Shown here one piece after another: positions 1-64,000 of a DNA stretch of 64,000 nucleotides (position 1 is the stretch's first letter; every line of letters begins with the position of its first letter). The notes below the pieces were generated by a model. The model was not told the DNA's origin, did not search any database, and saw only the letters and a list, made by a program, of their open reading frames with translations. The stretch comes from Promethearchaeati archaeon (GTDB taxonomy: Archaea; Asgardarchaeota; Heimdallarchaeia; Heimdallarchaeales; Heimdallarchaeaceae), in contig JABLTJ010000003.1 of the NCBI GenBank assembly GCA_013166775.1, forward strand, positions 64,001 through 128,000. Reading direction: 5' to 3'. The position numbers and the translations under genes were made by a program.

Positions 1-305
1 CCAGCAACTATTAGTGAGATTTGAGCAACTAAGAGTAGTATTATGCTTATTGTTATGAGAACTGCAATTATTTTGCCCCTCTCCCATGGTTCATCAGAAT
101 CAAAACCTAGATTATAAGAAGCAAAAGCAATCCCAATAAAAGATATAATTATTGGAATAAAAAGTATTTGAATTGCAGAAATTCCAGAAATGCTAGTATC
201 TCGTAAACCATAAGAAAAAATTGCTAAAAGAACATAGAATGCTGAAATCATTAGACTTCCACTTGATATGAATTTAGCACTTTGAACTCTTTCCATCTTC
301 TTCAT
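1..305 (-). CDS. Membrane protein, partial (runs off window start)
   Basis: Manual translation from ATG at 305: MKKMERVQSAKFISSGSLMISAFYVLLAIFSYGL...; open to window edge, several hydrophobic segments. Confidence 0.7.
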   Translation of the reverse strand, partial: MKKMERVQSAKFISSGSLMISAFYVLLAIFSYGLRDTSISGISAIQILFIPIIISFIGIAFASYNLGFDSDEPWERGKIIAVLITISIILLLVAQISLIVA

Positions 306-321
306 CTCAGATAATATGATT

Positions 322-1005
322 CTAGATATTTTCCGTCTCTACTTCTTTCTCTTCCATCTCTATTCCATCTTCTTGAATGAATCCTTCCCTTAAAATCTTC
401 AGTGTAAATACTAATTCAAGATATCCTAAAATTAGTGCAAAAGAGGCAAGAAGGAAAACTACTAAAGCAGTATTTTCGATGCTAACAGGTAACGTCCTTG
501 GAAATACCCAATCTTTAGACCAAGCTGCTAAATATGGGTAGAATTGTATGAGATATCCAATTGAAATTAGAAATCTTCCCTTTCGATTGATTACATTGAT
601 TTTTTCCATGCTGTCAATTAATAGTTTAATATAAGCAAAACCAAATAAGAGTAAGATCAAATACACTAGAAGTAAAACTAATCTTATAAGAATAAGCGAT
701 TGCGTTATCCAATTTTCATCAATGAATATAAAGGAAAGAATAATTGTAACTATATCAACAATAGAAGCACCAAAAATTAGTACGGTGGATATTTTCCAGT
801 GAGTTAGTTGAGCATTCTCTTTTCCAATTCTAGTTAATCCAATACCGAATAGAATTAAAGCACAATCGAAAGCGATATCTATGATTACTACAACCAAAAA
901 TATATCGTGATAGAATGCACTCCCTAGTATTTTTCCCATTTGCAGTATTAATAGAACCCATGCAGTATAGAATAGATGATTAGATATATCTCTTGATATC
1001 TCCAT
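322..1005 (-). CDS. Multi-pass (about 6 TM) membrane protein, paralog of 1011..2018
   Basis: Hydrophobic ORF; ATG 1005 (MEISRD) avoids overlap with neighbour; shared motifs ALIxxGxxL and IGYL. Confidence 0.75.
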   Translation of the reverse strand: MEISRDISNHLFYTAWVLLILQMGKILGSAFYHDIFLVVVIIDIAFDCALILFGIGLTRIGKENAQLTHWKISTVLIFGASIVDIVTIILSFIFIDENWITQSLILIRLVLLLVYLILLLFGFAYIKLLIDSMEKINVINRKGRFLISIGYLIQFYPYLAAWSKDWVFPRTLPVSIENTALVVFLLASFALILGYLELVFTLKILREGFIQEDGIEMEEKEVETENI

Positions 1006-1010
1006 TTCAC

Positions 1011-2018
1011 TTACCTTTTTAGATATGGATTCTCTTCCCCACAATTTGCACAAAACATTGCGTCAACTTCAAGTTCCAGCCCACAATTTACACAAAACAT
1101 TTTCTTGACATCAGGTTCTTCTGCAAATTCAGTATCCTCTTCTTTTAGCCCTTCTTTTATAGGTTTTTGAGGTAAAACTGTTCCAAGAGTTTTCGAGTTT
1201 CGGAAAATACTTCCTCGAAATCCTTGTTGTCTTCTCTCTTGTGCTTGCTCTATAATCTGTTGTCTTCTTTCGAAATATTCCTCAGGAATTTTATCTAAAA
1301 CAGTAAATACTCTTCTCAGATACCAGAAACCGAGAACAAACATAACATCCTGCCCTATTTCAAGAAATGACATTATATAGTAGACTATTTCGTATCCTTC
1401 TTTTATCGTTAATCCACCTTCTACTGTCTCTACTAATATAGTATCAAGTGGAAAAACTGAGATTAGAATCAGATAAATAATTAGCATTAAGTAACCTATA
1501 GGGAGTGATGTTTGGCCTTTGTAGATGTTTCTCTTTTTAGCTACGTGAATATCCAATTCTCTTTTTAGTTGAATAAAACCTGCCAACATTAAAATTGCTG
1601 GAAGAAGAGAAATCATATTCAAGGTTAAATCTGGACTAGGCAAAGTAAAAACTTCCAAGAATACCAATCCAATAATCACCTGTATTGGAATTGCAATTGA
1701 TCCACCGATAATCATGAATAGACTACTTTGATACAGGGGTTGTTTCCATTTTGTATCTTTCTCTGTTCCTTGCTCTATTATTACAGTCGATCCTATTTCT
1801 ACAATCCCTGAGGTTTCCTCTTTATGGAAAAAGTATAAACTAACACCTAACCAAATAAGGGCTCCATTTAACACAATATTAAATCCCAATAATAACAATG
1901 CAATTGTTGTTAGCCTTTCTCCTGTTTGTAAAAATACTGCAAACATGCTTACTAATATTGATAGCACACAAGTAAGAGCAGCAAGTGTAATTCTTTTTCT
2001 GGAGATATCTGATATCAT
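1011..2018 (-). CDS. Multi-pass membrane protein with C-terminal zinc ribbon
   Basis: About 6 TM segments; C-terminal FCVNCG...FCANCG. Confidence 0.8.
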   Translation of the reverse strand: MISDISRKRITLAALTCVLSILVSMFAVFLQTGERLTTIALLLLGFNIVLNGALIWLGVSLYFFHKEETSGIVEIGSTVIIEQGTEKDTKWKQPLYQSSLFMIIGGSIAIPIQVIIGLVFLEVFTLPSPDLTLNMISLLPAILMLAGFIQLKRELDIHVAKKRNIYKGQTSLPIGYLMLIIYLILISVFPLDTILVETVEGGLTIKEGYEIVYYIMSFLEIGQDVMFVLGFWYLRRVFTVLDKIPEEYFERRQQIIEQAQERRQQGFRGSIFRNSKTLGTVLPQKPIKEGLKEEDTEFAEEPDVKKMFCVNCGLELEVDAMFCANCGEENPYLKR

Positions 2019-2154
2019 CTAAATATTCCATTTTCACCTAATATATAAATCTGCGGAGATATGTCAGATTGTGCTATAAGAAAGGCATGAATAACTGAAT
2101 TCATGACTTTAATAAAAAGGAAAGTATATAAATTCCTCCAGAAATGAATAGCTA

Positions 2155-2661
2155 ATGAGGCTTTCCTCAGCACTATCATTACTAGCATGTATAATGGGTT
2201 TTCTAAGTTTGTTATTACCTGTTCTTATTTCAGGAACTGATTACGTTCTGACCTGGATAGATTTACAAGAATCACCTCCTTTGTGGTTTTATGTTGCTGC
2301 TACATTTTGGGTTGCTGCTCAAGACATAGGTCTTTTAAATGGAATCACATTTATCAGAAGAACAGATTATAGAATTTTCAGAGCTATGTTGATTGCAATT
2401 GCAATTGCTATGTCTTATTCTCTTGAAATTTCAGTTAATGTTAATATCTCTGCTACTCCATATTGGTATCAAAGCCTTCTCTTTCAAGTACCTTCTAATG
2501 CTTTTATTGAGGATCGAATAAGAATAGGATATCATGTTATACGATTATGTAGATTGATTCTTATTTTTGGTTTTCTCGAAGCTCTCATAGAAAAAAATCC
2601 CAGAAGAACTAGACAAAAAATGCACAAAGAAGTTCATGAATCAGTGAAAAGTACTGATTAA
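2155..2661 (+). CDS. Hypothetical membrane protein
   Basis: 168-aa hydrophobic ORF. Confidence 0.6.
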   Translation: MRLSSALSLLACIMGFLSLLLPVLISGTDYVLTWIDLQESPPLWFYVAATFWVAAQDIGLLNGITFIRRTDYRIFRAMLIAIAIAMSYSLEISVNVNISATPYWYQSLLFQVPSNAFIEDRIRIGYHVIRLCRLILIFGFLEALIEKNPRRTRQKMHKEVHESVKSTD

Positions 2662-2736
2662 ATTAAGCCTTAAGGAAAACAGTTTTATTCATTCTTTTCC
2701 ATTTAAGAAACAATCAGATTATGATTTGTTGATAAT

Positions 2737-3801
2737 ATGACATCAGCATTATTCGTTCCTTATATCTCTTTAATGGTTTTAGATGAAACAGGAATGTCAT
2801 TGAGGTGTCATGTTCCAATTCCAGATGTTCCAGTAGAAGAAATAATGGGAATAGGAAATTTTTATAGTACAGTAATTTCAGCATCATCCCCAAATTTAGA
2901 AATCTATGGACCTTTACCAATCCCTCATTTTGGTAATTATCATTTATTAATTGTATCTTTTCGAAAATATGATTCTAGAGTTAAAGATCCTCGAGCTATG
3001 TTTAATGAAAAACTAGCAATGTGTCAGTTGTTAATTTTCTATGATAAAAACTGCGATCAAATAGTGAAATACGGACATTCACAAATTTACTTTACTATAG
3101 ATCAATTTCTTAACCAGTTTGAAGATGTAAAAGAAATAACTGATGAAAATATGGTTAAGCTCAGCGAAGAGCTAATTGAAAATGTATTGCTTGATGACCA
3201 AATAAAAGCAAAAAGTATTGAAGATATAGTGAGAGATATTGCTTCTAGATTTAATACCATTCAGCAAGTTTCTCACTTACTAAATCGAAGAACAAAAATA
3301 GGCATAGTTACTTCAGATTCCCTCTCCTACAACTTGATTATTCAAGCATTGTTCCACTTTCAAAATATTGATTTTATCTATCAATTAGATAGGAATGAGT
3401 ACATTACGAGGATAGACACATACTTCATGAGGATTGTATTAACTTTACTTTTTGATTTGGAAAAAATCGCAGGCCAAGATTATTTCCGAGAAATAGATTA
3501 CTACATTTATTTAGCATCTTGTGAGGATGAGGAAAGTACAAAACGACATCTTGAAAATATCCATTCTCTGATGGAAAGTGACCCAAAAGCTATTATTCAT
3601 TTTGTTACAACAGAACGAGCAGAAGAGTTGAATTTAACGATTAAGAAAACACTTTACAATGAAACAGAAAGGAAAAAGAACCTAAAACTAATGATTTCAA
3701 TAGGAGATGTTTTCAGAACCTTAGACAATTCGATTTATCTAATTTTAAATGATATACTTGAGCTAAGAAACATACTGCTAAGCAAAGCAGCAAAATCATA
3801 A
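2737..3801 (+). CDS. Hypothetical protein; possible longin/uDENN-like N-terminus plus degenerate small-GTPase-like C-terminus
   Basis: YGPLPIP...VKDPR segment; C-terminal KIGIV...AGQDYF...YYIYLASCEDEES. Confidence 0.5.
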   Translation: MTSALFVPYISLMVLDETGMSLRCHVPIPDVPVEEIMGIGNFYSTVISASSPNLEIYGPLPIPHFGNYHLLIVSFRKYDSRVKDPRAMFNEKLAMCQLLIFYDKNCDQIVKYGHSQIYFTIDQFLNQFEDVKEITDENMVKLSEELIENVLLDDQIKAKSIEDIVRDIASRFNTIQQVSHLLNRRTKIGIVTSDSLSYNLIIQALFHFQNIDFIYQLDRNEYITRIDTYFMRIVLTLLFDLEKIAGQDYFREIDYYIYLASCEDEESTKRHLENIHSLMESDPKAIIHFVTTERAEELNLTIKKTLYNETERKKNLKLMISIGDVFRTLDNSIYLILNDILELRNILLSKAAKS

Positions 3802-3814
3802 TATTTCTTTCTGT

Positions 3815-4663
3815 TTAGGGGTCAATTTCAGGTATCGCTGATATTATTTGAGCATTTAATCCCACTCTACTCCCTACTACAGGACCCATAAAATTCACGA
3901 AAGATTTGCTAATGTTTAATTTCTCTTTCACTTGATTTTTTAACTCATTAGCAGTTTTTTCATCATTTGCATGGGTTGAGAATAAGGTGTAGGAAACAGA
4001 TTTTTCTGCCCTTCTTACAACTTCAGCAATAATTCTTTTCTTTGCGTTTTTCAGACTTATTACTTTAGCAAGTGGTACTAGTTCTCCATCGTCTATGACA
4101 ACCATAGGTTTCATTTGACCAAGATTTGCGATAAATTCTGAAGTTCTACTAATCCTACCAGATTTTGCTAGCATCCTTAGGTTCTCCATATACGCAACTA
4201 AGATAACTTTTTCCCTAATTTTCTCCATGAATTCGAATGTTTCATCTAAATTGAAACCTTTGTTTAAGATTTCTCTGAATTTAATTGCTAACAAACCTTC
4301 TGCTCCTGAAGCCAGTCATGAGTCAAGAATCTTCACATCATCGGGATAAAACTTTCTTGCTGCAACCTTCGCTTGATCATGTGTATTTGATAATTTACTT
4401 GAAAGTGTGACAACAACTACTTTATCATAACCATTCTGTAGATTAGTATCAAAAGCTTCTTTCCAGTGTGCAAAATTCGGGGAGGAACTAACAGGTAATG
4501 AATGCTCATTGATTTTATCGTAATATTGTTCTGGGGTGATGACAACTCTATCTTTCAGTACTTTATCAAGCTCAATATTAAGAGGAATCATCCCAATATC
4601 ATATTTTTCCATTGCTTCGTTGGTAAGATCTCCACAACTATCAGCTATAATTTTAATCTTCAT
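3815..4663 (-). pseudogene. DegV/FakB fatty-acid-binding protein interrupted by one in-frame TGA (4316-4318)
   Basis: Both track ORFs share one frame: ...KILDS*LASGAEGLLAIKF...; DegV motifs IIADSCGDL, LSSKLSNT, KSGRIS, GPVVGSRVG. Confidence 0.85.
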
Positions 4664-4781
4664 CGAGCAAAAAAATATTTAGAGAATTATTAACTTTTCT
4701 AGACAGTTAGATTACAAACAATTGTATTCACTATTTGGTTTTTTTAGAATTATTTATTAAGAATAGAGGTTTGGTTTCATC

Positions 4782-5615
4782 ATGGATAAGGACTTTATCA
4801 AGGTTTTAAGTAAACCTGAGATATATATTCATCATAGATACCTACCAGCATTGGAAGATAAATTTCAAAATCGAACAATAGTGATGATTCCAGGTTGGCT
4901 AGATACACTTGAGAGAAGAATGGCTCTAGTAGAGGAATTCAGGAAAATAGCTAACATAGTTATTTACGAAGCTCGAGGTTTCGGAAAATCAACAGGTCCT
5001 AAAAAACGTGGTCTTTATACTAATCAAATGTTACTCGATGAATTTCAATTAGTTCTTCAGCACCATAATCTATCTGGTACTGACTTTTATATCTGGGGAA
5101 CAAGCTTCAGTACTTCGTTGATTCTCCAATATTCTATTGAGAAAAGGGAACCAAAACCAAAAGCTCTATTAGTCGCTAGCTCTGTTTCCAAATTCAAAAC
5201 AAAATGGTGGTTTGATGTACTTAATATTATGCCGTTCTTCATGCTCAAATTCTTTGTGAAAATAGTTCTTTTCTTCCTTCGAAGAAATCTAAAGAAAAAA
5301 CAACCTGATGATGAAGAAAACATAGATTATGCTGATCAACGTTTCAAAGAAGTTAATCTCTATGCACAAATCAGAGTGTTAATTGAAGCAATGCACAAGT
5401 TTGACATTCGAGGGAAAGAAGATGAAATCAAGCAACCAATGCTTATTTTTACTGCGGAAAAAGATTGGTTTACAGATCCTGATATCTCTAAATCTTTTGC
5501 AAATTATAATCCAAAATCCAAAACTATTAGCTTAGGAAAATCACATCGTGTAGTTACAACTGGAGAAGAAATTATAAAAGAACATGTCTTAAATTTCATA
5601 AACAGCATCAGTTAA
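4782..5615 (+). CDS. Alpha/beta fold hydrolase
   Basis: IPGW, YEARGFGKS, elbow GTSFS, AEKD, C-terminal His. Confidence 0.85.
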   Translation: MDKDFIKVLSKPEIYIHHRYLPALEDKFQNRTIVMIPGWLDTLERRMALVEEFRKIANIVIYEARGFGKSTGPKKRGLYTNQMLLDEFQLVLQHHNLSGTDFYIWGTSFSTSLILQYSIEKREPKPKALLVASSVSKFKTKWWFDVLNIMPFFMLKFFVKIVLFFLRRNLKKKQPDDEENIDYADQRFKEVNLYAQIRVLIEAMHKFDIRGKEDEIKQPMLIFTAEKDWFTDPDISKSFANYNPKSKTISLGKSHRVVTTGEEIIKEHVLNFINSIS

Positions 5616-5689
5616 CTTCGTTTGTTTGTAAATTCAGTTGTAATCTTAAGAATCAATAAGATTTTTATTTTAATAACACATAATCATAC

Positions 5690-7639
5690 TTGATTTATAT
5701 GGTCGTTTTCGAAGTAAATGAAGTAACATTATACAAAATGGGAGTTGGATGGTTATCTTCCAAAGCTTCTTTCACAGACAAAGAGGTATTATTTCCTGTT
5801 CTCGTTAAAAACCAAGATGATTTCCTGAAAACATTCAAAGTTGAAGTTGAAGGAGATGCTCTTCTATCCTCAATTGCTTTTGATACTGATATTGCAAAGG
5901 ATTTGGAGTTACATTACGATGGTAATGCATTAACTTCTCTATTTGAGCTTCTTTCTGGATCATCAGTTGAGCTTGAAACAAAAGATGAGAAGAAATTGAT
6001 AGGACAACTAATAGGCTATCAAGAGCTTGAAACTTCAAGTGATTCCGATGTTCCGAATCTAGAAATTGTTTTAGTAACAAAAGATAAGAAAATTCTTCAT
6101 TTGAATTCAAATGATTTACAAAGTATCATTCCAATTGAGGAATTTTATCAAAAATCTCTTTTAGATCAAATGGAAATCTTATCTAAGAGCAAGAAAGAAG
6201 ATGTCAAGAATTTAAAAATCTCTTTCACAGATGAAGGAGAGAAAGTTGTTACAGTATCTTATTTGACTGATTTACCTGCATGGCAATCATCGTACAGAAT
6301 CTATTCCCTTGATAAAGAAAATGCTGTTTTTGAATTGTGGAGTATTGTTACAAATAACAGTCAACAAGATTGGATAGATGCTGAACTGAGTTTGATAACT
6401 GGATTACCTATCTCATTTAGATATGATATTAGTTCTCCTTGGATAATTCAACGACCTTATGTTAAAAGACCTAATCAAATGGGAATTAGAGTAATGACTC
6501 CTGAAGCTGAATATGAAGAGTTAGCAGAGCCTTTAGCTCCAATGCCAGTTGCAGCAGCTCCAAGGAGAGTTAAGAAAATGGCAGCAAGAGCTATGGCTGA
6601 TATAGAATCGGGGGGATATATTGATGACGAATCCTATGAATATGGAATTGGAGCAGCTGAATCAGCAGAAGTTATAACTACAACTGAGAGTGTTTCATTC
6701 AGTCTCAAGCAACCTGTGACCATTAAGAAAGGGGAATCAGCTCTGTTGTTATTGCATTCAATGAACATTCCAAAGGAAACAATAAATATCTTCAACAAAC
6801 AACAACATGCATCTCATCCTTTCAAAGCTATTGAAGTTGAAAATGTTACTGGATATGGTTGGGAAGAAGGTCCAGTAACTATTTATGAAAAAGGTAGCTA
6901 TGCAGGAGAATCAATGATGAAACGAGTTTCAAAAGGAGATAAACAAATTATCCCCTATCTTGTGGAACAGGATATAATTATCATACAAGATGAGTCTTCT
7001 TCAACTAAGAAAATAGGCATTTCTCTTTCAGGACAATATTATGTTGAGACATATCTCAATAAGAAGATATTCAAACTTGAAATAGATAACAAGAGCGACC
7101 AAGAGAAGGTAATCATTTGCGAAATTCCTAAACAGTATGGTTTCGAATTGGATGAAAAGAAATTGAAGATTGAGACAAAAGAAACTCCTAATTATTTCAG
7201 AGCTAGATTAGTAGTTAATCAGAAATCACTCACTAAATTACAGATTCCAATCCAAAAGAAGACATCTGAGAGTGTTTCGATTGCATCAATCTCTGATGAG
7301 TATCTTGAAGATTTAATAAAATTGGAAACTATAACTGAAAAACAAGCTTCAATTCTTAAGAAGATTAAACAAACAAGAATAGAGAAGAAACAGATAAATG
7401 AACAAATCAATCTTGAACAAACTAATCTTAACAGAATCGACCAAGAATACCAAAGAATAACTTCATCGATAGAAGTGCTTACAAGTCAAGGAGAAGAAGG
7501 AAAAACTAGAGCAAAATACGTCGAAAGAATGAATAATCTTTTTGAAACAATGGAGAATAAAAGACACTCAATTGAAGAACTTCAAGAAAGAATAAAAACA
7601 ATAGATGAAGAGATATACAAGCTACTAGATAAACTCTAA
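5690..7639 (+). CDS. DUF4139-like protein with C-terminal coiled coil
   Basis: VTLYKMGVG, SYLTDLPAWQSSYRI, NNSQQDWIDAELSLITGLPISF. Confidence 0.7.
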   Translation: MIYMVVFEVNEVTLYKMGVGWLSSKASFTDKEVLFPVLVKNQDDFLKTFKVEVEGDALLSSIAFDTDIAKDLELHYDGNALTSLFELLSGSSVELETKDEKKLIGQLIGYQELETSSDSDVPNLEIVLVTKDKKILHLNSNDLQSIIPIEEFYQKSLLDQMEILSKSKKEDVKNLKISFTDEGEKVVTVSYLTDLPAWQSSYRIYSLDKENAVFELWSIVTNNSQQDWIDAELSLITGLPISFRYDISSPWIIQRPYVKRPNQMGIRVMTPEAEYEELAEPLAPMPVAAAPRRVKKMAARAMADIESGGYIDDESYEYGIGAAESAEVITTTESVSFSLKQPVTIKKGESALLLLHSMNIPKETINIFNKQQHASHPFKAIEVENVTGYGWEEGPVTIYEKGSYAGESMMKRVSKGDKQIIPYLVEQDIIIIQDESSSTKKIGISLSGQYYVETYLNKKIFKLEIDNKSDQEKVIICEIPKQYGFELDEKKLKIETKETPNYFRARLVVNQKSLTKLQIPIQKKTSESVSIASISDEYLEDLIKLETITEKQASILKKIKQTRIEKKQINEQINLEQTNLNRIDQEYQRITSSIEVLTSQGEEGKTRAKYVERMNNLFETMENKRHSIEELQERIKTIDEEIYKLLDKL

Positions 7640-7700
7640 CTTATCTTTTTCCATATTTTTTTTAACTATCCAATCAACCACTATTATATGAAAATCAAGA

Positions 7701-7802
7701 ATTTCTTCAGAAGATTTACCAAAATATACATACACGGAATCCCATAGTTACAGAAGACAAACAATTGAACGTTCTTATGAAGTTATCAGTGATAAAAGCT
7801 GA
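7701..7802 (+). pseudogene. Possible C-terminal relic of an MBL-hydrolase paralog
   Basis: DLPKYTY...IERSYEVI resembles DFPEFPY...LERCFDVI at the end of 7855..8715. Confidence 0.4.
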
Positions 7803-7854
7803 AATATAAAAAATTTTCACTAAAAAACTTTTTATTACCCTTTTTTATTTTAAT

Positions 7855-8715
7855 ATGATACATATGTTTGATTTAGAACAAGTCTCTGAAAATGTATGGG
7901 CTCACACAAAGGGAGAGACAAGAGGAAATGTTGCATTTATCAGATTGAAGCAAAGCGGAATCATGGTTGATACAGGGATGGATCCAAAAACTGCTAAAAT
8001 AGCGAGAGATGCAGCTGAAAAAGAAATGGAAGTTCCGATCAAGTATCTAGTTATTACTCACCATCACGGTGATCATGTATTTGGTAATCAAGTACTGGAA
8101 GACTGTGAGATAATCTCTTCAAAAGACATGAAAGAAATAATGGAGGAACAAGTTTCTACAACTTGGACTAAAGAAAAGCTTGAGGAGAGAATGGAACAAG
8201 TTCCGGAATTCAAGGATAAATGGGATGATTTGCGATTTGTTCTGCCTACTACTACATTTGAAGGAGAATATACTATTGAGGAAGAAGGAGTAAAAGTTGA
8301 AATTGTACAAACAAATGGTCATACAAGAGGAAGTAGTTATTTATACATACCAAACGATAATATAGTTATAACAGGAGATTTGCTCTTTGCTGAAACTTTT
8401 CCATATGGGGGAGATCCTTCAGTAGATCCATATTTGTGGATAGATGCATATACTCAGATGATTTATTTGAACCCAGTTAAAGTGGTTCCAGGTCATGGTC
8501 CGATAACATTCAAAGAAGAACTTGAAATACAACAAAAATACCTAGAAATGTTAGTGAAAAAAATTGAGGATCTTGTTGTTGATGGATTGACCAAAGAAGA
8601 AGTTCTTGAGAGAACAGATTTTCCTGAATTTCCCTACGAAGTAGATCCAAATCGATTAAAATCAATGTTAGAAAGATGCTTCGACGTAATTAAAGAAGCT
8701 GTAGAAAGCTATTAG
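7855..8715 (+). CDS. MBL-fold metallo-hydrolase (cyclase-like)
   Basis: THHHGDH, GHT, TGD, PGHG motifs. Confidence 0.9.
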   Translation: MIHMFDLEQVSENVWAHTKGETRGNVAFIRLKQSGIMVDTGMDPKTAKIARDAAEKEMEVPIKYLVITHHHGDHVFGNQVLEDCEIISSKDMKEIMEEQVSTTWTKEKLEERMEQVPEFKDKWDDLRFVLPTTTFEGEYTIEEEGVKVEIVQTNGHTRGSSYLYIPNDNIVITGDLLFAETFPYGGDPSVDPYLWIDAYTQMIYLNPVKVVPGHGPITFKEELEIQQKYLEMLVKKIEDLVVDGLTKEEVLERTDFPEFPYEVDPNRLKSMLERCFDVIKEAVESY

Positions 8716-8757
8716 AATGAAATATGTGTGAAAAATTGATAAAGACATTTAATTTTC

Positions 8758-9480
8758 TCATAATCTTCCTTTTAGCCAAGAATCAATCGTTTCAAACATC
8801 TGTTGTCTCCCTGCATCTTTGGGAATTACATGACCACCATTTTCAATCCAAACTAGCTGTCTGTCTGTTGTATTGACATTACTGTAAATCAACTTAGCAT
8901 GTTTGTCAGGTACACTAAGATCTTTCTTACTTTGTATAATCAAGATGGGGACTTGAATGTTTTTTACTTGCTTCTTAGTTTCTTTCAACATTTTATATAA
9001 CTCACTTACACTCTTTATTGGATAATGCTCGTAGCTTTTGTGAGTAGATAGAGCTTCTAAATCTTCCCATCCACTTTCTTCATTTTTGTACCTTGGATAG
9101 ACATAATGAACTAATGGAATTGATAAGAGGTGCATACGCCAATCTGGTGCTTTGTAAACAGGAGCTAAAGTGATAATTCCTGCAACATCTTTATTCCTTG
9201 CTCCTAAAAGTAAGGTTATTGTTCCTCCCATAGATAATCCAACAACGAAAACTTTCTTACACTTATTACTTAATTCATCCAATTTTAATTGAGCAAATTC
9301 TACCCAATCAGTCCATTTTTTTGTAGTTAAATCTTCTTCCGTAGTTTCATGTCCTGGTAGTGTAATATTTCGAACAGAGAATCCTCTGTCTGTTAAGAAT
9401 TCTTCAAGAGGGATCATTTCAAAATGAGTTCCTGTAAAACCATGAATGAGTAAAAATCCTATTTTTTCATTAGAAGACAT
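8758..9480 (-). CDS. Carboxylesterase / monoacylglycerol lipase-like alpha/beta hydrolase
   Basis: HGFTG, GLSMGG, KDLSV, GGHVI; start moved to MSSNEK. Confidence 0.9.
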   Translation of the reverse strand: MSSNEKIGFLLIHGFTGTHFEMIPLEEFLTDRGFSVRNITLPGHETTEEDLTTKKWTDWVEFAQLKLDELSNKCKKVFVVGLSMGGTITLLLGARNKDVAGIITLAPVYKAPDWRMHLLSIPLVHYVYPRYKNEESGWEDLEALSTHKSYEHYPIKSVSELYKMLKETKKQVKNIQVPILIIQSKKDLSVPDKHAKLIYSNVNTTDRQLVWIENGGHVIPKDAGRQQMFETIDSWLKGRL

Positions 9481-9582
9481 TTGAATCGTGCTTAAATTTA
9501 GACAAATTTCATTCTTTAAAAATATTATAGTTTTAGAGTGTTTATCAGAAAAATTCAATAAGAGGTTAAACAAATTATCCTT

Positions 9583-10167
9583 GTGTTAGATTATTTGTGG
9601 TTTTGGTCAATAATCGTATTCTTCTCAGCTGTGTTAGTCGTATGGTTAATATTTTCCATATATAGAGGAATAAGACATGAAGTATTTCTGGTTGTAAGCT
9701 TTATTTTCTTGATAATAGCTTTGAGTGTCCCTGAAACTGCAGGTAGCTATGGTAGACTAGATTATTACACTCTGATTTCCATAATTCTAGCATCAATCGG
9801 ATTTACCTCCATTTTTGTGGGTGCTCTTTCTACTGGAAGAAGATGGGTAAAAAGAAGAGGAACAGCAAATCTTAACAAATTCACGAATTTGTTGTTTTTT
9901 GCCTATTTTAGACATCCAATAACTTTTGGATGCATGCTTATCTCATTTTCTACAATCTTCTTAATTAGTTCTATAGTCTCCAATGTTCTTGCAGTTGTTG
10001 CTATTTTATCTTTTGTCTTATCCTCATTTGAGAGAGACGTCTTTTTACAGAAAGCTTACGGGTATCCTTACAAATTTTACATGAAAAAAGTTCCACGATT
10101 TAATATATTTCATGGAATCTTAAGATCAATCCTAGTAAGAAAAAAGGAAATAGAAACAGAAGAATGA
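9583..10167 (+). CDS. ICMT/PEMT-family membrane methyltransferase-like protein
   Basis: TM helices, YFRHPITFG, YGYPYKFYMKKVPRF. Confidence 0.7.
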   Translation: MLDYLWFWSIIVFFSAVLVVWLIFSIYRGIRHEVFLVVSFIFLIIALSVPETAGSYGRLDYYTLISIILASIGFTSIFVGALSTGRRWVKRRGTANLNKFTNLLFFAYFRHPITFGCMLISFSTIFLISSIVSNVLAVVAILSFVLSSFERDVFLQKAYGYPYKFYMKKVPRFNIFHGILRSILVRKKEIETEE

Positions 10168-10247
10168 TTCCTAGATAGGTCTGCGTTTTCTTTGTGAATC
10201 AGAAATACATAATTTATTTCTCTCAAAGTACCTTCAGAGGAATCCAA

Positions 10248-10382
10248 ATGGAAGAAGATTTACTAGGAATACCTATGATAGGAGAGAAAATACTATGTTT
10301 TACTATACAGACACCGCATGGAAAAATGATTTTTCCAAAAGATATGAAAGAGAGTTGGTGGGTACTATTTCAAAGATATTGA
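10248..10382 (+). pseudogene. N-terminal fragment of an archaeal peroxiredoxin
   Basis: IPMIGEK...QTPHGKMIFPKDMKESWWVLF matches the Prx N-terminus; ends before the peroxidatic motif. Confidence 0.65.
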
Positions 10383-10450
10383 GGAATGAATACCTCAATC
10401 TTTTTCATTTTATAGAAAAGAAATAAGAACCCCCATACTTAATTTAGATT

Positions 10451-11293
10451 ATGAATGAAGAAATTCAGTTCATAACTACTAGAGAAAAACCTGAATTCAA
10501 GATAAGATTAGCAAAATTCCCTTCCAAGGAAGAGAAATATTCTCATCGTAACATAATTGTTATACCTGGCTGGTTAAGTGCTATAGATAATTTTACTCCA
10601 ATGGCTAAAGCTTTGCAAAAATATAGTAATGTTATAATCTATGAACCCAGAGGTTTTGGGAAATCCATTACTTCTCATAAGAAAGGTTATTTCAGTTCAG
10701 AAGAATATAATGATGAATTATCAAAAGTAATTGAACATCTTGGTCTGAAAAACAAGGAATTCATCATTCTTGGTAGCTGTTCAGGAGGTTCACAAACATT
10801 TTGTCACTATTTAGATGGAGACGGACCTAAACCTAGAGCTTTGGTGATTTTTAGCCCTCAAGAGTTCTACAATACTCCATTTTTTGTTCCTGCTCTAGGA
10901 TTAATCCCAACATTCATTATGATTTTTGTTCAGAAGATGATAATCGTACTCTATAGATTTTATTTAAAGGTTCGACGAACAGGAGAATCAGCTAATGTAA
11001 CTTGGGCAGCAGATAGATTGAGGAAAAATGATGATTGGAGTCTTCGTCGATTTGTTGTAGAGTTTATAGTTAAGTATGATATACGAGATAGACAAAAAGA
11101 GATTGATGTTCCAATACAAATGATAGTTGCAAAACAAGATCATTTTGTGGATCCTGAGAAATCAAAGAAATTTATTCATCTCACTGATTCAGAAATTGTT
11201 GAGATTCAGACTGATATGCACAGAATATACGAAGGTAAAGAAGATGAAATAGCCAAAAAAATGAATGATTTCTTGACTAAACTAGCCTATTAA
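10451..11293 (+). CDS. Alpha/beta fold hydrolase, paralog of 4782..5615
   Basis: IPGW, YEPRGFGKS, elbow GSCSG. Confidence 0.85.
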   Translation: MNEEIQFITTREKPEFKIRLAKFPSKEEKYSHRNIIVIPGWLSAIDNFTPMAKALQKYSNVIIYEPRGFGKSITSHKKGYFSSEEYNDELSKVIEHLGLKNKEFIILGSCSGGSQTFCHYLDGDGPKPRALVIFSPQEFYNTPFFVPALGLIPTFIMIFVQKMIIVLYRFYLKVRRTGESANVTWAADRLRKNDDWSLRRFVVEFIVKYDIRDRQKEIDVPIQMIVAKQDHFVDPEKSKKFIHLTDSEIVEIQTDMHRIYEGKEDEIAKKMNDFLTKLAY

Positions 11294-11299
11294 ATATCA

Positions 11300-12193
11300 T
11301 TAATCATCATCGTAATTACTCTTAATTGGTTCAAATACTGGCACTAGAGATAATATTACCGTTTTCTTTCCAGTATGAGTTCCAACTAAAGGTGTTGCAA
11401 TTGTAAAATATTCATTACGTATCTTCAGTCTATTCTTTATTTTGTCTCGCAGTTTGCTAGCACCCCTAGGATTAGCAACATGTGAAATTACCATGTCGAA
11501 AATTAGATTCTTGTTAACACGTTTTAACGATGCTTTCAGCATCCGATTCAACATTTGATTTTCAGAGAAAAGTCCAGGAAATTTTGGTTGAAGAACCTTT
11601 TTTTCCTCAAGTACCAAAATCGGCTTAATTCTCAAGAAATTTGTAGTCTTAAGAATAAATTTAGATTTCAATCTGCCTGATTTGTAGATGTTATCAAATG
11701 TATGAAAACCAGCGCATAATAATGAATCTTTTTTCATATGAGTGATTGTATCTTTAATTTCATTTATTGAGCAACCTTTATTTGCTAATTCTACAATATT
11801 TAAAGCAATTAAACCCTCTACTCCTGAAGCTGAATCGGAGTTTACTAAAACTACTTTATCACCAATCTTTCTAGCTGCTATAGCTGCAGAAGCGTAAGTT
11901 CCACTCAGTTCTTTAGATACTGTTACACAAAAAACAAAATCGTACTTCTGCTTCTGAATGAAATTTTCAAAAACCTTATAAAAACTTGCAGGATCTGGAG
12001 CAGCTGTAGTAGGGATTTTTTCTAATCTTTCAAGAATTTCATAATACTCATCAAATGAAATGTCTTTTCCGAGACGAAGTGCTTTATCTTCAAAGGAAAC
12101 AATTTGAGATATTATTTCTATTTTATTATCCCTTATGACATCGAGAGGTAGATCTGCAGATGTATCAGTAATTACTTTTATTTTCAAATGCAT
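11300..12193 (-). CDS. DegV/FakB family protein
   Basis: ITDTSADL, TTAAP, VSKELSGT, KSGRL, LVGTHTG. Confidence 0.9.
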   Translation of the reverse strand: MHLKIKVITDTSADLPLDVIRDNKIEIISQIVSFEDKALRLGKDISFDEYYEILERLEKIPTTAAPDPASFYKVFENFIQKQKYDFVFCVTVSKELSGTYASAAIAARKIGDKVVLVNSDSASGVEGLIALNIVELANKGCSINEIKDTITHMKKDSLLCAGFHTFDNIYKSGRLKSKFILKTTNFLRIKPILVLEEKKVLQPKFPGLFSENQMLNRMLKASLKRVNKNLIFDMVISHVANPRGASKLRDKIKNRLKIRNEYFTIATPLVGTHTGKKTVILSLVPVFEPIKSNYDDD

Positions 12194-12274
12194 CTAGATT
12201 TTATATTTGCACATAGCAAAAAACTTTACTGAATATACAAAATTAACTAAGTCAAAAATAAGACACAAGAATAA

Positions 12275-13135
12275 TTAATCTATTGAAGGTAATAATCCCA
12301 TTATTATGGTTCCCTTTCCAGTATTTGTTCCAACTATTGGAGAACAATCAGTAATATAGCTTTCATTTATTTTCACTTTCTTTTTTATCATATTAGTAAC
12401 TCTTTCAGCTCCTTTGGGATTTTCAACGTTAGATACAATAAGGTCATAAGTCAATTCAACTTTTGCTCGTTTGATAATAATATCAACTAATCTCTTTTCC
12501 ATATGAGATTTAAGAAAGAATCCTGGAAATGTTGAAATCAATTCTCCTGGTCGTTCCATTACCGCTACAGGCTTTATTCCGATAAATTTGGTTAGATATA
12601 ACACAAACTTGGATTTTAATCTACCAGACTTGTAAACATTATCAAGTGTGAAGAATCCCACATCTAGGATGTATTCATCCTTTAGTTCTTCGAATATTTC
12701 AAGAATCTCATCAATAGATTTACTTTCACTCAGAAGTTTAACTGCATTCAGAACAAACAAACCCTGCACTCCAGAAGCTGACTCTGTATTAAAAATGGTG
12801 ATCTTATCCTTATAATTCTTAGCAGCTATTCTTGCTGGATTTGCAGTAGAAGAGAGTTTTTCAGATATTGAAATATATATTACATGGCCATATTTTTTTG
12901 TTTCCAAGCTTTCTTTGAATACTTCATCAAAATCTTGAGGTGTAGGAGTTGCATTTTTAGGCATCTCATTCATGTTCTTCAATCTTTGATAATAATCCTT
13001 TACAGAAATACCGATACCTATTTTCCATGCTTGATTTTCAAAGTGAATTGAATGAGGAACAGTTCCAATATCATATTTCTCTACAAATTCTAAAGGAAAA
13101 TCTGCTGCTGAATCAGTTACAACTCGAACCTTCAT
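12275..13135 (-). CDS. DegV/FakB family protein
   Basis: VTDSAADF, ISEKLSST, KSGRL, IVGTNTG. Confidence 0.9.
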   Translation of the reverse strand: MKVRVVTDSAADFPLEFVEKYDIGTVPHSIHFENQAWKIGIGISVKDYYQRLKNMNEMPKNATPTPQDFDEVFKESLETKKYGHVIYISISEKLSSTANPARIAAKNYKDKITIFNTESASGVQGLFVLNAVKLLSESKSIDEILEIFEELKDEYILDVGFFTLDNVYKSGRLKSKFVLYLTKFIGIKPVAVMERPGELISTFPGFFLKSHMEKRLVDIIIKRAKVELTYDLIVSNVENPKGAERVTNMIKKKVKINESYITDCSPIVGTNTGKGTIIMGLLPSID

Positions 13136-13249
13136 AGGACATATTGAAATAACTCACGTATAAGGTTTTACACTTGTTAATATATATGATTTTGAAATTA
13201 AACCTATAAATATTTAAAAAACATCAATTCTATTTCTCTTTGTCTTATC

Positions 13250-15010
13250 ATGAATACAAAAGAAATCGTTGATTGTGCAATGGGGAGAATAAAATCTGAT
13301 ATTGTCCTATTAAACGGTCAACTTGTCAATGTATATACTAAAGAGATAATTGAAGCAGATATTGCTATTAGTAAAGATAGAATTGTCCATGTTGGAAAGA
13401 ACACAAATGACCTAATTGGAGAAAATACCAGGGTTATTGACATTGAAGAGTCAATTATTTGCCCTGGTTTAATCGAATCTCATGTACATATTGAATCATC
13501 GATGTTAACTCTAAGTAGGTTTACAGAAGCTATTGTTCCCCATGGAACTACAACAGCAGTTATTGATCCTCATGAACTAGCAAATGTTGCTGGAATGGAA
13601 GGACTTGAAATTCTCGTTAATGAAGCAAGAAATTCCCCGATTAGCTATTTAATTGAATTACCCTCTTGCGTTCCTTCCTTACCAGGATTTGAAACTCCTG
13701 GTTCTACGATTGATTCAGAACAAGTAAAACAGTTGATTATAAGAGATGAATTCTTTGCATTAGCTGAAATGATGAATTATCCTGGAGTATTCTTAGGGCT
13801 TGAAGAGGTAATGACTAAAATAGATGCAACTAAAAAAGCAGGAAAAATTATTGAGGGACATGCTCCTCTTCTGAAGGAAAAAGAACTTCAGGCGTATGTT
13901 GCTGCTGGTATTTCATCTGATCATGAAGCAACGACGTTTGAGGAAGTTTTAGAAAAATTACGTTTAGGTATGAAATTACAAGTAAGAGAAGGTTCTTTTG
14001 CTAAAGATTTAGGGAATATTCTACAAAATCTAGATGAAAGTAAAATAGATACTCGCAATATATTAATTGCTTCTGATGATAGAAATCCAATTGATTTGAT
14101 AGAGAAAGGACATCTCAATTACACTTACAGGAAGATGGTTCAATTGGGGATGAATCCAATAGAAGCTATTCAAATGATGACTCTGAATACAGCTACTCAT
14201 TTAGGACTAGAGAAGGAAATTGGCGGAATAGCTCCAGGGAAAAGAGCTGATATAATTGTTGTAAACAATCTTGAGGAATTCAATATTAAAATGGTATTTG
14301 CTAAAGGTGAAGTATTATTCGAAAACGGAAAACTCGCTTTTCCAATTCAGGAAAAGAAGTTTCCTGATTTCATTCTAGATACTCTCTCAAAACTAGAAGT
14401 GCCAACCATTGAGAAATTGATGATAAAAGTTAATTCGCAAAATTATGTCAATGTCAGAGTGATAGGTGTAAGTGAGCATTCCTTAATTACTGAAAAGCTT
14501 GAAGCAGAACTCCAAGTACAAGATACTTTCGTTATTCCTGATATTGAAAACGATATTCTTCCGGTAGTAGTTCTTAATAGACATACAAAAGAGGAAAAAA
14601 TAGGTAAAGGATTTGTTAAAGGTTTAGGATTAAAACACGGTGCAATAGCTAGTACAGTAGCTCATGATAGTCATCAACTGATTTGTACAGGATCTAATTA
14701 TGAATTAATGCTTAAAGCAATAGAAGCATTAAAAGAGTCTCATGGAGGTTTAGTGGTTGTCACCATTGATAATATAACAATACTTCCTTTAAAATTCGCA
14801 GGAATCATGAGTACTGGAAAAATTGAGGATGTAGTCCGCCTGAATAAGGAGCTAAATAATGCTTTGAATACTCTAAATCCTGCAATATCCGAATCTTTTA
14901 TGGCGTTAGCATTCCTCGCATTACCAGTCATCCCTCATCTGAAAATCACAGATCATGGTCTAATAGATGTAGATGCTTTCGAAAAAGTGAATCCAATTAT
15001 AGAGGAGTAG
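13250..15010 (+). CDS. ade: Adenine deaminase
   Basis: HVHIESS, DPHELANV, AEMMN, GHAP, SDHE, STVAHDSH. Confidence 0.95.
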   Translation: MNTKEIVDCAMGRIKSDIVLLNGQLVNVYTKEIIEADIAISKDRIVHVGKNTNDLIGENTRVIDIEESIICPGLIESHVHIESSMLTLSRFTEAIVPHGTTTAVIDPHELANVAGMEGLEILVNEARNSPISYLIELPSCVPSLPGFETPGSTIDSEQVKQLIIRDEFFALAEMMNYPGVFLGLEEVMTKIDATKKAGKIIEGHAPLLKEKELQAYVAAGISSDHEATTFEEVLEKLRLGMKLQVREGSFAKDLGNILQNLDESKIDTRNILIASDDRNPIDLIEKGHLNYTYRKMVQLGMNPIEAIQMMTLNTATHLGLEKEIGGIAPGKRADIIVVNNLEEFNIKMVFAKGEVLFENGKLAFPIQEKKFPDFILDTLSKLEVPTIEKLMIKVNSQNYVNVRVIGVSEHSLITEKLEAELQVQDTFVIPDIENDILPVVVLNRHTKEEKIGKGFVKGLGLKHGAIASTVAHDSHQLICTGSNYELMLKAIEALKESHGGLVVVTIDNITILPLKFAGIMSTGKIEDVVRLNKELNNALNTLNPAISESFMALAFLALPVIPHLKITDHGLIDVDAFEKVNPIIEE

Positions 15011-15033
15011 AAATAAATTTCGAGATTGATGGA

Positions 15034-15672
15034 ATGAAAAGTGGATATGGAGATTTAGTCAATGAAATTAACTCTCTTATCAAAAGTGAAGTAAATTTAA
15101 CTGTAGAGAGTAAAATAAAAAAATTTGAAGAATTAGGGCAACAGACTAAAGAAGAAATCTTTCTTGAAATGTGTTTTTGTATACTTACAGCAAACTTTCA
15201 AGCAGAAAGAGGAGTTATAATACATAAAGCAATTGAGAGAGGTTTTCTTACACTAAATGAAAAAAACCTAGCAAGAAAACTTAAGGAACTAGGTTATAGA
15301 TTTCCTAACACAAGATCGCAATACATAGTTGAATCTAGAGCTCAAATAAATCAGATTTATCAACTATCAATATTAGAAAAACCTGAAATCGAATCTAGAG
15401 AATGGTTAGTTCATAATATCAAAGGACTTGGAATGAAAGAATCAAGTCATTTTTTAAGAAATATTGGTTTTAAAGATCTTGCAATTATCGATTTTCACAT
15501 TATAGATTTACTAGAAAAATACGAAATTATCTCCAAACCTATAACTATGACTAAGAATAAATATCTTGAAATAGAAGGCATATTGCGTGATATTGCTCAT
15601 AAGTTAGAACTTTATCTAGCACAATTGGATTTATTTCTTTGGTTCATTGAAACTGGGAAGATAATAAAATAA
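15034..15672 (+). CDS. ogg: 8-oxoguanine DNA glycosylase/AP lyase
   Basis: FCILTAN, YRFPNTR, KGLGMKESSHFLRNIG, AIIDFHI. Confidence 0.9.
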   Translation: MKSGYGDLVNEINSLIKSEVNLTVESKIKKFEELGQQTKEEIFLEMCFCILTANFQAERGVIIHKAIERGFLTLNEKNLARKLKELGYRFPNTRSQYIVESRAQINQIYQLSILEKPEIESREWLVHNIKGLGMKESSHFLRNIGFKDLAIIDFHIIDLLEKYEIISKPITMTKNKYLEIEGILRDIAHKLELYLAQLDLFLWFIETGKIIK

Positions 15673-15749
15673 TGCGAATTTTACTCCTCCAAACTAGCAA
15701 TAATATAAATAATTAGAATATCTTAGTTTAATTAGCTGGAAGAGAGGAA

Positions 15750-17249
15750 ATGACAAAAACAATCATTGTATTGGGTGCAGGTTTGGGAGGTTTAGCTACT
15801 GGGATTTATGCACAGATAAATGGTTTTAAAACATCAATTTTTGAAAAAAATTCCGTTCCTGGCGGTCTTGCTGCTTGTTGGAAGAGAAAACAGTATCTAA
15901 TAGATGGAGGAATTCACTTCCTTTCAGGATATAAACCTGGTTTAAATCTTTACAATGTATTCAAGGAAGTAGGAGCCCATAAAGCAGAATGTATCGATTT
16001 AGACATCTATGCAAGATTTATTGATGAAGAAAGCAATCGAAATATAGACATCTCTGCGGATTTGATTGAATTTCAGAAGAACTTAACTACACTTTTTCCT
16101 AAGGATATCGGTGTAATCAAACATTTTATCAAAGGAATAAGAGGATTGAGTAAATCAGACTTTAGTGAGTTTGGTTTTAAGAATCCTCCTGAGCTAATGA
16201 CAACCAAAGATTGGATTAAGGATTTCTGGGAAAACAGAAAATCATTGAGATATTTTGTGGGAAAATCAATGATGCCTGTTAAAGAATATGTGACGAAAAT
16301 ACATGATCCGATGTTTAGGGAGCTTCTTCTTTACATGTTTTTACCAGATATCCCTATTGTCTTCCTTTGGATGGTTCTAAGTCTCGTCTCACAAAAACAG
16401 ATGGGAGTTTTGAAAAATGGTTCTATTGATTTTGCAAGAAAAATGGTGGATAGATTCGTAGAACTTGGGGGACAGATACACTATGATTCTAAAGTTTCTG
16501 ATATACTAGTTAAGGATGATAAAGTTACAGGAATAGTACTTGAAGATGGAAGTGTACATAATTCGGATTTCTGTATCTCTGCTATCGACGGATTTACTGT
16601 GATTTTTAAAATGTTAAAAGGAAAATATCTAAATGAAAATATAGAAAGAAGATATAAGAAATGGAAAGTTGTTGATCCTTTTGTTTCTGTAAATTTTGGA
16701 GTAAATATGGAGTTTAAAGACGATGTGTGGATGACTTTCATCAAAACCACTGATCCTATCAATGTAGGAAACAAGGAAAAGAACTTTGTATTGATAAGAT
16801 TCTTTAATTATAGCAAATCATTTGCTCCTGAAGGAAAAACAGTAATTCAAGTTGATTTCGAAACTGATTGGGAATATTGGTTTGAATTAAGGAAAGATAT
16901 AACAAAATACAGAGAAGCTAAAAAACAGTTGTCAAAAGAAGTGTTATCTTGGCTAGAGAAAAGATATCCTGGAATATCTAATAAAATTGAAGTTACAGAT
17001 GTAGCTACACCTTATACCTACTGGAGATATACTCTTAATCAAAAAGGAGCATATATGGGTTTCCTACCTACTACAAAATCATTTGTAGCTACTGTAGAGA
17101 AACAACTACCTGGTTTAGAAAATTTTTATATGGCAGGCCAATGGTCAATGTCAATGGGAGGCGTGCAACCTGTAATCTATTCAGGAAAGCATGTGATACA
17201 ATTGCTTTGCAATAATGAAGGACAAGAATTTGTTACAAAGGATGACTAG
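15750..17249 (+). CDS. Phytoene desaturase-family FAD oxidoreductase
   Basis: GAGLGG, EKNSVPGG, ATPYTYWRYT, YMAGQW. Confidence 0.85.
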   Translation: MTKTIIVLGAGLGGLATGIYAQINGFKTSIFEKNSVPGGLAACWKRKQYLIDGGIHFLSGYKPGLNLYNVFKEVGAHKAECIDLDIYARFIDEESNRNIDISADLIEFQKNLTTLFPKDIGVIKHFIKGIRGLSKSDFSEFGFKNPPELMTTKDWIKDFWENRKSLRYFVGKSMMPVKEYVTKIHDPMFRELLLYMFLPDIPIVFLWMVLSLVSQKQMGVLKNGSIDFARKMVDRFVELGGQIHYDSKVSDILVKDDKVTGIVLEDGSVHNSDFCISAIDGFTVIFKMLKGKYLNENIERRYKKWKVVDPFVSVNFGVNMEFKDDVWMTFIKTTDPINVGNKEKNFVLIRFFNYSKSFAPEGKTVIQVDFETDWEYWFELRKDITKYREAKKQLSKEVLSWLEKRYPGISNKIEVTDVATPYTYWRYTLNQKGAYMGFLPTTKSFVATVEKQLPGLENFYMAGQWSMSMGGVQPVIYSGKHVIQLLCNNEGQEFVTKDD

Positions 17250-17263
17250 AAAAACTCCCAATC

Positions 17264-17279
17264 CGTAAGGTTTTTTATT
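17264..17279 (+). promoter_or_regulatory. Putative BRE/TATA promoter of alaX (CGTAAGGTTTTTTATT)
   Basis: Ends about 20 nt before ATG 17300; identical 16-mer lies upstream of cdc6. Confidence 0.55.
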
Positions 17280-17299
17280 TTTTACTTTTTGTTATTCTT

Positions 17300-18019
17300 A
17301 TGACTGAGTTTTTATTTCAAATTGATTCGTATATTAAGGAGTTTGAATCTGAGATAATAGAAATATCTGAAAATGCTTTGGTATTAGATAAAACGGCATT
17401 TTCTTATCAGGGAGGGGGATTGCAGAGTGATACTGGTATCATTCAAACAAAGAGCGGGGAGAAGTATGAAGTCAAACATGTAATCTTTAGAAAAGGAAAA
17501 GTTTTTCATTCAATAATTCCAAACCCTTCAGAAGATCTTGTTGGAAAAACAGTAAAATGTAGTATTAACTGGGAACCTCGGTACAGACAAATGAGAATGC
17601 ATACCACATTACACGCTATTTCCGCTATTCTTTACAAGAAATATGGATCAACTGTTACTGGAGGAAATATTGATCCTGAAAAGAGTAGAGTAGATTTCGA
17701 GATTGATCACTTAAGACAAGAAAGAGTTCAGGAAATTGCAGAGGCTATAGAATTGATTGTATCTGGAAGTCATGATGTCTCTATTTCGTTCTTAGAAAGA
17801 GAAGAAGCATTAAAGGATCCTGATTTAATAAGAACAAAAGTCAACCTGATACCTGAAAGCGTGAAAACAATTAGAATTGTGGAAATTGAAGATGGGATTG
17901 ATAAACAAGCTGATGGGGGAGTACATGTTGCAAACACAAAAGAAATTGGTGAATTTATTCCTTTAAAGTCAGAAAATAGAGGTAAGAATAATAAACGTTT
18001 ATATTTTACTGTAAAATAA
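17300..18019 (+). CDS. alaXM: Alanyl-tRNA editing protein AlaX-M
   Basis: GGGLQSDTG, MRMHTTLH, ADGGVHV. Confidence 0.9.
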   Translation: MTEFLFQIDSYIKEFESEIIEISENALVLDKTAFSYQGGGLQSDTGIIQTKSGEKYEVKHVIFRKGKVFHSIIPNPSEDLVGKTVKCSINWEPRYRQMRMHTTLHAISAILYKKYGSTVTGGNIDPEKSRVDFEIDHLRQERVQEIAEAIELIVSGSHDVSISFLEREEALKDPDLIRTKVNLIPESVKTIRIVEIEDGIDKQADGGVHVANTKEIGEFIPLKSENRGKNNKRLYFTVK

Positions 18020-18095
18020 CCAAATTATTAAATAAGAGGTTTAACCACAAACATTAAAAATGTGTTTTATTGAACGATAAAACGTAAGTATTTAG

Positions 18096-19028
18096 GTGAT
18101 TGGGATAATCATGAAGAAAAGAATAATAGTTGGAATATTTTTTACTGTAACTTTTCTAAGTTCAATGTTCTTCAATACTTGGACAAATGCAGCTGTATAC
18201 GATGAAACGACTGGAAACAAAATTACACCGCAAAGGGAAATTGTTAAAGCTTTTGCAGCTCCTGGTATAATGAACGATACTACTGGTTTTCTAAGTAGAA
18301 TGGAATATGACAATAGTATTATAACTGATAAGAGATTTAAATGGCAAATCGCAAAATACGAAAAAACTAGTAATTTTCATATCACTGAAGGAGATAAGAA
18401 AATCAAAGCAAATGACAAAATAATCGTAATTATTGGAGCAAATCCATTATTACAATTACCAGATGTTCATAGCTGGTGTTTAGTTTATGTAAATGACGTA
18501 ATGGCACGATATCATAGTAACGAAGAACATAGATTAGCCGTGTTCAAGTATATTCAACCTGCTAGAATCAATATAACAGGTTATGATTTATCTGAAGAAA
18601 TTAACTTCGAACTCTTAGACCTGGTTGATGATGATGGATATATTAATTATTTCGATTATCTAGAGCATTCTCTTTATGTAGATCGCAGTATGTGGACCTT
18701 TGAGGAGAAAGTAGCAATATACAATTACACTCTAATTACTGAAACTAACAATGTTACCGAAATGGAATTAACCTTTGACAAGAGATCAGGATTCTTAAAT
18801 GAGATGGACTATAGAGTATCCTACATAAATGGAACTGGAGCACCAGCAGGTGTAAACATATCATTAGTTAGATTACATGGATTTGGATTAAGATATAACA
18901 TTAGTACATGGTTAATCTGGACTCCTATCTTGATTTTAACTATTGCATTAATTGTTGCTCTTAGGATGCGTTTATTCCAAAGATACAAATTACATCGTGA
19001 AGCTATAAAGCTATCTAAAAGAGAGTAA
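18096..19028 (+). CDS. Secreted, C-terminally membrane-anchored protein
   Basis: Signal peptide, C-terminal TM plus basic tail; motifs shared with 45863 and 47174 ORFs. Confidence 0.7.
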   Translation: MIGIIMKKRIIVGIFFTVTFLSSMFFNTWTNAAVYDETTGNKITPQREIVKAFAAPGIMNDTTGFLSRMEYDNSIITDKRFKWQIAKYEKTSNFHITEGDKKIKANDKIIVIIGANPLLQLPDVHSWCLVYVNDVMARYHSNEEHRLAVFKYIQPARINITGYDLSEEINFELLDLVDDDGYINYFDYLEHSLYVDRSMWTFEEKVAIYNYTLITETNNVTEMELTFDKRSGFLNEMDYRVSYINGTGAPAGVNISLVRLHGFGLRYNISTWLIWTPILILTIALIVALRMRLFQRYKLHREAIKLSKRE

Positions 19029-19191
19029 TTCAGATACTCTCCTATTTCATTTTCTTTATTTTCCTTTGTTAAGCAGTTTATCTTTTTTTTACCTAATAAC
19101 GAAAACATTATATGTTTCCGTGATGTTTTTTTTCTTCATAAAGAAAAAGATGTGAAATCTTGATTTTATCATATTATGAAAGTGAAATTAT

Positions 19192-20709
19192 ATGCCAACT
19201 TTAAAAGTAAAAAAAATAGATATAGATGTTGAGAAACCATTCGCATTGATAAATTCTCAGACTCTAGAAGAAGTTAAAATCAAACATTCTACAAATGTAA
19301 AAGTGAAAAGTGAAAAATCAGAAATTATGTGCGAAGTATTTTCAACAACAGACCTTATACTTCCAGGTTATGTGGGTTTAAGTAAAGAATCTGCTAGTCA
19401 ATTACATGTAAAAGAAGAGAAAAAAGTTAATGTATTTGTTAGACGTCGTCCTGTTTCATTAGAACATGTCAAACAGAAAAGAGAAGGACATGTTTGGAAA
19501 GAAAATGAAATAAGAACTATTGTTAACGATATCTGCTCAAACAATTATACGGATTTAGAAATCTCTATGTTCACACTTGCACAATATTATATGGGTCTAA
19601 GCATGGATGAAATTCAATATTTAACAACATCCATGGCAGAATTTGGTATTACACTGGATTTTGATGAGCCAGTTTATGATAAACATAGTATAGGTGGAAT
19701 ACCCGGAAACAAAGTAAGTTTAGTTATAGTACCAACTGTAGCTGCTGCAGGTCTTTTAATCCCAAAAACAAGTTCAAGAGCAATTACAAGTCCTTCTGGA
19801 ACAGCTGATACAATGGAAGTTTTATGTGATGTTAATTTTTCATCTGATGAAATCTTGGAAATTGCCCCAAAAACTAGAGGAATGTTAGTTTGGGGTGGGA
19901 CTCTGGATCTTTCTCCTCTGGATGAAATTGTTATTCACAGAGTAGAGCAACCATTAGGAATCGATCCTCATAGTCAGATGCTAGCTAGTATTTTCAGTAA
20001 AAAAGTGTCAACAGGTGTCGATTACCTTGTACTAGATATTCCAACAGGTGAAGGAACTAAAATGCCTACAAAGGATGATGCTATAGATTATGCCCATGAA
20101 GCTACAGAGTTAGGAAGAAGGCTTGGTATTCAAATTGAAGCTGCATTGAGTTATGGAGAACAACCTCTTGGGAAAGCAATAGGACCTGCTCTAGAAGCAA
20201 GAGAAGCTCTGAATGTTATCTCAGGTAAAGGACCTACTAGTGTATTTGAAAAAAGTGCGGAGTTATCTGGAATACTTTTTGAAATGGCTGGTTTAGCTCA
20301 ACCAGGACAAGGGGCTTCATTAGCAGCTGATTACATTAACAAAGGAAAAACAAAAGAGAAAATGGAAGAAATAATCGGTGTGCAAGGAGGAGATGCAAAT
20401 GTTACAGCTGATGATATTGCTGTTGGGCAATTTACTGAATCAATAAAAGCTCCCAAAGATGGTTATATCATCAAACTTTCAAACGATGCCATTAAGAAAA
20501 TAGCAAAAGCTGCAGGAACTCCAAAACATAAAGAAGCAGGCATATATCTGCACAAAAAGATTGGTGATTTCTGTAGAGAAGGAGAAGAACTAATGACTAT
20601 TTATTCGAACAGTGAAGGAAGGTTAACTGAAGCTCTAAACCTCAGTGCTAATCTAAATCCCTATATATTGGAAGGTATGATTATTAAAAGAATAAAATCT
20701 GGACCATGA
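19192..20709 (+). CDS. AMP phosphorylase (archaeal thymidine phosphorylase family)
   Basis: DKHSIGGIPGNK, PKTSSRAITSPSGTADTME; N-terminal extension domain. Confidence 0.92.
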   Translation: MPTLKVKKIDIDVEKPFALINSQTLEEVKIKHSTNVKVKSEKSEIMCEVFSTTDLILPGYVGLSKESASQLHVKEEKKVNVFVRRRPVSLEHVKQKREGHVWKENEIRTIVNDICSNNYTDLEISMFTLAQYYMGLSMDEIQYLTTSMAEFGITLDFDEPVYDKHSIGGIPGNKVSLVIVPTVAAAGLLIPKTSSRAITSPSGTADTMEVLCDVNFSSDEILEIAPKTRGMLVWGGTLDLSPLDEIVIHRVEQPLGIDPHSQMLASIFSKKVSTGVDYLVLDIPTGEGTKMPTKDDAIDYAHEATELGRRLGIQIEAALSYGEQPLGKAIGPALEAREALNVISGKGPTSVFEKSAELSGILFEMAGLAQPGQGASLAADYINKGKTKEKMEEIIGVQGGDANVTADDIAVGQFTESIKAPKDGYIIKLSNDAIKKIAKAAGTPKHKEAGIYLHKKIGDFCREGEELMTIYSNSEGRLTEALNLSANLNPYILEGMIIKRIKSGP

Positions 20710-20719
20710 TAATTCTATC

Positions 20720-21175
20720 TTATGTCTTATTCTCATTTTCTATTTCTTTTCTAAGAATCATTTTATTCATGTAAAGCGATTGATCAAAATACAAGATCTC
20801 GAATCCTACTTTCTCCCAGAAAGGTTTAACAAAAGGAGAACAGCATAATTGAACAGTGTCCTCTTCAATTACATCTCGAATTAATAATTGTGCGCAAATG
20901 AATCCCAATCCTTTCCTTCTTTTATCCTCTCTAACTTCAAAAACATAAATTATAGGACACCCAACGGAAATAAATCCTCCTTCAACATCCTCTTCTGAAG
21001 GAATTATTGCTGTTACAGCAATTAGCTCAGCTTCTAAGAAAAAACCATAACATCTTATTTGTTCATCGAAAAACATTCTATACGAGGTAAAGAACGGAAA
21101 TAAATGACTTGGAACATCATCATAATCTATCAAATTGACAGTCAATTTATCCTCATGGTCTGTATCAAAGTTCAT
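20720..21175 (-). CDS. GNAT family N-acetyltransferase
   Basis: FEVREDKRRKGLG...PFWEKVGF. Confidence 0.8.
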   Translation of the reverse strand: MNFDTDHEDKLTVNLIDYDDVPSHLFPFFTSYRMFFDEQIRCYGFFLEAELIAVTAIIPSEEDVEGGFISVGCPIIYVFEVREDKRRKGLGFICAQLLIRDVIEEDTVQLCCSPFVKPFWEKVGFEILYFDQSLYMNKMILRKEIENENKT

Positions 21176-21250
21176 TTTCTTTCTCTTCGTGAAGAATGTT
21201 CTTTAAATAATTTTGTCTGTTACAAAAGATTTAAGCATTTCTTTAGTTAG

Positions 21251-21266
21251 CGTAAGGTTTTTTATT
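21251..21266 (+). promoter_or_regulatory. Putative BRE/TATA promoter of cdc6
   Basis: CGTAAGGTTTTTTATT, identical to 17264..17279. Confidence 0.55.
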
Positions 21267-21302
21267 ATATAATGCAACTAATCATTTGCTAAGGAGATTA
21301 AA

Positions 21303-22505
21303 ATGTCTAAATTTGACCATGTAGAAGACGCGATGTTTGGACAATCGATATTCAAGAACGAATCAACATTATATCCAGAGTATGTTCCACCTGAATTACC
21401 AACGAGGGAAGAGGACATAGCTAGACTTGCAAGAAACTTTCGCTCTTTACTTGGAAAAGAAGGCTCATTCTCAGTTAATGTAGCAATTGTTGGACACGCA
21501 GGTATTGGTAAAACAGCTCTTTGTAAATACACAATGAAAAGATTCGAAGAAGCTGCAAATAATCGTAACATTCATGTTAAGTTTCTATATTACAATTGCC
21601 ATTCTTTTAGAAGTAAGACTGCTATTTTGAGAAATGTTCTTTCAGAACACTTCAGGATTCAATCTCGTGGTTTTAGTGATGAAGAGATTCTCGACATGCT
21701 AGTTAAACGCTTGACAAGGGAAGAGATTAGATTAATAATAGCTCTAGATGAAGCAAATATGTTAAATTCTGAAGACATCTTAAGTATCTTTCACTCTGGA
21801 GAATTATTTGGTTCAGAGCAGAGTATGATATCAACAATAATCATATCAAGACCAATAGAGTATAGATCTCTTCTAAATGTCCCTTTATCAGGACATATTC
21901 ATGATCAAATGGATATCTCAGGATATAGCAGAAATCAACTTCTCCAGATACTTGAATATAGAGCAAATATGGCTCTTTATCCTACCTCTTACACAGAAGA
22001 AACATTAAATCTAATCGCAGATATCTGTTCTTCCTCTCAGAATGCAAGACATGGTTTGGAAATTTTATATCGTGCTGGTAAGCTAACTGATTTAAAACAT
22101 GAGACTTTTATCAATCCTGAATATATACGTGCTGCAAAAGCTGACGTTTACCCTGAATTAAGAAGAGATGTTCTGGAGGAATTAAGATTACAAGAACTTT
22201 TAACAGCACTTGGAATAGCCAGAAAACTAACTATTAAAGGAATAACATCTACAACCATAGAAGATGGATATGAAAGCTATGTATTAACATGTGAAGAGTA
22301 TGACCATGAATTGAGAAGTAAATCTTCATTTCGATCAGCTTTGGAAACTCTTCATAAAGTTGGAATTTTAGGCAAAAGTGTTGGACCAATAGAAGAGGGT
22401 AAAAGAGGAAGAAGAGCTAAAATTACTACATTCGATATACCCGCAACTGTATTAGTTGAGAGAATAGAGAATATTCTCTCAAAACCTGATGTCCTTAAAG
22501 AATAG
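21303..22505 (+). CDS. cdc6: Orc1/Cdc6 replication initiator AAA+ ATPase
   Basis: YVPPELPTREE, Walker A GHAGIGKT, Walker B LDEA, C-terminal winged helix with RGRR. Confidence 0.92.
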   Translation: MSKFDHVEDAMFGQSIFKNESTLYPEYVPPELPTREEDIARLARNFRSLLGKEGSFSVNVAIVGHAGIGKTALCKYTMKRFEEAANNRNIHVKFLYYNCHSFRSKTAILRNVLSEHFRIQSRGFSDEEILDMLVKRLTREEIRLIIALDEANMLNSEDILSIFHSGELFGSEQSMISTIIISRPIEYRSLLNVPLSGHIHDQMDISGYSRNQLLQILEYRANMALYPTSYTEETLNLIADICSSSQNARHGLEILYRAGKLTDLKHETFINPEYIRAAKADVYPELRRDVLEELRLQELLTALGIARKLTIKGITSTTIEDGYESYVLTCEEYDHELRSKSSFRSALETLHKVGILGKSVGPIEEGKRGRRAKITTFDIPATVLVERIENILSKPDVLKE

Positions 22506-22506
22506 A

Positions 22507-22740
22507 TTACTTAACACAAATCATAGTCATACTGTTTTTTACACCATCAATGATGAGGTTATTATTCAAAACTTGATTTTTGAGCTCATCCATAGTATCA
22601 AATTCAATTTTCACTATCAAGTCATATATTCCATAGACAGCATAAACTTCTGTTACTTCTGCGATATCCTTTAATCCTTCTTGAACAGTTTCAAGCATTC
22701 CTGTTTGAACATTTAGTAAGATATAAGCTGCTTGTGTCAT
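22507..22740 (-). CDS. Stand-alone Lrp/AsnC ligand-binding domain
   Basis: AYILLNV...VYGIYDLIVKI; no HTH. Confidence 0.85.
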   Translation of the reverse strand: MTQAAYILLNVQTGMLETVQEGLKDIAEVTEVYAVYGIYDLIVKIEFDTMDELKNQVLNNNLIIDGVKNSMTMICVK

Positions 22741-22841
22741 TTCGATTTTACTCCTATGAAGTCCTTTTTTTCGAATTCATTTAAAAAAACTAACATTGCG
22801 TCATAAAAAAATATGAAAAGAGGAAAAAAAGAAAAAAATGA

Positions 22842-24173
22842 TTAGTATTTTGTTATTTTTAACCTTGATTTGCATGCTGGACAATTCCCATTTCCAACAA
22901 TCCATTGATAAAGATGATTCTTATGAAATGCAATATCACATGAAGGACATCTGATAAGATGCTCTTGATTGTCAATGATTTGTAAGCAGATAGAGCAAGT
23001 TACCTTAATCTCATCAGAAGTTTCAACATTATAGTCTAAAATCTTTTCTGCAAAATTAACACCATAAACTTGGGCTGGTGAATATTTTGCTCGTTGTTCT
23101 TGCATTTGATAATACTTGTCTGATGGCAGAACTACTGTTGAATGTAAATTCATTCTCTTCTTCTTATAATTAACTCGAATCCCAGTAACGACTATTACAA
23201 TGAATATAAATGAAAAAATTGCAAGGATTACTATCATTATAATAATCAAGAGATTAGGAATTGGAGGTGGAGGAGGGGGGGGTATAAAAGGATCAAATAT
23301 TGTCCAATAAAATGAAGGAGTTGATCGTAGAGAATCAATAGGGATATCATTTATGACTTGATTACTTTTCCTTAAGAAAATCCTTCCAATATTTTCTGTT
23401 TGATAGTGATCATAGAAAATAGAACACTTAATCTGAGTACTGTTGCTATAATCATCGGTGTAGAATCTTAGTTTGTACCAATGTTCTTCAAACAAACCTT
23501 CTTCAGTAATGATCTCCACTAATTCTAAATCACTATAAGAAAAGTTACCTGAATATATAACAATAGATTGATCTAATTCGTTGTAGATTTCACAAGTATA
23601 GTTGAATGAAACAACATTTCTTGTTGCTAAATGTAAAACGATCTTTTCAATAGATAAGTAGAACTCCGCATTACGCTCTACTCCAAAAAATACATTATCA
23701 AAAGCATTAATATGGGTCTCATATGTCCAAACAGGATAGTCGTCTGTTAAAACCAACTCAACATTAATTGAATCTACTTTTAGAGAAGAGAATTTTATCT
23801 GAATTACTCCATCCAACTCTATTTCTGAAGTGAAGTGATGAATTGATGTATCTCCTGAAAGAATCAACCAGCTGTTTAGTGTGCTATCATTTACATCAAA
23901 GATTAATTCAATTAATAATCCTTTATAACCATCACCAAACTCAATCCCCCAACTGTTGCATTGAATTGAGAACACAATTATCTGGTTGCTAACTGATACA
24001 TAATAAGAAGTCTCATTTAGATCTGAATCCACTCTCAATGAAAAATTGGTTTGAGTTTCATCAAGCAATATTTCACTTGAAAATACATCGTGACTGATTA
24101 AAGGGAGCATTATCAATACTATTAGAAAAAGTGATGGAAAAAAGATAAAGAGCTTGTTTCTTTTCATTGTCAT
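22842..24173 (-). CDS. Single-pass membrane protein with C-terminal RING finger (putative E3 ligase)
   Basis: Signal peptide, ectodomain, Pro7 linker, TM, CSIC-x12-CPSC-x4-HKNH-x10-CPAC; ATG 24173 overlaps the upstream stop. Confidence 0.8.
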   Translation of the reverse strand: MTMKRNKLFIFFPSLFLIVLIMLPLISHDVFSSEILLDETQTNFSLRVDSDLNETSYYVSVSNQIIVFSIQCNSWGIEFGDGYKGLLIELIFDVNDSTLNSWLILSGDTSIHHFTSEIELDGVIQIKFSSLKVDSINVELVLTDDYPVWTYETHINAFDNVFFGVERNAEFYLSIEKIVLHLATRNVVSFNYTCEIYNELDQSIVIYSGNFSYSDLELVEIITEEGLFEEHWYKLRFYTDDYSNSTQIKCSIFYDHYQTENIGRIFLRKSNQVINDIPIDSLRSTPSFYWTIFDPFIPPPPPPPIPNLLIIIMIVILAIFSFIFIVIVVTGIRVNYKKKRMNLHSTVVLPSDKYYQMQEQRAKYSPAQVYGVNFAEKILDYNVETSDEIKVTCSICLQIIDNQEHLIRCPSCDIAFHKNHLYQWIVGNGNCPACKSRLKITKY

Positions 24174-26305
24174 CACATTCGTTTTCTTCTTAAGATGTAA
24201 GCTAAAGCAAAAAGACTGAAAAGAGTAAAACTCCAAAGAAACGAACTGTTTTCTGCATAATAATGACCAGAGGGTTCATTTAGATCTTCATAGTTATACG
24301 ATATTTCTATCTCTCCGTAGTGATATATAGGATAGATTAAGACATAGCACTTTTCATCTGGTAGTACTACTTCTGAATAACCGCTAATTAACAACTCCCA
24401 ATTAGATGCATTAAAAACATAGATTTTTGTTTCAACTAATACAGAATCTGCTAGTATACTTCTACTTCTTTCCTCACCACTTTTGTTATCAATCTCTAAT
24501 AGAACAACATCATCGTATTCAAGGATACACATTTTTTCTTCAGCAAAATTGATGCTCTCTAATATTTGACTACTCACCGATACTCCAGTGTATTCTGCAG
24601 CTAGTAGCTGAATTTTGAAAACATGTCCAGCTGGAACGGTTATAGCAATTGAATAACAGTTACTTTCACTTTCTACTATTGCTGATAAATTCAAATCAAG
24701 CACTACCAAATCGAAAGCATAATCTAAGTTTTCTGATAATACAATTAAGAATGAATCATCAGTTTGATGACCCTTGATAATCATCATTATGTTTTGTTCA
24801 GGTATTAGTGTAACTTCTTGTCTTTTTCCAGATTCTAAGGTAGAAAACTCTTCCTCATCAGTGATTTTGATACTTTGAACTGTTGTAGTTATCTCGTTAC
24901 CCAACCAATCTTTGGTATAAATTTGATAGAATATTTCGCTAGTAAACAAGTCGTATGGTATAGAAAGCAAATATAGATCCTTTTCTACCTCTGTTCCATT
25001 TGAGATCAACCAAAATCCGTTCTTTTCCATTTTATAGTAAATCTCAACATAAGGTACTCCAGTAACATCTTTAACCTTACAATTAACATTCAGGAATCTT
25101 TCATCTGTAAATATGTCCACACTAGTATAAACCCAGAAATCTATTTCTGGAGGAAGATCATCTATTAGTACAGTAAACGTTTCAGTCCGATATTCTCTTA
25201 CATCAGCATCATTTAGATGACTCAAAACAACCTTAATCTTCAGATCCAATTCTACTGCATATTGTTCTACAAGCTCACCTATAATAAATGGTAAATCACT
25301 TGTTTGAAGTTCACCATCACCGAGTCTGATGTATGTTCCTCCAGTCAACATCGCTGCAGAATGTAATTGTTCAATAGTCTTATCATTAGAACTTGTAGCA
25401 ACTATTGAGCAGATTATATATCCTTCTTCAGAGAAATTTGCATACAACTCATACAATAAAGGTCCATCGTAATCAGCTTCCAGTGAATTGGGTGGTACTT
25501 CTAATGGACCGTCACCTATAATCTCTCCTGTATCACATGGTTCATCAGTGATCAAGGTCAGAAGCTTGACTGAATTATCTCTCCACGATAAGTAATTTTG
25601 TGCAACCCACAAAGCGTCTCCCCAAGGCTCATATCCTCCAGCTGCTGTAGTTGCTGAGAGTACATTTACTATGTGTTGAAAATCATTAGTTAAGTCATGT
25701 ACCAATGCTGGATTGTTATAGGGATCTTGCATTGGAATATCATAATCCCCTCCAAAGAATACCAATCCAATTCGTATGTCTGGAACTGTGTCCTCAAGTT
25801 CTTCGATAACTTCAATTAAATCAGCTTTTAGAACATCAATTTCGTCCTGCATGGAACCAGAAATATCTAAGACAATAGCAACATCAATTGGATCTCCAAC
25901 AACTGCTTGACTTGGAACAATATCTATAGTATACTCATCTGTTATCCATGATTCTTCAGGATCAAAGATATCTTTACTCGAAGTAAAATTATCGGCAAGT
26001 AAACCAAAATCATTGGTTTCAGGAAACATTTCTAATAATCTTAACTGTTGCTCTGAATAATTGGTTAAGTTAAAACGCACAGAAAATGAACCACCTGGTA
26101 AAATGCTGGGTATTTTATCCTCTCGATGCGAGTCGATGCTAGGAATCATTTCAATTGTTACATTATCCAATGGATTATTCACTAGGCTAGGAACAATAAC
26201 CGTTGTTGAATGACTGTTCTGTTCCCCAAAAACAGTTGCACTTGATGTAAAAAATATTCCAAGCACAAAAACTGCAATCAGTATTTCTTTTCTTTTCAGA
26301 TTCAT
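24173..26305 (-). CDS. Secreted vWA-domain surface protein with C-terminal anchor
   Basis: Signal peptide; MIDAS DISGS, LITDEP; tail FTLFSLFALAYILRRKRM. Confidence 0.85.
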   Translation of the reverse strand: MNLKRKEILIAVFVLGIFFTSSATVFGEQNSHSTTVIVPSLVNNPLDNVTIEMIPSIDSHREDKIPSILPGGSFSVRFNLTNYSEQQLRLLEMFPETNDFGLLADNFTSSKDIFDPEESWITDEYTIDIVPSQAVVGDPIDVAIVLDISGSMQDEIDVLKADLIEVIEELEDTVPDIRIGLVFFGGDYDIPMQDPYNNPALVHDLTNDFQHIVNVLSATTAAGGYEPWGDALWVAQNYLSWRDNSVKLLTLITDEPCDTGEIIGDGPLEVPPNSLEADYDGPLLYELYANFSEEGYIICSIVATSSNDKTIEQLHSAAMLTGGTYIRLGDGELQTSDLPFIIGELVEQYAVELDLKIKVVLSHLNDADVREYRTETFTVLIDDLPPEIDFWVYTSVDIFTDERFLNVNCKVKDVTGVPYVEIYYKMEKNGFWLISNGTEVEKDLYLLSIPYDLFTSEIFYQIYTKDWLGNEITTTVQSIKITDEEEFSTLESGKRQEVTLIPEQNIMMIIKGHQTDDSFLIVLSENLDYAFDLVVLDLNLSAIVESESNCYSIAITVPAGHVFKIQLLAAEYTGVSVSSQILESINFAEEKMCILEYDDVVLLEIDNKSGEERSRSILADSVLVETKIYVFNASNWELLISGYSEVVLPDEKCYVLIYPIYHYGEIEISYNYEDLNEPSGHYYAENSSFLWSFTLFSLFALAYILRRKRM

Positions 26306-26870
26306 GTTTATCTATGTAATATCAATATATCGAGATATTAAAATGTTTTGTTGGAGGAATTTGTGGCCTGTTTAAGATTAATTTATCATAATTGTGATAT
26401 AGTGAGCGTTCTAATTCGAAAATACTTTCGATTTATTAATAAAGATTAATCAGTTCAAAGTTATTAAAGTGACTCGAAAAGTTTAATTTTACAAAGAACA
26501 TTGTAATTATGAAGGTTACAATCTTGAATGAAATGATACCTGAGATATCTGCAAAAGAATTTCTTTACTTTATCTGTGAATCTTCTCGACTTTACTGATA
26601 GTGTTAACAAAAGCAATTGGCAATCGTTTCTATGTTATATTAATTACAGAAAAATTAAGAAACAAATACAGTCATATATGTACAAAGTAGATGGATAATT
26701 GAAACATTTAACCTACGAATCCCTTTGAATGGTTCTAGTTTTTCCTTTAATTTGCTTCTAGTATATTATCTATTCATATAAGCTCAAACGATTTTTAACT
26801 TAGTTCAACAAATTATGTTTTTGGGAGAAAATAAGTTCTCTCTCAAACAAAACTTAATGGAAGTGATAAA

Positions 26871-28168
26871 ATGAAAAAAGTAAGTTCAATTCTTATTTGT
26901 TTTCTAATTCTATTCAACTTAAACATACTACTATGAACTGTGAAGATTTCAATATCACTAAAAGAAATGCTCTCTTCTGTACTGGGACATATGAAATCGG
27001 AGGAGATGGAGAACCCGATAATGCAATTGATTGGATAAACATAAACGAAGCGTTTACTAGCTATTCATGGTTAAAAAATAACCATGGAAATTATAAACTA
27101 GCAATCTTGGATACTGGATTAGATGAAGGAACATTTGTTTATTTCAGAAATAAGTACTCATCATCTTTGCTAAATCTTCGTCTTTTTAATGCTAATGGTC
27201 AAGAAGTTCAACCATATGATGCTATAGATTATGTTTCGGAATTTCATCATGGTACCTTTGTTACAAGTATAATAATACAATTACTAGAAAGAGATTCTCA
27301 CAATGTTAATGCACAAATTGATGTATATGTGATTGCTGATTCCGATGGTGATTTTGATGAAGATATTATGTATGATCAACTTAATAGAATTAAGACTTGG
27401 AATACTCAGAATCCAAATAATAGATATAAAGTTATTACCACTGCTTATAGAGATTCAAAGACTAGTGAACCAAGCTATACTTCACTAATTAACCAGCTTG
27501 TTAGTAACCAGAACTGTATATTCATAGCAGCATCAGGGAATTATGTTTATGGTGATCTTGAACATGGTACAGATCCAGACGACGAAAACTGGGGAAGCTA
27601 TCCTTCGAAACTACCTAAGGTGATAGGAGCAGGAGGAATATATGGCTATAACGTTCCAACAGAATACAGTAGCAAAAAAATAAATCGAATGACTGTACAG
27701 TCAGCATTTAGAAAACCTGAATTTAAGACAGGAGGTTACTGGCTTGGAAGTTGTTACAAACACAATGCACCTCTTTCAACTGCTGGAGTAGAATTAGCTG
27801 CTCCCGGATTTAAGATTGAAGGTTTCATGGATAAAGATGGTTTGGAAGGGGTAGAGAACTATATAGCTACCGGAACAAGTCTTTCAGCCCCTCAGGTAGC
27901 AGTAGCAGCTTATCTTGCAGCAAGAGCTAAATATTACTTGGATTCGTCTGATCCTTTGACTTATGATGACTTTTATGCAGCTATAGTTCAATCATCAGAA
28001 AATGATCCAAGTGGTAGATATAAGTCAACATACGACAAAATAAGGCATGAAAAAGTTGGAATACCAACAGCTAACCTTGGTACATATACAACTTATTTCT
28101 CATACAGAGTCGGGTATGGTTCTTTAGATGTACATGACATGATAGAATTTATAACTGATCTATCCTAA
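26871..28168 (+). CDS. S8 subtilase; signal peptide lies in a different frame (frameshift near 26925)
   Basis: LDTG, HGTFV, AASGN, GTSLSAP; ATG 26871 gives MKKVSSILICFLILFNLNILL* out of frame with the catalytic body. Confidence 0.8.
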
Positions 28169-28177
28169 GGTGAATAG

Positions 28178-29601
28178 ATGAAAAAAAAACAGAAGATTCT
28201 ATTATCTTGTGGGATTATTATACTAATAAACGTAATTTTAATCCCCTCTGTTTTTTTTTTATTCAACGATCTCCAAAGATAAAGGAGTTTTTATATCCTA
28301 ACCCTCTTTTCAATAATGGAACATTTTCAGACATGGTTATTGAAAACGATGATAAGATTCATTTCGGAATCAGAAGTTACAAACCTAATAATTCTGGTCC
28401 AACATATGCCCTTCTAGATTTTAGAAAGAATGCAGAGAATATTTTTTATTATGAAGCAATTAAACCCACAACTGGTTTTATTGATCAGTATCAAATTAGA
28501 ATCATATTGGATTCAGATAACAAACCCATGATTTACTATTACTATCTAAATTCTTGGGGATTCTTTCGTTCAAGAATATATATACTAGATGATGAGGAAT
28601 GGAAGTTTCCTTCTTTCTTCAACCCAACGCTAAGGTTAATTACTAACGGCCCTCTATTAAATTGGTTTAATTTTCAACCAGGAATTACATTTTATTCAAG
28701 CATTTATCAAGAACCGAGAATCAGCTATTATAATACTACACCTATTTTATATATGCAAAATTCTAGTACGGTTCATTTCTTAAATTCCTCTTTTATTGAA
28801 ATTCAGAATGCGGAAAGTTACGCACCTGGCGATTTTCAGATAATAGACACTTCTTTAGCGATTTTATGGACCAAGTATGAAAATTCCTCCTACTCCCACC
28901 CTTATTTAACAATAAAATGGGCACGAGAGGGATGGAAAATTTACAAATTGGGAAATGAGTTGGAGAACCATTTCTTAGCAAGAGCAATCATACCTTATGA
29001 TAACGTTTTCAATGTTTTCTATTATGATAATGGTGAATACAGTAATGATGCAAGATTATTTTTAGAGAAATTTTATAATTCAAGCTACTCTACAAAAGAA
29101 GAAATTACTTCCTTCAATGGTGAAATTTTCTTTTATGATGAATCAATTACAATGGTCTCTCCAGATTGCTTTGCGTTTTTATATTCAAAAAGCTCTTATG
29201 AACCTGACAGTCAATTTGATTTATACCTAGGAATTTACAATAGTTCATATTATCGTGAGATACAACTAACAGATACTCCAAATTATTCCGAATACTGGGC
29301 AAACTGCGAAACAGGGAATCAATATCTTCATTTTACATGGGGACATTTTGGTTATGAAGGTACAAATACAGTTGAATGGCATACTACGAGCATTTTTTAT
29401 AATAGGATCTTAATTTCAGATCTCAACAATCTTGAAAAGATAGAAGACATTGATTTCATAACATTATCACCACAGTTTGGAAAGAATAGCTCTTTCTCTT
29501 TGGTTCTTAATTACCTCTCAAGTTCATTGAATCATAAACAAGAATTTATTATCTTTCTTTCAACTATTCTCTGGAATTTTAAGAAAAATAAGAGGATATA
29601 G
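28178..29601 (+). CDS. Secreted beta-rich surface protein, frameshifted at a T10 tract (28251-28260)
   Basis: ATG 28178 encodes signal MKKKQKILLSCGIIILINVILIPSVFF; one extra T joins it to the long ORF. Confidence 0.65.
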
Positions 29602-29611
29602 GAGATTCTTT

Positions 29612-30121
29612 ATGAAATCTTTTGATGATATTATAAATTCCTTTGTAAAATTGCTTATGGAATTAGAAAATTATTCAAGTGTAGTTTCTGTTACATTAGG
29701 AGGTTCACAAGTGTCTGGTGTGGTTGATTCATTCAGTGATGTAGATTTGATGCTTATTTGCTTTGAGAATTCAAGCAAGAAATTATATGATGAACTTAAA
29801 AGATCAATAAGAAATGAATCTTATTTTAGATTTCTTGATGTGAAGATTATAGAGACATCTCATATACATCAGATTAATAATAGCATATCGTCTCCATTTT
29901 TCTATCATTTCATGAAAAATTCAATCGTCTTGATAGGAAAAAATCTAAAAGATGATTTCAAACTGAAAGAGATATGGTGTTATCATGCAATTAATAGCTA
30001 TCAAGACAAACTAAGAGCGGTAGAGGAATTGATAGAAAATTATCAGAACTATTCTGAATCAAAGATACTATTATATGAAATTGCAAAGCGTTTCATAATT
30101 ATAGCTGAACTACTCTTCTGA
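29612..30121 (+). CDS. Nucleotidyltransferase (Pol-beta/MNT-like) domain protein, probably truncated
   Basis: GGS...DSFSDVDL motif. Confidence 0.7.
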   Translation: MKSFDDIINSFVKLLMELENYSSVVSVTLGGSQVSGVVDSFSDVDLMLICFENSSKKLYDELKRSIRNESYFRFLDVKIIETSHIHQINNSISSPFFYHFMKNSIVLIGKNLKDDFKLKEIWCYHAINSYQDKLRAVEELIENYQNYSESKILLYEIAKRFIIIAELLF

Positions 30122-30126
30122 TAGAT

Positions 30127-30372
30127 TTGGAAACATCTAAAGATTTGCTAACTTATTATATTGATTATAATATTACTTGGGGATTTGGGAAAATAAATGA
30201 GGGTAATTATTCCAAGTTTGGCTTATCAGTTGTTCCAACCTTCTACTTTTTCAATCAAACTGGATATGAAATTAATCTAAATAAGGGAGAAATGAATTTA
30301 TCACAATTAATTGATTTTATTGATCTTGAAATAAATATAACAAAAACATATGATCTAAAGATAATAGTCTGA
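30127..30372 (+). pseudogene. C-terminal fragment of a thioredoxin/TlpA-like protein
   Basis: FGLSVVPTFYFFNQTG cis-Pro motif; no CxxC. Confidence 0.5.
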
Positions 30373-30377
30373 TAGGT

Positions 30378-30938
30378 TTACCAATCAATATCAAATGTGA
30401 ATTCCATAATTGATGGTTCCAGAATTTTTCCATCTAGATAATTAATTAGTGTCATTTTGCTTGCAAGATATTCTTGAATATCACTCTTCAATATTTCCAA
30501 AGCAATACTGTCTAGTTCTTTCATTGTGTTTAATGTAACATAGAAAGTAGACATATTACTATCGTATTCAACATCAAATCTCTTGAAAGTGTGTTTAAAG
30601 AATTTAGAATTAAACATTTCTTCTATTTCTTGATACCGTCCTTTCAAAAACCATTCAGGCACAATCTCTTTCAGTTCATCAATTGAGCCATCAGATTCTC
30701 CTTGCTTTTGTTTGTGAAAAATACTTAACCATTTGAATATAATCTCATTTGTTTTATTTTCTAGAAAATCTTCCAGTCCATTTTTTTTTGCGCAGTTGCT
30801 TTTAACTTGATCAAAATATTCAGCAAACAACTCATCGGAATACTTGATTCTTTTAGCTTTGAACCAATCCCCTACTATTTGAAGAATCTCACCAACAGAT
30901 AGATTAAATGAAAATATATCTTCTTCACTTTCACTCAT
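30378..30938 (-). CDS. Hypothetical protein
   Basis: Long ORF; likely ATG start MSESEE. Confidence 0.65.
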   Translation of the reverse strand: MSESEEDIFSFNLSVGEILQIVGDWFKAKRIKYSDELFAEYFDQVKSNCAKKNGLEDFLENKTNEIIFKWLSIFHKQKQGESDGSIDELKEIVPEWFLKGRYQEIEEMFNSKFFKHTFKRFDVEYDSNMSTFYVTLNTMKELDSIALEILKSDIQEYLASKMTLINYLDGKILEPSIMEFTFDIDW

Positions 30939-31141
30939 GGTAATCCCTTTCGCTAATGTAGAATCATTATACAGTTGTTTTTCTCGTTTATAATCATTTC
31001 CAAGAATCAAAAATCCTCACACTTATTATTATTAAATTACTATTACCTTACTTTACTGCCCTTAATTGATATTTGCTTATACATCTCAAAATATCGATAT
31101 ATTCCGATATCCTTATATGCGTTGATGAGAAGACTCAAGCA

Positions 31142-31486
31142 ATGAGTGAAAAATATTTCAAGAAGATGATTGAATTATTGGAAGCTATGAATTCGAGATT
31201 GGAAAGAATCGAAATGAAGCTTTCTGTAGATTCTACACCTGTTTCTTCCTTAGATTTTTTGTCAAAAATACCTAGATCTCACATTGAAACATTTTCTGCT
31301 GTGCAGGAGCTTGGTGAAGCAACTTGTACAGAAGTAGCAGAAATTACAGGGAGGTCTCATAATTTAGAATCACGCTATTTAGTTCGCTTAAAAGAATTAG
31401 GGATGCTAAAAAACAAGAGAGTACCGGTTTCTGATTCTTCTAAAAGAGGGACAGAAGTTAAATACTTCATAGAGGAGGGTAACTGA
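31142..31486 (+). CDS. Winged-helix DNA-binding protein with N-terminal coiled coil
   Basis: ATCTEVAEITGRSHNLESRYLVRLKELG. Confidence 0.8.
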   Translation: MSEKYFKKMIELLEAMNSRLERIEMKLSVDSTPVSSLDFLSKIPRSHIETFSAVQELGEATCTEVAEITGRSHNLESRYLVRLKELGMLKNKRVPVSDSSKRGTEVKYFIEEGN

Positions 31487-31487
31487 G

Positions 31488-32255
31488 ATGAAAACAATCT
31501 GTGTTCACAGTTATAAGGGAGGTACAGGGAAGACAACTTTTCTCTTAAATATAGCGGGTACTCTAGCAAAGAACAAGAAAAAGACTCTCGCTGTTGATTA
31601 TGATTTACGAGCTCCTTCCTTTCAATCATACTTTAAATTTGAAAGACAAGCTTATTTGACAGATTATCTCCTAGAAGAAATAAGTTTGAATAGAGTAATC
31701 TTTCCTTGTGAAGCTTCTGCAGATGTAAGATTGGATTTAATATTTTCCTCAATGGATTTTCTGAACCAGCATTCAAAACAAAGGGATAAGCTATCAAGAG
31801 ATGATGCAAAATTCCTAGCTAAACTATATGCTCTTCAAAAATCGATATATGGAAACTATGATTATCTTCTGATTGATACAATCCCTGGTTTCTTCTATAG
31901 GTCAATAGATACTATGATGGTATCTGATGTGATAATTGTAGTTGCAACCCCCAGTACTTCAAACGTTTTAGGAATACAGGAACTCTGCAATAACATCTAT
32001 TCCATGCTCAAAGAAGAGAGAAAGATGATCCTAATGATAAATAAAATAGAAGAGGAAGGAATAGAAGCTGATAAAGAGATTTTTGAGAAGAATCTTGCTT
32101 CTTTAAAGAAAATAGGTAAGGAGTATTTTGATGAAATGATTGAGATTCCTTATTTCAAGATTTTGAGTGAAAGAATACATGCATTTGAGAAAGAACCTCA
32201 CACAGAATTCTTAAATTCAATAGATGGAATTATCAAATTGTTAGTCTCTGATTAA
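31488..32255 (+). CDS. MinD/ParA family ATPase
   Basis: Deviant Walker A KGGTGKT, VDYD, LLIDT. Confidence 0.9.
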   Translation: MKTICVHSYKGGTGKTTFLLNIAGTLAKNKKKTLAVDYDLRAPSFQSYFKFERQAYLTDYLLEEISLNRVIFPCEASADVRLDLIFSSMDFLNQHSKQRDKLSRDDAKFLAKLYALQKSIYGNYDYLLIDTIPGFFYRSIDTMMVSDVIIVVATPSTSNVLGIQELCNNIYSMLKEERKMILMINKIEEEGIEADKEIFEKNLASLKKIGKEYFDEMIEIPYFKILSERIHAFEKEPHTEFLNSIDGIIKLLVSD

Positions 32256-32256
32256 A

Positions 32257-33636
32257 ATGAAACCTAGAAATAATAAAACACCAGATAAAGAGATTGAAAA
32301 AGCTAAAGATTATTTGTTAGATTCAAAGAAAAATATAGAGAGATTAAAAAGTGGTAAAAAACCAAGGAGAAAACTTAGATTCATTATTGACGAGAACAGA
32401 TTTATAGTTTTTCTAATCACTGCATTGATAGTTTTTTCTGCTTTTATTCCACTATTTATTCCTAAACCTCCTCCTATAATTGCAGATCCTATGCAAGATA
32501 CTGTTAATGATACAATATATCTAATTAACTCGAACTTTACAAATGATAATAGTTTTCCTTTTAACAGTCATACTGAAACCACTCCAAGTTCTGAATTAAT
32601 TTTACTTTTTTCTCTTGCTAACTCATTTTTGAAACAAACCAATTTTGTTCCAATATCAAATGATCTTTTCGTAAGAATCCAAAACATAGAATATATCTTA
32701 GAAAATGATAGTTTTGTTGAATATTCAAATTCATCTGAAATTTTAACTATCGACAAACAGTTTCTAGGTATCTACACATTACTTCAAGCTAACCATGCAA
32801 CAAAAGGTACAGAATATTCGATGGAATTACAGGATGTATATTCAGTTTTAACTTACACATTGAACGAGTATTATTCAGAAGACTTAGAAATGATGGTCAA
32901 ACCTAGGAGCAATAAGAGTTATCTTATAGATCAAGCAGTGTCAATGTTTACTATCGCTACATTTTCGCTAGTTACAGAAGTTGATTTCATTAGCGGCTTT
33001 TCTTTGTTAAGTATTCTCCAAAATTTAATCTATTCTATCACAGAAAATTTCTATAACACATCTACCAATAGGTTTTATCATGAATTTGATTTAACGACAA
33101 ATACTTCTACTACTAGTGCAAATGTTGAATCTTTAATATTTCTTGATTTAGGCTTATCTAAGAGTGAGAGAAGATTTCCTTATGATATTGAATTCACATA
33201 CTTCACTCCCTATAGTTTACATCAAGATATAGTAAATGAAAGGGTGGATGATGATTGGATAGTTCATAATTATTTAAGTTTTGATAGCAATATTTCACTA
33301 AAGAATCAAGCGCTATTCACACTATGCTCGTACTTGTTGAGATTAAACAATGTAGGTGATGAGTTACTCAATGCTACTCTTGAACAGTTTATTTTTGATG
33401 AGGGTTTCATAGAAAACTTCTCCTTGCAAGAAGTCACTTGTGAATCTTGCTTATATGGTTTAATAGCGATAGCTAGCGAAAAATGGACAGCCATGCAAAA
33501 TGATAGAGAAGGAAGCTATATAAAAACAGAAGATTCATTGTATCCTCTTATAATTATTCCACTTCTCATAGTCACTGTGCTATTTAGAAAGAGACGGAAG
33601 AAGAGATTTAAGAGTGGTGGCCGAGGTGGGATTTGA
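32257..33636 (+). CDS. Membrane protein with N- and C-terminal TM helices; possible alpha/alpha-toroid ectodomain
   Basis: TM near residues 48-67, C-terminal TM plus RKRRKKR; helical repeats such as SYLIDQA and SLKNQA. Confidence 0.65.
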   Translation: MKPRNNKTPDKEIEKAKDYLLDSKKNIERLKSGKKPRRKLRFIIDENRFIVFLITALIVFSAFIPLFIPKPPPIIADPMQDTVNDTIYLINSNFTNDNSFPFNSHTETTPSSELILLFSLANSFLKQTNFVPISNDLFVRIQNIEYILENDSFVEYSNSSEILTIDKQFLGIYTLLQANHATKGTEYSMELQDVYSVLTYTLNEYYSEDLEMMVKPRSNKSYLIDQAVSMFTIATFSLVTEVDFISGFSLLSILQNLIYSITENFYNTSTNRFYHEFDLTTNTSTTSANVESLIFLDLGLSKSERRFPYDIEFTYFTPYSLHQDIVNERVDDDWIVHNYLSFDSNISLKNQALFTLCSYLLRLNNVGDELLNATLEQFIFDEGFIENFSLQEVTCESCLYGLIAIASEKWTAMQNDREGSYIKTEDSLYPLIIIPLLIVTVLFRKRRKKRFKSGGRGGI

Positions 33637-33722
33637 ACCCACGATCACATGCATACAAGCTTGAAAGAACGCTTCTTTTCATGTCCCCAAGCATGTATCA
33701 TACCAAGCTTGACTACCCGGTC
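33615..33722 (-). tRNA. tRNA-Pro(GGG) with 31-nt intron at 37/38 (33654..33684) and encoded CCA
   Basis: Cloverleaf folded by hand: GACCGGG/CTCGGCC-ACCA, anticodon stem CATGC/GCATG, T arm GTGGG-TTCAAAT-CCCAC. Confidence 0.92.
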
Positions 33723-33829
33723 GTTTTCTATTCTTTTTCGTTTTAGTTTTATTTTAAGCTTTTCTATTCACTTAATTACCTCAATATTCTGTTAGTAATT
33801 GTTTTATATTGATTATCTAAACGTTTTAC

Positions 33830-34576
33830 ATGAATTCAAACAAATATTTGCTTCATGAATTATCTTGGGTTGATATCAAAGCTTTAGATAAACAATCTAC
33901 AGTCTTCTTGCTTCCAGTTGGTAGTACAGAACAGCATGGTCCACAGAATCCATTAGGAACTGATTTTCTCATTGCACAATATGTTGCAAGAATAGCAGCT
34001 AAAAACTCTGAAATTGTTTATTGTTTACCTACTCTTCCAATTGGAGTAGCATCTCACCATAGAAATTTCGCAGGAACACTCTGGTTAAAACCACATACCT
34101 TTGAGACTATGGTTAAAGAAGTGATTCACTCAGTTCATTATCATGGGTTTGATAAACTCATTGTAGTCAATGGACATGGAGGAAATACCGCTTCAATAAT
34201 GCAAGCTATTTCTGAATATAATGATGTTCATGATATGCTTTGTGTACTATTTGAATGGTGGAGCGATGAAGAACTGATTAAATCAATTTTTGGAGTTCCT
34301 GGAGCTGTTCACGCAGATGCTGTCGAAACCTCTACTGTATGGGCAGCATGTCCAGATCTCGTCATTCCTGAAAGATTCGAAGGATTAACCTCTGCTGAAA
34401 AATGGGGAAGAGAAATTGGAGGACTCTTTTTATCTTCAAGAACAGATCAGTTTACAGAAACTGGTATTGCTGGTTCTTTGGATGGAATATCTAAGGATAA
34501 AGGGCAACAAGCATTAGATGCAGCTGCAAAGAAACTTGTTTATGTTGCAGAAGAATTATCTAGATATAAGAAATAA
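33830..34576 (+). CDS. Creatininase family amidohydrolase
   Basis: GSTEQHGP, GTD, NGHGGN, HADAVETS. Confidence 0.9.
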   Translation: MNSNKYLLHELSWVDIKALDKQSTVFLLPVGSTEQHGPQNPLGTDFLIAQYVARIAAKNSEIVYCLPTLPIGVASHHRNFAGTLWLKPHTFETMVKEVIHSVHYHGFDKLIVVNGHGGNTASIMQAISEYNDVHDMLCVLFEWWSDEELIKSIFGVPGAVHADAVETSTVWAACPDLVIPERFEGLTSAEKWGREIGGLFLSSRTDQFTETGIAGSLDGISKDKGQQALDAAAKKLVYVAEELSRYKK

Positions 34577-34616
34577 TATAGCAAAACAGAAAAAATTGAA
34601 AAAACGGTAAGTTAAT

Positions 34617-35231
34617 ATGAGTGTCAATTTTAAATCACTTCCAGTTATAATTCTAGCAGCTGGTGATTCTCAAAGAATGGGAGAGATTAAAGGATTGCTT
34701 GATTATAAAGGAAAACCATTTCTAGCATTTCAACTTGAGAAGTTATTGGAAATAGGATTTTGGGAGATAATTGTTGTTCTAGGAAACGATTATCAGATTT
34801 ATCAAGATAAGATTCCTAAACTCAAAAATACAGTAATTACTATAAATCCAAGTCCTGAAAAAGGACAGTTTTCATCGATTCAATACGGACTTTTAGAAGT
34901 GTCAAAAGTAAATCAATCAGGTGTGTTTATCCTTCCTGTAGATGTACCTTGCCCAGAGAAGGAAGTTTGGGAGCACTTGGAAAAAAGCCTGAGCTCATCC
35001 AACGCGAATGTTTCAATCCCAGCATATCAGGGTAAGAAGGGTCATCCCGTAATAATATCAGAAAAATTCAAGGAATATCTTTTAACCTGTAAGACAGATT
35101 CAAGACTCGATTTTGAGATAAACAAACAGAAAGACATGGAAAAAGCAAAGATTATATCAGTAAAAGACAAAAACATTACACGAAATCTTAACACTCCTGA
35201 AAACTGGGAAGAATTTAAGGTGAATCCATGA
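34617..35231 (+). CDS. mocA: Molybdenum cofactor cytidylyltransferase (MocA/YgfJ-like)
   Basis: LAAGDSQRMG, PVDVP, GHPV; ATGA overlap with xdh. Confidence 0.8.
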   Translation: MSVNFKSLPVIILAAGDSQRMGEIKGLLDYKGKPFLAFQLEKLLEIGFWEIIVVLGNDYQIYQDKIPKLKNTVITINPSPEKGQFSSIQYGLLEVSKVNQSGVFILPVDVPCPEKEVWEHLEKSLSSSNANVSIPAYQGKKGHPVIISEKFKEYLLTCKTDSRLDFEINKQKDMEKAKIISVKDKNITRNLNTPENWEEFKVNP

Positions 35232-37861
35232 ATGTAAATTTCACTCTCAATGGAGAAGAAGTAACAGTTGATTTTGAAGAAGGCATGAGTGTTCTTGATT
35301 TATTAAGAGAAGTTTGTCTAATCAAAAGCTGTAAGGATGGTTGCTCTGGTCAAGGTTTCTGTGGTGCTTGTACAATTCTCCTTGAAGGTAGAACAAGAAT
35401 GTCTTGCAGATTGAAGCCTGATACTATTGAAGGTAAAGAGATTGTCACTATCGAAGGACTGAGTGAGGAAGAAAAGAAGATTATATCAAAATCTCTTGTG
35501 AAAGAAGGAGCAATACAATGTGGTTTTTGTACTCCCGGAATTACCTTGAAGATTAAAGGATTTCTTGATAGAAACCCAAAATCGACACGGGAGGAGAAGG
35601 CAAATGCAATATCAAGCAACCTCTGCAGATGCACAGGCTATCAAAGAATTCTTGATGCTATGGAAACTGCTGAAGAACACTGGGAAAAGAAAGATACAAA
35701 TATAGCAGGACCTCCAAGAAGAAATGAATTCTTTGGAGAAAAATATGGATTTGAAAGAGAATTTACTCCAAAAGATCAAGGAGTTGGATCAAGTGCTCAT
35801 CGTTACAGAGGAATTGATATGGCTCTTGGAAAGAAACCATTCATAGCTGATATGGAAGCTGAAGGGATGCTTCATGGAGCATTTTTATTAAGTGAATATC
35901 CCAGAGCTATAGTCAGTAAGATTGATACAACTCAAGCTGAATCAGCATGTGGTGTTGTTAAGATTATTACAGCTGAAGATGTTCCAGGTAAACGTATAAT
36001 TGGACATATTATTCCAGATTGGCCAACTTTTGTCGCAGAGGGAGAAACAACCAAGTATATTGGTGATGTTTTAGTGATGGTAATAGCTGACTCAATGATA
36101 CATGCTCGAGCAGCTTTAGAAAAAATCAAAGTTGATTATGAGGTACTTGAACCAATAGATAATCCTGAAACAGCTCTTTCTGCAGAAACTGAAAAATTGC
36201 ATGAGAAAGGGAACCTGCTTGGTCATACTTTCTTTGGTAGAGGGAATGTCAAAGAAGCATTAGATAATTCCAAATATGTGATTAAAAAACAATTCAGAAC
36301 ACAAAGAATAGAACACGCATTTATGGAAGTAGAAAGCTCTCTTGCTGTGCCTACAGAGAAAGGTGTTCATGTTTATAGTCAAGGGCAAGGAGTGCATGAA
36401 GACCAAAGGCAAATAGCGGAAGTTTTAGGGCTAAATGAAGAGGATGTTATCGTTGAGTTAGTTACAAATGGAGGAGCATTCGGAGGAAAAGAAGATCTTT
36501 CATGTCAAGCTCAAACAGCAATAGCTGCGTATCTATTGAAAAAACCTGTCAAAACAGTTTTAACAAGAGAGCAATCTCTCCAAATGCATCCAAAACGTCA
36601 TCCAATGACAATGGATTATGAAGTTGGAGCGGATGAAGAAGGCAAATTTACAGCGGTTAAATTAAGGCTTATAGCTGATTCAGGTGCATATGCTTCCGTA
36701 GGAGCAAAAGTTGTTGAACGTGCTGCTGGACATTGTTGTGGTCCATATTATGTTCCCAATGTAGATGTAGATGCAAAAGCTGTTTACACTAATAATCCAC
36801 CTTGTGGAGCAATGCGTGGATTTGGTGTCAACCAAACTTCATTTGCTATCGAATCATGCCTTAATTTCATTACCAAAAAGATGAGGGATGATGGTGTTGA
36901 TATTGATGATTATGACATAAGAGAAAGGAATATTCTCAGGGATGGACAAAGATTCGCAACTGGACAAATTATGACTAAAACTGTTGTTGGAATGCAAAAA
37001 TGTCTGGATGCAGTGAAAGACGTTTACAAAAGATCTAAAGTTCCTACTGGTATTGCATGTGGAATCAAGAATACTGGTATCGGTAATGGTCTTGAGGATA
37101 CAGGACGAGTTCTCATAAAAGTTCTTGAGAATAAAAAAATAGAGATTCTAACAGGCTTTACAGAGATGGGACAAGGATTATTCACAATATTAACTCAAGT
37201 AGTAAATGAACTAACAGATATACCTCTAACTGATATGTCAGTTAAATCTATCAGTTATCCGACAACAAAATGTGGAATGACAACAGCTTCAAGGGCTACT
37301 GCATTAGATTCAATGGCAGCTAAGATGTCTGCTGAGAAGCTTGCCTTTGCTTTGAAAACCAAGTCTCTGAAAGAACTTGAGGGTGAAGAATTCCATGGAG
37401 AATATATCACTAATTTCACTGTTAAACCTGGAACACAAATCGATAATCCAGTCACACATTTAGCTTTCAGTTATGCAGTTCAAGTTGCTTTTCTTGATGA
37501 AAATGGGAATCTTAAGAAAATGATAGCAGCTCATGATGTAGGAAAAGTTATGAATCCGATGGCTTGTGCAGGTCAAATAGAAGGAGGGATTCATATGGGA
37601 TTAGGTCATACTTTATCCGAAAGCTTCCCAACAACTAACGGAATACCTGATTCTCTGAAAATGAAGGATTTACAAATCGTCAAAGCAAAAGATACTCCTG
37701 AAGTTGAAGTTATTCTTGTTGAAGTACCTGAAGATGTGGGGGGTTTTGGTTCGAAAGGAGTAGGAGAAATTGGTCTAGTACCAACTGCAGGAGCTGTAGT
37801 AGGAGCATTTCATCAATTTGATGGAAAAATTAGAAGCGAGCTTCCACTTCAAAGAAAATAA
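35228..37861 (+). CDS. xdh: Selenium-dependent-type xanthine dehydrogenase (fused 2Fe-2S and Mo-binding domains)
   Basis: GCSGQGFCGAC, QCGFCTPG, NLCRCTGY, GGAFGGKE, MRGFG, KGVGE. Confidence 0.85.
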   Translation: MNVNFTLNGEEVTVDFEEGMSVLDLLREVCLIKSCKDGCSGQGFCGACTILLEGRTRMSCRLKPDTIEGKEIVTIEGLSEEEKKIISKSLVKEGAIQCGFCTPGITLKIKGFLDRNPKSTREEKANAISSNLCRCTGYQRILDAMETAEEHWEKKDTNIAGPPRRNEFFGEKYGFEREFTPKDQGVGSSAHRYRGIDMALGKKPFIADMEAEGMLHGAFLLSEYPRAIVSKIDTTQAESACGVVKIITAEDVPGKRIIGHIIPDWPTFVAEGETTKYIGDVLVMVIADSMIHARAALEKIKVDYEVLEPIDNPETALSAETEKLHEKGNLLGHTFFGRGNVKEALDNSKYVIKKQFRTQRIEHAFMEVESSLAVPTEKGVHVYSQGQGVHEDQRQIAEVLGLNEEDVIVELVTNGGAFGGKEDLSCQAQTAIAAYLLKKPVKTVLTREQSLQMHPKRHPMTMDYEVGADEEGKFTAVKLRLIADSGAYASVGAKVVERAAGHCCGPYYVPNVDVDAKAVYTNNPPCGAMRGFGVNQTSFAIESCLNFITKKMRDDGVDIDDYDIRERNILRDGQRFATGQIMTKTVVGMQKCLDAVKDVYKRSKVPTGIACGIKNTGIGNGLEDTGRVLIKVLENKKIEILTGFTEMGQGLFTILTQVVNELTDIPLTDMSVKSISYPTTKCGMTTASRATALDSMAAKMSAEKLAFALKTKSLKELEGEEFHGEYITNFTVKPGTQIDNPVTHLAFSYAVQVAFLDENGNLKKMIAAHDVGKVMNPMACAGQIEGGIHMGLGHTLSESFPTTNGIPDSLKMKDLQIVKAKDTPEVEVILVEVPEDVGGFGSKGVGEIGLVPTAGAVVGAFHQFDGKIRSELPLQRK

Positions 37862-37880
37862 AAGAAAAATAAAGATTAAA

Positions 37881-38837
37881 TTATGGTACTATTCTGGTTC
37901 CTGTTTCACCCTTTAAAGCTCTACTGATATTTTCAGGATTGGTGACTAGAGCTTCTTTACCACCTTGTTCTAGAAATTGAACGATGGCTTTGATCTTAGG
38001 TTCCATTGATCCTTTTGCAAAATGTATTCCTTCTTCTAGATATTTTTTTGCTTCGGCAACAGTCATCTGATCCAGCTCTACTTGATCTGGTTTACCAAAA
38101 TTCAAGGAAACTTTTTCAACAGCCGTTGAAATCAAAAGCATATCTGCATTAATTTTACTGGCCAGAAAAGAAGATGCAAAATCTTTGTCAATTACCGCAG
38201 CAGTTCCCTCTAGTCCTTGATCGGTCTCAATAACAGGTATTCCTCCCCCACCCACAGTAATTGTGATTATTCCAGCATCGATCAATTTTTTGACGGCTTC
38301 CAATTCCATAATTTCTACAGGTAACGGGGAAGGCACAACTCTTCGCCAACCACGACCAGAATCTTCAGTTACATTCCAACCTAGTTCCTCTTTCCTTTGA
38401 TTTGCTTCTTCTGCTTCCATAAACGAACCAATAGGTTTAGCAGGAGCTTGGAAAGCTGGATCATTTGGGTCTACACGGACTTGAGTGACAACTGTCGCTA
38501 CTGATTTATCAATTCCTCTTTTTTTAAGCTCGTTTTGAATATTCTGTTGCAAAGAATAACCAATAGCACCTTGACTATCAGCTCCGCAAACATCTAAGGG
38601 AAGTTCATGCATACCCGATACCTTATGAGCAATTTCACTTCGTCTTAAAATGAATCCAACCTGAGGTCCATTTCCATGTCCTATTGCAATGTCCCAACCA
38701 GCCTCAATCATATCTACTAGGTGATATGAAGTTTCCTGGGCAGCTTTATATTGATCTTTCACAGTTTGATGTTGATTGGATTTAATAAGCGAGTTACCAC
38801 CAATAGCAACAACCGCTACTTTTCTCTGTTTTGACAT
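37881..38837 (-). CDS. arcC: Carbamate kinase (YqeA/ArcC)
   Basis: AIGGNSL, HGNGPQVG, GWRRVVPSP, AVIDKD, GSMEPK. Confidence 0.95.
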   Translation of the reverse strand: MSKQRKVAVVAIGGNSLIKSNQHQTVKDQYKAAQETSYHLVDMIEAGWDIAIGHGNGPQVGFILRRSEIAHKVSGMHELPLDVCGADSQGAIGYSLQQNIQNELKKRGIDKSVATVVTQVRVDPNDPAFQAPAKPIGSFMEAEEANQRKEELGWNVTEDSGRGWRRVVPSPLPVEIMELEAVKKLIDAGIITITVGGGGIPVIETDQGLEGTAAVIDKDFASSFLASKINADMLLISTAVEKVSLNFGKPDQVELDQMTVAEAKKYLEEGIHFAKGSMEPKIKAIVQFLEQGGKEALVTNPENISRALKGETGTRIVP

Positions 38838-39089
38838 TGGTATCACACTCCACATATTAAGGAGTTTAAATATTTCGTTTTCTGACTAAAAAATAAAAAA
38901 TAAAATCTTGAACACATTTAAAAACTGTTTCAGAAGTAAATTCTTCTTCTTCCTTATTGAAGTCAACTATACCTTTGAAATCTATAACATTCATCAATTA
39001 TAATTTAAATCGATTTATAATTCACACACACAAAAAAGCAAAAAAACTAGACAGCTTTTTATATTTTAAAATGCAAATTATATTTTGAT

Positions 39090-39479
39090 ATGACAGTAAT
39101 CCATTGTCCCAAATGTGGAAAAAAACACATAGCAGTTGATAGATATTGCCAATATTGTGGGAAAGATCTAGAAAATATTATATTAATGTTAAAAAGAAAA
39201 AGTCTACCATTAAGATTTCAATCAAAACCAAAACCTCAAAATAGAAGAAAAATATTTCAAAATGAAAAAAAAGTTTCAGAATACACTGAAACTGAAAAAA
39301 AACTAGAGAAATTTGATGTTCTTCCTGAAAATCTAAATAGTCAAAATTTATCAAATTTTCCATTGATTGAGAGTATGGTCAGTTCATTAGGTCCACCTTC
39401 GACTAAGAAGCAAAAAATGAAATTAAAAAGAAAGAAAGACCCTTGGTGGGAAGATTTGATGTTTTGTTGTCCTTTCTAG
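39090..39479 (+). CDS. Small zinc-ribbon protein
   Basis: CPKCG...YCQYCG; basic tail ending FCCPF. Confidence 0.6.
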   Translation: MTVIHCPKCGKKHIAVDRYCQYCGKDLENIILMLKRKSLPLRFQSKPKPQNRRKIFQNEKKVSEYTETEKKLEKFDVLPENLNSQNLSNFPLIESMVSSLGPPSTKKQKMKLKRKKDPWWEDLMFCCPF

Positions 39480-39618
39480 TATTAAGATACAGTAAGAAAT
39501 ACGCCAATTAACTCCAGGTTCAGAGCTTTTACAGGTTTTTGGAGAGAGAATACTGAGTAGTCCTAAAGATAGTTACCATTTCTGGATTAAAAAAAGATTT
39601 AGAGAGATTTTGTATCCC

Positions 39619-40590
39619 CTAACGCATTGTTAAAGCCATTACTGCTTTCTGTGCATGCATCCTATTTTCTGCTTGATCAAAGACAACTGACTGTGGACCA
39701 TCCATTACTTCACTGGTTACCTCTACATCGCGATCTGCTGGAAGTGGGTGCATGTAAATAGCATCCTTATGTGCTAAAGCCATTTTCTTTGAATCTGTGA
39801 TCCAATCCTTGTATTGATTCTGTATTTTCTTTCCTTCTTCTGGATCATTAGTTGTAAGCAAAAGACCCCAAGATTTGGCATAAACTATTTCTGCATCTTT
39901 GAAACCTTCTTTCATACTATCGACTACCTCAAATTTAGTGTCGAATGTAGTAGCTTGTTCTTGTGCTTGTTGCATAATCTCTGACATCAACTTAAATTCT
40001 GGTGGATGTGCTAAAGTAACATCTAATCCGAATCTGGGCATTTGTAGAATCAAAGACTGTGGTACTGAAATTGGTTTCAGGTACGAAGAAGCATATGCCC
40101 ATGAAACCACTATCTTCTTTCCTCTTAAATCGCGACTTTTTTTCTCAATGATTGTCATGATATCAGCAAGACATTGGTGAGGATGATAGACGTCACATTG
40201 CATATTCAAAACTGGTGAGCGAGAAGCTGATGCTACATGGTTAATGTACTTATTACCAATTCCCCAATCACAATGACGAATAACAATTCCATCAAAATAT
40301 CTTCCAAAGATTTCTCCTAGTTCTTTTTCGGTATCTCCATGAGAAACTTGAGTTGTTCGACTCTCCATGAATGCTGCATGTCCTCCTAGTTGTGCCATTC
40401 CAGCTTCATAAGAAGCTCTGGTGTGTGTACTGGAGAAGAAGAACAGCATAGCGAGAGTTTTATCTAGAAGTAAAGCATGTTACTCACCCAACGCTCTTCT
40501 TTTCTTAAGATCCCAAACAATTTCCAAGACAGGTTCTACTTCTTCTTTTGTAAAATCTAAGTCTCCTATTAAGTCATGACTGCAGATATT
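39619..40590 (-). pseudogene. Ornithine carbamoyltransferase-family pseudogene
   Basis: Upstream in-frame homology (DLIGDLDFTKEEV...ALGE*HALL) cut by TAA at 40480-40482; STRTR altered to STHTR; HPLP and QAENR retained. Confidence 0.8.
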
Positions 40591-40682
40591 TTTTTGTGTT
40601 ATTATTAAGTATTCAATTCTAAACAATTTCAGAGTATAACTGATATTTTTTTATGAGAAAAAATTATATGAAACTAAATGCT

Positions 40683-40997
40683 GGGGGACATCCTGTTCTT
40701 TTGCCTAATGACTTCAAGAATTATTCTGAAACTAAAAATGCTGAATCTTGATTAGATTTTGAAATACGAAAACAGGTTGACCAACAAAAAGCAAAGATTA
40801 TATCTGTAAAGGATTTAAATATAACACTAAACCTCAATACAATTAAAGAATGGGACGCATTCAAGGTGAAAGAATGAAGGTTTTATTTACTCTTAATGAA
40901 GAAAAAAAGACATAGATTATGAAGAAGGTCCTTTCATCAATATGATGGAAAATGGAGTGTAGAACTTCCGATTGCAAAAAAAATAAAGAGTTTGTAA
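40683..40997 (+). pseudogene. Relic of a second mocA-xdh pair (mocA 3' end plus xdh with about 2.5 kb internal deletion)
   Basis: GHPVLL...S*LDFEIRKQ...KAKIISVKD..., ATGA overlap, MKVLFTLNEE..DYEEG joined to FHQYDGK..ELP. Confidence 0.85.
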
Positions 40998-40999
40998 AA

Positions 41000-42208
41000 A
41001 TGAAAGATCAAATATTAGCTAAAGTTGAAGAATATAAACTTGATTTATTCAAGTTTTTACGAGATATGATTCGTATTCCAAGTACAAGTACTAAAGAGGA
41101 AAAACTCGTTAAGAGGATTAAAGAAGAAATGGAAAAGCTTGGATATGATGAAATTAGGATTGATAAGATGGGTAATATCTTAGGGAGAATAGGAGATGGT
41201 AAACATGTTATAGCTTTTGATGGCCATATAGATACAGTTGATGTTGGAAATCGAGAGCTTTGGACTCATGATCCTTTTGAAGGATATGAAGATGATGAAG
41301 TAATTTACGGTAGAGGGGGAAGCGATCAAGAGGGTGGTTTTGCTTCTATGGTTTATGCTGGTAAAATTATCAAAGATCTTGATATAGCAGGTGACACTAC
41401 TGTTTGGATTGTTGGAACAGTTCAGGAGGAGGATTGTGATGGACTCTGCTGGCAGTATATAATAGAAGATAAGGTAATCGAACCAGAATTTGTTATTCTA
41501 ACAGAACCAACTTCTCTGCGCGTATATAGAGGTCATAGAGGTAGGATGGAAATCAAAGTTACTGTAACAGGATTAAGCTGTCATGGTTCAGCTCCTGAAC
41601 GAGGTGATAATGCCATCTATAAAATGGCTTCTATCTTAAAAGAACTAAAGGAATTACATCCTAAACTTAAAGATGATCCATTCTTAGGCAAAGGATCTTT
41701 AACCGTTTCTGAGATTTTCTCTAAATCACCATCTAGATGTGCTGTTGCAGACGAATGTTCTATCTCAATTGATAGAAGATTAACTTTTGGAGAGAATAAA
41801 GACTCTGCTATTGGCGAGATTAGAGACTTACCTTCAGTTAGAGAGCACAATGCCAAAGTAGAGATGTATACTTACGATAAACCATCGTATACAGGATTTC
41901 AGAAGAAAGTTGATTGTTACTTTCCAACTTGGCTTATTCAAGAGGATAATCCATTATGTGGGATGTTAGTAGAAACAGCAACAGAAATAACAGGTGAAGA
42001 AGCACTTCTAGATAAATGGACTTTCTCAACTAATGGTGTTTCAATCATGGGTATGCACAACATCCCATGTATTGGGTATGGTCCTGGAAGAGAGAACCAA
42101 GCTCATGCTCCGAATGAAATCACTTTCAAAAGTGAATTGATGACAGCAGTTGCAGTGTATGCTGCTATACCTTTAAAATACACTGAACTTAAGAAAAAAC
42201 AGGTGTAA
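41000..42208 (+). CDS. ygeY: YgeY family M20 hydrolase
   Basis: [49 protein letters not shown]; start MKDQIL. Confidence 0.92.
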
Positions 42209-42210
42209 TT

Positions 42211-43176
42211 ATGAGATCTAAACTTAGAGGAAAAGACTTCATAACTTTACGTGATTGGTCAAAAGAAGAAATTGATATTCTTCTAGAAGTTTCAGCTGAA
42301 ATTAAAGAGAAATTCAAGAAAGGAGAAGTAACTCCTTATCTTCCCTATCAAACAATGTTTCTAATGTTCTTTGAGCAATCAACCAGAACGAGAAACTCAA
42401 TGGAAGCAGGATTTGCTCAACTGGGTGGTCATGCTAATTTTCTAGATACTTCTACCATGCAAATTTCTCATGGTGAAGAAGCACGAGATACAGCTGCTAT
42501 CTTGTCTAGTTATGGTCATGCAATCGCTTGCAGAAATTGTTTCTGGGGAATAGGAAACAAATATCTCAATGATATGGCAAAACATTCCAAGGTTCCCATC
42601 ATGAATCTGCAGTGTGATCTATTCCACCCTATGCAAGGAATTGCAGATTTATTGACAATTACCGAACACAAAGGGAAAACTAAAAATCTCAAGGTTTCAA
42701 TCATCTGGGCTTATGCTACAAGTCATAAGAAACCTATCTCTGTTCCACTCACTCAAGCATTACTTTTCCCACGCTATGGAATGGATGTAACCTTAGCTTA
42801 TCCAGAAGGTTTTGAACTACCAGACTGGGTAATTGTAGAAGCAAAAGAGAATGCTGAGAAAAATGGTGGTTCCTTTAGAATCACTCTCGATATGAAGGAA
42901 GCTTATACTAACGCAGATATTGTTATTCCTAAGAACTGGGGTAGTTGGAGTGGTAAGAAGGGAGATATGGACTTAGAGCAATTCAAAGACTGGAAATGTA
43001 CAGAAGAGATGATAAAACTTGCTTCACCAGATGTAAAATACATGCATGCACTTCCAGCTGATAGAGGAAATGAAGTGGAAGATTCAGTCATAGATGGTCC
43101 TCATTCTATCGTTCTTGATGAAGCAGAAAATAGGCTCCATACTGCAAAAGCTGTAATGATTTTAACAATGGGCTAG
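42211..43176 (+). CDS. Ornithine carbamoyltransferase-family protein (likely YgeW-role transcarbamylase)
   Basis: STRTR, HPMQ, HALP, EAENR; directly follows ygeY. Confidence 0.85.
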   Translation: MRSKLRGKDFITLRDWSKEEIDILLEVSAEIKEKFKKGEVTPYLPYQTMFLMFFEQSTRTRNSMEAGFAQLGGHANFLDTSTMQISHGEEARDTAAILSSYGHAIACRNCFWGIGNKYLNDMAKHSKVPIMNLQCDLFHPMQGIADLLTITEHKGKTKNLKVSIIWAYATSHKKPISVPLTQALLFPRYGMDVTLAYPEGFELPDWVIVEAKENAEKNGGSFRITLDMKEAYTNADIVIPKNWGSWSGKKGDMDLEQFKDWKCTEEMIKLASPDVKYMHALPADRGNEVEDSVIDGPHSIVLDEAENRLHTAKAVMILTMG

Positions 43177-43186
43177 AATAAAAGCT

Positions 43187-43516
43187 TTAGTGAGGCGAGG
43201 CGCTTTGAAATGAATCGAGCATTTTGAAGGTATCCTTGATAGATTCCATGTAAAAATCGCCTGCTCGGGTCATTTTAGCATCAGCAAATCCTGTTACCTT
43301 ATCACCTAATCGGAGCATAGCTGTTTCATGTGCTAAACGAGTCCTAGTGGAAGGTTGGTAAAAAGCTGTTACCAAGGTTTTCTCTTTCAGCAAGTCAACA
43401 TTTTTCCTGTTACGAGCAATCGGTTCCAATTTTTCTGCAACCTCAAATATTCGCTCAAATTCATGGCGTTCAAAATCTTTTAATGAAAGAATGTCACGCC
43501 CTTTAAAACTTCTCAT
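43187..43516 (-). pseudogene. Truncated aspartate carbamoyltransferase-family gene (N-terminal third)
   Basis: FYQPSTRTR, ESIKDT, then homology ends. Confidence 0.8.
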
Positions 43517-43667
43517 AATTATTCTCCTTTAACTGAAAGTAAAATTTCTTCTAATCTAATTTTATAAAAGTTTCTTTCTGCAATATAAGATATGATTTTT
43601 CACTACTCCTGTTCAAAAAATACCAAAATGGATAACTTTTATTTATACTGTAGTTTATGGTCAAATC

Positions 43668-44999
43668 ATGAAAGACAATTTCATGTATGATTTAGGTCTT
43701 ATAAATGGTAAAGTCTATCAAGATGGAAAATTTGCAGATTTAGACATATACATCAAAGATCACATTATAGCAGAAATTGTTTCTCCAGGCAAAAACCCTC
43801 CTTGTGAAAAAATAGTAAGTTGTACAAATATGTTGATCTTGCCTGGATTTATTGATCCACATGTTCACATCAATCTTGATTTAGGTGAATTCAAATCGGC
43901 TGATGATTATGAGAGTGCTTCTAAAGCTGCAGCTTTTGGTGGTATAACCACTTTTATCGATTTTCTTGAACCAATTAATTCAGTAAATGAATTTGAAGCA
44001 GTGTTAAAGAAGAAACAAAAAGAAGCAAAAGAATCCTATGTTGATTTTGCTTTCCATACAACAGTTGGTAACTATAATGATGATGTAGACAAACTAATCA
44101 AGATTTCACGAGAAAATGGCATCCCCTCAATAAAACTATTCACTACATATTCCGAATCTAATCGCAAAATTTCTTATAGCAAACTTAGGGAGTTCTTGGA
44201 GCATTCCAGTAAATCAGATACACTAATTTTGGTTCATGCTGAAAACGATGAAATGATTCTAAACGCAGCTGTTGAAGATACAGTAGCTGATTATGAAAGT
44301 TCTAGACCAGCAATTGCTGAAATAGAAGAAGTAAAGAAAATAGCAAAGATAGCAGAAGAGCTAAAAGGACAACTCTATATTGTTCATATTACTTGTGGCT
44401 CTTCTATTGAGCATCTGGAGGAGGAATACAAGGAATTACTAGGTAAGAATATCTTCATTGAAAGTTGTCCTCAGTATTTCCACCTAACAAAAGAACTCTA
44501 TGAAAATGAAAATGGGAACCTATACCTTATAGCTCCACCATTACGTTCAATTGAAGAACAGAAGAAGCTTAAGGTTAATATCTCATCTATACATACAATT
44601 GGAACTGATCATTGTCCCTTTACTAAAGAAGAAAAAACGCGCTATGAAGAAGCAAGTAAAATCCCTAAAGGTTTAGGAAGTTTGGAATTCAGTTTTTCAC
44701 TTATGTATCATCTTTTTGGTAATGAAATCATAGATAAATTCTCTCTAAATCCTGCAAAGATTCACAATCTCTATCCAAAGAAAGGTATAATCCAAGTTGG
44801 TTCTGATGCTGATTTTGTTATTTTTGACCCTGTGAAGGTATTATATATAGATTCAGGAAATTCTAGAACTGACTATTCACCTTACGAAAATATGGTAACT
44901 AAAGGTATTGTTGAATCAACTATTTTAAGAGGAGAATTTCTTGTAAAAAAAAGAAAATTGGTTGGAGAAAAGAGGGGGAAATTTATTAATAGAAAATAG
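43668..44999 (+). CDS. Dihydropyrimidinase/HyuA-like cyclic amidohydrolase
   Basis: PGFIDPHVH, GGITT, VHAEN, GTDHCPF. Confidence 0.88.
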   Translation: MKDNFMYDLGLINGKVYQDGKFADLDIYIKDHIIAEIVSPGKNPPCEKIVSCTNMLILPGFIDPHVHINLDLGEFKSADDYESASKAAAFGGITTFIDFLEPINSVNEFEAVLKKKQKEAKESYVDFAFHTTVGNYNDDVDKLIKISRENGIPSIKLFTTYSESNRKISYSKLREFLEHSSKSDTLILVHAENDEMILNAAVEDTVADYESSRPAIAEIEEVKKIAKIAEELKGQLYIVHITCGSSIEHLEEEYKELLGKNIFIESCPQYFHLTKELYENENGNLYLIAPPLRSIEEQKKLKVNISSIHTIGTDHCPFTKEEKTRYEEASKIPKGLGSLEFSFSLMYHLFGNEIIDKFSLNPAKIHNLYPKKGIIQVGSDADFVIFDPVKVLYIDSGNSRTDYSPYENMVTKGIVESTILRGEFLVKKRKLVGEKRGKFINRK

Positions 45000-45000
45000 A

Positions 45001-45087
45001 TTAATTACGATTTTTCCGTTCCATCCTCTTCCTAAGATTTAGAAGAACCGTCATAAAGACAATTGAAGGAAATAGCATCATAAAATT
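45001..45087 (-). pseudogene. Orphan C-terminal membrane-anchor fragment of a surface protein
   Basis: Reverse translation NFMMLFPSIVFMTVLLNLRKRMERKNRN*. Confidence 0.45.
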
Positions 45088-45091
45088 ATAA

Positions 45092-45862
45092 TCTATTTTT
45101 TTTGGTATTTTACTTAATGGAAAAGGATCTGTAGAAACATATCCCTACTACCCATACAGCAGGTATTATTTTGGATCTAATGAATTATGGAATACTAGCT
45201 TTATTCCCGAAGGTTCAGTAGTAAAGATGTTCGTAGAAAACAATAATTTAGTTATAGGAACAACAACAGATTTGTATATTCTAGATTCACAAACTGGACT
45301 TCAGAAGAATAGAAAAACCTTTGATAAAGAAGCTAATTATTTTGCATCTTTAGATGAAGGAATATTAGTAGCTTACTGGGAAAATCTCCCTAATAATTCT
45401 AGTTATGTGTTCGAATATTATGATTATAACTGTAAAAGATTGTGGAAAGAAGAAATAGAAACAGAATTTGCATCACAATATTTAGCACTTATACAAACCA
45501 AAGGACTACATTTTGTTTATCAGAGAGTAGAAAGAGGTGAAGATAAGGAGTTGATGGATTATGGAGCATATGTATACAATAGTAAAGGAGTGCTCCAGAC
45601 TCAAATAATCTACGATTATTCAACACATGATTTTTATACGAAGGGCTGGTTCTATTATCTAGATATTATGCCTTCTTTAGATAATTCCGTCTATTTTATT
45701 ATGAAGAATGATACTGCGGAAAATCCGTACACTTTGAATAAATATACATATACTGAAGTAAAGGGAATCGATGGTTTTTCATTTATTTCTAGTATATTTT
45801 CAGGCATAATAGTAGTGATTATGGTTAAAAAGATTAAAAGAAAAGGAATCAGAGGTGATTAA
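45092..45862 (+). CDS. Surface protein with C-terminal anchor, 5' truncated
   Basis: Frame open from about 45092 with partial signal (SIFFGILL) but no start codon; tail GFSFISSIFSGIIVVIMVKKIKRK. Confidence 0.6.
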   Translation, partial: SIFFGILLNGKGSVETYPYYPYSRYYFGSNELWNTSFIPEGSVVKMFVENNNLVIGTTTDLYILDSQTGLQKNRKTFDKEANYFASLDEGILVAYWENLPNNSSYVFEYYDYNCKRLWKEEIETEFASQYLALIQTKGLHFVYQRVERGEDKELMDYGAYVYNSKGVLQTQIIYDYSTHDFYTKGWFYYLDIMPSLDNSVYFIMKNDTAENPYTLNKYTYTEVKGIDGFSFISSIFSGIIVVIMVKKIKRKGIRGD

Positions 45863-46588
45863 ATGAAAAAATATTTCTCTATTTACCTAATTTTACTTTG
45901 TTTTTGTGCTAATAGCATCTATAATTCAGCTCAAGGTACAAATTTTTATTTCTCTTCATATTTAGGTGTTGGTGATACGATCTCATGGTATGTTGATAAA
46001 TTTGTATATGAAGGGGAGAATGTCACAGAGCTTCTCCAAACGAATTTTCTAACCTTTTTACATGAATCAGAGATTAAAATAGAAGTTCTAACCGATCTAA
46101 CAGATTATAATTTAGGAGAACATTTTTTAGATTTTCTTGGAAATACTTCACTTTTCTTCGAATACCGAATTAATGATGAGATTTGTTATGATAATTCTTC
46201 AGTAGGTATGACCATATTATTCACCTTAATTCTACCTGGTGAATATAGAACAGGTTCTGATATTAACTTTGATATTATAGAATATTTTGAAACAGTAATT
46301 TCTGGTTTTACAGATTGTTCATACAGCTATAAGTCAGTAGATAAATTAATAGAAGTAACTAATTATTCTGGTGATGAAGTATACTATTTCAATAAGGATA
46401 CAGGGATTCTGGATAACCTTGAAATTATTCAACAAGGAATGGGTTTTGAATTAAAAGTTTCTGTACAAGAAATGAATTTATCTGGTATAAAAGAAACTAT
46501 ATTCTCAATTCTCTTGATTCCATTTATTCTCATAGCAGTAATTGCCTATGTTAAGAAAAAAAGGGGAAAGAAATTAGAATTAGTTTAA
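45863..46588 (+). CDS. Secreted, C-terminally anchored surface protein
   Basis: Signal peptide; NKDTGIL; TM plus KKKRGKK. Confidence 0.8.
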   Translation: MKKYFSIYLILLCFCANSIYNSAQGTNFYFSSYLGVGDTISWYVDKFVYEGENVTELLQTNFLTFLHESEIKIEVLTDLTDYNLGEHFLDFLGNTSLFFEYRINDEICYDNSSVGMTILFTLILPGEYRTGSDINFDIIEYFETVISGFTDCSYSYKSVDKLIEVTNYSGDEVYYFNKDTGILDNLEIIQQGMGFELKVSVQEMNLSGIKETIFSILLIPFILIAVIAYVKKKRGKKLELV

Positions 46589-46649
46589 GTGAGTGCTAGA
46601 TTAATTTTATGAACCAATATCCCCCTCATAATAATTTCACTTTATATAA

Positions 46650-46794
46650 ATTCTGAACCTTATAATGAGATGGAATTTATAGGTGAATTAGTTCAAGAGC
46701 GTTAAGATTAGAGTTTACTGAACAAGGAAAACCTGTAAAACTAGTTGTACTGAATGCAGAAGATGAAGAACTTGAGTTTAAATATATTGAGTAA
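46650..46794 (+). pseudogene. Diverged relic of the 3' end of the SagB-type gene at 48021..49070
   Basis: PYNEMEFIGE/SSRALRLEFTEQGKPVKLVVLNAEDEELEFKYIE* versus PYNETEFIGEFSSRALRFEFTEKGKPEKVIVLTTEDEIVELEYLE*. Confidence 0.85.
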
Positions 46795-46799
46795 TGCAA

Positions 46800-47100
46800 A
46801 AAAACAGTTGAGAGAAACGAGAAAATAGATGATTTGTGTTCTAAAATAGGAAGAAATCCAAAGACACTCAAACGTTCACTCTTAATATATGGAGAAAAAG
46901 CCTTAAACTTATTTGAACAAGAAGATAATTTCTCTAAGTATGTTGAGAAATATTCTGGAATAGGAATAGAGGAATTCATATTCTATTATTCAGGGAAAGA
47001 AAATATGCAAAAACACTTGAAAAAATTGCTAAGGAGATACTTCCAACTTTTCGATGATATTTTCCTAAAAAAACAAAATCGTAATGTAACAAAATCGTAA
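46800..47100 (+). pseudogene. C-terminal fragment of an LLM (F420/flavin-dependent) oxidoreductase
   Basis: ERNEKIDDLCSKIGRNPKTLKRS...YSGIGIEEFIFYY. Confidence 0.55.
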
Positions 47101-47104
47101 TGTA
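47073..47104. repeat. Perfect 16-nt tandem duplication ACAAAATCGTAATGTA x2
   Basis: Read directly from sequence. Confidence 0.85.
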
Positions 47105-47173
47105 TTAGATAATCACCAAAAAATCATACAAAAATTATATAAATCTCTCAGAGTTAAGTGAAAATAGAGGATT

Positions 47174-47923
47174 ATGAGAAACAAAATTAAGTATCTATTA
47201 TTCTTAATTCTTGCCTTGTCATTAACTTATAATTTTCAAACAGAAGCTTATAGTCCTTCTGATGTGAATTTTCATGAAAGTATACAAATTGGAGAAACTT
47301 TTCATTGGGAATTCACAAAATACATCGCTTCTGATGTACATTATCCAGATTTAAGTACTGAATATAAAAAAGGAGATATCATAAGGGCAGAAATAGTTGC
47401 AGAACCAGTATTCTCAATTTCTGCTTCATTGATTCCTCAACCTATAAAAGAAGATGGGTGGATTGAATATTCACTCAATGAAACAATTATAGATATATCA
47501 ACAGGAGTATTTACTACGATGGGAGTTTATCCATTTAGTTTCTTCTATCCTTTGAGTTATTATGATTCAGCTGAAGATTTGCAAGATTATTTCACTGAAT
47601 ACTTTGATTATTTTAATCAGTATTTTGTTAGTCAGAGTACAAGAGATAATGATTACTGGCAAAAACTTAGTGATGATTTCTATGAAAATAGATATACTAG
47701 AAGAGATGAAGATGGAAGAGGATATGTATATCTAAAAATCCATCTAGCAACTGGATTTTTATCGCAAGTTGAAGTTGAAAGACACTCTTCTGATAACGAA
47801 TATGATGTTCATTATATGCTTGAATCAGTAGAATATAGAGCAGTAAAATTTAATTTTTTAGTTACAGGATTTTCACTCTTATTACTCACTACAGTCATGT
47901 TAGCATTACGAAAGAGAAAGTAA
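47174..47923 (+). CDS. Secreted, C-terminally anchored surface protein
   Basis: Signal peptide; GETFHWEFTKY, KKGDIIRAEI, ATGFL; TM plus RKRK. Confidence 0.8.
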   Translation: MRNKIKYLLFLILALSLTYNFQTEAYSPSDVNFHESIQIGETFHWEFTKYIASDVHYPDLSTEYKKGDIIRAEIVAEPVFSISASLIPQPIKEDGWIEYSLNETIIDISTGVFTTMGVYPFSFFYPLSYYDSAEDLQDYFTEYFDYFNQYFVSQSTRDNDYWQKLSDDFYENRYTRRDEDGRGYVYLKIHLATGFLSQVEVERHSSDNEYDVHYMLESVEYRAVKFNFLVTGFSLLLLTTVMLALRKRK

Positions 47924-48020
47924 ATCCAAATAATGAAATAACAGTAATATATCAAATAATATTTGATATCAGTCTAAATTTATTGCAAATATTAATTAAT
48001 GCTCTTTGTTAATTCCAGTT

Positions 48021-49070
48021 ATGAATTCAAACAGAAAATTTCTGCGTTTTTTTGATTCTGAAGAATACGAAAAAGTAGTTCCAGAATCAGATGAACAAAA
48101 GAAGGTTGCTCCTCCACTATTCCAACAACCTTATCCTGAAGATGCAAAACTCATTGATTTGATTCCTCCTGAGAAGTTTACTATTGGAAAAACTCCTTTT
48201 CTTGACCTTGTAAACAGTAGGATAAGCAGAAGAAAATATACAGAAGAACCTATATTTCTAGAGGAGCTGTCATTCTTACTCTGGTGTACTCAAGGGATAA
48301 AGAAAATCTTAAAATCAAGATTAGGCGTTAAAAGAACTGTTCCTTCAGCTGGAGCTAAAAGTCCATTAGAAACCTATCTGGTTGTAAATAGAGTAGATGG
48401 ATTAGAACCAGGATTATATAGATATATCTCTTTTACTCACCAATTAATGTATATCAAACAAACTGATGATGCTGAAGAGAAGATAGGTGAATTAGCTTTC
48501 AATCAGAAATTTGTAGGAAGAGCTCCATTGATTTTCTGCTGGACTGCTGTTCCATATCGGACAGAATGGCGTTATACAATTCTTTCACATAAATTCATTG
48601 CTATTGACCTAGGTATTGTTAGTCAAAGTCTCTATATGGCTTGTGAGGCAATCAATTTGGGAACAGTTGCAATTGGTTATTATGAACAGAATAAAATGGA
48701 TGAATTATTTGAATTAGATTCAGATGAAGAATTTGTTGTCCTTCTTGCTCCAGTTGGAAAATATAAAGAAGAAAAGAAGCTATCTGAATTTTTCAAATAT
48801 CCTAAGAGGGAAATCACCCCAGAAGACCTAGCAAAATTAATAGGAAAATACAAACGAAAGAATGAAGTTGAATTCATTGTAAAAGATGATAATCTAGTAG
48901 TCAAAGTAGGGGAGTTTGAAGAAATTCTAGATCCATATAATGAAACAGAATTCATTGGAGAATTTAGCTCAAGAGCATTAAGATTCGAGTTTACAGAAAA
49001 AGGAAAACCTGAAAAAGTAATTGTATTAACTACAGAGGATGAAATAGTAGAATTGGAATATTTAGAATAA
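48021..49070 (+). CDS. SagB/ThcOx-type nitroreductase with extra C-terminal domain
   Basis: RISRRKY, ELSFLLWCTQG, RTVPSAGA, PLETY. Confidence 0.85.
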   Translation: MNSNRKFLRFFDSEEYEKVVPESDEQKKVAPPLFQQPYPEDAKLIDLIPPEKFTIGKTPFLDLVNSRISRRKYTEEPIFLEELSFLLWCTQGIKKILKSRLGVKRTVPSAGAKSPLETYLVVNRVDGLEPGLYRYISFTHQLMYIKQTDDAEEKIGELAFNQKFVGRAPLIFCWTAVPYRTEWRYTILSHKFIAIDLGIVSQSLYMACEAINLGTVAIGYYEQNKMDELFELDSDEEFVVLLAPVGKYKEEKKLSEFFKYPKREITPEDLAKLIGKYKRKNEVEFIVKDDNLVVKVGEFEEILDPYNETEFIGEFSSRALRFEFTEKGKPEKVIVLTTEDEIVELEYLE

Positions 49071-49117
49071 AATAATGATTATAGAGATAGTTATGGCCTT
49101 ATTAAAGTTCAAAATGT

Positions 49118-50266
49118 ATGGAGAGCGATCAAATGAAATATGATGAATATAACATCAGTCAGAAAGAAATCAGATTATTAGAAGAATTAGAAGATCTAAT
49201 TGGAGATCCTTTGCCAATTGTTAAGAACATCAATTGGGATACATATGGTATTAAAATAGAAAATGGAAGGATTACTGGTTTAGGTCTATATTCAAAGAAT
49301 TTAACATTTCTTCCTGATAATTTCGGAGATTTAGTAAACCTTAGAGAATTATATCTTACAAATAATCAGTTGACATATCTTCCGAACAGCATAGGGAAAC
49401 TATCAAAACTAGAAATATTATGGATTATAGATAACCGTCTAATTACTTTTAATGAAAACATCTGTGATCTTACAAATCTTAGAATTTTGTGGATTACTGA
49501 ATGTTGGATTGGAAATCTTCCAGAATGTTTAGGGAATTTAAGAAATCTTAGAATCTTTAATTTTAATAACAATAAACCATTATCATCTCTACCGAAGAGT
49601 TTTGGTAATTTAATTAATCTTGAAGAACTTCATTTAAGAGGAAATAAATTTAGTTCTCTCCCAGATTTTATAGGTAATTTGCATCTTTTACGAAAAATTA
49701 ATCTTCAATGCAATAGAATTACTTCAATTCCTGAAAACATTTGTAATTTGAAGAATTTACAAGCTTTACATCTAGATGTTAATGAACTAACATCTTTACC
49801 AAAAGAAATTGGAAACCTTCAGAATTTGAAATTCCTTGATGCATATGGAAATAAGATTACATTTATCCCAGAAAGTATAGGAAAATTGAAAAATCTGATA
49901 AGATTGGATTTAGATGAAAACCTCTTAAAAGATATCCCTGATACTCTCTGTAATTTAATAAACTTAAAAGACTTAGGTCTTTCAGCGAATAAATTATCTT
50001 TTCTTCCTGATGATATTGGTCAATTAGAACAACTAAGGAAATTATCTTTAGGTCTGAATAAATTATTCAATCTTCCAGAGAGTTTTTGGAATCTACATAA
50101 CTTAGAATGGCTATCTATAAGAAATAACAAGCTAGAATTGTTGCCAGAAGAAATTCAGAATCTCAAGAAACTTCATACTCTTCGAATAGCTCGTAACCCA
50201 TTGAAATCTCATCCTAAATCTTTAAAGAATCTTAGGAATCAAGGATGTGATATTGATATAAGTTGA
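49118..50266 (+). CDS. Leucine-rich repeat protein
   Basis: About 13 repeats of LxxLxLxxNxLxxLPxxIGxL. Confidence 0.92.
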   Translation: MESDQMKYDEYNISQKEIRLLEELEDLIGDPLPIVKNINWDTYGIKIENGRITGLGLYSKNLTFLPDNFGDLVNLRELYLTNNQLTYLPNSIGKLSKLEILWIIDNRLITFNENICDLTNLRILWITECWIGNLPECLGNLRNLRIFNFNNNKPLSSLPKSFGNLINLEELHLRGNKFSSLPDFIGNLHLLRKINLQCNRITSIPENICNLKNLQALHLDVNELTSLPKEIGNLQNLKFLDAYGNKITFIPESIGKLKNLIRLDLDENLLKDIPDTLCNLINLKDLGLSANKLSFLPDDIGQLEQLRKLSLGLNKLFNLPESFWNLHNLEWLSIRNNKLELLPEEIQNLKKLHTLRIARNPLKSHPKSLKNLRNQGCDIDIS

Positions 50267-50329
50267 ATTTAATTTAGATTGATAATCTCAAGAATTGCAA
50301 ATTCAAGACATGAAGCGTTTTTAACATGC

Positions 50330-50445
50330 TTAAAGTTTTATTACTATTCTAAAATCAGCTTTAAACTCCTTCAATAGATGATGCATTTCATTAATAGCTT
50401 CAGCTTCTAATGAATCAATTTATTAATAATTCATCTAGCTAGATT
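50330..50445 (-). pseudogene. Diverged relic of the 3' end of the ADH gene at 53695..54720
   Basis: LEAEAINEMHHLLKEFKADFRIVIKL* versus LDADAINEIHHQLKEFKADFRTVIKP*. Confidence 0.85.
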
Positions 50446-50494
50446 GAAGACTATTTTGTTAATTTGTTTTGAGCTTATTGAGTAAATGGTTAGA

Positions 50495-50538
50495 TTTATA
50501 AATAGTTATTTTTGTGAATAGTTAGAAAACTAACTATT
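50495..50538 (+). promoter_or_regulatory. TATA box (TTTATAAA) followed by operator-like inverted repeat AATAGTTAG-AAAA-CTAACTATT
   Basis: Perfect 9-4-9 inverted repeat at 50517-50538, upstream of the ABC operon. Confidence 0.65.
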
Positions 50539-50566
50539 ATAGCTTTTTAGCTATGAGGTCTTTTGT

Positions 50567-51886
50567 ATGAAAATAGGGAAAGTAACTATGTTTGCGTTTA
50601 AAAACGCATTTAGAAGGAAAATTGTTGCCATCTTAGCCATTGTAGGTATAAGTGTAGCAATTACTATGCAAGTGACAATCAACACTTTTACAGCAGGAAT
50701 GGATGAAACATTTAACGATATTTTTGGCGAATTAGTTGGAACATTTCAGATTCAGGAGAAAGATTCACCATTCTCATATGCTTCTCAGCTTCCAGCTAAT
50801 ATTACTGAGACAATTATGAGTTTTGAAAACAAATCAGAAATAGCTGTAATAGCAACGGAACAGAATTTACCATCTACTGTAAACAATTATACATCGGAAT
50901 TAGGTTTAAATGAATTTGGTATTCCCATGTCCATAAATATTCGAGGGATAGAGGATTTGGAATCATTCAGTGGAGTGTACTCTGAATTAGAAGAATTGAC
51001 TGAAGGTTCTAGAGTATTCGAGTTTAATCAAAACGAGTGTATCATTCCATACTCTCTCTATGAAAACAATTCGGAATTATTCGATATTGGAAAAGAATTC
51101 TCAATAATGATTAATACTAGCTATACGTATGATTTAGAAATTGTGGGAATAACCTCTGCTGAAGTGGGGGGAATACAACAATCTATAATGGTTATGGGAT
51201 ATGATGTATATGTACCAATTAATGTAACTAACAATGTTCTTTATGAGCTTCTGAGAAATGATACAACAAATCATCTCATGCACTATGAGAGTAGAGGATT
51301 GGATAGCACACAGTATGGAATAGATAATCCAAATCTAGTAGCAATACGAACCTTGATAGACAACTCAAAAGATGTCAATAATTACATAGATGATTTGATA
51401 GCTTATTTAGAATCTCAATATCCTGGAGAAAAATTTTCAGCATTATCCTTAGCTTCAGCTCTTGAGACTATGGATGATTTAATGCAAACACAAGATATTG
51501 TAATCAGCATAGTAACAATTGTTGTTGTTATTTCCGGTAGCATGGGAGTAGTTATTGCTCAATTAGTTGGTGTCGAAGGCAGATCGAAGGAATTTGCTAT
51601 CTTAAAAGCTACAGGTTGGAAAGAAAGTCACATAATCTATTCGGTAATAATAGAAAGTGTTACTCTTGGTGTTTCTGGATCAATTGTAGGTATTATACTC
51701 TCTGCGTTAGCAATCAAAGGGATAGAATCTTTGATGACGATTGGTATGCCATTTGCTGCAGTAATAACTCCTGCTATTATCTTTACTGCAGTAGGAATAG
51801 CAATGGGAATAGGGATTTTAGGAGGACTTTATCCTGGAATAAAAGCAAGTTCTGTAAGACCAATGGAGGTCTTGCAAGGTAGTTAG
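50567..51886 (+). CDS. ABC transporter permease (MacB/FtsX family)
   Basis: RSKEFAILKATGW, GGLYPGIKASSVRPMEVL. Confidence 0.9.
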   Translation: MKIGKVTMFAFKNAFRRKIVAILAIVGISVAITMQVTINTFTAGMDETFNDIFGELVGTFQIQEKDSPFSYASQLPANITETIMSFENKSEIAVIATEQNLPSTVNNYTSELGLNEFGIPMSINIRGIEDLESFSGVYSELEELTEGSRVFEFNQNECIIPYSLYENNSELFDIGKEFSIMINTSYTYDLEIVGITSAEVGGIQQSIMVMGYDVYVPINVTNNVLYELLRNDTTNHLMHYESRGLDSTQYGIDNPNLVAIRTLIDNSKDVNNYIDDLIAYLESQYPGEKFSALSLASALETMDDLMQTQDIVISIVTIVVVISGSMGVVIAQLVGVEGRSKEFAILKATGWKESHIIYSVIIESVTLGVSGSIVGIILSALAIKGIESLMTIGMPFAAVITPAIIFTAVGIAMGIGILGGLYPGIKASSVRPMEVLQGS

Positions 51887-52669
51887 GTGATTATGATGGC
51901 AAAGACAGAGAAAACACACACACAACTTGCAGTAGCAAGCGAAGTTGTTGCTGATTCAGCTGAACTTATTATTGAGATTAAAGACCTTTGGAGAAAATTC
52001 TTTGAAGACACTCCTGCAGAAGTACAGGCACTACGAGGAGTAAATTTCAGAGTTGAAAGAGGTGAATTTATAACAATAATGGGGCCTAGTGGAAGTGGTA
52101 AAAGCACTCTTTTAACAATACTTGGTTGTATGGCTCCAGCAACAAGTGGTCAAGTATATATTGATGGAACTGAGATAACAGAAATGAGTCAACGAAAATT
52201 AAGTGAAATCAGAAAAGAGAAAATAGGGTTTGTTTTTCAAGACATATTCTTAATTGAAACAATTTCAGCACTTGATAATGTTCTCTTACCTCTTTTACCA
52301 TATGGTATAACTAAAGAAGATCGACAAAGAGCAATAGAGCTTATGAAGACTGCAGGTCTTGACGATCGTATGAAGCACAAACCAACAGAATTATCTGGTG
52401 GTCAAAAACAGCGTGTAGCGATATGCCGGGCATTGATTAATGATCCCCCAATCGTTCTAGCAGATGAGCCAACAGGTAATCTAGATTCTCAAACAGGTGG
52501 AGAAATTCTGGAACTCCTTAGAAAGCTTAATTATGAAAAAAGAATAACAATTCTAGCTGTTTCTCACGATCCTAAACTTGCTGAATTCTCTTCCAGAGAT
52601 GTTATGATTACAGATGGAGAAATAACCAGAGATAGGATTAATCCATTTAGAGATCACAATTTGAGCTAG
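51887..52669 (+). CDS. ABC transporter ATP-binding protein (LolD-like)
   Basis: GPSGSGKS, LSGGQKQR, LADEPTGNLD. Confidence 0.95.
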   Translation: MIMMAKTEKTHTQLAVASEVVADSAELIIEIKDLWRKFFEDTPAEVQALRGVNFRVERGEFITIMGPSGSGKSTLLTILGCMAPATSGQVYIDGTEITEMSQRKLSEIRKEKIGFVFQDIFLIETISALDNVLLPLLPYGITKEDRQRAIELMKTAGLDDRMKHKPTELSGGQKQRVAICRALINDPPIVLADEPTGNLDSQTGGEILELLRKLNYEKRITILAVSHDPKLAEFSSRDVMITDGEITRDRINPFRDHNLS

Positions 52670-52676
52670 ATGAAAA

Positions 52677-53639
52677 ATGACCACAGATTATCAAACCACC
52701 ATCAGGAAATACGAAGAGCGATTTATCAGAAAGCTAGGAGAAGTTGCTATTCTTCTCCACCTCTCAAAAACTCCTGAAGGATCTCATGCTTATGAACTGA
52801 GATCACAAGCTTCTGAAATACTCTTCGAAAGAAGAAAGATAGGCTCAGAATTCCTCCAAGATGTTCTGGAAATTCTTGAGGAAATCGCGAAAATTCATTC
52901 TGAAAAGGAAAAGGCTTCTGAGGAGACAACCAAATCTGAAGAAATTTTGAAGAGATTAGATAACTACCCAATCATTAGATTCAATATCAGGATTCAAAAA
53001 CTAGTACTGGAACATGATTTAGTAACCTCAGAGGATATTGATTATCTTAATGAAATAATCGATTCTCTAAGGATTTTAGATAAAGAAATGCATGATTCTA
53101 CAGAAATTTGGACTAATATTACTAGTATCTATCCTGCTATTGAATCCTTAGAGAAAAATGAATTAATAGTGCTTGATAGAGAAGTACCTGAAGCAGGTCG
53201 TTTAAAGAAAATCTACAAAATCACTAAATTAGGAAGAGATTCAGTAGAGAGGGTGATGTTTCTATTAATGGACATATTATCTTATGTACTTGAGACAGAA
53301 GGAAGACATATTCTTTTTGGTGAGAGAAGTATTTTCTCATCCAAAATTGTCCCTTTCAGAAACTTACTAGAAAAACTAATAGATGGTTTAAATCCAGATT
53401 TCCGAAGAGAAATGTTTTCTTTTAAAGGAAAAACGCAAGATAGCTCATTTATTAATATGATGACAGCTCAAATGGCTGCAGTTCCAATGTTAAATATGCT
53501 TGTTCGTTTTCCTAAACGTATGAAAGAGCAATTGGAGTCAATGGAAACTGAAGAAGAGAAGAAGATGATAAGATCGTTTATGAAGAGAAAATTAACTGAA
53601 CAAAGAGATATGATAAACCAGATGTTGAAGGAGCTGTAA
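52677..53639 (+). CDS. PadR-like regulator with large internal insertion
   Basis: ILLHLSKTPEGSHAYEL, about 110 aa, then SIYPAIESLEKNELI...RLKKIYKITKLGR. Confidence 0.7.
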   Translation: MTTDYQTTIRKYEERFIRKLGEVAILLHLSKTPEGSHAYELRSQASEILFERRKIGSEFLQDVLEILEEIAKIHSEKEKASEETTKSEEILKRLDNYPIIRFNIRIQKLVLEHDLVTSEDIDYLNEIIDSLRILDKEMHDSTEIWTNITSIYPAIESLEKNELIVLDREVPEAGRLKKIYKITKLGRDSVERVMFLLMDILSYVLETEGRHILFGERSIFSSKIVPFRNLLEKLIDGLNPDFRREMFSFKGKTQDSSFINMMTAQMAAVPMLNMLVRFPKRMKEQLESMETEEEKKMIRSFMKRKLTEQRDMINQMLKEL

Positions 53640-53694
53640 ATTAACTCAAAAGGAATCTGAGCAAATGGTAATTCCATTCCAGAAAGAAACAAAA

Positions 53695-54720
53695 TTAGGG
53701 TTTAATTACTGTTCTAAAATCAGCTTTAAATTCTTTCAACTGATGATGAATCTCATTAATAGCATCAGCGTCTAAAGGAACAGTTTTTGTTACAACTTTA
53801 GTTAGATCTAATTTTCCTTGTTCAGCAAGATTTAACAAGAAAGGTATTTCGGATAGCAAATGATCAGAAACTCCAATTATCTCTTTTTCTCTACAAATCG
53901 CTTCATAAGAATTGACATCAAATGTTTTTGCAGTGATGCCAACTAATCCTAATCTACCGAATCTAGCCAATGATCTAACACCTTGATCCATAGTTAATGG
54001 AAGACCAATCAGCTCTAATGCAACATCAACACCCTCTTCATTAGTTAACTCCATTAATTTATGAATAGGATCATTATTCTTAGCATTTATTGGAATAGCT
54101 CCCATTTCTTCCGCTGTTTCTAGTTTTCCTGAATCGATGTCTATCGCATAAATCTCTCTTGCTCCAAAAGCTTTAGCTAATTGGAGTGCAGATATTCCCA
54201 ATCCTCCTAACCCATAAATAGCTAATGTTTCTCCTGGTTTGAAACGAGTTTTTCTAAGTGCATGAAGCGAAGTTGAAGAAGAGCACATCATAACAGATGC
54301 GTGTTCAAATGAAAGAGAATCAGGTAATTTGAAAATTCCTCGAGTAGGAACAGCAATATATTCAGCATATCCTCCATCAACATTCTTCCCGATCATTTCC
54401 CCTATAATACAGAATTGTTCAGTCCCTTGAACACAGTATTTGCATTTTCCACAGGTGATCATGTAATTGAGACAAACCCGATCTCCGACTTTGAAATCAG
54501 AAACATTAGATCCTAGTTTTTCAATCTCTCCTGCAACCTCATGTCCTAATGTTATTGGAAGAGAACCAACAAAGGAAATACCATCTCTATAATGAACATC
54601 AGAATGGCAAATACCAGCAGCTTTTATTCGAATTAAAACTTCATCAGGCTTAGGTTCTGGAGTTGGAATTTCTCGATTCTCTAAATCTTTGTCGATTTCA
54701 ATCAACTGAACAGCTTTCAT
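53695..54720 (-). CDS. Zinc-dependent alcohol dehydrogenase (MDR family)
   Basis: GICHSD, GHEVAG, CGKCKYC, GLGGLG. Confidence 0.92.
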   Translation of the reverse strand: MKAVQLIEIDKDLENREIPTPEPKPDEVLIRIKAAGICHSDVHYRDGISFVGSLPITLGHEVAGEIEKLGSNVSDFKVGDRVCLNYMITCGKCKYCVQGTEQFCIIGEMIGKNVDGGYAEYIAVPTRGIFKLPDSLSFEHASVMMCSSSTSLHALRKTRFKPGETLAIYGLGGLGISALQLAKAFGAREIYAIDIDSGKLETAEEMGAIPINAKNNDPIHKLMELTNEEGVDVALELIGLPLTMDQGVRSLARFGRLGLVGITAKTFDVNSYEAICREKEIIGVSDHLLSEIPFLLNLAEQGKLDLTKVVTKTVPLDADAINEIHHQLKEFKADFRTVIKP

Positions 54721-54825
54721 AATTAGGTTTAACACCTATCGTATTTAAATTATTTTTCGACTTTAGATAAAAAGTATCCTAAATCATTGAAATCTTGATT
54801 ATCCTCTTAAAAAGGGAAAATTCTT

Positions 54826-56142
54826 ATGAAAGTAAGATATTGTAAAATTATGAAGGCTATAATCAATGTAAAAATATATGATTATGAGACTTATATTGAA
54901 GATGGTTATTGTATTTACGGTAAAGAAATCATTGAAGTTGGAGAAATGAAGAACTTTCCTGATTTTGATGATGAAATTATTAATGGGAAAAACAAAATCC
55001 TTCTCCCTGGTTTAATCAATTTCCACACTCATATTTATTCAACACTCATCCGTGGAGCTTCAATTCCGTTTAATCCTAAGACTTTTAGAGACATTCTAGA
55101 GCAGCTCTGGTGGAAATTTGATAGTAAGCTAGATAATAATGCTACATTCCACAGTGCAATGGTTTATGGTTTAGAATCTCTAAAGAATGGTGTCACATCG
55201 CTAATTGATCATCATGCAAGTGGTATAGATATTATCGGTAGTCTTGATGCGTTAAAGAGTGCAATTGTTGATAAATTAGGTATGCGTGGTATATTTTGTT
55301 TTGAAACAAGTGATCGTTTCAATATGGAAGAATGTATAAAGGAAAACTTAGCAGGACTGAAATTTAATTCTTCTGACGCTAGAGGAATGTTTGGTTTGCA
55401 TGCTTCTATGAGTCTTTCAGAAGAAACCCTGGATAAAGTTTCTAGGGTTCTAAAAGGAGCTCCCATCCATGTTCATGTAGCTGAAAGCATAGAAGATGAA
55501 GAAGATTCTATTGATAAATACAGAGTGAGAGTTATCAATCGTTATCTCAATTATGGACTTTTGAATAAAGATTCTATCCTCGCTCATTGCGTTCATATTA
55601 ATGAAGATGAAGCTAATTTTATTAGCCAAAATAAAGCTGTTATTGCTCTTAATCCGACATCTAATATGAATAATGCAGTTGGAGCTTTCAATATTGATCT
55701 CTTCAGAAATAATAAAATTCCGATACTTATAGGAAACGATGGACTTGGGACAAACATTGCAAAAGAATGGACATATTTCTTCTTTGCAGGTAAAGCTGGA
55801 ATAAAAGATGCTGCTGGTATTGGTTTTGATGAATTGTTAAAATACATTAATGATTCTTATGATTATTTTAGTCGCCAAATGGGTATAAAGATTGGAAAAA
55901 TCAAAAATGGGTACGTAGCTGATTTTGTTCTAGTTCCATATCTTAATCCTACAAAAATGGATGAAAGCAATGCTTTTGGTCATGTATTCTTTGGTTTGTT
56001 TGACAATTTCAAACCATCTTGTGTGATAGTAAAAGGTAAGACTCTGATAGAGAATTACAAGAGTATTTTCGATGAGGAAACATTATATAAGAACGCTCAT
56101 ATGGCTTCTAAAGCCTTATGGGAAAGGTTAGGAGCTGCCTAA
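54826..56142 (+). CDS. ssnA: SsnA-like amidohydrolase
   Basis: NFHTHIYS, ILEQLWW, IDHHAS, GLHAS, HVHVAE, NPTSNMNN. Confidence 0.85.
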   Translation: MKVRYCKIMKAIINVKIYDYETYIEDGYCIYGKEIIEVGEMKNFPDFDDEIINGKNKILLPGLINFHTHIYSTLIRGASIPFNPKTFRDILEQLWWKFDSKLDNNATFHSAMVYGLESLKNGVTSLIDHHASGIDIIGSLDALKSAIVDKLGMRGIFCFETSDRFNMEECIKENLAGLKFNSSDARGMFGLHASMSLSEETLDKVSRVLKGAPIHVHVAESIEDEEDSIDKYRVRVINRYLNYGLLNKDSILAHCVHINEDEANFISQNKAVIALNPTSNMNNAVGAFNIDLFRNNKIPILIGNDGLGTNIAKEWTYFFFAGKAGIKDAAGIGFDELLKYINDSYDYFSRQMGIKIGKIKNGYVADFVLVPYLNPTKMDESNAFGHVFFGLFDNFKPSCVIVKGKTLIENYKSIFDEETLYKNAHMASKALWERLGAA

Positions 56143-57222
56143 ATGGATCTTTCAGTAAAATTACTTGGTCTTGACTTTGAAAATCCCCTTGGACCCGCTG
56201 CTGGTCCTCTTGTTGAAGGACTAGAAAACATGCAGTTTTTTAACAATAATTCATGCGGTTATAATGTTGCCAAGACAATATCTGTTGAAGGAGCAATTGT
56301 TCCAAAACCTTGTATTGCTGGAACTACACAAGCAATTTATAATTGCGAACTTTGGTCTGAACATCATTCGGATGTTTGGATAAACGAAATTCTACCAACA
56401 CTTCAGAAAGAGAAGAAGAAACCAATAATTATCAGTGCTGGATATAAAGAAGAAGATTTTAGATATCTCATTCCGAAGCTTGATTCTTTTGCTGATATGT
56501 TTGAAATTTCTACTCATTATGTTTCAGAAGATTTACTTCCTGGTATAGTAAAAAGCATCAGAGAGAACACTGAAAAACCTGTTTTTATGAAACTTAGTCC
56601 GCATATAGATGATTTTATTGGTTTTGTGAAAACAGTTATCGATGCAGGTGCAACAGGCATTGTTGCTATTAATTCATTAGGTCCAGGAACAGCTATAGAT
56701 TTGAAAGCTCGTTCCGTACTTCTTGCTGAACAAATTTGGATGAGTGGTCCACCAATAAAACCAATCGCTCTTCATAGAATCTACAACATTAGAAAAGAAT
56801 TTCCTGACATTCCTATCATAGGTGTAGGTGGAATAGGGAAGGCTGAAGATGTTCTTGAGTTCATTCTTGCTGGTGCTGATCTTGTTCAGATGCTTTCATC
56901 AGCTCTGATTAAAGGAAGAGGATTATATGATAAGATAATCAAGGATTTACCAAAAGCTCTTGAAAAATATGGATTTAATTCGATTGAAGAAATCAGGCAA
57001 GTTAGGAAAGCAACCATTTTCAAAGATATCGATACAGCTGTTGATAATCATCCATCTTTCAATGAAAAATGTACTATGTGTATGATTTGTGTGAAAATCT
57101 GCCCTGCTGGAGCTTTGTCAGCTGCTGAAGAAAGAATTGTTGTCGATAAGGAAAAATGTATTCACTGTGGACTTTGTGAAAGTCGTTGTCCTGTAGACGC
57201 TATTTATGGAGTGCTTAGATGA
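56143..57222 (+). CDS. PreA/dihydroorotate dehydrogenase-like flavoprotein with C-terminal 2x[4Fe-4S]
   Basis: PAAGP, MKLSP, SGPPIKP, GVGGI; two CxxCxxCxxxCP motifs. Confidence 0.85.
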   Translation: MDLSVKLLGLDFENPLGPAAGPLVEGLENMQFFNNNSCGYNVAKTISVEGAIVPKPCIAGTTQAIYNCELWSEHHSDVWINEILPTLQKEKKKPIIISAGYKEEDFRYLIPKLDSFADMFEISTHYVSEDLLPGIVKSIRENTEKPVFMKLSPHIDDFIGFVKTVIDAGATGIVAINSLGPGTAIDLKARSVLLAEQIWMSGPPIKPIALHRIYNIRKEFPDIPIIGVGGIGKAEDVLEFILAGADLVQMLSSALIKGRGLYDKIIKDLPKALEKYGFNSIEEIRQVRKATIFKDIDTAVDNHPSFNEKCTMCMICVKICPAGALSAAEERIVVDKEKCIHCGLCESRCPVDAIYGVLR

Positions 57223-58430
57223 CAACGTATATTCTAAGGTGTATAACCTGCAAAAAGGAATTTGATTCCCAACCAGGTCTCTATTATTGTGAAGATTGTG
57301 GGAAAATAATGGGGACTTTGGAGGTTGTTTATGACTATGAATCTATTAAAGAAGATCCGGTTGTAAGAGAGAAGAAATTTGATAAAAAAGCTTCAATGTA
57401 TCAATTCAGTTTTCTTTTACCCACTATATCAAAACTGCAACTCGATGAGTATGTTGGAGGTACTCCTCTGTATAAGTTTGATCTTCTTGGTATGAAAGAT
57501 GTACTCGTTAAGTATGATGGTTCTAATCCTTCTAGTTCTTACAAAGATCGAGCAAGCTCTATTGCAATTAACAAAGCTATAGATGAGGGTAATGATATTC
57601 TGTTTTGCGCATCTACTGGTAATGCAGCAGCATCATTAGCAATGCTTAATGCATATACTGATATGAAAACATACATTTTCGTTCCTGCAGCAATACCTGA
57701 TGGTAAAAGAGCTCAACTTGAAATATCAGGTGCAGAAGTATATGCAGTTGAAGGGACCTATGATGAGGTTTATGACTTATCCCTTGATTTAGGTCTCGAA
57801 AAAGGATGGTATTGTAGACACGCTGCAATTAATCCCTATCTTCTAGAAGGAAAGAAAACAGGAGCTTTCGAAATAGTAATTCAAAATGATTTTGAGGTTC
57901 CTGATTACGTTTTCATTGGTGTTGGTGATGGAACAGTTGTTAGTTCTCTTTACAAAGGATTTTGGGAGTTTAGAGAAATTGGCTTAACAGACAAAATTCC
58001 AAAAATAATTGGTGTTCAAGCTGAAGGAATTCCGGCGATAAAGGAAGCTTTTGAAAAAGGAAAACCATACAAACCTATTGCAATTGATGGGAGTACAGTA
58101 GCTGATAGTATATCAGTAGGAAAACCCAGAGATGTCATCAAAGCATGCACTTATGTTGAGGCTAGTAATGGATTTTTCATATCTCTCACAGATGATGAGA
58201 TTCTCGATGCAATTAAAGAGTTAGGAAAAACAGGAATATTTGCAGAACCAGCTGGAGCTGTACCATACGGAGGGCTGAAAAAACTTATTTACGAAGAAAA
58301 AATCACTGAATCAGACACTGTTTGTTTAGTTATTACTGGAAATGGACTAAAAGATGTCAATGCAGTTAAAGACGCGATTAGTAAAACAATATTCACTACT
58401 GAAGAAGTAATTAAAAGGTTTGAAGAATGA
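57219..58430 (+). CDS. Threonine synthase-like fold-type II PLP enzyme
   Basis: NPSSSYKDR, ASTGNAA, EGKKT, ITGNGLKD. Confidence 0.85.
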   Translation: MTTYILRCITCKKEFDSQPGLYYCEDCGKIMGTLEVVYDYESIKEDPVVREKKFDKKASMYQFSFLLPTISKLQLDEYVGGTPLYKFDLLGMKDVLVKYDGSNPSSSYKDRASSIAINKAIDEGNDILFCASTGNAAASLAMLNAYTDMKTYIFVPAAIPDGKRAQLEISGAEVYAVEGTYDEVYDLSLDLGLEKGWYCRHAAINPYLLEGKKTGAFEIVIQNDFEVPDYVFIGVGDGTVVSSLYKGFWEFREIGLTDKIPKIIGVQAEGIPAIKEAFEKGKPYKPIAIDGSTVADSISVGKPRDVIKACTYVEASNGFFISLTDDEILDAIKELGKTGIFAEPAGAVPYGGLKKLIYEEKITESDTVCLVITGNGLKDVNAVKDAISKTIFTTEEVIKRFEE

Positions 58431-59788
58431 AATTTATATTGAATCAAAAAGTCATGGAAACAGGTGAATCACCAAGTTTCCATACACTTGATTTCCTAAG
58501 AAAGATTGGAATAAAAGGAGTAAAGGAAGGGTGTCATGAGGGAGATTGTGGGGCATGCATGGTTTTGATCGGGGAGCTCAAAGATAGCCAAGTCAAATAC
58601 AAAGCTATGAATTCATGCATACTTCCATTAGGTAGGATTGAAGGTAAGCATGTAGTAACAATCGAGGGATTGAATCTAAAAGAAAAATTGAATCCTATCC
58701 AACAAGCACTTTTTGATGAAGGTGGAGTACAATGTGGTTACTGTACACCAGGTTTTGTCATTGCTTTAATGGCTTATTTCATGAACATAGATCTTGAGGA
58801 CACAGAAATCATTACAGCAGTTGAAGGAAATATTTGCAGATGCACCGGATATAATTCAATTTTACGTGCTGCAGAAAAAGCTTCCAATGTTATCTCATCT
58901 TTAGATGATTCAGAAGGAAGGATTGCTGCACTTATAAAAGCAGATTATCTACCTAGTTATTTTTCTGGAATAATCAATCAATTAAAAGACATACAAATCG
59001 AACCTCAGCCAGAAAAAGGAACTTACGTAGCTGGAGGAACTGATCTGTTTGTTAACAGACAAACTGCTGAAAATCCAATATTTTTAGCAGAATTAGGTTT
59101 TGATAAAATCTGGTCAAATGAATCTCATGTCTATGTTGGTGCAGCAGCTGATATAGAAACTATACGAACGTCTGAAGAGTTAAACTTTCTTTTTGATACT
59201 GCACATCATCTAGCGAGAGTATCATCACTTCCAATACGACAACAAGCAACTATTGGTGGAAATGTAGTAAATGCTTCTCCTATAGGTGATCTTACAATTT
59301 ATTTTCTTGCTCTTGATGCTGAAATTGGTCTTGTTTTGGGAGAAGATAAACGAATTATGAAACTCAAAGATTTCTTCAAAGGCTATAAAATTCTAGAGCT
59401 TCAAGATAGAGAAATAGTAGAATGGTTCCGAATTAAAAAAGAGAAAAAACTGCTTTCTTTTGAAAAAGTAGCAAAAAGAATGCATATGGATATTGCGAGT
59501 GTAAACAGCGCATTATCACTCAAAATTGAAGATAAGAAGATTAAGGAACCTCACCTATCTGGAGGAGGTATCGGACCAATTCCAATGTATCTTGAAAAAG
59601 CTTCACAATACCTTGAGAACAAAGAAATATCCTCTGAAGTAGTTAAAGAAGCTGCTAGAATAGCTGATACAGAAATAAATCCAATTGATGATGTCAGAGG
59701 AAGTGCAAAGTACAAGCGATTACTCCTCAGACAATTGATTTATGCTCATTTTGTGAAACTTTTTCCTGAATTGGAGGTGTCTTTATGA
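58427..59788 (+). CDS. xdhA: Xanthine dehydrogenase FeS/FAD subunit
   Basis: KEGCHEGDCGAC, QCGYCTPG, CRCTGY, AGGTDL, ATIGGN. Confidence 0.9.
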   Translation: MKFILNQKVMETGESPSFHTLDFLRKIGIKGVKEGCHEGDCGACMVLIGELKDSQVKYKAMNSCILPLGRIEGKHVVTIEGLNLKEKLNPIQQALFDEGGVQCGYCTPGFVIALMAYFMNIDLEDTEIITAVEGNICRCTGYNSILRAAEKASNVISSLDDSEGRIAALIKADYLPSYFSGIINQLKDIQIEPQPEKGTYVAGGTDLFVNRQTAENPIFLAELGFDKIWSNESHVYVGAAADIETIRTSEELNFLFDTAHHLARVSSLPIRQQATIGGNVVNASPIGDLTIYFLALDAEIGLVLGEDKRIMKLKDFFKGYKILELQDREIVEWFRIKKEKKLLSFEKVAKRMHMDIASVNSALSLKIEDKKIKEPHLSGGGIGPIPMYLEKASQYLENKEISSEVVKEAARIADTEINPIDDVRGSAKYKRLLLRQLIYAHFVKLFPELEVSL

Positions 59789-62025
59789 ACGAATTGATTC
59801 CCCCTCATACACGAGGTGAATCTGTCTTTGTTGATGATATCCCTGAACCAAAGAACATGCTACACACAGCTGTTTTTGTTTCAGATATTGTTCATGGAAA
59901 AATAAAAAATCTAGATATTAGAATAGCTGTGAAAAGTGAGGGGGTTGTGAAAATTATCACTGCAAAAGATATCCCAGGAGAAAACCAGCTTGGTCGAATC
60001 ATTCAGGATGAAGAGCTTTTAGCAGAGGAAAAAGTAGACTTCATAGGGCATCCTATTGTAGTTGTTTATGCAGAAACAAAGGAACAAGCAAATAGAGCTA
60101 AAGAGTTAATTACTATTGATTATGAGGAACTTCCTGCTATTTTTGATCCCAGAGTTGCTGCGAAAAAGGGTTCGTTAATAGCTCCATCTCGAACCTTTAC
60201 ATTAGGAGATGTTGATTCAATATGGGATAGTTGTGAAACTATCGTTGAAGGAAGAGCTGAGTCAGGAGGACAAGAGCATATCTATATGGAGCCTCAAGGG
60301 AGTTTAGCAATTCCAAGAGAAGATGGTCGAGTGCTACTCTATTCAAGTACTCAGAATCCATCAACTGTTCAAAGCACTGTCGCTAAAATCCTAGGTTTTG
60401 ATATGAACAAAATAGAGGTTGATGTAACAAGACTTGGAGGAGGATTTGGAGGAAAGGAGGATCAAGCAACTGCATGGGCTGCAATTTGTGCTTTAGGAGT
60501 TTATTATACCAGTAGGCCTGTAAAATTAATTCTTGATAGACAAGAGGATATCACAATCACAGGTAAACGTCATCCATATTCCACAGATTATAAAATAGGG
60601 ATTGATAAAGAAGGAAAAATTCTCGCATTTTCAGCGGATTACTATCAAAATTCTGGTGCAGCTGCTGATCTTTCAACAGCTGTACTGGGAAGAACTTTAT
60701 TCCATGTAACAAATGCTTATTTTATTCCTAATGTTCGAGTGACAGCTTATCCGTGTAGGACAAATCTTGTACCTTTTACAGCATTTAGAGGATTTGGAGC
60801 TCCACAAGGAATGTATGTAATAGAATGTGCTCTATCTCATATTGCAGATGAATCAGGAATCCCCATTTCCATTCTACAAGAAAAGAATCTACTAGAGGAT
60901 GGAGATCAATTCCCTTATGGGATGATTACTAAAAACACACATGCGAAAAGAAGTTTTGCAAAAGTTATTCAAGATTCTCAATATGAGCTTTTGAAGAAAG
61001 AAAAAGAGGAATTCAATGCAAAAAGCAAGTTTCTGAAAAAAGGAATCTCTATCATGCCCATCTGCTTTGGAATTTCATTTACATCAACCTTCATGAATCA
61101 AGCTGGAGCGCTTGTGAACGTCTATTATGATGGGAGTGTAAATGTTAGTACAGGAGCTGTTGAGATGGGACAAGGAGTAAATATGAAGATTAAGACAATC
61201 GCAACTCGCTTTCTGTCTATTGACTCAAAACGGATACGCGTTGAAAGTACAAACACTAGTCGAGTCATAAATACTTCACCGACCTCTGCTAGTAGCGGTG
61301 CAGATCTTAACGGCAAAGCAACAGAATTTGCATGTTTGAAAATAATTGAAAGATTAAAGAATCTTGCCAATGAGAAATTGGGTGAAGGAATTATCACAAT
61401 AGAAAACGAAGTAGTTTATCTCGATGGAGTTAAAACAGAATTAGTTTGGGAGGAACTTATTTGGTTAGCATATACAAATCGAGTTAATCTGGCTGCACAG
61501 GCTTTGTATGCAACACCTGGAATCTACTTCGATAATGAAAAAGAAAAAGGAAAACCATTTGCTTATCATGTCTTTGGGGCAGCAGTAATAGAAGTAACTG
61601 TAGATTGCTTGAGGGGAACCTATACTATAGATAAGGCTCATGTAGTCCATGATGCAGGACGAAGTCTGAATTATCTCATAGATTTAGGACAAGTAGAAGG
61701 TGGACTTGTTCAAGGGATAGGATGGATGACTCTAGAAGAATTACAATATGTTGATGGAAAGCTAATTACAGATGCTTTGGCTACCTACAAAGTACCTGAT
61801 GTTCACTTCGCACCAGAAATTAAAGCGACCTTCCTTGAAGATGCAGACAACCCTTATGCAGTTTTAGAATCAAAAGGAATAGGAGAACCACCGTTTATGT
61901 ATGGAATCGGAGCTTATTTTGCCTTGAAAGATGCTGCTCAAGCTTTCAGAAATGATAAAGAATGGGATTATACTGCTCCTTTGACACCAGAAAGAATCTT
62001 ACTCTATCTCCATAACCTGGAATAA
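59785..62025 (+). CDS. xdhB: Xanthine dehydrogenase molybdopterin subunit
   Basis: QEHIYME, LGGGFGGKE, AFRGFGAPQ, EMGQG, SKGIGEPP. Confidence 0.92.
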   Translation: MNELIPPHTRGESVFVDDIPEPKNMLHTAVFVSDIVHGKIKNLDIRIAVKSEGVVKIITAKDIPGENQLGRIIQDEELLAEEKVDFIGHPIVVVYAETKEQANRAKELITIDYEELPAIFDPRVAAKKGSLIAPSRTFTLGDVDSIWDSCETIVEGRAESGGQEHIYMEPQGSLAIPREDGRVLLYSSTQNPSTVQSTVAKILGFDMNKIEVDVTRLGGGFGGKEDQATAWAAICALGVYYTSRPVKLILDRQEDITITGKRHPYSTDYKIGIDKEGKILAFSADYYQNSGAAADLSTAVLGRTLFHVTNAYFIPNVRVTAYPCRTNLVPFTAFRGFGAPQGMYVIECALSHIADESGIPISILQEKNLLEDGDQFPYGMITKNTHAKRSFAKVIQDSQYELLKKEKEEFNAKSKFLKKGISIMPICFGISFTSTFMNQAGALVNVYYDGSVNVSTGAVEMGQGVNMKIKTIATRFLSIDSKRIRVESTNTSRVINTSPTSASSGADLNGKATEFACLKIIERLKNLANEKLGEGIITIENEVVYLDGVKTELVWEELIWLAYTNRVNLAAQALYATPGIYFDNEKEKGKPFAYHVFGAAVIEVTVDCLRGTYTIDKAHVVHDAGRSLNYLIDLGQVEGGLVQGIGWMTLEELQYVDGKLITDALATYKVPDVHFAPEIKATFLEDADNPYAVLESKGIGEPPFMYGIGAYFALKDAAQAFRNDKEWDYTAPLTPERILLYLHNLE

Positions 62026-62051
62026 AATGCAAGAAATATGGTGTATTAATT

Positions 62052-63005
62052 GTGAATGAAGAAGATCTCTGGGAAAAGATAATAACAGAACTTGAAGAAG
62101 GTAAGAATATTGTACTTGTTATTATAATCCATAGAACAGGTTCAGCTCCAAATGTACCAGGAGCAAAGATGCTAGTTATGTCAGATAACGTAATGGGGAC
62201 TGTGGGAGGTGGTATTTCAGAGCATAGATTGCAGGACTGTGCTCGAGTTATACTTTCTAAAGGAAATTTAACTGTTGAAACTCTTCATTTAGATCACAAT
62301 GAAAATGCAACAGAGAATCGTTCTGGAATGATATGCTCTGGATTACAAAAATTTGCTCTGATTCTGTTTAGTAAGGAGCACTTACCAATGGTAAAAGAGA
62401 TCAAGGAGTCTCATACTAGGGCAGTTGCTGGTGTTTTTACAATAAATGAGGAAAGTATCTATTTTGAATCAGGAATCTCGCTCAAAGTAGATAGGATTTA
62501 TTCTGAAGAAGGCACTTCTTGGACTTATAAGGAGAACACAGGTGTTCAAGATAGATTCTTTATAATAGGTGGAGGGCATGTTTCTCTTGCGCTATCACGT
62601 ATTCTAAAAACTCTAAACTTCCATGTTACAATAATTGATGATAGAAATAAATTACCAACAATGATTTCAAATACTTATGCAAATGAGAAGATAGTTGCAT
62701 CATATGATAGCATTACTGAAATTATACCTGAAGGAAAGAATATTTTTGTTGCGATAATGACTTTTGGTCACATATCAGACCAACAAGTACTTGAGAAGAT
62801 TATCACGAAAAAGTGCAAATATATGGGTATGATGGCGAGTTCAAGAAAGAAACAACAGATTTTCAATAACCTTGAGAAAAAAGGTATATCAAAAATCCTT
62901 CTTGATAAAATACATACACCTATTGGAATTAAAATCAAAAGCCACACTCCTGAAGAGATTGCTATTAGTATCGCTGCTGAAATTATTCAAGTAAAGAATT
63001 CATAG
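62052..63005 (+). CDS. xdhC: XdhC/CoxI accessory protein
   Basis: GSAP, GTVGGG, GGGHVS, TPEEIAISIAAEII. Confidence 0.9.
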   Translation: MNEEDLWEKIITELEEGKNIVLVIIIHRTGSAPNVPGAKMLVMSDNVMGTVGGGISEHRLQDCARVILSKGNLTVETLHLDHNENATENRSGMICSGLQKFALILFSKEHLPMVKEIKESHTRAVAGVFTINEESIYFESGISLKVDRIYSEEGTSWTYKENTGVQDRFFIIGGGHVSLALSRILKTLNFHVTIIDDRNKLPTMISNTYANEKIVASYDSITEIIPEGKNIFVAIMTFGHISDQQVLEKIITKKCKYMGMMASSRKKQQIFNNLEKKGISKILLDKIHTPIGIKIKSHTPEEIAISIAAEIIQVKNS

Positions 63006-63148
63006 AAAAATACATTTCTCATTGAACCTGAATAGATACAAATCATAAAACAATGCAGTGTTCTTTAAAGAATTTTATTCATCGCAGTAAACTCTTTAGT
63101 GAATATCCACATAGCATTACTATAATACAAAAGAGTGAGTGACTACAA

Positions 63149-63364
63149 ATGAGTCGAATTGATGCTTTTCAAGACTATATTGATGACACTGAGGAGGATA
63201 AATTAGCAAAAGAGGTACAAGACAGAAGACGATTTGGGATTTCAAAATTCAAAGAGAGTAAGTTTTATGGTTTCTTTATATTTTTATACATAATCTTTTT
63301 ACCAATTATCCTTTTAATCCAAGCTATGTTTTTAATATCATATAGTTTCAGAAGAAGATATTGA
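63149..63364 (+). CDS. Small membrane protein
   Basis: 71-aa ORF with a C-terminal TM. Confidence 0.5.
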   Translation: MSRIDAFQDYIDDTEEDKLAKEVQDRRRFGISKFKESKFYGFFIFLYIIFLPIILLIQAMFLISYSFRRRY

Positions 63365-63493
63365 AGCATGAAAATCAAAAAACTCTAATTAGAAGAGTGT
63401 TTAATTATCAAGATGCTATTGATAGTATAAGAAGTTCATAGACCATTCTAGTAAAAGTTTATAAACACTTAAGGTTACAAAAGATTGTTCAAT

Positions 63494-64000
63494 ATGACAT
63501 CTGCTGAAGGCTCATCATCTACAATCATTAGAGAAAGAAAAAGATATGAGAAATTAGGATTTGCTCTAAATAAAGCAGGAAGCATTAGTACTTGGTTGAA
63601 GGTTTTATTTGCTACAACGCTTATTTTAGGATTACCAACACTTCCTTTGTTGTCAGATCCCTTAAAAGATGGGACTACAACACTTTATCAAATTGTTATT
63701 TTCGGCTTTAGAGTTCTATTGATTGCAATGATTATCTTTCTTGCACTGAAGATAACTTCTCAAGTATACACAGCTAAGAATGATTTTGATATAAAATTAG
63801 CGGAAATTGGTTTCAAAGATCCAAATGCAAATACTAAGGAAGAAAATAGGCTCGTTAATAGAAATGTAGTATTTACAGTGATGAAAATACTTATCTTAGT
63901 AGCCTCAGGACTAGGTGTGTTCCTAGCAGGATCAAGAGATAATTATGGATATATCATCGGGCAAGAGGTAGTATATATTGTCCTTATCTCCGGATTAGTT
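63494..64000 (+). CDS. Membrane protein, partial (runs off window end)
   Basis: Manual translation MTSAEGSSSTIIRERKRYEKLGFAL...; open to edge. Confidence 0.7.
   Translation, partial: MTSAEGSSSTIIRERKRYEKLGFALNKAGSISTWLKVLFATTLILGLPTLPLLSDPLKDGTTTLYQIVIFGFRVLLIAMIIFLALKITSQVYTAKNDFDIKLAEIGFKDPNANTKEENRLVNRNVVFTVMKILILVASGLGVFLAGSRDNYGYIIGQEVVYIVLISGLV

Follow-up and report, generated by a model that had tools for sequence, protein, structure and literature searches.

Two neighbouring genes on the minus strand of the window (the whole 64,000-nucleotide stretch of Heimdallarchaeaceae DNA that was analysed) encode a surface protein with a von Willebrand factor A (vWA) domain and a transmembrane protein with a cytoplasmic RING finger (hereafter TM-RING protein). 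We propose that this operon-like pair forms a two-chain surface complex, in which the RING finger recruits an E2~ubiquitin conjugate and ubiquitylates nearby membrane proteins; taken as a whole, the proposal is evenly poised between right and wrong. From the open reading frames and translation, the vWA gene (24173..26305, minus strand) has a 710-aa product, and the TM-RING gene (22842..24173, minus strand, with its start at 24173 or 24167) has a product of 441 or 443 aa. All features listed in an earlier sequence-only reading were located, here on the minus strand. We found no published description of a vWA/TM-RING gene pair.

The junction of the two genes (24165..24180, minus strand) comprises the vWA stop codon TGA, an overlapping ATG, a Shine–Dalgarno (SD)-like GTGAT and the ATG that serves as start in orthologues. 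The TGATG noticed earlier is confirmed: CATCA at 24171-24175 of the plus strand is TGATG on the coding strand, and the vWA stop TGA (24175-24173) has its A in common with an in-frame ATG (24173-24171). In orthologues and by gene callers, the RING gene starts at the next ATG (24167-24165; MKRNK...), with the SD-like GTGAT 4 nt upstream. This motif complements the anti-Shine–Dalgarno end of the 16S rRNA, GGATCACCTCCT, which is the 3′ end of the 16S rRNA in the same genome, and RING gene orthologues also have GGTGA or GTGAT positioned 4 nt ahead of the start. Because there are two candidate RING starts, the vWA and RING genes either overlap by 1 nt or lie 5 nt apart; the corresponding junction in Heimdallarchaeaceae relatives is a 4-nt gap or a 4-nt overlap, again with an SD-like motif. 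The expected conservation of the pair also held: every Heimdallarchaeaceae genome found to have both genes on one contig has them side by side on the same strand, and their products share 27-47% identity among these genomes. Judged by sequence comparison, the recurrence of the tight junction in relatives, together with the invariant ligands in orthologues described below, is beyond chance. The two genes are probably co-transcribed, and the translational coupling named in the earlier reading is a possibility in view of the tight spacing and the SD-like motif.

The vWA protein is predicted to be a type-I membrane protein, with an N-terminal KRK and hydrophobic segment. It consists of a signal peptide, a β-sandwich (residues 49-129), the vWA domain (140-351), another β-sandwich (353-480), a jellyroll (494-672) and, at the C-terminal end, a TM helix (689-709) followed by an RRKRM tail; the signal peptide, DISGS metal-ion-dependent adhesion site (MIDAS) and C-terminal anchor reported earlier are all present in the translation. 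In orthologues, the cytoplasmic tail is basic and 5-8 residues long, and in one of them it is without any lysine. The AF2 model has a mean pLDDT of 81.5. Two Pfam families pass their cut-offs (VWA, 25.3 bits against 23.8; VWA_2, 28.3 bits against 27), and VIA comparison with known vWA domains gives Z 18-19 (rmsd 2.4-4.0 Å, 173-240 residues aligned). Within the MIDAS motif (D147-I-S149-G-S151, residues 147-151; 25853..25867, minus strand), 25 vWA orthologues all keep D147, S149, G150 and S151, together with T253-D254-E255 and E226-P-W-G-D230; the metal ligands D147, S149, S151 and D254 are all among these invariant residues. The E226-P-W-G-D230 segment fills the usual position of the MIDAS Thr and may supply that metal ligand, and E226 probably occupies the loop that holds the metal-binding Glu of integrin β.

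The TM-RING protein has 28 homologues, every one from Heimdall-group sources, and its AF2 model has a mean pLDDT of 72. It begins with an N-terminal signal or anchor (hydrophobic segment 8-26). The ectodomain (residues 30-305; 23259..24086, minus strand), characterized by AF2 secondary structure, VIA matches and sequons, is modelled as two tandem β-jellyrolls (~40-147 and 150-270) followed by a Pro-rich stalk. The Pro7 run noted earlier is present in this stalk (P299-P305) but is lineage-specific: across TM-RING orthologues PP alone is conserved, and Pro7 is limited to one lineage. In VIA comparisons, the first jellyroll matches PirA (Z 10.9, rmsd 3.2 Å, 96 residues aligned) and p24 GOLD (Z ~10), and the ectodomain also matches PPC/collagen-binding domains (Z ~9). 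The most conserved ectodomain motif is xSWLIL..D..xHxFT (residues 100-117; 23823..23876, minus strand), in which S101, W102, I104, D108, H112 and F114 are invariant among the orthologues. The TM helix (residues 308-341; 23151..23252, minus strand), recognized by hydropathy and as an AF2 helix, is followed by a basic NYKKKR, which fits the positive-inside rule; basic residues follow the TM helix in both proteins of the pair. Six N-x-S/T sequons lie in the ectodomain and none in the cytoplasmic part, i.e. N-glycosylation sequons fall solely within the predicted outside parts. Hydropathy, AF2 helices, basic residues and sequons thus agree with the topology first predicted (i.e. signal, ectodomain, one TM segment and cytoplasmic RING). 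A linker of ~50 residues between TM helix and RING is modelled with low confidence (AF2 pLDDT 44-64) and holds the conserved Y364-S-P366, F374 and Y381.

The ectodomains of the two proteins are predicted to dock. A two-chain ectodomain model, suggested by the sequence-only reading as a check, supports binding and passes its controls, with an ipSAE of 0.61 (runs 0.61, 0.64 and 0.44) against 0.00 for the best control; 58 of 80 solved complexes attain this mark, as do 2 of 110 mismatched pairs. The ipSAE expresses how confident the model itself is, and the alignments were built within the present analysis. The docking runs share at least 91% of contacts, with a partner pLDDT of at least 81. In the model, the first jellyroll of the TM-RING protein would pair strands with the β-sandwich that follows the vWA domain, and the vWA strands in predicted contact (residues 419-436; 24998..25051, minus strand) include the invariant W432. 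On the TM-RING side, the predicted interface coincides with the invariant SWLI..D..H.F motif, and its conservation is 0.71 versus 0.51 elsewhere (permutation p 0.0005). The vWA-side interface is no better conserved than the remainder of the vWA protein (p 0.18).

The cytoplasmic RING finger (residues 392-435; 22869..23000, minus strand) was also placed at C107:86869-87000 by a profile scan of the genome contigs (33.9 bits). Its ligand pattern is exactly as first described (C393-x2-C396-x12-C409-x2-C412-x4-H417-x2-H420-x10-C431-x2-C434, plus W424). All of 23 TM-RING orthologues (34-81% identity) keep the eight zinc ligands and W424, and the RING is the best-conserved region of the protein. Pfam zf-RING_2 scores 29.7 bits on the whole protein and 33.7 bits on the domain alone (cut-off 27.3). 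In the AF2 model of the region (pLDDT 79-87), short strands span residues 406-408 and 415-417, and residues 418-428 form a helix, as a RING should have; fold searches were swamped by the ectodomain. Sequence and predicted secondary structure together fit a RING, with a putative cross-brace fold, as had been supposed. The closest PDB sequences are Arkadia (E 1.3e-7), then RNF165, EL5, RNF24 and RNF38, with further matches to AMFR, ZNRF3, RNF13 and RMR (AT5G66160). Residues for E2 contact are kept (I395 is at least 90% conserved, W424 and P432 are invariant, and 22 of 23 orthologues carry K or R at position 435), and they align with the same positions in Arkadia. I395 (CxIC), W424 (ligand 6 + 4), P432 (CPxC) and the K/R435 linchpin correspond to the E2-contact positions in structures of c-Cbl, RNF4 and BIRC7. 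On these sequence features, the finger is a bona fide member of the zf-RING_2 family, nearest to RING-H2 E3s, and the protein probably has E3 ligase activity.

Asgard archaea possess ubiquitin, E1, E2, soluble RING E3s and ubiquitin-binding ESCRT-I/II; to our knowledge, no membrane substrate or membrane E3 has yet been linked to this machinery. A profile search of the present genome gives two matches to ubiquitin and four to UQ_con (E2-like), and E1-like ThiF genes adjoin ubiquitin in two Ub clusters (on contigs C102 and C27), i.e. all three components that the proposed activity calls for are present. The genome also contains ESCRT genes (Vps28/UEV and EAP30), including a Ub-ESCRT cluster, and 16 RING fingers. 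The genome is rich in membrane-anchored RING proteins, a point previously overlooked: at least 10 of the 16 RINGs have TM segments. An Asgard (Helarchaeial) E1/E2/RING cascade has been rebuilt in vitro (10.1101/2023.07.25.550441).

In the mechanism that we propose, two single-pass membrane proteins would assemble on the cell surface as a two-chain complex. Chain 1 would be the vWA protein, with its intact MIDAS and short basic cytoplasmic tail; chain 2 would hold the jellyroll pair outside the cell and the RING finger inside. At the membrane, the RING would most likely engage an E2~ubiquitin conjugate made from the genome's own set, and candidate targets there are membrane-proximal lysines of the RING protein, the K/R tail of its partner, or proteins recruited by the complex. 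Ubiquitin would in this way govern how the surface complex is turned over or sorted by ESCRT. These substrates, and any dependence on MIDAS ligand binding, are inferred.

The sequence-only reading saw in the pair an outside-in sensor, in which ligand binding or cell contact at the MIDAS alters the complex and switches the RING ligase to produce ubiquitylation signalling. The intact and invariant MIDAS, the predicted ectodomain heterodimer, the retained E2-contact residues and the conserved motifs of the linker are consistent with such a sensor, for which eukaryotic ZNRF3/RNF43 offer a precedent. It is nonetheless doubtful: the sequence bears no sign of allostery or regulation, the single-pass helices and low-confidence linker offer no visible transmission route, there is no known ligand, and a membrane E3 that is constitutively active and dedicated to its partner would account for these data more simply.

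Alternatively, the finger could have no ligase role and instead, as a PHD-like domain or generic treble clef, serve structure or interaction by tethering the surface complex to lipids or to a partner in the cytoplasm. The RING is a C4H2C2 variant, with C-x2-C as ligands 3-4 and a spacing of x4 between ligands 4 and 5 versus the usual x2-3; ligands 3-5 read C-x2-C-x4-H, a PHD-like spacing, versus C-x-H-x2-H in canonical RING-H2. This PHD-like C-x2-C-x4-H-x2-H arrangement, the weak, below-threshold Pfam matches (i.e. PHD, C1/C1_2 and Prok-RING_1) and the count of 16 RINGs versus only four E2-like genes would suit a non-ligase role. So would the statement of Burroughs et al. 2011, as cited in PMC7159879, that an E3 role is unproven for many prokaryotic RING-like fingers. 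However, zf-RING_2 is the sole Pfam family above its cut-off for the finger, and W424 stands at the RING-H2 position (ligand 6 + 4), whereas the Trp of a PHD would lie two residues ahead of ligand 7. With I395, P432 and K/R435 conserved and the best PDB matches all being active E3s, a non-ligase finger is unlikely.

We also compared the surroundings of the pair among Heimdallarchaeia. Adjacency alone is weak evidence, because most of the surrounding region (e.g. Orc1, AsnC and AMP phosphorylase) is syntenic in most loci of the family. At one locus (L008) the downstream flank is changed and the vWA/RING pair is still together. In another Heimdallarchaeia family (f7), the vWA homologue (31% identity over 294 residues, E 2e-30, EPWGD motif kept) adjoins a different, larger TM-RING gene on the same strand at 5 of 5 loci examined, a pairing that the first reading had overlooked. 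This partner is 936-1007 aa long, with an ectodomain of ~600 aa and a cytoplasmic helical region, zinc ribbon and RING; its homology to the Heimdallarchaeaceae partner is confined to the C4H2C2 RING (hhalign 97.5%), and its ectodomain has no detectable relation to the jellyroll ectodomain. Since the intergenic gaps in f7 are 34-265 nt, and since in a further family (f5) a Zn-finger partner is convergent with the vWA gene, tight coupling is not universal. Of seven Heimdallarchaeia families sampled, only three yielded the vWA + TM-RING pairing, and the jellyroll-type RING subunit is restricted to one family.

A three-gene cluster (31142..33636, plus strand), recognized by synteny, encodes a 115-aa protein, a ParA/MinD-like ATPase and a two-TM surface protein of 459 aa. 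Heimdallarchaeaceae relatives have this cluster directly beside the vWA gene and divergent from it, and on this genomic evidence it is an associated neighbour of the pair. The pair might then be half of a five-gene envelope or positioning system near Orc1/Cdc6, which would serve surface or chromosome positioning rather than receptor turnover. Four genera of the family retain this five-gene block, at one locus between other flanks; the three surface proteins are present or missing together across 31 genomes, and in genome G007 an IS-linked deletion took the vWA gene and the ParA cluster jointly. Yet the shared absence may reflect one missing contig or one deletion, because all five genes are neighbours; a 4.7-kb insertion splits the two halves in the present window, and the f7 loci have no ParA cluster beside the vWA gene, which makes the five-gene system very unlikely. 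That the two genes are neighbours merely through family-wide collinearity of an origin-proximal region, as the synteny of Orc1, AsnC, AMP phosphorylase and other genes in most loci might suggest, and that their products act independently, is scarcely credible and is largely refuted by the SD-like motif at junctions where the genes lie -4 to +5 nt apart, by survival of the pair through a flank change, by its recurrence in another family with a RING partner of unrelated ectodomain, and by the predicted two-chain model that passes its controls.

Returning to the proposed surface ubiquitin ligase, we compared it with known systems. Eukaryotic receptor-type RING-H2 E3s (i.e. ZNRF3/RNF43, PA-TM-RING and ATL/EL5) share with the archaeal protein the order signal peptide–ectodomain–TM–cytoplasmic RING, as well as the Ile, Trp, Pro and basic linchpin residues that contact E2. 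The PA-TM-RING group consists of RNF13, RNF128/GRAIL and plant RMR, and ZNRF3, RNF13, RMR, RNF24 and EL5 are among the PDB matches of the archaeal RING. By contrast, the archaeal ligands are C4H2C2 with C-x2-C-x4-H spacing, and the archaeal RING gene adjoins a dedicated vWA partner. The ectodomain is modelled as two jellyrolls, and a PA domain was not seen (no Pfam match at E <=1 and none among the structural matches); the TM-RING protein is therefore not classed as a PA-TM-RING member, only as a putative functional likeness. The earlier comparison with RNF43/ZNRF3/GRAIL stands for topology and went too far for the ectodomain, which is modelled as a jellyroll pair and gave no PA-domain match.

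The vWA chain recalls integrins. The top 50 Foldseek matches of the vWA model are almost all integrin β chains (E 1.6e-11), and VIA aligns 197-240 integrin residues to model residues 99-381 (Z ~18, rmsd 3.1-4.0 Å), a match with which the unrelated vWA protein TFIIH p44 ties (Z 19.2). Membership of the integrin β family was rejected, with Pfam Integrin_beta at 22.3 bits, below the cut-off of 24.8, over residues 138-192 only. Integrin αβ likewise has two type-I chains, one with a MIDAS vWA head flanked by β-strands. However, the PSI and EGF domains and NPxY tail of integrin β are absent from the archaeal vWA protein, the archaeal RING partner has no propeller, and the predicted archaeal contact is through the post-vWA sandwich rather than the vWA head. 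The resemblance to integrins and to RNF43/ZNRF3 is limited to layout.

TFIIH p44/Ssl1 and plant RGLG1, which has vWA and RING in a single chain (PMC7155146), likewise combine a vWA domain functionally with a RING-type finger, but each is one cytosolic or nuclear chain, whereas in the archaeal pair each domain has a chain of its own and the membrane lies between them. Archaeal ubiquitin-operon RING E3s, such as that of Caldiarchaeum subterraneum (PMC5654768) and that of the Helarchaeial cascade noted above, also act with eukaryote-like Ub, E1 and E2, and the same operon type occurs here on C102 and C27. Those E3s are small and lie inside Ub clusters, whereas the present RING belongs to a receptor-like type-I membrane protein, is distant from the Ub genes and has a surface partner.

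Eukaryotes tag membrane proteins with ubiquitin for ESCRT sorting, and ZNRF3/RNF43 and PA-TM-RING ligases carry out much of this tagging. The module described here is a concrete, conserved candidate, with a membrane-anchored RING, a dedicated surface partner, a defined predicted interface and a Ub-ESCRT cluster in the genome; the vWA/TM-RING pair is thus a candidate archaeal counterpart, open to test, to eukaryotic receptor-type ubiquitin ligases. Because the jellyroll RING subunit occurs in one family and the wider pairing in three of the seven sampled, the module may have arisen within its lineage instead of being ancestral to the eukaryotic ligases. A bolder extension, which is tentative and may well prove too broad, is that Heimdallarchaeia have class-wide two-chain receptors, in which a conserved MIDAS/vWA subunit and an interchangeable ectodomain-RING subunit couple binding outside the cell to ubiquitylation and feed the Ub-ESCRT machinery. 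If the ligase activity and the pairing are true, pre-eukaryotic ubiquitin control of surface proteins would become testable with recombinant proteins; if the class-wide receptor reading is also true, receptor-type signalling by E3s, like the ubiquitin-dependent sorting of membrane proteins, would be older than eukaryotes.

The vWA surface protein gene and the receptor-like membrane RING gene (22842-26305) both lie on the minus strand. The vWA gene (26305..24173) encodes a 710-aa product that begins with KRK and a hydrophobic segment and ends with a hydrophobic helix (residues 689-709) followed by RRKRM. Downstream of it, the RING gene starts at 24167 or 24173 and encodes 441 or 443 aa, in which a hydrophobic N-terminus is followed by a ∼275-aa beta-rich region with a run of seven prolines (299-305), a strongly hydrophobic helix (308-341) and NYKKKR. 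The coding strand at the junction reads ...CGA ATG TGA TGA CAA TGA AAA G..., and the A of the vWA TGA is indeed common to an in-frame ATG, the overlap of stop and start that the sequence-only reading had described. The RING-gene start in all orthologues and in the public gene call is the next ATG (24167, MKRNK). This ATG lies 4 nt downstream of GTGAT, and orthologues carry GGTGA, GTGAT or GGAG there. Since the 16S rRNA of the same genome ends in GGATCACCTCCT at its 3′ side, the vWA stop codon lies inside an SD-like site of the RING gene. The junction sequence fits a RING gene that is internal to an operon, with translational coupling as a possibility. The 3′ region of this 16S rRNA, which lies beyond the window on contig C52 (minus strand, near 58088), also contains ∼35 extra bases, AAAATTCTAGAAGATCTTCTAGTTTTTCGGAAAGG, placed between AAGGTATCCGTA and GGAACCTGCGGATGGATCACCTCCT, i.e. 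an insertion in the last helix.

The AF2 model of the vWA protein (pLDDT 81.5) runs in the order sandwich, vWA, sandwich, jellyroll and TM helix. Its MIDAS is intact, as had been proposed: DISGS occupies residues 147-151, and D147, S149, S151 and D254 are invariant in orthologues, as is an EPWGD motif. Integrin beta chains are the best Foldseek matches to this model (E 1.6e-11), and model residues 99-381 align in VIA to the beta I-like domain and flanking hybrid strands (Z ∼18, rmsd 3.1-4.0 Å, 197-240 residues). Membership of the integrins was considered and rejected: because the vWA of TFIIH p44 ties in Z (VIA: Z 19.2, rmsd 2.4 Å, 173 residues aligned) and the Pfam Integrin_beta match is below the cut-off, the likeness is confined to layout.

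The outside part of the RING protein is modelled as two tandem jellyrolls. In VIA, the first jellyroll (38-147) aligns with PirA (Z 10.9, rmsd 3.2 Å, 96 residues aligned), p24 GOLD domains (Z ∼10) and PPC/collagen-binding domains (Z ∼9); as modelled, it is a generic binding fold rather than a PA domain. When 1.84 billion representatives were searched exhaustively by HMM, 18 proteins were returned, all of the same ∼430-470-aa family or its fragments. No other architecture with this ectodomain was found, which shows that it is restricted to one family. One orthologue (locus L010, G005:C2, 8842-10030) is split over two frames (8842-9237 and 9374-10030), either by a frameshift or by an assembly error.

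A two-chain ectodomain model, which had been suggested as a check, supports binding: ipSAE is 0.61 vs 0.00 for the best of three controls. A value of 0.61 was reached by 58/80 solved complexes and 2/110 mismatched pairs, counts that are only rough because alignments made for this analysis were used. The runs gave ipSAE values of 0.61, 0.64 and 0.44, with contacts agreeing to at least 91% and partner pLDDT of at least 81. The predicted interface joins vWA strands 419-436 (with W432) to RING-protein residues 100-117, which carry an invariant SWLI..D..H.F. Conservation on the RING-protein side is 0.71 vs 0.51 for the rest of the ectodomain (permutation p 0.0005, burial ignored); the vWA side has no excess conservation by permutation, burial again ignored (p 0.18). 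We consider a two-chain surface complex with E2∼Ub recruitment at the membrane, ubiquitylation and control of turnover or ESCRT sorting to be the most likely reading, and hold it with moderate confidence. The sensor of the sequence-only reading, in which ligand-dependent switching would be added to the two-chain complex, is a less likely and speculative reading; the intact MIDAS would suit it.

The zinc-ligand pattern proposed for the C-terminus of the RING protein (C-x2-C-x12-C-x2-C-x4-H-x2-H-x10-C-x2-C, with W424) is present, and zf-RING_2 is the sole Pfam family over its cut-off (29.7 bits for the whole protein and 33.7 bits for the domain alone; cut-off 27.3 bits). The closest solved sequences are RING-H2 E3s, with Arkadia best (E 1.3e-7), followed by RNF165, EL5, RNF24, RNF38, RLIM, AMFR, ZNRF3 and RNF13. 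Across 23 orthologues (34-81% identity), the eight zinc ligands never vary, and no segment is better conserved than the RING. I395, W424, P432 and the basic residue after ligand 8, the E2-contact positions of known RING-E2 structures, are kept, and W424 follows ligand 6 by four residues, as in RING-H2 and unlike PHD fingers. At ligands 3-5, canonical RING-H2 fingers have C-x-H-x2-H, whereas this RING has C-x2-C-x4-H, so that one zinc site would be C2H2 and the other C4. The AF2 model of the region (pLDDT 79-87) contains short strands and a helix, as expected for a RING. When the model of the entire RING protein was searched in Foldseek and VIA, all matches were to the jellyroll ectodomain and none to the RING. 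A non-catalytic zinc module, a reading that the altered ligand spacing might favour and the retained E2-contact positions speak against, seems unlikely to us.

The 3.85-Mb Heimdallarchaeaceae MAG that contains the window (as C107:64001-128000) is 89% complete. Absence of E2 or Ub from it had been named as grounds against a ligase; both were sought and found, and this objection falls because profile matches (16 zf-RING_2, 4 UQ_con and 2 ubiquitin) and ThiF-type E1 genes are present, the latter adjoining Ub on contigs C102 and C27. The E1 genes lie at C102:26607-27506 and C27:10489-11226, E2 genes at C1:94861-95232 and C102:21191-21664, and mature Ub is encoded at C27:11419-11616 and C102:26182-26343. 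C27 additionally carries a Vps28/UEV fusion and EAP30 and so represents the Ub-ESCRT cluster already described in Heimdall AB_125 (PMC9192718). E3 activity of Asgard RINGs has been shown for a small operon RING only (10.1101/2023.07.25.550441), and we found no paper on a vWA-RING module in the literature on Asgard or Heimdall with RING, vWA, integrin or membrane. This genome has an expanded RING family; most Heimdallarchaeaceae genomes have 8-16 RINGs vs 2-7 in family f5 of the Heimdallarchaeia. Of the 16 RING proteins here, 10 or more have predicted TM segments, and ∼7 share the C-x2-C-x4-H-x2-H variant. In three, including the RING of the C102 Ub operon, Asp or Glu replaces ligand 6. A second receptor-like type-I RING protein (708 aa; C35:64028-66154, minus strand, outside the window) has a signal peptide, an unrelated ∼530-aa ectodomain, a TM helix (555-573), a zinc ribbon and a RING-H2-like finger. 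It was rejected as a fused vWA-RING form, as it shares the RING alone with the RING protein and nothing with the vWA protein; its gene lies at a contig end, and the upstream neighbour falls beyond the contig. The other TM-RING genes of this genome have no obvious surface-protein partner within 7-kb flanks, and one of its five vWA genes has a RING neighbour.

Outside the Heimdallarchaeaceae, the vWA family occurs in 13/22 genomes of f5 and 10/12 genomes of another Heimdallarchaeia family, f7 (31% identity over 294 residues, E 2e-30, EPWGD motif present). Starting from the f7 vWA genes, we found a 936-1007-aa type-I protein encoded directly after them on the same strand at 5/5 loci, whose cytoplasmic part comprises a helical region, a zinc ribbon and a C4H2C2 RING. 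Homology to the window's RING protein is confined to this RING (hhalign 97.5%, E 7.6e-12); the vWA subunit is thus common to the two families and the RING-subunit ectodomain is not. None of four long RING proteins in other families (G045, G043, G037 and G036) adjoins a vWA gene. At two f5 loci, a 775-790-aa type-I membrane protein (L054 7541-9913 and L056 7780-10107, both minus strand) is convergent with the vWA gene. Cys-rich and RING-like, its cytoplasmic tail carries CQIC...CSQC...C...CPNC and, after it, a zinc ribbon; the protein may be a third RING-subunit variant.

In Heimdallarchaeaceae relatives, a ParA cluster (∼117 aa, ATPase and ∼455-aa two-TM protein) adjoins the vWA gene divergently. 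Its counterpart here consists of three tightly packed plus-strand genes (31142-33636), close to Orc1/Cdc6 (21303-22505), for a 115-aa protein without Pfam match, a 255-aa ParA/MinD-like ATPase and a 459-aa protein, again without Pfam match, whose TM helices lie close to its two ends. The f7 vWA-RING pairs have no such cluster beside them. It therefore counts as a neighbour, not as part of the module; a ParA-linked system, to which the adjacency in relatives would point, is improbable. A ∼4.7-kb stretch (26306-31072), missing there in all relatives examined, parts the vWA gene from the ParA cluster and looks like an insertion; encoded in it are an S8 subtilase (26897-28168), a 464-aa orphan (28207-29601), a 169-aa ORF (29612-30121) and a minus-strand 210-aa ORF (30378-31010). 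The 464-aa ORF was rejected as the orthologue of the relatives' 455-aa protein; the true orthologue lies at 32257-33636. In the closed genome G007 (L011 = G007:C1:1194000-1212000, 8385-12268), an IS-associated deletion took the ParA cluster, the vWA gene and the signal-peptide region of the RING gene; an HD-domain gene and a DDE transposase occupy the expected vWA position, and the RING gene retains, after an in-frame stop upstream, a 403-aa ORF that is intact and includes every RING ligand.

Among 31 Heimdallarchaeaceae genomes, the RING ectodomain is present in 24 and the vWA protein in 23, and the anticipated synteny holds: wherever both are on one contig, they are always adjacent and on the same strand. 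All fetched loci have a ∼700-aa vWA gene followed by a ∼430-aa RING gene, the two being either separated or overlapping by 4 nt. As evidence, this synteny is weakened because much of the region is collinear (Orc1/Cdc6, AsnC and AMP phosphorylase); at locus L008 the downstream flank differs and the pair is intact. Mere synteny, a reading that the collinearity would favour and the intact L008 pair argues against, is scarcely credible.

In the favoured two-chain complex, the vWA and RING proteins would assemble at the surface, and the RING would draw E2∼Ub to the membrane and ubiquitylate (i) itself, (ii) the short K/R tail of its partner or (iii) recruited proteins, by which turnover or ESCRT sorting may be controlled. 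With the f7 and f5 loci taken into account, what is conserved is the vWA subunit together with a RING subunit in the membrane, and the ectodomain of the RING subunit is variable.
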